A stretch of 64,000 bases of DNA from Chrysomallon squamiferum. Lineage: Eukaryota; Animalia; Mollusca. Under the pieces are notes generated by a model. The model had not been told where the DNA came from and did no database searches. It saw only the letters and a list, made by a program, of their open reading frames with translations. A program made the translations under genes and the position numbers. This document shows positions 1 through 64,000 of the stretch, piece after piece. The stretch's first letter is position 1, and every line of letters begins with the position of its first letter. The DNA lies in NCBI GenBank assembly GCA_012295275.1, contig CM022665.1, positions 24,490,001 through 24,554,000 of the forward strand. The letters run 5' to 3'.

Positions 1-709
1 CTTGCAAATAAATATTTATTATTGTTATTATTATATTTTAATCCATTCTTGTATCAAAGAATAAGGTTCATCCTGTACAATTCATACTTCTGTTGACTTA
101 CTTCTGCAAAGATCAAAGTGGCAGATATTCTAAAATTCTGATTTTCCATCTTTTACGTTCATCATAATACACAAATACCAGTCCAAGTTTTGTATTTATT
201 TCATACAATTGAAATTTTATGACCATCTCAGTATTTATCGTTTCAGAGACAGCCAACAAAACAGAACACTCTACAAAACTCTAATTAAAAATTCTACTGC
301 AGCCAGTTTTCATTACTTTCTAAACACATCCACACAATTAGTAGAGGTCTTAGAAAACAAAAAACAAAGAAAAACCAAGGAAATAAAAGGCTGTGATAAT
401 TTTATCTATGGGTTCTTCACAGCAAATACTAAAGCACAGTTAATGCAAATAAACAACATTTAAATTTCTATAACAAAATAGTTTTCTGAAGAAATAACTC
501 CAGTTGATTAAAATTAATAAAAGGACAATCATTCACTTCTGTGTAACTGTACAATTCATATCAAAATCTGAATAAAACTTTAAGATGAAAACTAAACTGG
601 AACTGTCATCAGTGATGAAAAATAACATGGGAATATTCTGTTTTGGATGTCACTGCAATATACAACACAAATTTTGTGTTGTAACAAAAAGACTTTGCTA
701 TTAAGCTTG
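1..709 (-). other. Probable RyR 3' UTR / downstream flank
   Basis: Follows the TGA at 710-712; AATAAA on the minus strand near 195-200 and 15-20; cleavage site unknown. Confidence 0.6.
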
Positions 710-805
710 TCAAGAAACTTCATTTTCATACTGTTTGCGAAAGCATTCTCCCACTGGAATAAAGTTCCAGCATCGTTGTTGATACAACTCCCACACATAA
801 GTTTC
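710..805 (-). CDS. RyR: RyR terminal coding exon
   Basis: [31 protein letters not shown]; TAG acceptor. Confidence 0.95.
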
Positions 806-1053
806 CTATAAACATTAAAAACAAAAAGAAAAAAAAAAAAAAAAATTTCAAACCTTAACAAAGATTAAGCATATAATATATGTAGGAAAAAAAAATGATA
901 TTTGAAAAACAAAGAAAAACTTATTTTTTAAATGTAAATTAGTTTTAATGAATCTGTTTAATAAATAAGCAGAAAAATAAGTTTAATTTTCTTATACATG
1001 TAAAATGATTTATTTGAAGTATTCCACTTACAATAATAATAACAGAAATAATA

Positions 1054-1084
<31 letters not shown>

Positions 1085-2664
1085 GTAATATTGAAAATGA
1101 AAATGAAAATGGGAAAACAGAATAGAAAAAGAAAGGTAAAACTCACTTGTCCAGTATACTCTGTGTCAGGCTTATTAATTAAGTGCATCAAAAAGAACCT
1201 GAATAATAAAAAATAAAAAATAAAATAAATATTTAGTCTTTAACTTAACATGCTACAGAAAGTACATATGTTTTGCAGTTTTGCCTTATGTTAATTATTG
1301 GGTTTTAAAGTTTATTTTACATCTTTTTTTTTCTTTGTTTGTTTCTTTTAACTGAAATAAACAAAACAATCCTTGACCAACAACATTCTTCAAGAAATAA
1401 AAGACAACAATTGGTTTTTAATATTTTTAAAATTTTGTGGAAACTGCAGTGTCAATAAAATAAATACATGTTTTATTAAAAACAATACTTACATATAGTT
1501 CGCAAAATTATGTTCATTTTGGACATGAGTCTCAAACCCATGCGGCACTTTGTCGAAATATTCTTTTCCAATCCCACAAATGAAACATTTGGACTGAAAT
1601 TACAAGATATTTTATTAATTAACAAAGCTTATAATATTATGACATTCAACTCTTTGAAAACAGTGTTACATACATATCCACTCTTTATTTTTCAAACCGA
1701 ACATATTGAAACCTTCAGTCAAATAAATTAACCAATAACTTCCCATATCTTTATTAAATGGTTATTAATATTTAAATTATTTATCCCTGACATACAAGAA
1801 TAGTGTTATTAATGATGATATGTAAAACGATAAATATTTAACAGGTGAAATATCAATAGTACCTCCATGTCTTCTTTGACTTGTTCTAACTGATCTCTCA
1901 ATTCTCCAAAGGCATCAATAATCAAACCTAAAAATGTTAAATGTTGAAACAAATTTATATCAATGTTAATCATTTTATACATAGTTTAATCTTTGTATTT
2001 CCTACAGAAAACAAAAATAAAATAAAATAAAATAAAATAACTATTTTGATTAGATTATATTTTACAGATAACTAGTTTTCACTTTTATCCAACAAAAAAC
2101 AACAAATAATCTGTAATTAGAGGGAAAAAATTAATTAGTATTTTATGAGTGAATTTGGCTGATACAGTAAAGCAAAAAAAATCTTTATAAATAATAATAA
2201 AAGCTGATGACCTTGTATAATGGCCAGCAGAATAACAATGACAAAGAAGAAGAAGGTGATGTCAAAGAGAATTCGGTACACTTCATATGGATCTCCATCT
2301 GCTGGTTCTATCTCATCACCAATTCCTCCTCCAGCCCTCACACCAGTATGCAGATGATAAACAAAACACTAAAATAATAATAATGAATACAGTTTATATT
2401 TAATTATATTTTGAAGTTACTATATCACTGTAGATTTAATTGTGAACAAAAAAAAAAAAAAAAAAAAAACACAAATTAATATTTTCATTCATATACTGTA
2501 AAAGAATTTCATGCAGACCATTACAATGTGTTTATCAGATTTTATCTTTTTCTTTTTAATTTTAATTTTAATTAAGTAATTAATTAATTAATTTATTTAG
2601 TACCTCCATGACTTTTATAAAATTCCTATAATAATTTTTTCTATTCTTTTATTCTATTGATTTC

Positions 2665-2702
<38 letters not shown>

Positions 2703-2757
2703 TTCCTCCCATAATTATTACATAAATTAATTTTGTGAAACAAATATTCAGTTTACT

Positions 2758-2840
<83 letters not shown>

Positions 2841-5800
2841 TTTACATACTTTTAGACTATCAATAATTAAGCGGTAAAATGTGATATTTTACAAAGAACA
2901 CAAATTAAAAAACTTACTGTCATCATGTCATGGCATTTGTAGTCAACCTGGCCATCTTCCTCCTTTACGTAGAACTTACGGAAGAAGTTGAATGCCACAA
3001 CAGTATAAATATACACCAACACACACAGCAGCATCACAGTCAACACCAGCTGAAATGCCCATGTGTTATAAATTAACATTACATAAATCAAAATCAAAAC
3101 CCTCAATGGGTTTTACTTTCAGTTTGAATAATACAAAATAATAATAAAAAGGTAAATGAAATCCTGGAAATAAATATTTGTAATATGAATTTCATCTTTT
3201 TAAAAACAGTGAAAATACTCTTGTAGCAAGACAAATGAAAACTACATTTATTATCAACACAAGCAAATGAAAACTCTAAATTATGATATGAAAGAAATCT
3301 GAATGAAAATGCATTAAATTTGATCATATCTGAAAATAACAAAAGTTAATTAATAAAAGTTTTTTTTTTAAATTAGAAAAAAGCACAATATAGCAAGTAA
3401 TATATAATAATTAACAATTTTAGGAACTAGGATACTAAAATATTTTTAAAATTTTAAAACATTTAAAAATAATAAAACCCATAAACTCAGTATAGGCATA
3501 AAAACATATATGTATGCTAATTAAAAAAAAATTTAAAATAAATTAAAATAAAAAATAAATTAATAGGACATAGTTCTGCACAAAATGTAATAAGACTAGC
3601 AGTAGTTACCTGTTTTCCATTGTGTGTTACAGACTGCATTATGGTTCTCAGAGTCTTGAAACCAATGGCAACATCAAGCAGGTGGGCAGCGAAGAAGAAA
3701 TAGTTGAAGTTGCCAAAAACGGAGAACAAAAAATACCAAACTATGTATAGGAAGGACTGAAAAAAAGCAAATGGATGAAAATTATATTACAACCATTTAT
3801 TATTAATAAGTTTTCAAATGATATTTTAAAAAATAATGGAAAACATCTCTGATTCATTATAATATAAAAAGATATTCTTCAAAGATTAGGTATAATTGTT
3901 TTGTATTTAATCTCTGAAACTTATGTAAATTAGAAAATACTGACAACCTTAAAACATTAGGAAAACCTTTACCAGTACTATTTTGGTGATACATCAAACA
4001 TTTAGAAAAAGAATATGATTCAAGGTCACACAAGACAAGCTGTTTGCCACTGCATCAACAACTCTGAAGTTTTTTAATATTATCTTTGTATAGGCAGGAT
4101 AAGAAATGGAACTGTTTGTAAAATTTAACACTGAAAAATATGCAAGATAATAAACATACACATGTTTCAAGACTTCACAGTTTTAATTAAATCTATCTTT
4201 CTTTATTTGCCATCATGCAGATTTAATGGACTCGTTAAGAATTCACTTTTATGCTTAACAACACATTCTGATTTGCACTGTCTGTTTTCTGTTGAATTGT
4301 AACACAGAATATCTACTTACATTGTCAGTGAAGATTACTCCCCATTTCCAGATCTGATACTGCAAGTCAATGCTGACCAATCTAGAATCAGAAAAAGAGG
4401 AAAGAATTACTATAAGTTTGTATCTGGATTATCAATTCAACTAAAATTTATTCAGATATATTTATATTTTAAATATTAAACCAACAAAACTGCTGGTAAC
4501 AAAGAATAAAATAAGCATATATGGATGCATGGTAGGTGTCATTTTCGCTTGTTATACCATGATGGAATACAAAAATAAATGAAAATGCCAGATATTCTCA
4601 ATAAGACATATCTGCAATGATTGACCCATGTTTAATTTTTATTTGTGATCACAATAACATTGCGGTGTCACAAACTTCTTATTTTATCATAACACTTTAT
4701 TATTAACAAAGATTGTTGGTTAGCAAGAAACACAATGATTTATAAATAATTAGATCATTTATACACAGCGGCAAAAATACTTCAGTGTTTATAAGTCATA
4801 TGAATATACAATTTTTTAATAGGATTTAAAATAACAGTATGCTGAGACAGATAAACAACACTTACAAAGCTGTAAATCTTGACTTCTGTTCACTGTCTGC
4901 AGTGATAGTATCACCTTTCTCCATGCCTAGCAGATTGCTGATAGCTTCATAATCATACTGTTCTGAGTAGCGAGAACGAACCTTTTTCTTAACAAACTTG
5001 TCCCAGTAACTTTCTGGAAAGGACTGAGTACTCAGCACCAGTTTATCCCAGTGTGCCTTCAGGTCATCATCTCCTGGCTGTTCTGCTATATACAGTCCTT
5101 CAAATTCAAGTTTTCTAGCAATTTCTTTTTCTCGTTTGAAAATTACTAAAGGCACTTTAAGACAGTAGTATCCGACAAGCATGGAGAACGATATCAGTGT
5201 GTGTATCACTGCAAAACATCGCATCACTATCTCCAAATAGGAGAGGTCACCTTCAATTATAACAATCTCTTCAACTTCAGCTTCTTCAGAGTCAGTGGCA
5301 TTTACATTTTCTTCTAAGTTGCCATCTGCATCTGGCATCACCTTGGCAACCTACATGGAACATTTTATATTCAGATTTCATTAAATACTGATACAGTAAC
5401 ATTCCACATTATGTAAATTTTATAAATTTCAAACTGGAGAAAATTAATTCAATGAAGAGAGTAAATTTCTGTTTGATTAGATATGATTAATGAATATTTT
5501 TAAAAGAAATATTTGGTATCCTTCCTAGAAACCCTTTCAGAGATTATTTTCTCAATATTAAGGAAATAGAAAAAAATATATTTCACTATATTTATAAAAT
5601 AAATACTTACCTTGTAGAAAAGGAGAATAAAGTTGATGGCAAATGCCAAAGCCAAAGCCAGGTATTTGAAGTTATAGAAATTTCTTGCAAACAAACTCTG
5701 TAAAACAAACAAACAAATTTTAAAAAAAATTCTTTAAAAAAGAATTTAAAAAAACATATATGCACAAAAACATTTTCTGATGAAGTTATTAAATGGTTTA

Positions 5801-7091
5801 GTTACCAGTATGTATTTTCCATAATCAAAAGAGGGTACTTCTTGTTCTTCTTCTTCAGATTTCTGAACACCTTCTCCAACAGCAGGATCAACAACACTAG
5901 CAGCTCTGTGGAGTAAAATTTTAAAAAATACTGTATATAAAATTATTGAATAATTAAAACTTACATTTAGTTACATTTACAAAATTTAATACAGAAAAAC
6001 ATTTCATGCTCTATGTATAAAATGTATTGAAATTAATAATTTATAAAACTGATTATAAATAAATGCAGATTACATACACTATTCAAATGAGTAGCATATC
6101 TAATATAGATTAAAATGTGAGTTTTGTTTCAGAAAAGATAAAATAACATACACTTTACGATAACTTACATCAACTTGTTCTGTATGAAATAATCATTGTG
6201 ATAACAAATTATATAATTCTAATCACATACAGAAAGATCATGCTGAAGCCATATTACTGGAATATATCATATTTTTCACAAGATAATTATTACAAACTTT
6301 CAAACAATAATTATATCATAAAATAATCTGACAAAGAGTTGTATCCCTCTGTATAGCTTTATTCACATTATATATGAAATCACAATTTTACAAATAAATG
6401 CATCATAATATAATGAAAATTTTACCTGACAAGTTCGGGTGTCTGAATTACAGGTGCTGCCTGCATAGTAGGTGCAGGTGCCTCAGTTTTATACACTATT
6501 TTCTCCTGAACTATCTGTAATATGAAATAATATACTTGAATAAAGTTACAGGCAAAAGTTTCTAAAACTAAGGAATAACAAATTTAAAAACTGCCATTAT
6601 ATCACAGACATTGAAAAAATATGTCTTATTATTTTACAAAGTTAGCAAATATATATATAAAAAACAAAAATGTTTACTAGATTTATCACTTGAAAATTTG
6701 TATCTGTTTTCACTGACTTTAAAGTTTTAGGTTTACTCACACAGACATAACACTGAAGCTGAAATGCTCCACACATTAATAAAATCACACTTTCAAACAA
6801 TACAATAAAAGGTATGCAAATTATTTTTAAACACATTATTTGTATACACACACAGTTTTATGAAAAGGCAAAAAAATAAATAAATAAATAAATAAAACTA
6901 ATTACTTCAGCCAAATAAGCAAGTAAATACCTCAGTAGTCTCTGTTGCGGACTGCCCAATGACTCCATTCAGAGTTGTGTCCCCTGCAACACCATTTGGC
7001 ATATTGCTATCAGCATTTGTTGTTCCAGGTGGAGCAGTGGATAATGGTGGGACAGATTTCTCTCCATTCATCACATTTCTGTTAAAAAGTC

Positions 7092-7140
<49 letters not shown>

Positions 7141-10100
7141 GTAGTAGTAGTAGTAGTAGTACTAGTAGTAGTAGTATTGGTAATATTAGTTGTAATAGTA
7201 ACAGTAGCAATAATAATGGATAAATCACATTTTACTGTTGGTACTGCTGTTTGAATGTTAGTTTTAAAGAAATTGTACTGCTCAGTTTTAAAATATAAAA
7301 CAAAACAATAAATTTATCTCTTTAGATAATATTTATAATCGTAAATGTGTTTTGATTCCTGCTATAGATCACACTTTTATGTATTAATTTCATGTTATTA
7401 AATTACATCACAAGATTATGCACCAAGTATATACATCACTTGTGACTATAATACAGTCAATATAAACACATACTGATTGGTATCCATAGGAGAATCACTA
7501 GGTAATGGTGGCTTCAGATCCCCATTTTCATCAGGCGGGTACAATCCCACTATTGGTGCACCCAGTGCTAATGGACCCACTGGTGCTGGCGGAACTTCCT
7601 CAGCCTTTGTCTCCTCAGCATCCTTATCTCCCATCATCATGTTAATGAGAAACTTCATCAGAGTCCTGTAAAACAAATAATAACATATCACAGCCTTTTT
7701 AAAATCATGCAGGATATACTTCTTGTGAAAGGACAGAGATATTATGAGCATACGTTTTAATTATTCTTAGAAAAGACTCAGTAATATTGTAATGATTAAT
7801 GAAGAATTACTTATAACATACAAATAACAAACAATAAGAAAAAAGAAAGAAAAAACAAACATATAAAAAATGAATAAGGATAAGCTAATTAAATAAAAGA
7901 TAGTTTTATACATGATTAATCTTCCTGGTGATCTTTTTGAAAAGCAGTTCAAGGGTTCAGAACATATCTGCCATATGGCCTAGAAATCAAATGATTTAAA
8001 GTTTCAAAATACATATATTAATAATACCAGTTAAATTATCAGATAAATGTATAACACAATTACCAGAAAATGTGAAAGATGAGAGTCAACAGAAGGAATG
8101 CCATTTTGAACGTGAGTTTGATGGATGCCACAAACAGCTGCCAGTATGTCATGCTTTTCACTGTCTTGTAGGTTTTCTTCAGGTTTGTCCAGGTTAGGAA
8201 GGAAAGTAAGGCAGACAGGTTGTCTTTGATGAACCTGTATGTCAACACAACTGGCTCAAGTACACTGAAATACAAAAAAGATAAAAGTTGTTTTAAAGCA
8301 GCTACAATAGCTATCCCCATACTTTTAAATTTTTAAAGTATACTTGAAAAAGATGAATGTAAGTGTGTTATATTATATACTGAGTCTTAAAATTTTAAAC
8401 TGCATATATAAGAAACCTTACTTAATATAATATGTATAGCCATACCTAAAATGATGATGATGATGATGATGATGATAATAATCATGATCATAATAATAAT
8501 AATAATAATAATAATGTATAATTTCAGTGTGCTTTGTTAGGTCAAAAGAAATTTGAAATTAGATTTTACAAAAAGATGAAGACAGAGAGTCAGATGGATG
8601 GGTTGAAAGAAATAAAGAAAGACCAGCAAAATGCACAGAAAGTTCAGAGATTTTGATGAGTTTGTTTTATGTTGGATTGTGAAAAGGAGTTCAGTTGTAT
8701 CAGTGTTACATGTGTTTGAGTTTTTCTGCTTATTTTATAAGATTAATAGTTTAAAAGATAGGGGAGAAACAAAAACGTTTTTTAAATTCGGTTTCATGTC
8801 TTTTTCTTTCTTTTTTTGAAATTTTTAATCTGAAATGATATAATCAAAATTCCAAAATTAACTTTAAGGTTTATGAAATGTAAAATATAATAATAGTAAT
8901 AATATAATAATGTTGATTAAAAAAAAAAAAAAAAAATTCTGATCTGTAATCATTATTAAATAATTTGGGACATTTGTTTCTGAAAATGATTGATAAAATA
9001 ACAGAGTGGTGTTGTAAATGATCAAAATTATTAGCAATGATATTTGGGGAAAAAAAAGTTATATGTGCAAGCATCAAGGTTTTTAAATTAAGAAAATAGA
9101 AATGAACAGTTATTTGGGGCAGGAGTAACAAAATACTGAATAATATATTCTGTTAAAAGTACTGTTTTATCATTTAATTTGAAATCTCTTTTCAAATTTA
9201 ATATTTAATATTTAAATTTACATGTAATACTTACAATCTTTATATGTTCAGAATAAATTATAAACTAATTCTGACAATCATTTTCATGAATTAATTAATT
9301 AACAGTTAACAAAAACTGGAAACCATCATTAGCACATTTATTGAATTTTTTAACAAGTCATGCTTAAAATCAAGGTGCATTTTCGTGGCTGATTTTCATG
9401 GACTGAAAAGGTAATAAACAAATTCAATAACCTTGTTCCTGGTTCTTTTGGTTTTGTTTGACTGAAATAATATCACAACAGACTACAACATGCTATCAAC
9501 TAAAGATAACACTGAATCTACAACAGAATACATAACATATAATGCTATTTTTGTATATGTAGTTATCTTAAACAATGTATCTGTGCTCACTATTCCAATA
9601 ACAAAGGAAATTAAACTGACAATATGGAAAAGCAAAAAATATAAAAATAATTAATTGCTTTCACTAATAGCATTAGTTAAAAATAGTAGTAATGCTCTAA
9701 CAAGCAGACAAAAAAAATGTTTAAGAATCAAACCAACTACTAATCTGTCTTTTAAAATTCAGTTATAAAAAAAGAACATTTTCATTCACAAATTTTTATA
9801 ACTATTCTATTTAGATGTCTAAACAAGTTCTGCATGCCGATAAAAGATATGAAAGTTTTTTTTATACATTAAAATCCTTTAAGAAATACAAAATTTGTTT
9901 AAGCATTTTATTTCCCTCTTCATTCCAAAATGTTTTCAAGAATATTTTGAAAAATTTGTGTTTATTTTAATAATAAAATTACCATATAAAATGCTAAATA
10001 TATTTTCATAACTGTGGGTGTCGCTATAATTAAATATGTTAGTCAGTAATTTTATTTTATTTTTTAATACATATATTTTTTATTGTCCCAAAACTGTTTT

Positions 10101-12647
10101 ATGATAATGAGCTGGTTGGGGCACTAATTTCATTACCATAATTACAAAGCTTTAAACAAATGTTACATTCTTAATCTAAGAATAATTTCATCAGTATTTT
10201 AACTAATGATCAACTCACCCTCCATCACCACTGAAACCAGCTCCACTTCTCATAGCTGCAATCCTCTGTTCTTCAGCACTTATACTTGTTGCATGTTGCA
10301 TCTGAAATAAAAGTTTATTAAATATTTTTTTATGATGATGAATTAACTGACTGTCTTTTGGTTTCTTATCTGTTTAATATTTCAGTGTATGTAAACAGGC
10401 ATTCTCACTAGTCAGTAGTGTTGTTTTGCTCAACATAAAATTGTTGAAGTTTCAAATTCTGTGACAGTTTACTGTAGAATGTAATACAAAATAAAACAAA
10501 TTTCATTATTTAATGATAAATTTTAAGTAGACACCAATGTTTTTATGATATTTGCTTATTGTTTTACATATTTTGTTACTTAATCTTTATTTTTGTTTTA
10601 AATAATATGCTTATTTATTTATTTATGTTTTCCAATTTCAAACTGACAATACCTCAAAGATTGTGTCCTCACAGAAATTGATAAAACTTTCAAGTTTTTC
10701 CTTGTCTCCTCCTTCATTTACAACACTGTGTAAGAATGATCTCTTTGACTCCTGAACAAAAATGAAAAAATTGTTTTTATTAGTTAGAGAAGACTGTCTT
10801 TGTATAGTTCAGTTTTATTCAGAATGTTTTTTGTAAATTTTATAAACTTATATATTTTTTTATCACTCCTTCATTATTATTATTACTATTTTTACTTTTA
10901 TAGCTTGTGAAAAATTCTTTTGAATTTGATGATGATGATAATGATAATTTCTGGTTTGTATATATCTATTCATTTACTTCTTTAATTTTTGTTCTTCATT
11001 TATATATTTCTTTACATGTCAGACAAGATGTGCAGAAATTTTGGAGAGTATCCTGATATAAAAAAAATTCTTGTTATTCTCATATCTGGCTGATTCATTA
11101 TTACCTAACCCTTTTAAAAATCGTAATTTAGATTACAAACAAACTGATTACCTTAATCTGTGGTTTCTCCCACTGGTCAATGTGAGACTGTTTGATTTCA
11201 AAGTACACTCTTTCTATTCTGTTGGCACTGCCCATGATCTCAATCCTGCCCAGGTATGGCTCAAAGTAAGTCAAAACACTGGCTGCCTTTTCCAGGAGCC
11301 TCTCGAGTCTACAGGTGAGAATTAAGATTCATGTAATAAGAAAGGTAGATCAGAGGTACATTATTTAAATACCTGTATGTATACCACTGTGCTTTTATTT
11401 TTAGTGGACTAAAATTAACATTACTTTATAATTAGCCAAAAATTAAAGAGAGATAAATTTGTTGTTTTAAGAAAACATACATAAATTATGAAACTGAAAT
11501 AACAATGAATTTCTAATATAAATGTTTTCTCCTTAAACACCTATATAAATATTTATTTATTCACTTCATATTCTCATAGCCTCTAGAGAGAAAGAATTAT
11601 ATTTTGACAAAAACTGAAATGATGTTTGTATATATAATTATTACTGAATTCTCAAGAAATAAAGTTTCAAGGTTGTCTGTATCATCAAAAAAAATAAATA
11701 AAAAATAACATTTTGAAAAAGATATTTCTTTTTGCTTTCAAATGAAGAGTGAAAAATCAAAATACACGTAAATTAGTTTAAAACAACAAACCTGGGTTCA
11801 TTTGGCATATGTTCAGACAGATTGGTAAGCAGTACAGCCATAGTGAAACCAATATCCTTAGCTGGATTGTGGAAACGATCTGTGAATTCATGGAAATCTA
11901 CTTTGCCATCATGGTTAGCATCAACACACATCATAATGTATTCTATTTCCTCTCTGCCAAAATACAAAAATAAAAATCATTTATGTATATTATTAGGCAA
12001 TAAGTGTTTTTTAAAGTACATTTTTAAATTTCATGAAAGTACATTTAAAAATATAGAATTTGTTAATAAAAACCTATAAAGTATATGAAAGAGTATGTAA
12101 ATTTAACTGCAAGTAAATAATACTCCCAAAAATTAATTGCAAAAGCTGCATAAAACTTCAAAAAAAAATAAAGAAAGAATAAAAATAAAATAAAACTACA
12201 CTCTAAAGAAATATTTTGCAGTTAATATAGTCTTTGTGAAAGTTTATATGAATATAATTTTATAATCTAGATTATTCGTACACACAAAATGGGTTTATTC
12301 ATATGAATGTGAAAAAAAAAGTATTATTTTATTATTGCATTAATAAAAATGCAAACAACTGATATAACAAAAAATACACTGCAAAAAAGGTTAGTCAGAG
12401 CATGAAATCCAAGGGGAATGATAAGGGGAAAAATCACATTTTGCAGTAAATGTTCATAGTAAAATAAGTTTTGTAACAAAAATCAAAATGGATTCTCTGA
12501 AATAAAATCTTTAAATTATACACATGATAAATGCTCAAAACATTATACACAATAAAATAATTTAAAAACACAAATTAAATCACTCCAGATTTAAAACTAA
12601 AAGACATAAATTTTAAAGTTAGACATTTCATTCCACAGTACCAATTT

Positions 12648-12678
<31 letters not shown>

Positions 12679-15479
12679 ACTCCTTTGGTATTATTTAGTT
12701 TTATTTAGCAAAAATATAATTCTCTTAAAGTTTATTTTCATCTTCTGAAACTTAATATTATTGAAATATTAAGTTAAGGAGTTAATCAATAAAATGTTTT
12801 AACACATTTAATAAATAAAATATAAAAAAACAATGACAAAAAAATAATAATAAAAAAGCATTCCACAAAAGGAAAATTTGAAGTTTTCAATAATAAAATT
12901 TTAAAAAATAAATCAATTTATTTTTTATAAAAGTAGTCAATGAAAAAAAAAGATAGTAATAAGCTGCTCCAACAAACAAGCACACTTTTTAAAGGCTTTT
13001 ATTTTTTAATTTTGATAAAATCAAATCAAATCTGCAACATGTTATTTTAAAAGTAAGGCTGTGATAATGATGTAAATTTAACAAAGGGCAAAAAGGAAAA
13101 GAAATCATGATGGCTTGAGAAATTTCAAAACACTGCACAAAAAAAGGTAAAATGAAAATGTATCTTGTCACTTTCTTTTATGAAGTAGCTAAACAAGGAT
13201 ATTCAACCACATAAAAGATGAGGGCTGATTGAGGTTGGGAATGTAACAAACAAACAAATGAATAAAAATAATAACTGAAAACAGTGTTCATGTATTTTGA
13301 TTTATTTTTCTTTGTTATGGTTTTTAGTTACTTTCTATTTTGTTATTTTCTTTGCCATTATTTTAACATTATGAAAATGTTTCTCTAGTATGTTATTTAA
13401 AATTCAAAATATAATAATTGTAAATAAAACTTGGAACTAAACATCCATTATTTGTTGACAATTCATTTCAAAATTGCAGTTAAAGGAAAAACAGTTTATT
13501 GTAATGTTTTAAATAAAGAGAGTAACACACAGGAATTTTGTGGTGTTTTTTTTTTTTATTGTTTTTGCAGCATTTTTCAGTGAAAGAATTTATCTTTAAC
13601 AAGCAGAATACATGGTTTTGTATGGTGGATTCTGTGTGTGTTTTCATTTTCTGTAAACTTAACAAATGAAAATCTAAAACCTGTGTGCACAAATTGGGGT
13701 GAAAATTGTGAAACAGCAATGAAACATCACTCGGAATGGGAACTTATCATTCAATGGACAAAACTCAGGCTTCATGCAGCCAACTTACTCCGAGTAGAAC
13801 TTTTGGGCTTCCAAAGCCCTTCTGAATTCTTTATGTGAAATCCAGCCATCTTTATTTGTATCAAATTCCTACAGTAAAATAACAATGTAATACAATGTAG
13901 AAATATACATCTGACAGAAGAATATGTACAGGTATGAGCTAAAGGTATCACAAACCTGGAATATGCTTTTTGGCTGTCCATGGCCTTTCGAAATTCTTTA
14001 GAAGAAATGTAGCCATCTTTGTTGGTATCAAACTCCTTTTTGAATGCATTAATACAAGAAATTCAGATGAAGATTACAGTACTTAAAAATGATTAAATAT
14101 GTAAAATAAAAATGTTAAATAAAAATGCACAAAAAAAAAAGTCAAAATAAGATATAACACAAATTTGTGTCTGTATAAACATTAATGAAATTTTTATCAC
14201 CTTTGAAAATAATGTTTTTAAATATGCACAGTAAATGAGAAAGTGTGAAATAGCACCTCTTTATCTAAACAGTGTTTTTATGTGTATTTTTGGATGAAAA
14301 CAGCAGAATATTCACTCATGGAAATATGTAAGAAAACAAACTATTTACCAAGAAAGCTTCAGATGTTGTGAGATCCTTCATTTTCAAGAATATGTCAAAG
14401 AACTTCAAAATCATCTGCAACGAGAATATTTAACATTCTTGAATAAAAGCTTTATAGAAGGAAATGAGGTATATTATATTTTACCTAACAATTTAAAGTG
14501 ATATATTGCAAACACATTTTGCATAATAAATTGCTGAAAATCCAAATTAATTTGACTTAAAAAATTTGTAGAAACAATAATTATATCTGTATATAATTTT
14601 GTTTCTAGAAGAATAAGATATAAACAAAAACAAAAAGTAGTTAAATTTACACCCTTAATTTTTATGATCCATCCATGTAATAATTTGTATAATGTATAGC
14701 ATGAGCATGTATTATATTTAACCATGGTTAAAATTCTAAAATCATATCAAGCTGGTAAATTATTAAAGCAAAAAGATAAAACAATTTGTTTTAAAGAAAC
14801 TGAATGAAAAATATATTAATTGTACCTCAACATTACTGGCAGATTCTACCAAAGTATCCACCATCTGTTTTCCAATTGGTCCATTCATCACATTACCTGA
14901 AGATAGTAAAGGACATAAACGTAAGTTATTTTATTAAATATATAAATCTAATCAAGTCCTATAAAAATGTGTACACCTTGTGTTATAATTATATTTCTGT
15001 TATCCATTGAAAATAATAAATTCCAATTTCATTAAAAAAAAAAAAATAATAATAATTCCGAATAAATACTGTGTTTACCTGAAAAAGAACAAAGATAAGA
15101 AACCATGAAAAATATGATATAAAAAAACCCTCAATATCTTAGAAATTAAATATCTCAAGATATTTAAAATTTCAGATAAATATAATTATAACTGACAAGA
15201 AATTAAATTTTTTTGCTAAGCCAGAAATATATATCAAAAGCATATGAAGTTATATCATGTCTAATGTAAAAACCTTGAAAGGAATATTAATATTTTTAAT
15301 GCAAATAAAAAATAATGTCTCTGTCCTGCTCACCTTCCAGCATTGAAAGCAGCATAATCATCATGTCTTTCTGAAGTTTCATGAACTCACGCAACAGGTC
15401 CAGCTGTTCAGGGTCCTGTTAATACCAAAAAATTAAATTATAAATTCTTTTTTTAAACTGAATGAGGAATAAACTATAT

Positions 15480-15510
<31 letters not shown>

Positions 15511-18500
15511 GATGATGATGATGATGATGATAATGATAAGAGCAACAACAACAATAATAACAATAACAACAGAAACAACAGTAACAATAATAATAATAAA
15601 AAATAAATAAAAATAATGATAATAATAATAAAAAAAAAAAAAAAATTCAAAATTGCAAATGGTGATAAATTGTTTTCAATTTTACCTTGGAAAGTTTGTC
15701 CTGCATGTGCGCAAATATATAGAAAAATCCACCAACAGCATCCCACAGTCGGCTGTGTGCCAGAGCCAGCTGGTTCAAGGAACAAGGACCCTAAAAAACA
15801 AATATGTAAATCCACTTAATAATTACAGATAATTATCATTTAAAGTTATTTATTTTATTATTTATTCTTATTTCTTCCCATCTTAAAAAACAACAACATC
15901 CAAACAAAAACATTTTAAACTTGAAAAATTAATGAATTTTATAAATAATTTTATAACTGTGGTATTATTGGGTTTTTAAAAAAAGAGTATCAAGGTATTT
16001 ATTATTTTATTATTTATATATATTTTTTTAAACATATAATACAAAAAATACATTTATTTACATATTTATTTTTCATAAATGGACACATGTTCATAAATAA
16101 TTTTAGGCTGTACAACTCAAGAAGTTCTGCGAAAAAGCTTATTGAAAAAACAATTCTGAATTAGTTTATATTCTCATGTGAATTTGAAAATAAAGCTAAA
16201 TACAGTTCAAGAAAAGTTTAAATAGCTGAATCATTATGGTCTTCAGTGTAACTGCCAAAGCCCAAACTTTTACTCCATTTACAGTCTTTGATATAAATTC
16301 CAAATCCCAAGACTCATTCCATTCACACATTCTGATATACTGATGTCAATTACCTGGATATATTCAGACAATGTGTTGAACACCTGTGATGCCACTTTGA
16401 TGGCCTTACAGAAATTGTCTTTGCCAGCAGTGTCAATGATATCTTTGCCTGAGTAGTGCCAGTAGAAATCCATTATAGATTCCTGTAAAGGTTTATAATC
16501 AAAAGTAAAATAAAGCTGTTGTTTTAAAAGTGACTGTATCTGCTAAAAGATTTATTCTGTAATTGATACTTAAATTTTAATATTTCAGTTGCTTAACATT
16601 AAATGTGTATTCATATATTTATAAAACTTGATTGATTTAATTATGATCAATAAAAATCCATCTAAAATTTCATATACAGTTAAAATTAAAATTATTTGTA
16701 GACTGTTTGGAACAAAAAGATTTGGAGAACTCAACATCTGAGTGACTATTTCGAGGTTTTTATATTTATTTTTTCACTTTTATTTATTTATTTCATTTTT
16801 TATTATTATTATTATTATTATTATTTTTTTTTTTTTTTTTTCTGATAAAATTCAAGAAGGATCTTGTCAGTGTAGTAAATAAATAAAAATAAAACCTTGG
16901 ACAGCTTGAAAAGAAAATAATCACTAAAGGAAAATGTTGTACATTAATTTTATTAACAGAAAACATTATAAAGTGTTTTATTATAAATGAAAATATAATA
17001 ATAATCATAATATTACCTGAAGTCTAAGGACATAGTCTACTGTACAGATGATGATGTTCACTGTGGTTGTGTTACCAGCCTGTGTTCTGAGGTAGTTTTG
17101 AAATTCTGGCGGAAAATAAATTGAAAAAAAGAAGAATATTGAATATGAAAATAATTTTAATATTGGTCATGTTTGCTTTAGCTTAAACTTTTCTCAAAAG
17201 AATTTAAGAAAATTCTAATATTATTGTGTTGATGGAAAATAGTGTATTCTCAATCCTTTTTTTTTTTAAATCTATAAAATTATTAGTAAAAATTGAAGAA
17301 TAAACAATAGTACAAATATTAAGAAAAACAATAGTGCTGATAATGGTGATGGTTACAATAAAATGATAAAAATTCATTTTCTTAGCATCAGTTGTCTGTA
17401 TGCAGCAATAATGTAAAAAGTAAAAAACAGAAACAGGCTGACAAAGAATATTTTTAAAATCTAACCTAGATTGTGACCCTCACACAACAGTTGTAGGAAT
17501 CTGAACAGTTTACAGGTGAACTCAGTCTTGTCCTCCTCATTAGTGTCAGCACTCATACCCAAACCTTCTGCCTTGTTGGTTCTCTCAAAAGCATCCAAAT
17601 CCAATACACTGCAACCAAAATTAATAATTAAACTATAGTCAAAAATAAAAATTTAAGAAACAAATAACAAAAGCAAAAATATATTGCTTATTTTACGACT
17701 TTTTAAAAATGTATCACATTTTGCAATTAAAAACAATATTAGCAGTGCCTGAAAAAAAGAAAAAAGAAAAAAAAATTCTGTTGTAAGTAACAGATCATGT
17801 ACATAAAAAAAAAAATTCTGTTTAAAAGAATCAGTGTTTACAAAGCCAATGATTCACAACAGATTACAAACCTGCACTGCTGCATCAGACCGGCCACTGA
17901 TGTGAAAAACCCTACATCTTTCTTATCCTTGAGATGCTGCAACATTTTCTTGAAGAAAAAAAAAGAAAGAATAAACATATAAATTAAAGACGCTACTGGC
18001 AATAACGATGAGGATTATTTTTGCTCATTTCTGTCAGAAATCTGTTCACACATGCATCTTATGCCATAACCTCTGACAGGACAGGATGGTTTTCATTTTA
18101 TTTTGACCTTACACTGTAAAATGGCCAATTAATTAAATGAATTAAATTAATTCCAACTCAATGATGAAAAGTGAGAAATGATCAACCATGGTTGTACTTT
18201 GTAAAATCTAGTCAGCACTTACTTTCTGAACATCAACATTGCCTCCTCTTAGTAAAGATATTCCTAAGTCAATAGTGTTCATAACCATAGGACCGTGTTC
18301 TCCTGAAAAAATGTATTAAAATTGTTTCTAATACATTCAGCAATCCATTTTTATTTTATACAAATATATAATATTCATTTACTTTTAGTGAATTAAAACC
18401 GTTATAGTCACTAACCTCTGCTGGCTCCCATGTAGAGCAGAACCATCTCAGCAGCTCCTCTGTCTGCCAGTCTTGACTGTTCAAACAGAAGTTGTTGTTT

Positions 18501-21500
18501 CTCCATCTCTTGTTCCTTTAAACACATATGCAAAATGAAGTATTAAAATAGAAATATCTTCCATATATACTTATCAAGGATTTAAAATGTATGTATTGCT
18601 GAAAAGAATCCAGAAAACTGTTTTCATTAAAAAAAAATAATAATTTAAATTAATTACACAACATTAAAATTTAAATCATAAGCATAAAGGAAGTGAAAGG
18701 TATGAAGATTCAGAATGTTATTATTTCAAACAAATTGAAATGAGTAATTATATGAGTAATTATATTTCATGAATCAGTTCAGTTTGCAATGGCAATTCAG
18801 TACATGTATATGTTTTAAAGGAATTTTTTATTTTTTATTTGTTAATTTTTTTTTTTTTTTTTACCTTCCAGAATAAATTATTTTACACACAGAACAAAGA
18901 TGGAACACATTGAAGGGTTTCATAAAATTAATAGCAGAGACTGTCCAATAAACAGTAGGGAAATATCTCATAAACAGTAAGGACTTTTCAGTAAACAGCA
19001 GGGATAGCCTAATACACATCAGGGACTATCCAATAAAAAACAAGGTTAGACCAAGACACATCAGGGATTACCATGAATAACAGGGATAGCCCAATGCCAA
19101 TACAGTAATCAGCAGGAACTGCCATATAAACAGCAGAAATTTTCCAGTAAGCAAAAGGGGAAGATCCCACAAATAGCAATGATTACCGCTACAAATACCA
19201 GGCAACATGGATCATAAATTTTTTAATGATCCTTTAAACACATAAGTTAAAGACAATAATAAAACATCCGAAATGAATTTTTAAAATTATTTATAATATA
19301 GACAAATAACAACCTTATGCAAACCATTTGTAAAGCACTAATTTACAATTAAATCAAACAATTTGACAAAATGAAACTGCAGAGCTTTGGTTTTAAACAT
19401 AAATAAATACAGCATTCCATACAGTGCAAAATGTCTCATTTTATAAGTGCTGTTTATTAATATCTACAAATTATTTCTACTTAATGAGCTATGTGGTTTC
19501 CCTGTAGTTGTATAGAAACTTTAAAAAAAAAAATCTAATCACTGATTACTGATTATAAACGAACCCACAAAATAATTTTACATAACAATATAATCTGTTT
19601 AAATTAGTAAATGTAACTGTGTTTTGATAATAAAGAGTGTAATCATACTTTTGTACATGCAATACTACCTAATCTTCTCTGAGATATTTAGTTTTGCTTC
19701 TTTTGGAAGACAAAAGAACAAGTGGTTGAAATTTTTTCATTTATTATTTTTATTTTCCTATTGTTTGTTCAATCAGAGTATAATTATTTTGCCAATAAAA
19801 TTTAAAGTTCTTTGAAACAAGTGTAATAATCTTTAAAGACAAAACTCAGAAACACAAATCAATTTCTTTTAAAGCTAATTTATAATATCAAATATCCATT
19901 TTTACATAATGGAATCACAATCTGTTACCTTTTTCTCTTTTAACAAACCCATTATTTTGCAATCCTACACATTAGCTGATCAAACTGCATAATAACAGGT
20001 ATTCGCTGCAGTATGAAATTATTAATTCTGATTTTCATTTCAAATTATTATTTCTTTCTTCTTTTTTTTTTCTCACAAACGTTTTATATATTTAAGAATT
20101 GAAAATTCTACAACTATGCTACGTGTGGACATTATAAACTAATGACTACAGCTACAACATGATGTACGCAGACATTTGTCCATCACAGAGTACACAATGT
20201 CTACCTTTAGAATATCCAGTTTGATCTGAGAGTTGCAATATGTTAAACAAATAAAAAGACATAATACAAAAATCATATGAGAAATAAGTGTTTAACTGAT
20301 ATTTGAATACCTTAAATTGTCAAATAAATAAGATATTGTATTATGCTAAAAAAACAAAACATCAATTAATAGAAGTTTGAAATTATGATGTGATGTCAAT
20401 ATATCTCATAAAATAAACAGAAAATGCATTCTTAAAAGGCTTAAATAATAATATTTTTAAAAATCTAAAACAATAAATATATACAAAAAAATTTAGTATC
20501 TACCTGATGAGATGAAAATAAAAATTTAAATAATGGTTTATTGTAAAAGACTATTAAAGACTGCCATTTGACAGTGTTCAAAAATTATATATCAAGCCAT
20601 AGCAATTTCTAATAACTAACACTAGAATTCAATTATAATATAGACACATTGCTAAACCTTCTGATGTTTCAAGTGGATGACTCAATTGTTATTTGATTAT
20701 GATTTGAAACATTAATTTTTTTTCTCTAACTAATCTAGTATATAATAGCATCTTTAAAAAAATCTCTCTTTTTTTTTTTTTACTTTGGATTTAGAACATT
20801 TACATAATACTCTTTATCAAACACTTTTGAGTTTTATTTATTTATCATCATTTTTTTTTAATTGTTTCTTCATTTTATTTTTTGTCTAGTTATAATTTAT
20901 TTTTATACAAACAACTGTTGTGATTAAAGCACAGATAAATATTTTGAGTGATTATATGCAGGAAAGCAGGTTGCAGCTTACATAAAGTCTACATTTCATT
21001 AAGCACATCTAAAAACAGATTTATGTGAAATATTTACAAATGATCAAAAAATGATAAAATATATTTGAAGTAGTTAGTAAGAAGAGAAACACCAATTACA
21101 AAAGCTTATTAAAAAGACATTTAATTTCTTTACTTACCTCAAATGATGGGCCGGGACCTTCTTCATCACCACCATCATCATCATCCTCTTCATCCTCACC
21201 ACTACAGCTCTGAAAGATTAACATAAAACAAAATAAAAAAATTTCTTGCAGTGATAATGTATGTAATTAAACAATTTGTTAACAGTTTATTTATACTGTT
21301 TATCAACTTATAAATATGATCAGCAAATAATTAAAATGTTACGGTTGACAAACTTCACATTTACTACAAATGCACATGTTCTCATTTTATATAACTGTAG
21401 TTTATTGTTTCAGGTCAGTGCTAACCTTGCTCATAATGCCAGCATAAGCCATATACAGTGAATCTTCAGGTAGACTGCTTGTTTGTTCTTTGGTTGCTGC

Positions 21501-22517
21501 TCGGCTCAGAGCTGTGATGAGCTGTGTCAGAGAGTCTGGTTTTACTTCCTCCTCCACATCCTTCTTTTCTACTTCTTCTTCTTTCTCATCAGAACGCTAT
21601 AAGAGTAAATAAATATGCATTCTGAGTAAAGGAAAATTAAAGCAAGCAATAAAGCCACATTCCATATTGTGGATAAATGAAAAGTGAAGACAAGTAACTA
21701 AATCAAGGTGCTCTAACAGTAAATGTATAATGTTGGCAATCTATAGAAAAATTACTGAAGGAATTTGGAACTGTTCTTCTTGAAATATATTTTAAAATAT
21801 GTACTTCAATAAATGATCTGTTTCTGTAATATTTTTTTATAAAAATCTGTCATTTGGAAAGTGTCTGCATATGCATATAGTTTGTGGTAGACCATGTCAT
21901 GTACTTACAGTCAGGTCCTCAATAAGGATGTTTTTGTCTGGTTCCTCTGTCTGCAGCCACTGTTCTTTGTAGTGTTTCAGGAACAAATTGATTGCTCGGT
22001 GCCTGAAAAACAATGCACAACAATTCAATGTATGGTTTTTATCATAACTATTTCTTTGTTTTACCAATCCATTACAGCTGAGTGTGTATCTTTCTGTCAA
22101 TATTTTGTGTATCTTTGGGTCTAAATATTGCCTAGGGGTTTACAAACAAGCTGACTTTTAAAAATAAAATTGAAGTGAATATAATCACACAGACATGAAG
22201 TATTTAAGGCTGATCTCTGTGGAAATTAACAGACTGTTTGTTAAATTACCTGGGTAAGCTGTACAGAGGAATCATTCTGAAACATGCCATTACAGCTCTC
22301 TTTCTTTGTGATGAAATTACTTTCTTCCAAGCACCTTTAGCTATAGCCTGTGGATGCTCAACCTATTTGGAGGAAAATATATTAAAACAAAAACAATAGC
22401 CAGAAGACTTTAGAGTACATAAGATAAATTCAAATGACAAAAATTAGAAAGGACACCAAGAAGAAGAAGAAGATATATATTACTGTTAACATATACAAAC
22501 AAAATAATGTATATAAA

Positions 22518-22548
<31 letters not shown>

Positions 22549-24155
22549 CACTAATTTACAAATCTTAAGCCAAATAATTATTAAAATATACAAGGAGATT
22601 TTTGTTATATAGAATATTTTTTTTAATAAATATGGATTTTAAAAATGATCTTACTTTTGACATTAGTGATTCATATCAACAGATAAGTATTATTATTTAA
22701 CACGTGAACATAATCCAAAATTCTTAACTTTTTTGCTTGGTGTATACAAAACAATTAGGACAAACTTCTAAGATTAACTAAATATCAGACTAACCAAATG
22801 AAGTCCATGCATGACTTTTGCCATGGAGATGATACGATCAATGATTTTGCTCTGACTAAGCTGACTCTGGCCAGCCATTTTGGTGTCTCCAATTTTGCGA
22901 TATAAAACTTTCTGCCACTGTGTCGCTTCATCAGTGACCTGGGTAAATAAAACAGAAATTATATAATATTTTAAATTGAAGTATTATACAAATTTTCTTT
23001 CATAGTTCATATAAAGTATTTATTAAATCAATTTCAAATTTGAATTAAAAATGTTTTACCGAAATACATTATCTAAATGAAATCATGAAGTGTTTCACAA
23101 ATAAATCTTTAGGATAAATGTATAAAAACTATTATATAATTTATTTATTTATTAATTATTTTCCTAATTATTTCTGTGCATAATAGTAATAATTACATAT
23201 TTTATTATACGTAAATATTAGCATTATAAACCTATAAAATAATAGTAATAATAATAACAATAACAATAAAATAATAATAATAAATAAATATAATAAATAA
23301 AAAAAATAAATAAATAAATAAAATAATAATATTAAGAAGAACAAGAACAAGAACAAAAAACAACTGAAAACAGTAAAAATTAATGATCAAACTGACCTGT
23401 TCCATCATCTCCAAACTTTGCAGAAGAAATTCTTCAATGTCTCCCTCCGGCTCCTTCTAAGGCAATAAAAAATTAGAAAAAAGGCCAAGATGAAGAACAC
23501 CATGCAAACATTGCACACCATGCACTAACACTGGTTAGGCATTCTGCTGGTGTCAACCCACACATAGTCATTGTTTAATTAATCATCAGTAATTTATAAT
23601 ATGGAAAAACAATAAGGGAAACAACAGAAAATACTTCAGGTAATGTATTTGTAAAAGATAAAGTAAGAAACGATAGTAAAAGTTAACAGTGGAAATAAAT
23701 GAAGAAAAATAGAGGGAAAGAATGAGAATGAGAAATGTGTGAGAGAAAGGAAAAGTTGAGTTCACAGAAAAGAAAATCTTGACCTAATGGGAAGTTATGT
23801 AATAGAAATGATAAATTCATGTAAAAAAAAATTAAAATTCTGATAAGAAAGAAAAAAAAGATCATTTAGAGAATAGAAATGAAATATAAAATATCAGAAA
23901 TAATAATTGTAAATAAAAACATTTCAGATAACCAAAATGAGAATATATGCAACAGAAATTAAAAACAAAACAAATAAAGAAACCAAAATTACATACAGAA
24001 ATAAATGTTGAAATAACAGAAATAACTAAACTGAAAATTTTGTACAATCAGATTATAAAATTTAATTTCAAATGAAAGATTTAGATTAAGAAAAAGAAAA
24101 AAAAAGAAAAGAAAATGAAATTTCAATAAAATAAAATAATAATAATAATAATATA

Positions 24156-24212
<57 letters not shown>

Positions 24213-25628
24213 CAACAAATAAATTACTTAATTAATTATTAATAATTTAAAAAATAGGTAACAAATTTGATAAAGAAAAAATTCATACAATGTAAAATGA
24301 CATAAGAATAATAATGAAAAAAATAGTCATAAATAAAAAGAACAGTAATTATGTATATAATATAAAAAATTAAAATTAAAATAATTTAGAAAGACAAAAT
24401 AAAAATGGAAAATCTGAGGAATTTTAAAATAAAAATGAAAACCAAATTGAAAATGAAAAGAATAAAAAAATTAAAATTTATATTTCTTTCTAAGTAAAAG
24501 AAAAAAAAAAGAAAGAAGGGAAATAGAAAAGAAACAACAATAAAATATGATATTAAAGTTCAGTATTATTAAATCCATAATTATTATGGTGCAGATATTA
24601 CAGTTTTCATAATCCTAAATATGTGCATAATAGATGAATAAATTTTGTTTCAATACATATTTTATTATGTATTTTTTATACGAGGGAAAACAAAAATGTT
24701 GGACATGCTCACAGTCCACATCAATGTTTAAATGAATCACACACTGTAATTGCAAGCAAAGTGCTTCAAATGGTTTCATGTGGGCACAGTAAAAACAAAT
24801 TAAAATAATCATACATGTGCAAAAATGCATGACTGTGATCAGATCCATTACACATATCCATACACAAGAACAAAATAAAATTTAAAATGCAGGACAGATA
24901 ACAGATGGGGCAAACCTCAAGAACAAAATAATTTATTCTTTAAATTATGTTTTTTTTATATAAGTTATTATTAATAATGATACTAATTTTAAATTAGTTA
25001 AATAACTTTTTAAACATTATGGGCATTACTTAATAGAACAAGATTTGTTACCTGTCCTAATTTTTTAATTTATAAATTTTGCTATTGCAAGTAAACAGAA
25101 TACATCTGTATAAGTATATAAATTAAACTTAATTCACAATAAAATTCACAATATCTTTTCTTGACCTATTAATATTAATCTAAAATTTGATTTTCACTGT
25201 TTTTGCTGTATCTCTGAATTTTTCTTATTCAACTGCCTATTTAATCTTCAACATACCTGAATCAATTTTTGCTTAGCCTGTTGCAACAACTCTTGCTCTC
25301 TGCCAGTGAAGAAAGACAAACCAACAGGAACCAGTCTCTTCAGACAAGCAACATTCAGACTGTTGTGTGGCTCCAAGCGAGTCTTCCGTTCTCGTTTCTT
25401 TGATCCAACATGGCGTTTAGAGCTTGTGCCACCATCCTGGTTTGGCTCCATCTTGGATATAGCCAGGTGCTTTGACTGACTGGGCATAATCAATGCCATG
25501 TTGTCCACCTCATTGTGTGCTACAAAGTTCTGTTCTTCTCTCATGAACATCTGAAAAAACCATTATGTGAAGTTATGAATTTGTATGTAATGTATGTAAA
25601 CAAAGACAAGTGTGCATATTTGTATTAA

Positions 25629-25661
<33 letters not shown>

Positions 25662-28600
25662 ATGTGAAATAATATTTAATTCAGTGTATACTTAACTGAT
25701 GATTATGCTTAAGAATTTTTATTTATAATCATGTGCTTTACAAATGTTAATGAAACAATGTTCAAAATAATTATGAGGAATTTTGTTACAGTACAGTTTG
25801 TATTAATCCATTTTCAGTTTAATCTATTTACCATTATAAGATTTATTTTAAAAAAGAAAGAAAAGAAAACAAATATTGCAAATACACACACAAGCAAATA
25901 TTTCAATACATGTGTCTTTTATTGCATTAAGGGAAAATTTAGTATTTTCCTATGTTTTCACTTACAAGAGATCTTGACCAAATGGAGAAAATTTCTGCCA
26001 CACAGCTAAAGAGTTCCTCACACTCTGCAGTTGGATATTTCAGCCAATGAGATCTGTGCAGGTCTACATACTTGATGAGCAGTGGGTAGAAAGCATACAT
26101 GTCACGTGTCAGGTTGTTGTATTTCTGAAATAATGCACATGTAATTATTTATTATTATTATGACAACAAAAATTTTAGAAGCATTAGTCAAATATTTATT
26201 ATATGAAGACTGAAATCATTTTAATGAAGCTGATTCAATTCAAAAGCGGTAAAATTTTAAATCTTTCCAAAATGCTTAAATTTTATGTATATTTAATTCT
26301 TATTTAAAAGTTAATTCTCACAGCAATTAATAATAGATATAAAAAGCATTAAAGTTTATTAAAACAAACGAAATTTGTAAATATTCTCATAGCTTTAATT
26401 CAGAAATCTAGTGTATGAAGCAGCAAGCCTGAAAGCAAAACAAATATAAGATTTTTTAAAAATGCAGTTGGAAGAAAGATTTAAAAAAAAAAAAAAAGAT
26501 AAAGATCCTAAAATTAAATAAAAATTATTATGTCAGTCCTTTAATTTCTATAACTTTATTAAAATTATTTAACATTTTATTTTTTACCTCCTGCACTGTT
26601 GCTTCCATGTCAGAAGTGTCCGAAACCGTTCTTTTCTCTATGGCCAGTCTTTTTTCAAGGTGCTCCACACTCATTGCAGTTTCTTTCAGTTTTTTGGCAA
26701 TCGGCAAGAAGTGATCTTTTATCATGTCAGGAGTAGAATTGGCAATAATTGGCTGTGTTCGAGCTATTGAAAAACAAAAGTGAAAAAAAATGAAGTATCT
26801 TTTAATATGTATATATGCTGATGAATGAATGAATGGCATCTTAAAGCAAAAAGCAAAGTTAATTTGTCTGCTATTTTTTTTATTATTGTTATTTGTTATT
26901 TTTTTTTATGGTAAGAAATAATTAAAACTTTTTTTTAGATTTTATTGTGTTTGATTTAAAATATTTTTGTTAGTAAGGTTACCAAAATTAATAAATGATT
27001 CATCAAGAAACAAAATTTTAAATAAAATAAGTTGGAAATGTTATAACTGGAATACATACACTTGTTGTAATTATTTTATTTTATTTTATTGACAGTCATA
27101 AAAATAACACTATCTTTGATATTTATCTAATTAAAACTCAAGAGTATTACTGGCAATTCTGTTCATCCAGGGGGCATCTTCAATTCCAATGTTGTTGCCT
27201 ATCAAACTGAGTACATTGCCCAGAACTCCATTCATCTGCTCAGCTGTCACTGCAGACAGCTTGGTACTTCTGAAAATTAAAACAAGTCAAGAAATTGGTT
27301 ACATTTTTGAAATTATACATATTTATTTATTTTAAATAATAAGAATTAAAGAATCTTTTTATATTGTAAACTTTTTAACAAATAATTGTAATGTAAATTT
27401 AAAATAAAATAATAATAATAAAACATTCTAAACTTTTGAAAAATACAGCCAATATCACAGGGACCACCAAACAATATTGAGTTAACCAAATACCAACTCA
27501 AACAACTTTATATAGATAAAAAATATTGTTTGAAAATGAAATACATGTATATATTTATTTTTTATGGAATAATACAGTTTTAACACACTTTATAATAGTG
27601 CTAATTGCTATACAGTTACTATGGCTAGTTCTTGCCAACAATAATAACATGCATACTGAATCCAGATTAGAGTTATGAAACTAATTTTATGTTTGAACAT
27701 TTAATACAAATTTAAGAATAAAATTACATCTGTTTTATGGAAGAATAAGTAACAAATTGAACTATCACACAAATAGGCCTAATTAACAAAGTCCACAATA
27801 ATGCTGATAATGTCCATTATCTTTTAATGTTTGATCTTTTCATTAATAAAAAAAAAATTTGCCATAAATTTATTTGGTTAAAATCAGTTTCCATTTTATA
27901 TCTAATTATATTAACATAATAACAAAAAATACTTACTCCTCTGGTTTAAGAGTATCAGTTCTCTGATTCAGCCAAAATGGCAGATAGCTAAACAAAAAAA
28001 ATAATAATAATAAAATAAATAAATAACAAAAATAAAAATAAATAATAATAATAATAATAATAATATAAAATATTAAAAGTATTTTGTTAAAAATAAATCA
28101 GTTTATCTGAGTATTTTATTTTATTTTATTTATCTTCTGACATAAATACATGATCTCACTGCACCAGATAAGTTTTAATACAGAATTCATCCAGATAATA
28201 TTTCTAAATAAATAAGTTTAAAAAAACAACAAAAATTAAACAAAAATTTCTTTTACAAAGAAAAATATGCTTGAAAATCTAAGTAACAGATAACACATTA
28301 CTTTAAAAAAAAAAAAAGATTTCATGTCTTTATGAGATAAATATTTAACCCATATACCTGCACAGCATTGGCAGAGTTACTTCAATCACATGGGAAGCCT
28401 CATTGTATTTTTCTCTTGAGTTGGAGAGTTCTCCAATTTCTGCAAAAATCTTTTCTAAAGTAGGCAGATTCTGTGCCAGCTGGTCCATTACCTCTGAAAT
28501 ACATATTCACAAAAACAATGCAACAATGAACATTTTAAATATAAACATCTGTGATTAAACATGTTATCCTCATACAAAAATTGACCTATAACAAAAAAAA

Positions 28601-29431
28601 AAAATTAAAATTCAATTTTCAGTTAAATAAAAAAAATAAACAAATAAATCATTTACATTACCAGTAAAATTAAATTATGAAAAACAAAATACAGCTAATG
28701 CATACCATTAAACCATAGAATAGTTTTTATGTAAATAAAAAAGACAAGTATATGTTATTATATATATTTATCCAATATACTAATTATATGTATATCACTC
28801 CAATTCATGTTCAGATATTTTAATACTTTTTCCTTCATTTGTACAGATGTTAGATTTACCTTGAGCTTCCAGTGAATGTTCTGATATTTTTCCTTCTAGA
28901 CCAAACAATATAGAGTTCTTGTTGTATTTGTTCAGTTCTGGTTCCAGGAAAGCCACAGGAAAACAGCTGGCAAATGATCCAATACATTCACCAAGAGCTG
29001 GTCGATGTCTACAAACAAATCAAAATTGTTTTACATAACAAAAATTTGTATTATTTATTTTCATTTGTTACTGAAATTGCTTGTTTTTATTTATTATGTT
29101 TCACATAATAATTATTATTACTTACTTTCTTTTGATTTTTTTATTGTTATAATATGTTTATACAGTAATTAATATTATTACTTGTTTTCTGTTTTTCAAT
29201 GTTATTATTATTTCTTTTTACTTCCCTTGTTAAACTTCTGACCCATATAATTGAAAAAATTAATGTGTCATTTCTAGAATAAATTAAAATTGTTGTAGGA
29301 AAAACGTTCAGTAATAAAAATAAAAATATAAATTTAATATATTAATGAACATGTATATTCTGAATACTTTTTATTTTTTACTATTATTTATTATTTTATT
29401 TTATTTTTTTATTATTATTTTTTTTTATTAT

Positions 29432-29486
<55 letters not shown>

Positions 29487-32400
29487 TTATGATTATTATT
29501 TTTTTTTTTTTTTTGTTGTCCTAAACAGGAATTTAAAAAAAATAATAATAAAAATGTCAGCATCAAGTGAAAAATATAGTTGAGTATGCAATGGCTTTAA
29601 AATAAATTAATAGATTTAACAGCATGACTTGGACAGAGGGTGAGAGAAATTTTTCTTATTTATTTCAGCATTAAACCAAAAAATGTTAATTAAGTTCTTC
29701 AAATCAAGACATATATATATATAAACTGATGACTATTTATTATAAGCTAAATTATAACAAATAATTTTATTCAGAAATAACTGGTAGTCATTTCCTATGG
29801 AATATAATTCAAATTAAATATACACTCTTAATACTAAACTAATTATTTATCCTTAGCTAAATTACAAAAAATATTACTTTTTAAAAATGGTGATCGGTAC
29901 CAGTAAAATGTAAATATAAAAATTTATACTCAGTTGTACACACTATTAAAAGGAATGCACACAAAAGCATATATTATTGAAGCATGCAGAATGTAGAGGG
30001 TTTGTTTGGGCTAAACATGTTAATATATTATAAAATGTGAAAGTAAAAAGGGTGCAATAAAAATTAAATTAATATCAAACCACACATCTATTTTCATTTT
30101 TTTTTTCTTCTGTTTTATATAAATATATCTTTTTTAAGTAATATATTTTGTATATTTTGTAAATATCACTACATACTTGAACTAATAATAAAAGTCTATC
30201 ACAAAACACAAAAACGAATTAAAAAAATAATATTTTGTATGGAAGAACAAATTAAACAATAAAAGTAACTAAACTTAGAAAGCAACTTTCAGTGTAAGCA
30301 AGTATTATGGACAAATATAAGTAATTAAGTTGAAAACAGAAATCTCTCAAAATCATTCCATGCTTTGTGTACCTTGCGAGCTCTGCCGTTATAGTTTCCC
30401 TAATCCATGGTAAGTTAGAAAGAGAAAATAAATTACAACTTACTTAATACAGGAAGAGAGAGAAATAATAAAAATAATAATAATAAATTTAGAAATATAA
30501 AATAAAATAAAAATAAAGACATTTAAAGTTTAAATGATAGCCCATGCATCCAAACAAAATTATAAATGAAGAAAAACAATATCTGAAAATCTATCATCCT
30601 TCTCATTTTTTCTTTTTTTTTAAATTCAATCTTTATTGCCTCTCCAAAATTAAAACTTATTATATACAAGTGCAAATAGACAAGTTTATCATCAAATATG
30701 CAAGCGTTTGTGAAGAAAAGAAAAATAATTATCAGAAAGAGATACATTCGTGTAAGTAGTACTTAGGTTTTTTGGATCCATATAACCAGCTATAAGGATG
30801 AAAAAGATAATGACTGTGTAATGAATGATCTATAATGGTGAATAATTTTCTACAATCATTCAGTGTGTGTTAGTTGAAACTTAAGTATATATATGTTATC
30901 TTTACTTCTTTTGTAATTTTATAATCAAATTTGTTTTAAAAACTTTCCCCCCCGACCCACTTCAAATTAGAAAAAATATTTGCTTTCTTATTGGTGTTTT
31001 TTTTTTGCTTTTATTTTTTTTAGGGGAGAGGGTGTTTGTTGTTTTGTTTGTTTGGGGTTTTCTTTTTTCAAAAACTGACATGCTCAGAAATATGAAATAG
31101 TCATTTTTAACAATATACATTTTTTTTTTTTTTTTAAATTTGCAAACTATAATCATTCAGTGATACAAGTGCAAATATACACAAAATCCTCTATATAAAA
31201 TATACATATGTTTTTAAATATGTGTACTTAAAAATGTATTATAAGTTATATTTATTAAACTTTTGTCTTTCTTATAAAGCTGAATTTTATAAATTAACTG
31301 TAAATAAACTCTTTTGTTCCATAAAATTATTGGTACTAAAATATTCAGACAGTGATTGAACTGAACATTATCATTACTTTATTATTCATTTTTAAATTAA
31401 AAAACTTTTTTTACCTTTTGACAAAAGAAGAACTGTTTGTGCCAAGACAATACAGAGCATTTAGGATTCTGTAACAGGCCAGCTGAACATCTCCAACTGA
31501 GAATATATAAAAACAAAGAGACAATAGTAAATTTCTGTCAAATATATTTACTTTAATGACACATCTTTCAGAAAGTTACTTATTTTGTATTTTTGTCAGA
31601 TCATATATAACAAGCAAATTTGAAATGAATTGTTCCTCTGATCAAAGCTTGCCAAAATTTGTCCACAAGCTCAAAATAAAATTTTAAATAATGGTTTTAA
31701 AATTGTCTTACCAATTTCTCCCTTAAAAAACAACAACAAAAAACTCAGATAATAATAAAATATAATGTTTGTAATAGTATAAATGTTAAACCCAAACTGT
31801 AAGAACTAACCCAGAAGGTCTGTGCCAAAGCTGTTCACACCAAGATGTTCGTATGTGGCAGAAAGGACTGGCAGCAGCACCATGTGGACATAGTCCAGAC
31901 TGGTTGCTCCTCTAGTGATAGTTCCTTTCACATGACTGAACCGTCCCTTCTGCAAGTTGTCCATCACCTGGGCGAGGTCATCGGCAGCATTGTTGAAAAA
32001 TGGCAGAATGGAAGCTCGGACAAACTCTGGACTGTTCTTCACCACAGATCTGAGATTGAAGGATGCATTAGTTATAAATAAATAAATAAATAAATAAATA
32101 AAATAAAATTCAAAAAAAGTATTATAAAATTTTATAAATGAAAAATAATAATAATAAATGGAACAAAAAAAAAAAAAATGAAAATAAAACAAAATAAATA
32201 AAATACAAGCATTTTAAAAACACTAAGAAAAATACCAGAATATATTAATATATAAAACAAATAAATGAACATAAACATTTTAGCAATATAGGAAAAATGC
32301 CAACTTTTTCAGCATTAAAGGTAGTTTACAAGAACAAAACAATGATGTTTATCTTAATATTTATTTGTCACTCTAAATCTAAACTAAATGAAATATTTGA

Positions 32401-35400
32401 TTCGTGGGTGAGCAGTGCTGATTCACAGCAGATACTGACGTGTTAAAATTATATATCATGTAAGAAATAAATATTAACCTGAAGTCGACAGCCTGGACCA
32501 GCACTCTGAGACACCGTACAGAGATGTTTACATTGTGACCAAATGCTGAAATCTTGGATCTGAGAACCTGGGCAAGCTTACAGAACAAACTGAAAGTATA
32601 AGATTTAAAAAAAATTAAAAATTAACAAATTAATCATTTAAAAAAAAAAATTGAAGAAAAGAAGTTTTTTCAGTTTTTAAATACATTTTCAAATTAAATT
32701 TACAATATTATTCTCAAACTGAAAATATTATTATTTAATATGAAGTCAGTATTTCTGTTATAATGCATAGTATAAATATAGTACAAATATGTGAAGATTT
32801 TGTTTCAACCAATAATCAAAAGTAATATAAAAATGAATAATCTATATTAAACATCTTAACAAAAATTTAAATTACAAATAGGAATAATTAAAATGCAAGA
32901 TCTGGGCAAAAAAAAAAAATAATGATAATAATACACTATAACAAGAATTTGCTTTTAAACAGAACTTTCTTTTTAACTAAAGAGACCTTTTTTCACTTTT
33001 TAATTTTAGCTGATTCTATACATGATATTTCAGTCTCCCACAACTATATTAAACAAAGCAATAAATAACTAAATATTTATTAAAGTTTTTACCTGGCTGT
33101 CATTTCTTTCTCTTTGATAGAAGCTATGCCTGATGTGCTCTGAGGAGTGTTTGGTGAGGCAATGAAATAGAGGCGATGAGCTCGGAAATACCGCTCAACA
33201 AATGGCAGCACAACCTAATGAAAGTATGTTTTCTTTGTTTTAACTGACATTTCTAATTCAGTTATTTTGCAATTCAAAATTTTTTATAATTTGTTTGAGA
33301 ACTAATAATAAAGAGCAAAATCAATACTGATTGTTGTTTGTTTAATTTTTGAAAGAAACATTTTGTCAAAATATATGAACTGTTAAATGAATTTTTAAAT
33401 TTTCTATAAAAACACCATTTAAAAATTCAGTAAACTTCTTTTTTAGATAAAGAAAAATATTTATAAAAGATCCATACTAAATTTTAAATACAAAGGCATA
33501 AACCTTTCATAATAAATTCTGTTTCAAGAAAATATTTTTGAATATTAAATGGTACATATTTTACAAACAAATTAAAAGTATTCATTTAACAAAGGGAATA
33601 ATACATTCTATATTCTGGATGTATATATGCAAATTTCAAAGAATTCATTTTAGACATAAAATATGCATTTTACATATTTACAAGATATATGGATTTTTGC
33701 AATTAATTGAATTTATCAGTATAAAGTACTGAGACATATTTCACACAGTAGAGTCATTTATGGAATTCTACAAAACTTTTTATGTATACCTTTCCAAAGA
33801 ACTTGACGTCTTCTGTTGTTTGACTGTAGCTCTCTCTTCTACTGTATTTCCTGCTGGCACGAGACATGGTCATATTCACTGAAGCTTTATCCAGGAAATC
33901 CAACAGCTTCTCCAGCAGACTGTATGCAAATCTACGCTCCATCGCTGAGACTGTTACTCCACTGTCAGCTGAAGCACCACTCTGCCTAGAATGAGATTCA
34001 CGTCTTCGATCCAAGCCCATGTCGCCACTTAACGATGAGAAGTGCAGAAAGAACACCAAGAAGAAACCAAGGACGAATGAAGAGAAAGGAAGAAAGAAAA
34101 AAAAAGAAAGAGAAACAAAACAACAATGTAAACAATAAACAACCATCACCAATACAACTGAAATGAAAATAATTAAAAATGGCACAAGCAACTAAAACAG
34201 ATATTCTTCAGAAGAAGTTTGTAAAGATATTTTTTTTCTGTAAAGCAGACATAAAGAAGCAGCTAAGTTTACAGCAAAATTTAAGAGCATTTGAAAATTT
34301 TATGCAGATTAAAAAAAATATATTATTAAGAATGAGTAATTAAAATAATTGTTTAATTATTTTAATTATATTCATTTTTAAATAATAAAATGGAATGGTT
34401 ACAACTATTAAATGTACTTAAATGTTTTATTATACTGAATCTCATTAAAAAATATTTTTATTATGAATACACAAGAATGTAATTTTACTTTTTAACTGTT
34501 GCAGCAGTGTTTTTATAAAACAACTTTAAACAATAATGTAAAGTCATCAATGTTCATAAATCATGAGTTAATGTATTTAAAATTATGAATATATAAGATA
34601 TAAATATAAACTTTAATATTTGAAACATCTCACAATAATAATAAAGAATAATTAAAACTGAAAGAGAAAGAGTAATAATAACAGCAACAATAATAATAAT
34701 AATAACAGCAATAATAATAAGAATAATAATAAAAAGAGATACCATCAGAGAATGATAGTAATAGTAACAATAATAATAATAATACATATACAAGCCATGC
34801 TACTAATGACCTGGTAATTCTGTAACTAAGGAACTGCAGAAAACGTAACAGTTCTTGAGCGTGTTCTCTGTTTTTGCTCTTTTCCTTGTCAGTGAGGATG
34901 TCATAGGGGACAAGCTGTGGGTGTACACCACCACCTGAAAAAACCCAGTAGTCTTACATTTAACTGGTTACAGTTCTATCTCTCAAATTATAGGTATTTT
35001 GTTTTCATATTCTGAAAGCTAAATCAATTATCATGTCAATATCTTTTACCAAAACAATATAACTTTTGTTAAAATTTTAATATTATTTACTCATGAATAA
35101 AAAATGAGATATTTAGCATATACTTTTTTATTAGCAGTATGTACTACAAAAAGTTCTGTACTGAATGATTAATTATGTACATGGCTTATGTACATTATTT
35201 TGTTCCTAATTTCAGTTCCTAAACTACTGTAATAAAAATGTGTCGTTTTATATATATACATAAACATATTTTTTTCCTTGTTTTGCTAATTTTTTGCAAA
35301 TATGATTTAAATTTATGTAATTTCTTTTGCTGTTTAACTAGTACATGATAAATTTAATTGCAAAAGAAAAAAATCAATTACCAATAGCTTCAAGTTCTTC

Positions 35401-38400
35401 CTTTTTTCTTTTTGCCCACAGGTCATGAGCATTTTCTGCCAGTCTTTCAGACATGGTCTAAAATTAAATCAAAATTATTATAATTAATTATATTTTCAGT
35501 CTTTTATTATGTTAGATGCATAATTCTACCAAATGGAATAACAGTCTCATCAGTTTTGTTTTCCTTGTATGTATAATTGTGTCTGTGATTGTGTAAGACT
35601 ATTCTAAAATTTAAAAAAACCCTGTTATTATAGAATTTCAAACATAACTTGGATGAAAAGAAAGAAATTTACAGAGAAAATGCATTAATACTGTTTTAAA
35701 GTATTACAGGAAATGAGATAAAATCTGAAGTATAAAATTACTACTTAAATCTACAATTATTTTATTTTATTTTTTTTAAATATAAATAAATAATAATATC
35801 ATACCTGCAACTCTCTGGAAAGGGTTATGTTCCTCAGATCATAAGGTCTTGGACTGTATCCATGATCAAACTGAGAAAAGAAATTAATATAATTATATAA
35901 TCTAAAATTTAATCTATGATGAAATCATAGTGATAATGGTGAAACGAAAACCTTTCTTTTTTATAAAAACAATTTGACGAAAGGGTTTAATTAATATACT
36001 CACAGCATTTGCTTTAGAAGCCCTCCTCTTTATGCTGTCCCTGGTAGTTGAAACTCTGTTTTTATCTTGTTCAATTGTCCATCCAAGAGCCAACATGGCC
36101 TTCAGGTTTTCACGCACTGGTTCAGTATACCTTCTCTTGAACTGGAAAAATAAAATATAATTCTTTTACTCTATCCAAAAATTCCTTAAAAAACCCCCCA
36201 AAACCCAATATCTTTAAAAATATGTTAAAATTTATATCCAGCATTAGAATTCTAGGGAATGTGGTATTATTAAAGACAGGATATTAAAATAACATACCTT
36301 TTCATCAAGGAGATGAAATGGTTTGATCATTGGATGTGTCTTTTTATGCTCATCATAAGTTGTTCCATATGCCCATCCAGATTCAATCTACAGATACATT
36401 TTATGTTAAGATTAAAACAAAAATAATTAAATATAAATAAAACACATTCTTTATATGACCAAAATATTTAGTGCTCATGAAATTTTATATAAAATAAACA
36501 TAATTTAGCAGTACATGGTTTTAGGCAAATAAGTTATTTTAAATGAAAACATTCTTTGGATATTTTACAGGTCTGTGATATACTTATCTTCTTAGATTCT
36601 TTTAACACTCTTGAAAATACTCAGTATTCTTTTAAAAGCAATCTAAGCTCTATAATGTAAAAATTAAACTCAGACCTTTTTGATGGCCCAGCAGTCATGG
36701 AAGTGTTCAGAGAATTTGAGTACAGCTGATTCCAGAGACTGGTTAAGATTCACCCTGAAAAAATAATTATTTTTGAAAATTTTTGTAAATCACTGGTAAC
36801 AGTCTGTTGTGATAACAATAAAGAAAAGAAACTTGAAAGAGTTTTTCAAATTTGTTGCATCAAATAGTTTCCTTTAAATATGTTTATGTTTATCTTAATA
36901 ATAACAGAAAGGTATATTTGGAGATGTTTTATGATAGATTTTTTTTCCAGTACACATTCTTAATAATTACCAACATCAAAAAATTAGAGTGTATTTTATT
37001 TATTTTATTTCTGCCAATATTCTCATAACACTATACCTCAAATATTCTGTTAAGTATATAACACAGACTTCTTAACACACACATTAGGTAACTGTAAAAG
37101 TATGGACAGTGCTATTTATTATCCATTATTATAAAACAAATTCGTTAAGAAAATCACTCATTTTATTTGTATTACTAATGTTTGTTTTTTCACAGTGACT
37201 ACCTGGTTATATCCACAGGGCGTGGTACATAGACACCTTCAATGTCACTGCTGGAAGGTTCAGCCCAGCTATCATCTGTGTGACTCAGAGCATATTCTGG
37301 TGACAAAGCACAGCCAATAGCAGACAAACATGGCAGAGCTTTGGAAAATAACTCTGGATCATAAGCCTGTTGGGAAAAATTGACAAAATGAAAAGATAAA
37401 AAATTAATGCAAAATGTATTTTTTTTGACAATTATAATTTATGTCACTTAATAATAAAATAAACATTTTTATAAAAAAGAAAAAAAAAGGACAAAACATA
37501 TGATTTTAGTATTTGCAAATATAAATATATTCTTCCCCATTTGAAGGGTAAAATTAACAAATTTAATTATCTTTATTTTCAAAATAATTCATATTCATTA
37601 GTATGATATTATTTGCTATTTTAGTTTGTAAGCAGTATCTAAAAGAATTGAATTTTTTTTTTAAATTCTTTAACATACCCGCTGTGCCAAAGAATCAAAG
37701 ATCCCACTGAAGAGTATCATGGTGAGACGTTTTTCTTCCTCAGTTGCAGTACCCTGGGAACCAAACCCACCTCCGCCGCTACCATAGTAACGACCAACTC
37801 TCTCATAATGGGAAGTCAGTACCTAAGAAAAGAAAACAAAATAATTAAAAGTTTTAAAGAAAAAATTATTATCAACTCTAATAAATTATTGAGAAATGTA
37901 AAATTATTATTATTTTATTTTATTCTTTTTTATTTTAAATTTATTTTATGATTCTTTATTTTACTGTAATAATTTTATTTATTTTTTGTTTTGTTTATAT
38001 TTTATAATGAAAATTAATATTCATTATTAAAATTAATTCAGAGACAATAATATTTTAAGTTTTGTTTCATTTATTTAAAAATAATTAATAAAATATTAAA
38101 ATAATCTCTTACAGAGGATATATTAATATCAAGTAAATCTACAAAGACTGACATTCTGACTAAACTTACCCTCAGAGGTACAATGGCATGCTCAGACAGG
38201 GCAGGGACATCTCTTGTCAGTTTCTTCAGAAGACTTGTCATCATTGGTGGTCGCAATTGTCTAAATAGAAATTTTTACATCTTATTATAAACAACCCCAA
38301 ATAGCTACAAATTTGAATTATAAGTGTAACAAATATTGTTTTAACATATTATTATTGTAACAAATATAAAGTATTAATAATTTACAGTTTAAAAATAATA

Positions 38401-39084
38401 AACTGAAGCTTTGAAAAATAATCAGTGTCCTGGGAAGAAACAATTTACTCAGTTTCCAAACAGTCTTGATATTTAATGCACATTTGTGAAAATAAATAAT
38501 AAATTATATAAAGCAATGATTTTCCTGCATCTGTCATACTGAATCTGGTTTGTTTTAATTCAAAATCACAAACAAAATTTTGAAACACTTTGTCTAATTA
38601 ATTTTTAAATTATATTTTCTATTATACACAAATTAATTATCAAACATAAAAAAAAAATAGAACAGGAACATTTCATTTCAGTAAGACATATTGAAACCAC
38701 CAAGGGAGTTAACTCACGTTGTAAATGCTACAAGGAAATCAGACACAGCTTCTTGCTGTCCCTTGGTGAGGGTCCTGCATTTGGAAAGACGGTACACTGT
38801 GTGCAGCAGAGAGTCCAAGATGTGTGAGTAATGGTCAGCGTCACCAAAGTACTCACTGTATCTCATTAGCAGAGGCAGCACAGAGGCACACAAGTATCGG
38901 TTCAGAGCAAGAGCCATGTCACTTTCAGATGCCATTGCCTAGATATAGAAATATCTGTACTGTATCTGTTTGTGTTCAGGGGCATGAATATGAATGTGCA
39001 GGCAAACATAAATGAAGATTTGCAGAACAAGAGAAACAGAAAAAAAGGAGGGAGTGAAGGAATGGAATGGAGAAAAAAGAGAGA

Positions 39085-39163
<79 letters not shown>

Positions 39164-42100
39164 ACTTTAAATTTAAAAATAATTTTAAATTTTCAGCCTT
39201 GATTTTTGATCAAAATTATTAGACTAGTTCCTATTTTGATATAACATCAAAAATTTAAAAAGTCAGTGAGGAAACTTACACTGTCCAATGTTGTTGCTGC
39301 TCTCAAATCTGGCAAGAATGCTTCCTCAAGGACTCTGAAAAATGTAACTTGGTCATCCAGTCCATACACTCGCTCAAGAAACATCACAATTGATGATTTA
39401 TGATTCGGCAACAAACCTGGAGGCAGGTCACTAGGTGGTGGGGCCTGACTTTCAGCTTTTAAAAAAAAAAAAAAACCAGAATGGTGTATTAAATATTAAT
39501 GCCAGCCAGTGCATTACCAACAAAACGTATTTTTAAATTCTTAATATAAACATTTTGATTTTTAAAGATTTATTATTTTTTTAAATTTATATATTTAATA
39601 TTATTGTGATTTTTAATTGGTATTTGCAATGCAAAATATTATATCAAGTCAATAATATTTATTCTATTTTTTTAAATTTTTATTTATTTTTTATTTCTCC
39701 TTAACCCTCCAGCTGAGACTATTATTACTGAAATAGATACACATCTGTATATTTTTTTTAATAAAATCTGATAACAAAGGATACTACTCACTGTCCTGAT
39801 CTCCTGATGGTGGAGGATTTGAGTGCAAACCAACAGGCAAAATGAACCTTAGACTCAGAACTCCTTCCAAGTCCTCCATGGAAACCAGACTCCTCAAAAT
39901 GGAACGTGCTCGCAAAGAGTCACTGCGGCCAGCTTTTATTGTCTCTGCATCAGGAGCACAACGACCCAGTAAGTCAACCAAACTGGCATAAAAGTTCAGA
40001 ATGGCTCCTCCCATATCTATATAGTCCTCATCATCTTCTGGGGGCAGGGCAGAAAAGTCGAATTTGCTGTACAGTATGGAAATGATTAAACAGTGAAATA
40101 AACTATAATTGATGATTAGGTACATATATTGTTAATATTCAAAAGTAATTTTTTCCTTAGAAATATCTTTGAGTAGAATAAATTTTAGACATCAATAATA
40201 TGCTTAGTGTTGAATTATTAATAGTATACTAATAATATTCTTATCAGAGACCTCTGAAACAAAAAGTTGCCTCCACTGTCATCATCATCATTCATGGCAG
40301 CCAGGAAGCTGCAGGCTGTCCCATCTCTACTGGCTGTAATCTGCTCTGACATCTGAATTCCTTCTCTGATGGCCTGCAGAAGACCTCCACCCTCACCTCT
40401 CAGGGCTGGGCCAAGACATTCAGGTCTTCGGATCAACAAACGGACGACAAGATTGGCATTTTCTTCCACATTCTCACCTGAAAATATTATATGTGAATAT
40501 TAATCAGTTGAGCTAATTATAAATATACTCCCTCCCCCAGAAAGTTCAGCATTATACTATAATCTAATAATAAAATAATTAACTATCTGACAACCACTTG
40601 GTTCTTCTTCTAAAGGCAATATCCTAATTTCACTCCCTTTTTTTTTTTTTTTTTTTTTTTACCATAAATAAAAGAAAGCACATACCATTAAGTAATGTTA
40701 AATTAAAAAATCAAATTTATAAAAGTTTATCCAAACTGAATACTGACCATTAACCCAAACACAGAATCTCAGAAAATCCAGGAATCGTTCCCCTTCCACT
40801 GGATCCCAGCCAATGTCAGGATAACCTTTCTCCATTAGCTCAGCATTTGACTGCAGTCCACATCTTGACAAATAGGCAGAGATCTTGTCCAGGTGAGACT
40901 CTCTCAGTGCCAAAGCAAGTTCATTGTTGTCCATCAAAGAAGCACAAGCAACATCAAGAGGACATGAACCTCGAAGAGATGGGCGTGCTGTAAAAACAAT
41001 TTTTTAGGAATAATAAAAAAAAAAAAAAAATGTCTTCATTTGTTTATTTGTTTATTTACTTATATATTTATTGTTATCACATCTTAACAAGTTACATTCT
41101 GGAAAATAATTTATGTGAACTGAGCGATAAATTTACAATTAAGTTCCAAAATATTTTGTTTATGAAATTAAAATATTAGGATATCCAAATACTTTTAGAT
41201 AATTGATAACATTATGTATGTTACTAACAATATTCTAGTAATAAATTTAAATTTCTATAGTAAACAAATAAATCATGCTATATAAAGTATTTTAAAATAT
41301 TCCAGTAACTAATTCATAATACCCTAGAAATAAGTTGAAAATGTAACTATTTCATAATATTCAAGTTACACACTTAAAATGTTCTAGTGTTTAACAAATC
41401 ATTGTAAACTAACTAATTTATCATTTTAAATAACAAACAGCAGTCTAGTAATGAACTGAAAACTAACCCAGTAACATGCTACTGTTATCTAGCAAGTAGC
41501 TGAGATGTTCAAACATGGCTCGCTGGTTCTGTCGACTGGTTCGGCAGAAGTAACATAGAAAACGACAGCACATGACAACCATGTCTGCAGCTGCATCCTG
41601 GGAAAATGTCATAAATAAATATGTTAAAGTCATGTCCATTCTGGGAATTGTGTGAATGTGTAGACAAAAATACTCTATTAATAAATAGATACATATGTTA
41701 AATAATGTTCACTTTCTGTATTGCTTGGCAATGTAAAGATAAAACATGAATAAATAAAGTTCACTACTGTCGATATGTAAGATAATATTCCTTATTGTGA
41801 ACTGTGTGGGAATACAAAAACTCCAGCATGATTAATACCAACCAACAAAAAATAATTTCCTAAATAATTTATTATTATAACTACCTTTTTAAAAATTACT
41901 CTTATTATTGCCTTTTTATACAGTGATATTAATTTCAATAGATCATTTATCTGTTTCAAAAACTTGCATTTTATTATTTATTTTTTTATTACAGTCCTTC
42001 TTATTTGATCTAAACAACATGAATTTTAATTTGATGTAAATTCAAAATTTGGTTTTGATTATGCAAATATCATTTTATATCTAAAATAAATGCATGCTCT

Positions 42101-45100
42101 GAAAAAAATATATTTATTTTTCATTTTAACAAACAAGCAAACTGAATTGTAAATCGACACTAAACATTATTATAGCTTGCCAACATATTTATCTGAAAGT
42201 GCAGCAAAAAGCCACCCACTGAAGGAAAGAAACTAAACAAATTTGCTTGTTACAAAAAAGTATTTTGTCTTTGATGAAAATAAAATTTGAAACACTGAAT
42301 GAAAGACATAAATGAAAGGAATCACAGAAATTTAATTAAAATTAATTAAAACTGTCATATACAAACGTAAACAAAATAACAATAAATGAAAACAAATGTT
42401 TTGGTCAAATGAAATAGAATTTATTTGAAATGGGAAATAACTCACCCAGTAACTTTCCTTTAGGGTTGGCTAATATTCCAGATAAGAATAATAAAATAAT
42501 CGAAAATTTGCAAAATAATAGTTAAAAATCTGTCCAAACTTACTTCTGAAAGCAAATACCTTTTTATATTTAAAGCATTAATATGCTGAAATAATACCTA
42601 AAACAAAAATCTGTTTGTATAATTTGATATGCATACTTCAGTTAAAATATTTCATTTAGTTTAAAATAAGAAAATTATTAATAATAAAGCTCCGAATTTA
42701 ATATTTACTTTTGTTTGTTCTGTGAGACTATCAAGAGTTCCAGATGGTGCTGTCTGTCTCCCCTGGCTGGTACTGGGATCAGTTGCACTGGTAGCTGTTT
42801 GTTGCTGCTGTGCTTTGTTCAGTGTATTCACCATTAACTGCATCACAGTCTCATGTACACAGAGAGCTCGCATTAGATCAGGGTGCTGGAAAAACACTTT
42901 GTTGTCCATAGCATCTCTGGAAGAGAAATACTCTCAGTATATGAATATGGCAGAATTGATTTTAAAATTATTTTTGTTAAGTAAAATGTCAAGAAAAATT
43001 TAAAAAAAAACAAAAAAAACATATATCAGAAAAGGCTATTTTAAAAAGCTAAAAGTGTGTTTTAGTTGTCGGATTCCTTTTAACATGTAAACACTATTTT
43101 TAATAAAGAATGGGAGATCTGAAATTTTGAAAAGATTCTTTATTTATTTAATGACAATGGTTGTAAGTTAGTAAAACTGTATCCAGGGTAAACAATATCA
43201 AGGATCTCTGAAAAGCTTTACTCAAAACTCCATATTACCCAACATGCTAGTACCACATTTTTAATAACTTAACTGCACTACAAATGATACCCTTTTTATT
43301 CTAACTATTATGACTAGAAAGGATGATACTGTCTCAGAATGAAAGTTTATGTTTTACTTGAGACTTTTCTTCATGAGTTCTTCTTCATCTCTGTCTGCCT
43401 GGACCTCTAACAATGAGCGAATAACTCCCAAGTTTTTCAACAGAACATTGATGTCCTCTCGGCTCCTATTGCTGATAGCATAAGCCTTTTCTGTTGAAGT
43501 CAGCAGCTGTGAATAATAATAATAATTTTCAATTCAATTCAGCTCTTAGAAACAATATGTTATTATTATTATTATTACAGCAATGAAACAGTAACATTAC
43601 AGTAATACATTAAGAGAGAGAAAGGGAAAGAGAGAGATTTGCTTTAGTCATAAAACCATTAACCCTGTAATAGAATATATCAAATATAATAAAAAAAACT
43701 AATCTGATATGCACAAAACCAAATAACAGTTATCATTTTTTAAGACCTGTATTATGTTGAAGATGTAGTATATTATACTGAGTAATAAACGTTTATATTA
43801 AACCAGCCACATATATGTCTCTTATCATATTTATGAATTTTCATCTCCAAAAGAACTGAAATATATAAATTCTGAAGAGTCCTAAAACTGGACCAGATTC
43901 TAATCATTCTGCTGTCATTTCAAAATCAATTCAGAACTACTGAAAAGCACATCCCTTTATTTTATCTGTTGATGTCAAGAGTTTTGGCCAAGGAACTATT
44001 TATTTATCACTATTCTGTTGTCTCTGTAATTATTAGTCCTATGATAATGCATACCTCTCCAGTGCCATCATACTGTCTGTGCAGAAGACTAAACATCTCT
44101 CTGACAAGATCTTGATTGGTGATGAATGTTTCAACAGCCCATTTCACCATGGTGCCAGCTATCAGTATCTGGATGGAATCTGGAAGGATACCAACAAATT
44201 TGCATACAGGTCAAGGAAAAAAGATCCTTTCTATTTTAAAATATAGGATATGTATATACAGTAGCATATCATCTTTTGTCTTGCAGATTATAAATGCACT
44301 GATTGCATGATTTTTATATTCTAATCTTTCTCAAGCATATCATCTTTTGTCTTGCAGATTATAAATGCACTGATTGCATGATTTTTATATTCTAATCTTT
44401 CTCAAACTAATTAATTAATTAAAGAGTTCAGGTCATGATTCTCAGGTGAACACTGGAATTGGATAAATCTTAGTTATTTGGTGACTTAAGCTCAATTTCA
44501 GTTTTAATATATATATATATATCTGAATAAAATTTTAGAATCAATACTCTTGATTCAATTTCATAGAAAACATATCAGTATTTCATCTTGATTCAAGCTT
44601 GAAAGTTGAGAAGGAATAAATTAAATCTGATTTTTTATATGGATGGTGCCAGTATATGATGTCAATCTGAATTAACTTGAACAGTTTATATTAGTATTAT
44701 TATGTTTAAGTTAACATCTCACCATATACCACATCAGTTGATTTTTTTTTTTTTTTTTGGCATAATTTTAAACAACAAATAACTGCAATAAAGTAAAAAT
44801 GAAAATAATGAAAATAATGCTTATAATAATTTAATAAATGAATATTGTTAAATGTTTCCAAAAAATTGTTCAGCCAAATAATTTAATATCTGTTATTAAC
44901 ATTTACAGTATTCAGTACTCTCATTTAATTATACTTCAATGTATTTTATTTTCATTTCTTTTTTTCCATTTTTTTAATTTTTTTTTAACTAACCAGGTTT
45001 TTCAGTATTTTCTTCAGTTATCTCCTGCAGCATTTCTTGCTGTACCAGTCCAACAAGCTGCATTAACTTTTCTGTCAGACTTGGGGATTTGGGTACCTCA

Positions 45101-48100
45101 ATGACTGTTGTTACTTTTTTGTCAAGTTTCTCCAAGTTTGGCATGGCACTGTGTTGTAGGAGATCATTATGGAAGTTGTGCAGACATTCCTGAATTTCCT
45201 CAGCACATGGACTCGGTTCCTTTTGTTTGCTCTCATCTTCAGAGGGCTTGAATGCCAACAGGGTTTTCATCTGAAACAAATATTTTGTGAAACTAGTAAT
45301 GACAACCAAAAAGAGTAATAATGTCAAATACATGTCAAAATCATTTCTACGAAGTAAGTAACAATAATAATAATGTTGTTGTTACTTTTGTTATTATTAT
45401 AGTGGTTAATATTTAGGATTCTAATAGATTTAATATCAGTAATAACATTTTTTTTTAAAAAGGATGATTCCAGTAAAAAAACTCATTAAACTTTATGTTC
45501 AAAACATGTTTCTGATTATCACTTAAAAAATTATAATGTAAGCTATATTGATTTTGAAATTATTTATTTGAGATGCTAATTCAGATGATTTCTGCTACCA
45601 TTTTTAGTTTTAACAAAGAAATCTGTGTTTGACAAACCTGCTGACTGGCTGGACATCTGAATTCTCTTGTTTTTCTTGCTGTCACAGATGAAGGAAGGTC
45701 AGCCTGCTTGATTTCATTGTATCTTCGAAGTTGATCCTTAAAACCAATAAAAAATATGCAAACATTCTGTGTTTAAGTACAGAAATTTAACTTCATGAAA
45801 CTAAAGGTTTTTTGAAATTAACTAAATGTTTTAAACTAAAGTAGAATATGCTAGTTTTTATCTGAATCCAGTCAGAAAAATTAAGTCAAAAAACGTTTTA
45901 TCAATCCTTTTGAATTTCAAAAGTTATAGTTGCTATTACAAACTGGAATTGATAAAAATTTTTTTTAAAAGGGAGCACTACCATTGTGAATGTGATTTTG
46001 AAGATATAATTAATTTTATTCTAATAGAGTGCTATCATCCACAGATCTTTATGAAGAAGTAAATAATAGTGATATCTCTTAACTTATTAGATTTTAAAAA
46101 TAAAATACAAGTAATTTAATGTAACATACACTCTGAAGGTTTGAGACGAATCCATCCGAAAATGCTATGATGGATTCCACTCGGTGTCGCAGCTGAACAT
46201 CACAGAAGTGTTGTAAGATGCGACAAACCTAGTAATACAAATAGAAATTAATTAAGTAAATATTATACTGATTAGCCATAAAATTATAAATGTAATTTAA
46301 TAAAACAAATAATAATTGAGATATCATAAATATTATCCTAGTGAATAAAGTGCAGTAAAATTATAAATGCAATTTAAAATAAAATGTTTTTTATTTATTT
46401 TGATGAGCTTATTTAAATATAGAGAAATTTAAAAAAAAATTATTTAAATTTTTAATAAGGAAAAAAAATTCTAAAACAATTTTGTTAAAACAAAATAACA
46501 GTGATCTGATTATTATTTCTCACTGATAAATTACCTCCAGTTTGACAGCTTCTGACAGTTTCATATTCAAAAGTCCTTGACCATTGATATCTAAAATAAA
46601 TTATCAAAGATCACTTTAAGATATTTTTTATTTACTGAATAGATATTCAAAAACAAACAAATAAATAAATAATACATAAATAAATAAATAAATGAACAAA
46701 CAACCTTGTTTAACCAAGCTATATAAAATGTTCAAACTAAAAATGTGATAAAATAATGGAATATATTTATTAAATGTAAAATATACTGAGTACATACTGT
46801 GAATTTTCTTCTCGTCGAAAACAGCAGGTTCAAGGAGACACAAAAGCTGATGTAGATCCTCGTCATCCAACAACCCCATAACCAACAACTGATCAACAAC
46901 TTTCAAAAGTGGGCTGAAAAAAACAAAAAAACAAAAGAAAATAATTATAAGAACAAAAACAAAAATAATAATAATAAAAATAGATAAAATTGATTAAAAT
47001 CATCACCAAACAGAATCAGACTTTAAAAAGACAGGTAATTAAAAAAATTATCTAACTTGTAAAAGATTTCTGTCATAATGCCTACAAATAAACAAATATA
47101 TTAAAAAATATTTGCCATAGAAATAAAACTTGTCAAATGATTTCAACCATAATGTCTGCCTATTAAAACAATTATACATAATTTTCTTAAATATCTAATA
47201 TTACCTCAGATTAAATGTAAAAGGATGTCAAAATCAAAACTGCACTGCATCCATGAATTTATTTAAGTGTGAAAAAGGTTTTTAAATTGAATGTATAATA
47301 TAATGAAAACTGAAAATTAAATTGTATTCAGTGACTTAATTATCTAGAGTAATATTCATTAAACTAATGTAAACAAAAAACAAAAACAAAAAACAAAAAC
47401 AAAACATTTTAAACAGTAAAATATTCATTATATTTTATTTTATTTAACTGAACTAATATAAATTAATAACCACTCATTTTATTTAATTATTTTATTTTAT
47501 TTTAATTTGAAGGAGAGCAAAGATTAAAAGAAAGATTTTTAAAAAGTATATCACAACTCACACAAAAAGGTTTGCATTGCTGCCTCCTATAGGATCTCTG
47601 ATGTGAGCAGCTCCTTTTTCCACTGCAGCTGTCAAAGCCTGCATGACAAAGGATTTCAGTTTGTTCACTGGGAAGTAAGGAGCTGTGCAGAACTTACCAT
47701 CCTTGGCAATTCTGAAATTACAAATGATTTGTTTGTGTCAATATCATATTAAATTACTGTAATTAATTTTAGCTCACATGATCTTTCGTTCAACAGATTT
47801 TATTAAAAATATATTATTATTGTTTTTTCTGCTGTCATTATTTTTATTATGTTCGATGTTTTTTCTCACTGTAGTTTTAGTGGAATATAAAGAATAAATG
47901 AATGTGGAAGTCATTACCTGGCTTCAATTTGTTTTTCAGTGACAGCTAACTGTGGTCTGATTGACACACTGTCCTCCATGTTGGGAATCTGATGTTTCAC
48001 ACCGTACTTGTCAGACTGTGGACTTCTCTTCCGATACAGACTAAGATTCTTTGTGTCTGGTGTCAGAGGGATGATGTACTCATACTGAGTCAGCATTCTG

Positions 48101-51100
48101 TGCACATACAAAAAGGTAAAATAACAGAATTGGAATGAAAACATTTTATAAAAGATAAAGGTATAGAGTTTAATTAATAATAATTATAATCGTACATTTA
48201 ATTTCTATGTCATAAGTTAGACATAAAGATTATAAATAATAAGCAATAAGGAATAAGCATCTACAGAAGGAAAACAGATAAAAATCTTCCGCTATCATGA
48301 TTCTATAATTTAAAAATAAACATTAATCTTTAAATGTACATTAAAATGTATTTTTTTTTTAATTTAGTTAACAAATTCTTAGTTTATTTATCTTAAGATA
48401 ATATATATATAAAAATATATATATATATATATTTTTATAATTAAAAAAAAAAATTTAAAAATAATGTGAGTAAAACAAACACAAACCTTGCCCTACTGTG
48501 AGATGCAAGATGCATGGAAATCAGCAGATCGTGAAATGCACGTCGGAGAGGTCCTGATAAATCTAAAATAAATAACAAATCATTTTAAAATATATAATAA
48601 TTAAAATGTAAGAATCTAATCAGTTTTAAATATGGTTATTAGTTTGTTTTTTTTTTGTTTTTTTTTGAAAAATTAGGTATCTTGCTGTTATTTTGAAAAA
48701 TGATTTAGGAAATATTTTTAAAATTTTATTTTCAGGAAAAACTAAAATTATTTTAAAAAGCGTATTATTATTCTTAACATAATAAATTAAAGCAATATAC
48801 ATACGTATATTTAAAATAAATAAAAAAGCAATTAACATTTTAATCTTATACAAGGATCTCCAAAATTTATTCTTTTAATGTCTTGCAATTCCAAATGTCC
48901 CTGGGTGAATGTCTTTTGTTTTCTTATTTTTTCTTGTTTCTTGAAATTTTAAGACTTTTTTAAAACTTAATCAGTATTAAACTGAAACTAAGTGTCTAAC
49001 TCACATTCACTCTGTATGCAGTACATCAACTGTTTTTCATCAACATGCTGTACCAAGGCATTGGCCACTTTGTGGTTACCATGTGAACAAACTGCCATAT
49101 ACAGTTCAAGAGTTTTTGCATGAAAACTGAAAAGATTAATAATAAAAGCATATTATTTTCCAGAAACAATAATAAAATTGTTTTAAATTGGTTTTATGGT
49201 GTTTGATGTTAGTGAAATGTATACATTTATTTAAATTTAAATTATATAGTTTATAAATTGACTAAATGGAAAACATACTCAAGCAGTTTTTCATGTTCTG
49301 TAAGCTCCAAAATATCCAGGCATCGATCATACTCAGGAATATGTACAGCCATCATTGGAACTGTAAAATATTAAATACGAAACAAGATCTTTTATATATT
49401 TTCTGTTTCTTTTAATGTTTTTTTTTTTTTTCATATATACACTGCACAATGGCTATGACATTTTTTTGTATGAAAATATAAAAAGTACTTGTAATTAAAG
49501 ATTATTTAAATTAAATATTGATGGAAGAACATTACTGAAGAAAAAAAAAAATCCATAAAACTTAAATCAATAAAAATATTATTTAAAAAAAAAAAAAAAA
49601 ATCAAAACAAATCATCCATTATAATGAAATAATTATAAAAGTAAATAATCTTCCACTACATTTTACTTTACCTGGATTTTCACAAAGCATACTCCAGCCT
49701 CTGATATCTGACAGTTTCAATGTGTTGACATGAAGAGTGATGTTGGGGACTCGAGCCCAGTTGCTTGTACACAGAACTTGTACATCCAAACGAGGAGGAC
49801 ACATGGGAATTATGGATTTTGGCCCTCGGAATACAGCAGCAGACAAGGGCAGAGAAGTCTGAAAATTTGTATCCTCTTATTACATATCAAACTAGTTAAT
49901 TATAAATATACTGTTTAGATACTAATGACATGTACAAAATTAATATTTGGTTTTTACTTTAGTAATATTATCTATTATTGAAATTTATCATTAAATTATT
50001 GAAAATATTATTCAAGTGATTTTTTTTTATTTATAATTCAACAACATTATAACAGATTTCCTCATAATTTTGTTATTTGAATTCAGCAAGATAACAGTAG
50101 ATTTCAAAGTTATATTCTCACTGTAATATATATTAACTAAAATAGAAAGATAATTGTATAACAAAAATAAATAATGTCTCTGTTACCAATATAATAAATA
50201 CTTAACATGACTTAATTTATTCAACAGATTAATAAGTGGTTACATGCCTTTGTACTTCCAAGCTCAAACTGAAACATTTCTTTAATAGTTGGTTCACAGA
50301 TGACAGCTGGGAATAACTTTGTTCCTGGTTCAACCTGGTATTTGTTGGCCACTTCTTTCCCATTGACAGTGAAGCTGAGAACACCAGTCCCAGCATCAAT
50401 GAAACATCCAATAGCAAGTCCTGGTGAGGCTCTCTTGGAGCCAACTTCTTGACTTGAATCAGCATAGCGCTGCTGAAGATCTCCAGCAGAGACCATGTAA
50501 CAGTTCTTCCTGCTAACACTGGACTTGAGCTTGTAGTCCATGTCAAGGGTGGAGACAACAACATGTCTGATTTTCTTTGTGTCAAAAGCAGAGTCATGAA
50601 AATGAAAGCTGGGAGTGACCCAGCCCACAAACACCTGAGATGGATCTTGACCAGGGAAGATCCTCACAGCAAAATGGTATTCATAAATCTGCTCTGCTAA
50701 AGCATTCAACTCATTAAGCTCTTCAGACTGTCCATTATCTGATCCTTCACTGAAATCTCGGTTCAGGTGTCTTCCACCCAGAGGATCTTGGAATTCCAAA
50801 GGAAAGAAGTCCTGTTCTAGGTCAGCAAGTCCACTAGCAGATCCACTGTCCATTTCAGATTCAGGCAAGCGAACAGTTGGTAACTGTTGATCCTTTTTGG
50901 AAAATCCTTTGTCATGACCTTTTTTATCCTTTGGGCTAACCTTCCTGTCCAGACTAGAGTACTCTGTTGACCTTGTTCTTGTTGCCAATGTATTATTTGG
51001 TGATGGATCACGTGATTTTGACTTTCGGAATATTGATGAAAATGAAGATTTTGCCTTTTTCTGGTTCTGTTTGTCAGTAACCATCTTTGCAGTGTCCATT

Positions 51101-54100
51101 ATTTTGTCTGCAAGGAGAGACATCTTTGAGGATGTTCTCTTGCTTGTATTAGGAGGTGCTAAGAAGGAATCAGCAACTTCATTAAGTTTAGACTCACTAG
51201 CAGCAGCTTTTAGCGTAGTAGATGACCTGTCACTAACAACACTAGAGTCATCTAGAGAATGTCCTTTACCAGACTTCATTGCCTGTTTAAAGTTTTTCCT
51301 TCTGTCCACAGCATTAATCTGGTCATCTGTTAGTCCACGATGAAGTGCTACAATCAGAAATATCAATAAAATTTGCTTTTTCCAGTAACCGCTGCAAACT
51401 TGATTAATTTTGATGATTAATATGTAAAGAATAACTATGTGGATTTTTTTAAAATTCATCTATAAACACCATAAATACTTAATGTTATTAAAATCCATTC
51501 TGTGCCAAATGTTACATTTTGTTACAAAATAAAATCTTCTTATCTCAGTACTATTCTTGGGAAGATAATGAATTTCTTAAAAAATAAAATGAATTGTTTT
51601 TAAAAATTGTGAGACCAGAAAAAAGAACTGGTTACTTTTTCTGAGAGTAAGATCAGGTCCTCCATTGACAAGATTGTCTGTGGAGTCTCCAGCATAGTCA
51701 TCCTCATCTGCAATCAAGGTAAAAACTATACTTAAAATTTAACTTGAAATACAGCTTTGTATAATTATATATTAAAGCTTTTACCAAAAAATGTAAAATA
51801 AAAACTTATAAAAATTATTTTCTACTTTATTTTTATTTTTACAAAATTTAATATGCTTTTTCAAAAATTAGTAACTGATTATATTGTTTGAAAAAACTAC
51901 TAACAATGTAAATTAAGATTTAATGCAAGTTATAAAAACTTAAAATAAAAAAGAAATTTTATATTTGTGACTTTATAAGATTAATAACCATCATTATTAA
52001 CACAAATTATCATTTTTTTAAATAAATATAAAATTGTTTCTTATTTAATATTTTCAATGTAATAAATAACTGTTGCTGAATAAATTAAAAGCATTAATGT
52101 CAACTAAAAACAAACGTTAAAAATAAAAAATCTATGTTACAGTTATTCCATGCTATTAATTCATACTAACTTCAATGGTTAATGGTTACAAAAATATATA
52201 TATATATAAATGTTGTTGATGGAAAAACAATGTTGTCATGCACTCACTGTCTTCAGGGATGGCATCTTCAATTATTTTATCTGGCAGATGATTGGGAAGA
52301 AGTCGTTCATCGTGCAACTTCTCTAGAAAACCTTTCTCACAGTTCTGATCAATCAGCATTCGCAAACTGTCTGTATGTATGTAAACATGCAAATAACATG
52401 CAAACAGATGATGGTTAATGTTTATTTTGTACACTCAATGCAGTTAATGATAAAAAATGAAAATGTATTTAATTAATATACGTATTGCAGATAAATAAAT
52501 ATCTGGACAAAATGGTAATGCTATATTGTTATTTTGTATCAGTAAATGAATCATGTGAAATTAGTATATTTTATGAAATTATGTTTGTAATCATGTGAAT
52601 AAACAAATAAAATAATTGATGAATTCTGGTAAATAAATAGATTAAACTTGATTATTACATACCAAAGTTCTTTTATCATGTGTGTAGTCACAAAAAGAAA
52701 ACAACAATCTTTACAAAACAAAGGGGAAGAACAATAACAACAATTGCAAGGTTTGGAGTAAAATTTACATCACTATTTAATTTTAATGTTTTGTTTCTTT
52801 CTATTATTCTTTTTTTTTTAAATCAAAGACTTCATAACTGATGCCACATCCATCTCTGAAAAGATTTAGATGACAAATATTATTATATATATATATATAT
52901 ATATAAAATAATAGATTGTCATCATTAACTTAGAGTTTTCAATTAATATAAAATTTTATATTTGACAAATTTATGAAAAATGTTTGCATTTGTGACATTC
53001 AAAAGCTGGTTAAAATTTTTACTTGTTTATATTAATGGGTAAGGTTAGAAAACAAAACAGTTAACAAGGGTAAGATCATGCAGGTTAGTAAATAAGCCAT
53101 ATATGAATATGCAAAACTTTATTAAAAACAGATCCATTAAACAGAGCCAAAATATTTTCATTTTTAAAATTAAAGTATGAAACCTATAAAGTTTGATATT
53201 TACTTAGGGGAGCCTAAATAAGCCTACATCTTTTTTCACAAATGTTCAAAACCATTGCCTTTGTTATTTGCCTTAAAACCTTCCACTTAATTTTAGAGAT
53301 CGGTTTTGTCCAAAATATAATTTTTTTTATTTCCCACCCATATTGTTTCTGACAAAGATTTTCCCATATAAATACTAAAGTTTATTTTTCTCCCATATAC
53401 TGTGTAATAAAGCATTTCCTCAGTCTATTTCCCTTTCAATTTTTGATGACCAAAACATTCCCTAAAATAATTTATTTACCAGCCACAATCTTTATGAAAA
53501 TATGTTCCCCCAGAAAAACTGATCTCCATTTCCCATTCAGATACTTTATGATAAATGTTTTTTCCCAAATCATTAACCTTTATTTCCACTCTTCATCCAT
53601 TAATGACAAAGATGTTCCCAAAATCTTTTACCTTTTCATCCCCTTTTAATCATAGATAACAAAGATACTTCTTTAAAAATTTAACTTTTATTTTCCACCC
53701 CTTTTCTACAAGATGATTTGGCTGATGCGACTACATGTTAATAACACACCTCGGCCAAGTTTGTTAGCATGTTCATTGGATGTGTCACTAGTGTTAGCAT
53801 CACTAGTTGTACATGCATCACTGTTATTCTCCTGGCTGGAGAGTGTGCTCGTCCCACCTGTTTGTTCTTCTTCATCAATGTCAGCATCATGTCTTCTCAG
53901 TGATTCCAGATTCAGGCGTTTTTCTAGAACTGACTGCGTGATGTTCCGATCTCTGAAAATAAAGAAAGAACATTGGTTTTAACGTCAACTTTTTTGTGTA
54001 ATTTTTATATATATTTTTTTAAAGTTTAAATAAACTGAGAATTGTATTTGTGATATATTTAATTTATTACTATTTGCATTCATATTTTTTTACATTATGT

Positions 54101-55800
54101 TAATTTCACAAAATTTCAAATTAATGATAAAAATTAAAGAAAATGATAAGCAATTAATTTGAAAGTTTTACTGTTTGAACTCAGTTCTATTATTTTAATA
54201 ACTGAATTTGACAAAAAGGATTAAAAAGGGCAAAAAATACCCATCAAAAGAAAATTTATAAAAAAAAACATAACAATAATAAAAAGAAGAAATATAAATT
54301 AAACTAACGCAAAATTTATTAAGTGTTTTGGTTATTTTAACTTTGGTGCATTTTTTCTTAGTGGAGGTTTATTTATTTTCTTCATCTGATTTTTTTTTCG
54401 ATAAATTTCATTGATGTTTACCTTTGCACAAACTCATCTCTACATTTCACAGGAAGACTCAGTCTGACATACTCGAGATATGACTTTTCCAGAGTTCCAA
54501 ATGTTTTTGATGAAACTTTTAGACTTGGTTTCAAGTTTGAGCTGAAATAATGTAAATCGAAAATTAATTAACTCAGTTTTCTCATTTAAATCATTTAATG
54601 AGCAAAAATAAAATTAATTAGAGATAATAATAATTTATAAATTTATAAAATAAATAAATAAATAAACAAACAAGCAAATAAATAAATAAATAAATAAAAT
54701 GCAGAGATAATAATAATGAGACTGTTTAAAATAAATTCATTACTTTATTTACATTACTATTTTAAACATTCTGCATGTTACATCAGAATTAATTATTTTA
54801 CTTTATTTTATTTCAACAATAGATCTATAACATTCAAAATCAGTAGTTTTGACAAATAATTAAAACTGGAAAAATAATTACAAAATTACATATACCCATT
54901 TATAAATTTAGATAAAAACATTTATTAATTTATTAAATTTTATTTTTTATTAAACCTAATATTATGTTAGAATTCAGGTATATCAGTGATAAATTAAATT
55001 TCATTCAAAACCACATGGCAAAATATAGGTTTTGTTGGAAGTGAGTTAAAACATATAAATAAAAATATATTTTACCCTCCTGGTATCCTGGTGACATCCA
55101 ACTGAGCATGTGTACATGAAATTGGCTGGAACCAGGACTGATCCTTCGAATACCACAGTGTCATCTGTTTTGTCATGTTGCTGGAAAAAAAATAATAATA
55201 ATAAAAAATAATTTTAAGCTGTACAAATATTTCCCTCCATTTTTTTTTTTTTTTGGTTTTGAATACCTCAAAAAAGAGTGAGCACTCAAGAGAGATGATA
55301 TGTTTTTTGACTGAAAATATCTATTTTGTTGTTTTTATATATTAAACTTATTCATTTCATCAGTCAAGGCAGAAAAGCATATAAACTCTTTGTTTAAACA
55401 ATAACAAATTAAATTTGAAAATCTAAAGATCAAGTTAAAACAATAATTCATTATTATTTATATTTTATACATTTTCCTTAAATAATAGAATTATTAACAA
55501 ATTTTTACTCCAAGAAAACTGGAGAAATTTATTTGATTATATCCAAATATACATCCAGAAATTTAGAAACAGTATTTCTAGTGATGTAAAATCTTGATTG
55601 TGTTCCAATAATTTACCTGTACAATAGATTAATGCACTGCAGATTTTAATAATTATTATAATAGTAAAAGTAATTAATATATAATAAAATAAATTAATAA
55701 AATACTTACACACAGAAAGGTTCATAACCTTCTTGTAGACCACAGCATGTGAAATATTTGAGAGTATTTACATCCTAAAATAAATTTTAATGATTTCATG

Positions 55801-55860
<60 letters not shown>

Positions 55861-58800
55861 GTAATAGTAATAGTAATAATTATAATAATAATAATAAACA
55901 TAAGGTGCTTGTACAGATGACTGAACCTTTTTTAAAGAGTATTTCTTATAACAAAACACAAAATTATAAATATTTACAAGTATATTTAACCACACACACA
56001 CAAACACGTAGTTAATTGATTTATGATTTTAAACTATGCCTTAGGTTTTCCAGGAAACTCAAATGTATCAAACATATAACAAAAAAATTCAAATATATAT
56101 ATTTCTGTAGCCTATTAAAGTTCACCTGTCCAAAGTTTAGCCTTGCCAACTGGTGTGCTCCCAAGGTGAATGCTGGTACGTATGCTACAAAGAATATGTA
56201 AAGCTCATTATCCAAATTAAAATGTGTGAACAATATTCAAATAAATTATGTTTTAAATACTTAATACAGTTATTTAAATATTAAAACTTGAAACTGTTTT
56301 TATTATGTTTGTTTTACCAGTATTAATACTTTAGGTTTAAATATCAAGGGTGAGTTTTAAGAAAGAAAGAAAATAAAAACATGAAAATTTAACCAACCCG
56401 TGTCAATATCTATTTCCCTGAATGCAATTTCCTGCCCCAAGTCATCCATCATCAATTCACCATTGTAAGAAAACGCTAAAATCACAAATTATATAAAATG
56501 AGTAGACAGTACATTTTTCATTGTAATTATTAACAATACTAACAATATTTTTTAAATTATTAAATAAAACATATAAGGATTATTAATCCTCAGTTTTAAA
56601 CATTTAATAAACTTACTCAATTTTCCAAAAATTAATGTAAATATATTGAATGCAATTACCAGGTTTAAAAATTAATGTTGCAGAATGACATTTTGTGCTT
56701 TTGTGTATAATTAATAAGGAGGAATGTACCACTTACAAACAGTTTTGTCATGCATGTCCAACATGCATCCAATTACATCTCCTGCTTTCCAGATCTTGCC
56801 ATATGATTCAGCTTCAAGATACCATTTCCTTCCCTATTTTTCAATATACAAGAAATGTTTTATATAAAATATGTTCTAAACAATGGAACAGAATGTGAAT
56901 TATAATAAATGAAAAAGGTTTTATGTGTGGTGAGATATATTTTCAAAAAAATTATAAGAATGACATTAACATTAAAAAATATATTTCAGTTAAACATATC
57001 TTCCAATGAAAAACAATTGTGGATCCTGAAAATGGAATATTAGTTTTTATTTAATTATTTTTATATTTATAGCATTATAAAAGACAAAATAATACCTTAC
57101 ATTAACTGTTTATTCTAGTGGTGTACCGTATATACTTGTGTATAAGTCGAATTTTTGGGAGACTATATTAAGGTAATATTTTGGGGGTCGACTTATACAT
57201 AGGTAATGCTTTTGTAGCTGTTGCTGAAGAGTCGCCATTTTGACTATTTTTTGCTACGGGATGCATCTAAAATAATCGTGGTCTTTCAGCTTTTCAAAAA
57301 TATAATTTTATCGTATAAAAAATTTTGAAAAATCAAAAAACAAAACCAAATATGAATGTAAAACATCATATTTTTCCGTTTAATGACATAAAAATACATT
57401 TTAAAGCGAGAAAACTGTCAGTACGGCGTTATGCCTTATGGCGTCTTGCAATGATTTAGGCTATAGCTCGTGTAATACATGCATTTACGTTATTATGGTA
57501 TGTTCGTGCAAGTTACAGCTCGTGCAAGTTATGTTACAGTAGGCGTACAATGTAGGCCTTCATGGCACTGTCACACTGGTCTAAAAATAGTGACGGTGCC
57601 TGGAATCTACAGTTGACTTATACACAAGTAATACCTAAAATGACACAATTTTTGGTCTTAAAATACACATCGACTTATACATAAGGTCGCCTTGTACACA
57701 AGTATATACGGTATTTTAATTTTTTTTTTTTTTTTTTTTGAATTATGGTACTAACCATCTGTCCATCAAATGTGTATGACATTCCATCCAGTCCTAGATC
57801 ATTGTCAGGATGAACATCTATCTTGGCCCAACCCACTTTCATAAAGCCTGGGGTGATCACTTCAAACTCATAGTACCTGTAACATTATAAATCATTTACT
57901 GCAATAAATTAAAACACAAATCAAAAACCAAAACCAAAAACAACAACAACAAACAAACAGCAATCACTAAAAATATTAAGAAAGAAAGAAAATAAATATA
58001 AAAATATAAGAATACTTTACAATAATAATTAATTAATTAAAAATATTAATTTCATAAAAAGGAAATAAACAAATAAATTGTATTAAGATTATTAACTAAA
58101 AATTAAACACAGAAAATTATAATAAATAAATAAATAAATAAATAAATAAAAAATAAACAAATAAGCTGTGTTCCAGTTAAAATAATTATTACATTTATAA
58201 AATAATATATCAGTTTATCTTTTTTTCATTAAGAATTAGTGGTATTTTTTAAATTATTTATAATTCTCACATTATACTATATTCTAAAAGGAAATCTCAA
58301 GATACTAAACAAATTTACCATTTTCCTGATGAGACAGCATATGTTCTTTCAGCTCTGTATGTTCTTGTTGTACTGGCTTTTGTGATTTCCATGGTAACTG
58401 CTTTCAAAGAATGAATGAATGAAATCAGAATGAAACCAGTGAATTTTCACTATTTTCAGAATATTTTACATCCTAAAACATTATTAGCAAAATAATAAAA
58501 ATAAATAAATATATAAATAAAATTATGTTGAAGTATAAAAAATCAAAATTTAAAAATTATATTGGTCACAAGTTAAAACATATATATATAAATGAAGTTC
58601 AAGTAACTAGTAAGGAAAAAGATGTCGTGAAAATATGGAGCTATAATAATTATAAAATTTAATGACCCAATTAGAAAAATGCAAATATATTTAACTACAA
58701 TAAGTTGTGAGCATAAAGATTATCTTTATAAAGTTGTTAATTTGATATTATATATATATATATATAAAATATGTTTTTTTCTAAAACACACACACACACA

Positions 58801-61800
58801 CGCTTCCAAAAAAAATAATCGTATATTATTTAGTATTATTTTTTAATATATAGACTTATCATGATTTCATTTCCAGTATTACAAATTTCATGTATCAAAT
58901 GTAAAAAGTATATAATCTATCTTTCATTTAATTATATGAAACCATATTGCATGTATGTACATTGATTTATAAAAACAAAACATTTCACAACTAGAGCTGA
59001 TAACTGTACAATTTAAAAATCTGAAATGCACAAGATTTGCAAAATATATATACACATTTATTTACCAGTTTTACATATACATAATAAAAAGCTGCCACCA
59101 AAAAAACAACAAAAAAACAACAACATACAAATTTTAAAATTAAATAATAATAATAATAATAACAACAATAACAACCGTAATCATAATAATAAACAAATAA
59201 AATAATAAATAAATATGTTAAACTGTTAGTAGTATTTGGATAGAAGATTTAAGCAGAAAGTTTGGTTGTTAGCATTGAGTTTACTAACAACTGTAACACA
59301 CAAATGTTAGAACATTTACCTTGCAGTAATTATAAATTAATATTACTAATTAGGGGCAGACCCAGGGTTCTATAAAAAGGGCATTATCTTTACAGTGGAT
59401 AAAATTTTAAGGAAGAATTGAGTTTCGTGTGTGAAAATTAGATGGTGGGGCATGCTAGGTGTAATACCCCAAATCAGCATATTCTGTTACAGCTGTGGTT
59501 CTTCTATCACAGGCTAGATACAGTAGCTGGTTTAAGGTATCTGCAGGAATTTAAATTAAATGCACATTATCAGATTTTTGGAGTGTTTATTTTGGGGGTG
59601 GTTTTGGGGTGGAGATATTGTTATCAGGATACGAAAAAATGTTTAAAAGTTAATAAAAAATCAAAGCAGTAGATTTAATTTGTTCAGTGTCCTTTTAAAA
59701 AAAAAAAAAAAAAAAAAAAACGAAAGAAAGAAAAGAAAATAGTATTTTTCTTTTGATGCAATGAAAGGAAGATGTTTTTCTTTTCTTTTTTTTACACAAC
59801 TAACATATAAAACTTTGAATTTTTGGATGAAATCTGAAACAAACATAACAAAAGTATTTATTTGTTTATTTGTTGTTTTTATTTAATTAACTTATTTACT
59901 GACATTTATTAAATTAATTTTCTTTATTATTATTTTAATAGGTTTTTTTATTGTGGGGGTAAATATTTTTGATTGCTTTTTATTTATTTTATTTTTATTA
60001 TAGTTTTGGCATTTATTTATTTAATTTACTTTTTTTAATTAATTAATTTATTTATTTTGCTGGGGGGAGTTCTTGTTCTGTTTTTGTTGTTTTTCTAATA
60101 ACTTTCATTTTTTTTTTTTATTAATTGTTACTAAAATCCAATTACCTGGTGCTAGGCCTAGTGATGTAAGTCTATCTTGCAACTTACTTCCTTTGGTATG
60201 CAAGAAATAGATAAGAAATCCAAATAATTAAACCGTAATGAAAAAAACAATCTGTTTTGCTGTAAATCAAAAACAGTTTAAAATTGTAATATATGTAAAG
60301 ACTTTTAAATATACCAGATGTATTAATATGTCATTAAATAAATTAGATACATGTATAATGTTTTCCCTGTTGTAATGTAATAATTTAAAAAATTTTAATA
60401 CATTTAAAAAAGAAAAAGAAAATGAAATTAGATTGAAATTAATGTCTCTTTTCTGTGGTTGTTTTTATTTTATTTTATATTTTATAATTATTATTATTCT
60501 TTTATACAACAAATGTTTAAAAGTATAATAATTACAAATTCTTAATTAATTTTTTAAAGTAAAGGTTCAGTTACAGAGAAGTGTTTTAAATTTTGATTAA
60601 GAAATAAATGAATTTATATTTGCTTAACTACACTTCAGTATAATCTTTTGCAATAACACCTACTTGTTATCAGCATTAAAAAAAAGAAGATCCATAGCTA
60701 CCAATCTGTAAAAATAGCCTGTGACATGGCATAGTCATATTTTTCTCTCTCACAAAACATTGTAAATTATGTGTGTTCATTCATTTGTCCACAAAATTAT
60801 TATTTCATGAAGTTTACCGTATATACTTGTGTACAAGGCGACCTTATGTATAAGTCGATGTGTATTTTAAGACCAAAAATTGCGTCATTTTAGGTATTAC
60901 TTGTGTATAAGTCGACTGTAGATTCCAGGCACCATCACTATTTTTAGACCAGTGTGACAGTGCCACGAAGGCCTACATTGTACACCTACTGTAACATAAC
61001 TTGCACGAGCTGTAACTTGCACGTGCAATTCAAAGTAAGATAATTTCGGAACCTCAGGAATATTTTTTTCTATCGAAACTCTGCTACAAGACACGCCCCC
61101 GATCCTATTCCTAGCGCGCTAATTGGCCGAGGCTTCGCGCACTTGGCAACCGACTAGAATAACAAATATGGCGAGAAGTTGAACTGATTTTTGTTGAAGA
61201 ACGTTTATAGAAATTTAGTTTGTTTTCGATTTGTCGGTAGTGGATATTAATGACGATTGCAATATTATTTCACCAAATTCTTTACAATTACACAAGTGAG
61301 TTTTGTTTATGAAATTAGGACCGATATTTAGTGCAATTTGGCAGAGAAGTTTGCATTCCTAGATCATTGCAAGACGCCGTAAGGCATAACGCCGTACTGA
61401 CGGTTTTCTCGCTTTAAAATGTATTTTTATGTCATTAAACGGAAGAATATCATGTTTTACATTCATATTTGGTTTTGTTATTTAATTTTTCAAAATTTTT
61501 TATACAATAAAATTATATTTTTGAAAAGCTGAAAGACCGCGATTATTTTAGATGCATCCCGTAGCAAAAAATAGTCAAAATGGCGACTCTTCAGCAACAG
61601 CTACAAAAGCATTACCTATGTATAAGTCGACCCCCAAAATATTACCTTAATATAGTCTCCCAAAAATTTGACTTATACACAAGTATATACGGTATACTGT
61701 CCCAAACGAGTTCATATTAATAATCAGCTCTAAAAATGATTATGTTAAATCTAAACAGACTGTTAGTCACTTTATCTAAATCTTGTTAGTCCATTTGGCT

Positions 61801-62682
61801 TTGCAGGAGAGAGGTTAAAGTGTTAGAAAAAGATATTGAAGCAAAGTCATGCACAAACCTGTCCTACCACTCTCCCCAGTTTCAGTAGTTGGGGGTTCCA
61901 GGGTGTATCCATAGGCTATCATGGTTCGAATAGCTTCACTTGCTGTATCTCTGAAAATACAAGAAAAAATATACTGTATAATATATGTCTGATTAAAAAT
62001 GTGTGTAATTTCTTGTTGGATCACTTTTAAAAAGATTTTGTAACAAAATGAAAACATCTAGGTTTCATCAAATTAAAACTTTCATAAGATAAAATCACTT
62101 AATGTACATGCTGTGTAGTGTATTATTTCTAAATGATATAACTGTAAAATTTGTAAAGTTTCTAACTTTTAAAAAATCATATCAAATATTAAAAAACTGA
62201 TACATTTATTATTAAAATGTCAATTATAAAATATTCTTCAGAAGAAATCCAGCAATAATTTATTTATAAAATTTTAAAATATTATTTATGGATCTAATTC
62301 ATTTAACATATAAATTATGTCTTTTAATTATATTTAATTAAATTTATATATTATGCACTGGTAAAAACCAAATGTATTAAAGTATTATTATTTATTATTT
62401 TAGGTGAGAGATTTTGTTTATATAAAAAATACATGATTTTGGTTGTTGTTTTTTAGGTTATTTGAAGAAATGTTACAATAACAAAATAGTGTTCAATAAA
62501 AATGTTTTATAACTATCAGTTTTAATGGTATTTAAATTACCTGTTGGCTTTCTTAATATGCTCAACCACTTTGTTGTAAGGGACGAGAAATGGACTTCTT
62601 TTGTGCTCTGGATCCTAAACATAAAATTTAAAAAATGTAAATAGCAGTCACTGAAATCATGAAATAACCCCAGTAATCTATT

Positions 62683-62714
<32 letters not shown>

Positions 62715-63780
62715 ATTTAAATAAATAAAATAAACTCTCAGCAAATAATAATAAAAATAATTTTTGTTAAATAAACAAGCTAATAAATAATTTGTCCAGT
62801 TATATCCAAAGTGTTTTTAAGATATGGAGTTGAACAGAATCCAATACATGTAATTTGTTAAATTATTTTAACATCCCATGAAAAGCTCTTGCTCAGTTTT
62901 ATCAAATTTCTTTTTAATATCTTATTTATTATTTAAATTACCTCAGTTAGGCCATAAGTCCAGCCATGTTTGATTCTGTCTTTGGCCCACACATTGTGTG
63001 TGTTTTCTGCAAGCAAGTCAACCAGTTCCTCCATCTTCTCATTTAAGGCAATTCCAGATAGGTCCAGTGGACTTGGTTTGTAGCCATTGCTCTGCAGGAA
63101 GCTAATAATGCAAAGAAAAGAAATAACTATCATACTGCACTGAGAAAAAGTACCCAAATATATAAATTTATGATTATTTCTGCTGGTAAATACTGAAGAT
63201 GATGTATTTCAGTGTGTGACATCTTGGTATATTACCAGGAAATATAAGCATTAAATAAGTGTGTTACTTTTAGTTTTCAAGTAAAATTTAAAAGAAAAAT
63301 GTATGAAATTTCTAATACTGAATATCTTGTATTTATCACCAATAAAACAAGCTAACTGAAGGTGAGTAATTAATTCAATATAACTTTGTATGGTTATACA
63401 GTTTTATAAATTAACATATATGTCTTATGCCCTTATTTTCTTATTTTTATTACTTTAAATATTGGATCAATTAACAAGTTATTGAATATTGAAGAATAAT
63501 ATCATACAAAATATATATAAAAGAACAATAAGTATTCTAAGCTTTTGACTATTATCCTGTTTTGAACTATGAATTGTAAAAAAAAAAAAAAAAATTAATA
63601 GAAAAAAAAAATAATAATAATAAATAAATAAATTCAAAGATCATTTAAATATAGTCCTTGTCAATAATACTGTCTTTTAAAAAAAATTCTTACTTATTTC
63701 CAAGCTTGATAGTCTTGAGTCTGTTGCTTTGTTGCTGATGAGGGTTTATGGTGATGTGATAGCCCAAGGCCAACAATGTT
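710..63780 (-). CDS. RyR: Ryanodine receptor (ER/SR Ca2+-release channel), multi-exon, 5'-partial; N-terminal exons lie beyond the window end
   Basis: About 94 exons splice in a continuous frame and give RyR hallmarks: [14 protein letters not shown] (repeat 1-2), SPRY domains, LLCEGHN, EYIQGPC, EF-hand pair, [10 protein letters not shown] filter, CFICG..H..H zinc finger, CFRKQYE C-terminus. Confidence 0.98.
1147..1198 (-). CDS. RyR: RyR exon (CTD)
   Basis: [17 protein letters not shown]; GTGAGT donor. Confidence 0.95.
1493..1593 (-). CDS. RyR: RyR exon (CTD zinc finger)
   Basis: [33 protein letters not shown]. Confidence 0.95.
1863..1927 (-). CDS. RyR: RyR exon (S6 cytoplasmic half)
   Basis: [22 protein letters not shown]. 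Confidence 0.95.
2212..2368 (-). CDS. RyR: RyR exon (pore helix, filter, S6)
   Basis: [52 protein letters not shown]; GGGIGD at 2315-2332. Confidence 0.97.
2766..2837. repeat. (TG)n microsatellite
   Basis: About 35 perfect TG units. Confidence 0.95.
2918..3049 (-). CDS. RyR: RyR exon (S5)
   Basis: [27 protein letters not shown]...KCHDMMT. Confidence 0.95.
3610..3756 (-). CDS. RyR: RyR exon (S3-S4, S4-S5 linker)
   Basis: [49 protein letters not shown]. Confidence 0.95.
4321..4381 (-). CDS. RyR: RyR exon
   Basis: [20 protein letters not shown]. Confidence 0.93.
4866..5350 (-). CDS. RyR: RyR exon (S1-S2 loop, S2, S2-S3)
   Basis: [29 protein letters not shown]...[14 protein letters not shown]. 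Confidence 0.95.
5611..5697 (-). CDS. RyR: RyR exon (S1)
   Basis: [29 protein letters not shown]. Confidence 0.95.
5806..5905 (-). CDS. RyR: RyR exon (DR1-like region)
   Basis: [33 protein letters not shown]; phases fit neighbours. Confidence 0.85.
6426..6514 (-). CDS. RyR: RyR exon (DR1-like region)
   Basis: [29 protein letters not shown]; phase 0 to 2. Confidence 0.8.
6931..7078 (-). CDS. RyR: RyR exon (DR1-like region)
   Basis: [18 protein letters not shown]...QSATETTE; phase 2 to 0. Confidence 0.8.
7092..7175. repeat. Compound (AAT)n(AGT)n microsatellite
   Basis: Directly visible trinucleotide runs. Confidence 0.9.
7474..7665 (-). CDS. RyR: RyR exon (DR1-like region)
   Basis: [18 protein letters not shown]...SPMDTN. 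Confidence 0.85.
8064..8264 (-). CDS. RyR: RyR exon (hydrophobic pre-DR1 helices)
   Basis: [16 protein letters not shown]...[10 protein letters not shown]. Confidence 0.88.
9432..9461 (-). CDS. RyR: Candidate 30-nt RyR microexon (QTKPKEPGT)
   Basis: TTATTTCAG acceptor, AAG/GTTATT donor, phase 2-2 matching the flanks, no stop. Confidence 0.55.
10219..10301 (-). CDS. RyR: RyR exon
   Basis: [27 protein letters not shown]. Confidence 0.9.
10653..10751 (-). CDS. RyR: RyR exon
   Basis: [33 protein letters not shown]. Confidence 0.95.
11152..11308 (-). CDS. RyR: RyR exon (TaF/U-motif)
   Basis: [26 protein letters not shown]...WEKPQIK. Confidence 0.95.
11792..11953 (-). CDS. RyR: RyR exon (EF-hand 2)
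   Basis: [28 protein letters not shown]...HMPNEP. Confidence 0.95.
13789..13868 (-). CDS. RyR: RyR EF-hand 1 exon, variant B (putative mutually exclusive)
   Basis: 80 nt, [26 protein letters not shown]; CTGTAG acceptor, GTAAGT donor. Confidence 0.9.
13956..14035 (-). CDS. RyR: RyR EF-hand 1 exon, variant A (putative mutually exclusive)
   Basis: 80 nt, [26 protein letters not shown]; weak AAAAAG acceptor, CAG/GTTTGT donor. Confidence 0.85.
14349..14414 (-). CDS. RyR: RyR exon
   Basis: [22 protein letters not shown]. Confidence 0.95.
14826..14896 (-). CDS. RyR: RyR exon
   Basis: [24 protein letters not shown]. Confidence 0.95.
15334..15415 (-). CDS. RyR: RyR exon
   Basis: [27 protein letters not shown]. 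Confidence 0.95.
15686..15790 (-). CDS. RyR: RyR exon
   Basis: [35 protein letters not shown]. Confidence 0.95.
16354..16482 (-). CDS. RyR: RyR exon
   Basis: [14 protein letters not shown]...[10 protein letters not shown]. Confidence 0.95.
17017..17105 (-). CDS. RyR: RyR exon
   Basis: [29 protein letters not shown]. Confidence 0.95.
17466..17608 (-). CDS. RyR: RyR exon
   Basis: [17 protein letters not shown]...[14 protein letters not shown]. Confidence 0.95.
17872..17948 (-). CDS. RyR: RyR exon
   Basis: [25 protein letters not shown]. Confidence 0.95.
18223..18302 (-). CDS. RyR: RyR exon
   Basis: [26 protein letters not shown]. Confidence 0.95.
18416..18515 (-). CDS. RyR: RyR exon
   Basis: [33 protein letters not shown]. 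Confidence 0.95.
18933..19190. repeat. Degenerate ~21-bp minisatellite
   Basis: About 12 units resembling AGCAGGGA(C/T)TNTCCAATAAAC. Confidence 0.7.
20205..20225 (-). CDS. RyR: Candidate 21-nt RyR microexon (IKLDILK)
   Basis: TTGCAACTCTCAG acceptor, AAG/GTAGAC donor, phase 0-0, in frame. Confidence 0.6.
21138..21209 (-). CDS. RyR: RyR exon
   Basis: [24 protein letters not shown]. Confidence 0.93.
21426..21596 (-). CDS. RyR: RyR exon
   Basis: [16 protein letters not shown]...[11 protein letters not shown]. Confidence 0.93.
21909..22002 (-). CDS. RyR: RyR exon
   Basis: [31 protein letters not shown]. Confidence 0.93.
22250..22362 (-). CDS. RyR: RyR exon (calmodulin-binding helix)
   Basis: [37 protein letters not shown]. 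Confidence 0.95.
22795..22938 (-). CDS. RyR: RyR exon
   Basis: [17 protein letters not shown]...[10 protein letters not shown]. Confidence 0.92.
23397..23456 (-). CDS. RyR: RyR exon (60 nt)
   Basis: [20 protein letters not shown]; TAG-AAG tandem acceptor. Confidence 0.88.
24134..24212. repeat. (AAT)n followed by (ATT)n microsatellite (self-complementary)
   Basis: Visible trinucleotide runs. Confidence 0.85.
25257..25550 (-). CDS. RyR: RyR exon
   Basis: [18 protein letters not shown]...[10 protein letters not shown]...QKLIQ. Confidence 0.95.
25966..26124 (-). CDS. RyR: RyR exon
   Basis: [23 protein letters not shown]...IWSRSL. Confidence 0.95.
26588..26763 (-). CDS. RyR: RyR exon
   Basis: [20 protein letters not shown]...EATVQE. 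Confidence 0.92.
27151..27269 (-). CDS. RyR: RyR exon
   Basis: [33 protein letters not shown]. Confidence 0.93.
27937..27987 (-). CDS. RyR: RyR exon
   Basis: [16 protein letters not shown]. Confidence 0.9.
28358..28493 (-). CDS. RyR: RyR exon
   Basis: [11 protein letters not shown]...[11 protein letters not shown]. Confidence 0.93.
28860..29008 (-). CDS. RyR: RyR exon
   Basis: [29 protein letters not shown]. Confidence 0.95.
29434..29483. repeat. Poly(T) tract (~50 nt)
   Basis: Homopolymer run. Confidence 0.9.
30373..30399 (-). CDS. RyR: 27-nt RyR microexon (ETITAELAR)
   Basis: CTAAC...GATTAG acceptor, AAG/GTACAC donor, phase 2-2, GC-rich island in AT-rich intron. Confidence 0.8.
30763..30789 (-). 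CDS. RyR: Candidate second 27-nt RyR microexon (WLYGSKKP)
   Basis: TTATCTTTTTCATCCTTATAG acceptor, GTACTA donor, phase 2-2, no stop. Confidence 0.45.
   Translation of the reverse strand: MVIWIQKT
31415..31496 (-). CDS. RyR: RyR exon
   Basis: [26 protein letters not shown]. Confidence 0.94.
31811..32049 (-). CDS. RyR: RyR exon
   Basis: [25 protein letters not shown]...FGTDLL. Confidence 0.94.
32479..32589 (-). CDS. RyR: RyR exon
   Basis: [17 protein letters not shown]...VQAVDF. Confidence 0.94.
33093..33214 (-). CDS. RyR: RyR exon
   Basis: [18 protein letters not shown]...[10 protein letters not shown]. Confidence 0.94.
33790..34027 (-). CDS. RyR: RyR exon
   Basis: [18 protein letters not shown]...DVKFFGK. 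Confidence 0.93.
34811..34934 (-). CDS. RyR: RyR exon (repeat 4)
   Basis: [33 protein letters not shown]. Confidence 0.95.
35382..35457 (-). CDS. RyR: RyR exon (repeat 4)
   Basis: [25 protein letters not shown]. Confidence 0.95.
35805..35870 (-). CDS. RyR: RyR exon
   Basis: [22 protein letters not shown]. Confidence 0.94.
36004..36141 (-). CDS. RyR: RyR exon (repeat 3 / phospho-loop)
   Basis: [18 protein letters not shown]...KRRASKANA. Confidence 0.94.
36298..36387 (-). CDS. RyR: RyR exon (repeat 3)
   Basis: [30 protein letters not shown]. Confidence 0.94.
36676..36754 (-). CDS. RyR: RyR exon (repeat 3)
   Basis: [26 protein letters not shown]. Confidence 0.93.
37203..37366 (-). CDS. RyR: RyR exon
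   Basis: [25 protein letters not shown]...YVPRPVDIT. Confidence 0.94.
37679..37822 (-). CDS. RyR: RyR exon
   Basis: [14 protein letters not shown]...[23 protein letters not shown]. Confidence 0.94.
38170..38260 (-). CDS. RyR: RyR exon
   Basis: [30 protein letters not shown]. Confidence 0.93.
38718..38938 (-). CDS. RyR: RyR exon
   Basis: [14 protein letters not shown]...LHTVYRLSK...FLVAFT. Confidence 0.94.
39089..39158. repeat. (GA)n microsatellite
   Basis: About 35 GA units. Confidence 0.95.
39280..39455 (-). CDS. RyR: RyR exon
   Basis: [18 protein letters not shown]...[14 protein letters not shown]. Confidence 0.94.
39792..40066 (-). CDS. RyR: RyR exon
   Basis: [21 protein letters not shown]...[11 protein letters not shown]. 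Confidence 0.94.
40252..40477 (-). CDS. RyR: RyR exon
   Basis: [33 protein letters not shown]. Confidence 0.94.
40748..40987 (-). CDS. RyR: RyR exon
   Basis: [12 protein letters not shown]...[26 protein letters not shown]. Confidence 0.95.
41468..41597 (-). CDS. RyR: RyR exon
   Basis: [31 protein letters not shown]. Confidence 0.95.
42446..42469 (-). CDS. RyR: Candidate 24-nt RyR microexon (PTLKESYW)
   Basis: ATATTAG acceptor, TGG/GTGAGT donor, phase 0-0. Confidence 0.4.
42544..42585 (-). CDS. RyR: Candidate 42-nt RyR microexon ([14 protein letters not shown])
   Basis: TATTATTTCAG acceptor, GAA/GTAAGT donor, phase 0-0, open frame. Confidence 0.4.
42709..42916 (-). CDS. RyR: RyR exon
   Basis: [30 protein letters not shown]...EQTK. 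Confidence 0.94.
43358..43506 (-). CDS. RyR: RyR exon
   Basis: EKAYAIS...[20 protein letters not shown]. Confidence 0.93.
44055..44179 (-). CDS. RyR: RyR exon
   Basis: [30 protein letters not shown]. Confidence 0.94.
44263..44404. repeat. Perfect 71-bp tandem duplication (2 copies)
   Basis: AGCATATCATCTTTTGTC...CTAATCTTTCTCA at 44263-44333 and 44334-44404. Confidence 0.92.
44994..45270 (-). CDS. RyR: RyR exon
   Basis: MKTLLAFK...[20 protein letters not shown]...TEKP. Confidence 0.9.
45638..45736 (-). CDS. RyR: RyR exon
   Basis: [33 protein letters not shown]. Confidence 0.94.
46130..46228 (-). CDS. RyR: RyR exon
   Basis: [33 protein letters not shown]. Confidence 0.94.
46535..46590 (-). 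CDS. RyR: RyR exon
   Basis: [18 protein letters not shown]. Confidence 0.92.
46798..46913 (-). CDS. RyR: RyR exon
   Basis: [32 protein letters not shown]. Confidence 0.93.
47562..47711 (-). CDS. RyR: RyR exon
   Basis: [10 protein letters not shown]...[14 protein letters not shown]. Confidence 0.94.
47918..48097 (-). CDS. RyR: RyR exon
   Basis: [16 protein letters not shown]...SVSIRPQL. Confidence 0.92.
48487..48562 (-). CDS. RyR: RyR exon
   Basis: [24 protein letters not shown]. Confidence 0.93.
49005..49126 (-). CDS. RyR: RyR exon
   Basis: [37 protein letters not shown]. Confidence 0.94.
49279..49360 (-). CDS. RyR: RyR exon
   Basis: [25 protein letters not shown]. Confidence 0.94.
49672..49858 (-). 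CDS. RyR: RyR exon
   Basis: [10 protein letters not shown]...CPPRLDVQ...WARVPN...GWSMLC. Confidence 0.94.
50248..51347 (-). CDS. RyR: RyR 1100-nt exon (DR2-like insert + SPRY3), GC-type donor
   Basis: [19 protein letters not shown]...[13 protein letters not shown]...FELGSTK; the in-frame donor is AAG/GCATGT. Confidence 0.9.
51636..51707 (-). CDS. RyR: RyR exon (DR2-like insert)
   Basis: [23 protein letters not shown]; phase 1-1. Confidence 0.78.
52248..52370 (-). CDS. RyR: RyR 123-nt cassette-type exon
   Basis: [40 protein letters not shown]; phase 1-1; GTGAGT donor. Confidence 0.72.
53330..53700. repeat. Highly degenerate ~53-bp tandem repeat
   Basis: TGACAAAGATGTTCCCA-like core recurring at ~53350, 53405, 53447, 53495, 53549, 53604, 53657. 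Confidence 0.5.
53750..53952 (-). CDS. RyR: RyR exon (start of DR2-like insert)
   Basis: [21 protein letters not shown]...NKLGR; phase 2 to 1 needed for frame. Confidence 0.85.
54422..54541 (-). CDS. RyR: RyR exon
   Basis: [29 protein letters not shown]. Confidence 0.93.
55076..55180 (-). CDS. RyR: RyR exon
   Basis: [17 protein letters not shown]...LDVTRIPG. Confidence 0.93.
55710..55774 (-). CDS. RyR: RyR exon
   Basis: [21 protein letters not shown]. Confidence 0.95.
55801..55860. repeat. (ATA)n microsatellite
   Basis: About 20 units. Confidence 0.9.
56126..56184 (-). CDS. RyR: RyR exon (SPRY2)
   Basis: [19 protein letters not shown]. Confidence 0.93.
56398..56475 (-). CDS. RyR: RyR exon (SPRY2)
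   Basis: [25 protein letters not shown]. Confidence 0.93.
56737..56833 (-). CDS. RyR: RyR exon (SPRY2)
   Basis: [32 protein letters not shown]. Confidence 0.94.
57126..57711 (+). mobile_element. Non-autonomous Tc1/mariner-superfamily MITE (Tc2/pogo-like), 586 bp, copy 1
   Basis: TIRs CCGTATATACTTGTGTA.../...TACACAAGTATATACGG, TA flanks at 57124-57125 and 57712-57713, repeated subterminal GACTTATAC motifs, no transposase ORF; strand is relative orientation only. Confidence 0.9.
57756..57876 (-). CDS. RyR: RyR exon (SPRY2)
   Basis: [17 protein letters not shown]...YTFDGQM. Confidence 0.95.
58319..58397 (-). CDS. RyR: RyR exon (SPRY2 start)
   Basis: [17 protein letters not shown]; AAG-CAG tandem acceptor (alternative end 58400). 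Confidence 0.92.
60146..60190 (-). CDS. RyR: Candidate 45-nt RyR microexon ([14 protein letters not shown])
   Basis: TTTCTTGCATACCAAAG acceptor, CAG/GTAATT donor, phase 1-1, open frame. Confidence 0.62.
60817..61692 (-). mobile_element. Same MITE family, 876 bp, copy 2, inverted relative to copy 1
   Basis: Same TIRs, TA flanks at 60815-60816 and 61693-61694; both arms are near-exact reverse complements of copy 1; extra ~334-bp core at 61024-61357. Confidence 0.9.
61859..61950 (-). CDS. RyR: RyR exon (end of repeat 2)
   Basis: [20 protein letters not shown]...; second in-phase donor 9 nt upstream (exon end 61868). Confidence 0.92.
62541..62614 (-). CDS. RyR: RyR exon (repeat 2)
   Basis: [24 protein letters not shown]. 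Confidence 0.94.
62942..63101 (-). CDS. RyR: RyR exon (repeat 2)
   Basis: [12 protein letters not shown]...[21 protein letters not shown]. Confidence 0.95.
63694..63780 (-). CDS. RyR: RyR exon (repeat 1 end)
   Basis: [28 protein letters not shown]. Confidence 0.92.
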   Translation of the reverse strand, partial: NIVGLGLSHHHKPSSATKQQTQDYQAWK

Positions 63781-64000
63781 CTAAAACAAGACAAAATTCA
63801 GTAAGCATTTTTATTGTAAAATAACTATTTTAATATCAATACAGGATGTTTAATATTTAATTACATCAAAGAAATTAACAAATTAATAATAATATTAGTA
63901 AAAATATATATGTAATCAGAAGATGATTTTATTGATTTCTCATAAGAAATAATAATAATAAGAAGAAGAAGAAGCAAAGAAAGAAAAGGGAATGTTATAC

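Follow-up and report, generated by a model that had tools for sequence, protein, structure and literature searches.

In insects, one RyR gene is diversified by a regulated pair of mutually exclusive exons, a/b, located in the SPRY2 domain, and a further pair has been predicted at a calmodulin site (PMC3989282, PMC9785964, PMC4309888). This agrees with the SPRY2 position given in the original prediction for the locus described here, but these insect exons lie in other domains and no EF-hand pair is reported in the accessible text. The alpha-actinin genes ACTN1 and ACTN4 carry tandem duplicated exons that exchange part of an EF-hand, and there only one form keeps Ca2+ binding (PMC9741552), whereas the mollusc RyR copies all retain the ligand positions. 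Exons 37a/37b (EFa/EFb) of CaV2.1, CaV2.2 and CaV2.3 swap the loop and exit helix in the EF-hand region of a Ca2+ channel, and are likewise akin to the present case in their non-triplet length of 97 nt, in having the weaker exon upstream and in their effect on transduction; however, they belong to an unrelated family, and their EF-hand-like motif is not thought to bind Ca2+ (PMC7235277), in contrast with the canonical loops of the molluscs. The single RyR gene of C. elegans, unc-68, also yields tissue-specific isoforms, but does so through alternative first exons and DR2 cassettes, and the term 'EF-hand' occurs zero times in the main text of that report (PMC7644089). In their accessible sections, PMC4519896 and PMC7644089 report no RyR exon pair in the EF-hands, and we found no such pair described for any RyR in the accessible literature; supplementary catalogue tables, such as those of PMC9741552, a paper that names RYR3, Ryr and unc-68, could hold one. 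Both isoforms are present in RefSeq, uncommented. The exon pair in EF-hand 1 of RyR is real and conserved and apparently undescribed; it puts a known type of splicing at a new site.

The pair lies in a window of 64,000 nucleotides, the whole stretch of Chrysomallon squamiferum DNA that was analysed. Ninety-two tblastn segments match the RyR protein of Gigantopelta aegis from residue 701 to its end, with a summed identity of 84%, versus 62-72% for 12 other lophotrochozoan RyR references, so that the animal is likely a gastropod close to G. aegis. The gene is collinear with RyR through the SPRY, repeat, central, EF, transmembrane and C-terminal parts, with the pore motif in the exon at 2135-2368, which places it within the RyR family. 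By an ungapped offset the duplicated exon corresponds to rabbit RyR1 4079-4105, anchored at E4075, D4079, the loop at 4081-4092 and K4101 (PMC10832476, PMC12119028). The features are as follows:

713..63785, minus strand: ryanodine receptor gene, covered from roughly residue 700 through to its C-terminal end; the 5' part lies beyond the window
14349-14414, minus strand: constitutive upstream exon of 66 nt, encoding the entering helix and carrying the E4075 equivalent
13956-14035, minus strand: exon A, the upstream copy, encoding the EF-hand 1 loop, exit helix and linker, equivalent to rabbit RyR1 4079-4105
13869..13955, minus strand: intron between A and B, 87 nt
13789-13868, minus strand: exon B, the downstream copy, with an average acceptor, a consensus donor and Glu as junction codon
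13796-13787 with 13737-13728, minus strand: candidate 10-bp RNA stem over the donor of B, a lead only
11792-11953, minus strand: constitutive downstream exon of 162 nt, encoding EF-hand 2 and supplying, with its first base, the last letter of the junction codon
4943..4963, minus strand: stretch of the S2-S3 loop equivalent to RyR1 4730-4736, the predicted partner surface

A and B are adjacent homologous exons of 80 nt each, identical at 56 of 80 bases, both entered in phase 0 and left in phase 2, and their equal length, shared phase and sound AG/GT splice sites identify them as a tandem duplication; the coordinates, peptides and junctions originally given for them are right. Across 26 whole codons the copies agree in 9 and show synonymous changes in 10 and non-synonymous ones in 7 (pS 0.70, pN 0.18). 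The original prediction correctly listed loop positions 7 (Y/W) and 10 (S/H) and the exit helix among the protein differences, and missed an eighth one, the split junction codon, which reads Arg with A and Glu with B; the Arg codon opens with the last two bases of exon A. B resembles the single-copy exons of outgroups more closely in both donor and junction codon (Glu). Either copy alone gives an open frame from the upstream exon into the downstream one, and inclusion of both or neither leads, as foreseen, to an early stop within 11792-11953. Because the exon length is non-triplet, such double-inclusion or skipping transcripts would be frameshifted and presumably removed by nonsense-mediated decay.

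RNA contigs from all four runs of one study join 14349 to 14035 and 13956 to 11953, taking in A and passing over B. No contig from these four runs contains B, which is weak evidence against its use, since contigs drop rare variants. One copy per mRNA is thus what was found here, with A alone in 4/4 runs, and the same holds for the relatives' records with the exception of one Plakobranchus gene model, which holds both copies in the order A then B. In the RNA run X1, a 241-nt intronic contig (13546-13786, depth 2.2) begins three bases behind the donor of B; it may represent pre-mRNA or DNA and says nothing on the use of B.

Both forms occur in relatives. The G. aegis protein equals the B peptide at 27/27 residues (tblastn E 5e-11) and another isoform of this species matches A at 26/27, which excludes chance as the source of the pair. 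Among the records listed, 12 of the 31 named mollusc species with the region have separate records that carry different versions of this segment, two or three per species, a figure that becomes 12 of 15 for species with at least three records. Again among the records listed, B and A forms number 4 and 1 in G. aegis, 5 and 3 in Haliotis rufescens, 6 and 1 in H. asinina, 14 and 2 (of 16) in Biomphalaria glabrata, 7 and 1 in Bradybaena, 10 and 1 in Pomacea, 1 and 8 in Mercenaria, 2 and 2 in Ostrea, 5 and 2 in Magallana gigas, 3 and 7 in Mytilus galloprovincialis and 10 and 2 in Octopus bimaculoides. A single form was seen in the listed records of Littorina (11/11 B), Elysia crispata (3/3 A) and Magallana angulata (3/3 A). 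Ruditapes has three EF1 forms in five records (P0396, P0397, P0399), one of them a residue longer. Outside molluscs, and within the records listed, the nemertean Lineus longissimus shows two forms (11/14 and 3/14), and one form only is present in Schistosoma (11 records), Ptychodera (15) and Antedon (9). In Paralvinella P0013, a divergent EF1 segment is followed by six extra residues and is possibly one copy of an unannotated cluster.

Ten isoform pairs were compared, bearing in mind that RefSeq isoforms are computed models. Five of them are of equal length (Pomacea, Mercenaria, Ruditapes, Bradybaena and Lineus) and differ at 9-12 positions, all inside the 27 residues; the remaining five differ elsewhere too, or elsewhere instead. 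These pairs from four molluscs and a nemertean, together with the A junctions in RNA, support the mutually exclusive use originally proposed, and A and B almost certainly form a working mutually exclusive pair. Nine full-length transcript-derived Logan proteins, 87% like Octopus, comprise seven B and two A forms, and the A rows share alleles with three of the B rows. In this cephalopod-like cluster, a 36-residue cassette elsewhere in the protein is present in both A rows and in no B row, which hints at a tissue programme. The A form accompanies inclusion of this cassette in P0500 and P0506, and skipping of a 12-residue cassette in one G. aegis record, P0377.

Eighty metagenome loci were also recovered, 46 with both flanking exons and 34, L007 among them, missing a flank. 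The two-flank set divides into 36 genomic loci with one copy, nine that are spliced or intronless, and one, L003, with four tandem copies. The 36 single-copy loci are annelid-like, arthropod-like or rotifer-like; many of them nearly duplicate one another, and some lack the upstream intron. The arthropod-like ones, flanked on both sides, each have a single EF1 copy. None of the 80 loci contributed a mollusc genomic stretch spanning both copies, and a degenerate pattern for the B loop matched 0 stretches in the metagenome contigs. The tandem EF1 exons of L003 (L003:8048-9454) measure 80, 83, 80 and 80 nt, all with AG/GT flanks and canonical loops, and carry Arg, Lys, Thr and Lys, respectively, at position 4101. 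Its best scores are to annelid references, by a modest margin, so that the contig is likely of annelid origin as judged by similarity. Copies 3 and 4 are also present in L007:22-472, and between the two loci these copies show pN of 0.05 and 0.07 and pS of 0.47 and 0.59. The donors of the three upstream copies of L003 lack A at +3/+4, like that of exon A, and the donor of the last copy is consensus, like that of exon B.

In a tree of 56 segments, the mollusc copies that end in R all fell, together with one Lineus copy, into a single group at 90/84, unstarred. This A group dissolved in a 49-row tree from which the junction column was removed and 11 rows were dropped and to which the four L003 copies were added, and AU tests did not reject lineage-specific duplications in cephalopods (p 0.41), in the window together with Gigantopelta and Haliotis (p 0.14) or in the nemertean (p 0.53). 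A single origin is therefore unproven; for molluscs, the most economical account would be one old duplication. More tentatively, and rather doubtfully as a whole, lophotrochozoans may have kept a splice dial of two to four settings on the disputed inhibitory EF-hand of RyR from a time when snails, clams and cephalopods (and perhaps ribbon worms and annelids) were not yet separate lineages, so that a single gene would give channels of a muscle type and a nerve type that differ in Ca2+/Mg2+ shut-off, versus three genes in vertebrates; the A/B pair, with its identical ligands, would then separate ion binding from signal transmission.

To describe what the swap changes, 13 mollusc A/B pairs, amounting to about seven independent lineages and with A defined by the junction Arg, were compared. 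Loop positions 1, 3, 5, 6, 9, 11 and 12 and K4101 are identical between the copies in 13/13 pairs, and positions 7, 10, 4102 and 4105 differ in 13/13, a count that is partly circular because the junction Arg served to label the A copies. The EF-hand loop consensus has D/N/D at positions 1, 3 and 5, G at 6, a hydrophobic residue at 8, S/T at 9 and E at 12; at the level of sequence, the loops of A and B and of all four L003 copies fit it. Ligand loss in one copy, as in alpha-actinin, was found in 0/13 pairs. Since the ligand positions are identical throughout, a direct change of the ion ligands is excluded, and any effect of the swap would be indirect; the original claim of a swapped Ca2+ loop with different Ca2+ sensing finds partial support. 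Ala occupies loop position 10 in 11/13 A copies, in snails and bivalves. The exit helix and linker of A are more basic than those of B, by 2-3 charges in snails and bivalves and by one in cephalopods, and the junction Arg of A sits four residues from K4101.

K4101 of RyR1 forms a pair with D4730 in the S2-S3 loop of the neighbouring subunit, as E4075/D4079 do with R4736 of that loop; both K4101E and K4101M weaken Ca2+/Mg2+ inhibition, the former raising the Ca2+ IC50 from 0.85 to 2.4 mM; this EF/S2-S3 interface matters less in RyR2 (PMC10832476). The segment 4079-4105 encoded by the exon holds three of the four EF-region residues given as S2-S3 contacts (PMC12119028). At high Mg2+ the EF domain shifts over to the S2-S3 loop, and it has been proposed as the inhibitory divalent sensor (PMC11096358). 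In RyR2, deletion of the EF domain showed that cytosolic activation does not need it, and luminal Ca2+ sensitivity was reduced (PMC5583710). The S2-S3 loop of the window has Glu at 4730, Asp at 4733, Glu at 4735 and Ala replacing R4736; the other molluscs listed share these residues, with Gly at 4735 in Lottia.

On these comparisons we lean, with some reserve, towards a mechanism in which the tandem-duplicated 80-nt exon of EF-hand 1, spliced one copy at a time, would tune the shut-off of the channel by high Ca2+/Mg2+. The swap would alter residues surrounding the ion site and the contact between subunits, leaving the ion ligands as they are. The basic exit helix and linker of A, junction Arg included, would hold the neighbour's S2-S3 loop, acidic in molluscs and without R4736, tighter than those of B, and it is likely the Ca2+/Mg2+ inhibition passed through this contact that is tuned. 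Against this mechanism, the known contact residues 4079, 4100 and 4101 do not differ between A and B in this animal. The RyR2 findings also speak against it, namely the lesser weight of the EF/S2-S3 interface (PMC10832476) and the effect of EF deletion on luminal, not cytosolic, Ca2+ control (PMC5583710). The junction Arg may also be a by-product of splicing, since 13 of the 23 phase-2 donors of the gene end in AG.

The swap could instead, as in the original prediction, act mainly on the EF-hand pair's own Ca2+/Mg2+ affinity or selectivity by way of its second shell (residues at loop positions 7 and 10, packing of the helices), with the S2-S3 contact unchanged. Position 7 of an EF-hand binds through its backbone, and neighbouring residues shift affinity. 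The differences at 7 and 10 in 13/13 pairs, the canonical loop retained by every copy, L003's four included, and the lowered Ca2+ inactivation of RyR1 with scrambled EF1 acidic residues (earlier work cited in PMC11096358) fit such an effect; we nevertheless consider it unlikely as the main one, no ligand differing between the copies and the differences in inhibition between RyR1 and RyR2 having been ascribed to transmission, not ion affinity (PMC12119028). It seems more improbable that the two surfaces serve another input, whether sensitivity to luminal Ca2+, regulation by calmodulin or a tissue-specific partner, in place of cytosolic inhibition. Deletion of the EF domain in RyR2 does cut luminal sensitivity (PMC5583710), the CaV2 exons 37a/37b work through transduction and partners, not ion binding (PMC7235277), and molluscs are without R4736, but the variable residues flank K4101, a Lys conserved together with its acidic partner at 4730.

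The copies might also function alike, each having taken over splicing in different tissues, with splice-signal constraint and drift accounting for their differences. Substitutions in this species are mostly conservative, the AG donor bias can account for the Arg, and the A copies no longer group in the tree once the junction column is removed; Ala at loop position 10 in 11/13 A copies, the consistent charge difference and the expansion to three and four divergent copies argue otherwise and leave this reading with a small probability. It is very improbable that B has become a non-functional duplicate in this animal or that the two copies are an artefact of assembly. The absence of B from the RNA contigs is what a dead B would predict, but its splice sites are sound and its peptide is identical to the form in 4/5 G. 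aegis isoforms, where flanking exons average about 90%. The copies differ at 24/80 bases, mostly synonymously, and a contig of run X5, possibly the source of this DNA, covers 13400-14500 unbroken, spanning both, and departs from the window at two intronic places while matching it throughout A and B.

Turning to how exclusivity of the A/B pair may be kept, none of the 71 introns resolved in the gene is as short as the 87-nt one between the copies (the shortest has 113 nt), and in this 87-nt intron the likeliest branch A lies about 67 nt from the donor of exon A. The donor-to-branch distance threshold for steric exclusion is near 50-60 nt. So short an intron would help exclusivity here, and as the L003 copies are spaced by about 280-510 nt, steric exclusion by a short intron cannot be general. 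The acceptor of exon A is very weak, only 1/71 introns scoring lower, and that of exon B ranks 41/71; given its weak acceptor, A would be the regulated copy, and B would be used in tissues outside those sampled.

Mechanisms of mutually exclusive splicing have been catalogued (PMC6071210). Control by docking site and selector would have one docking element pair with a selector at each copy (PMC4691838). The stem over the B donor, spotted by eye before testing, has -14.3 kcal/mol, the strongest among the 71 donors, and was equalled in 1/1000 shuffles; at the equivalent donor place in L003/L007 a stem is not significant. Donor accessibility did not set B apart (0.42, mid-range), the A-B intron folds no better than shuffles (76/300), and the 25 longest of 355 inverted repeats in 11950-14350 are A/T runs. 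L003 and L007 both preserve one stem between copies 3 and 4 (9 and 3 of 200 shuffles), with three double changes, read by eye; its pairings with the other four L003 introns were not above shuffles (49-139 of 200), so that a full docking-selector set was not found in these loci, nor anything comparable in the window. Two predicted hairpins are kept in the intron between copies 3 and 4 (L003:9150-9305, L007:150-320), one with apparent compensatory changes.

The role of the EF-hands in RyR closure by high Ca2+/Mg2+ is still debated and bears on variants in malignant hyperthermia and arrhythmia. The mollusc A and B exons are evolution-tested versions of the EF element in an otherwise identical channel with unchanged ligands, and swapping these 27 residues sets ion binding against transmission directly. 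An invertebrate with a single gene may reach RyR1/RyR2-like diversity by exon swap, and the EF1 exon adds a site of repeated exon duplication, with two, three and four copies.

A scan for further duplicated exons around 89 segments, run without a positive control and with A and B both set as segments, returned low-complexity matches only. Elsewhere in the gene, two 27-nt micro-exons of unrelated sequence, both flanked by AG/GT, lie in the same interval on the minus strand (30763-30789 and 30373-30399). G. aegis isoforms hold one or the other (1/5 and 4/5), and the second is skipped in one cephalopod-like transcript.
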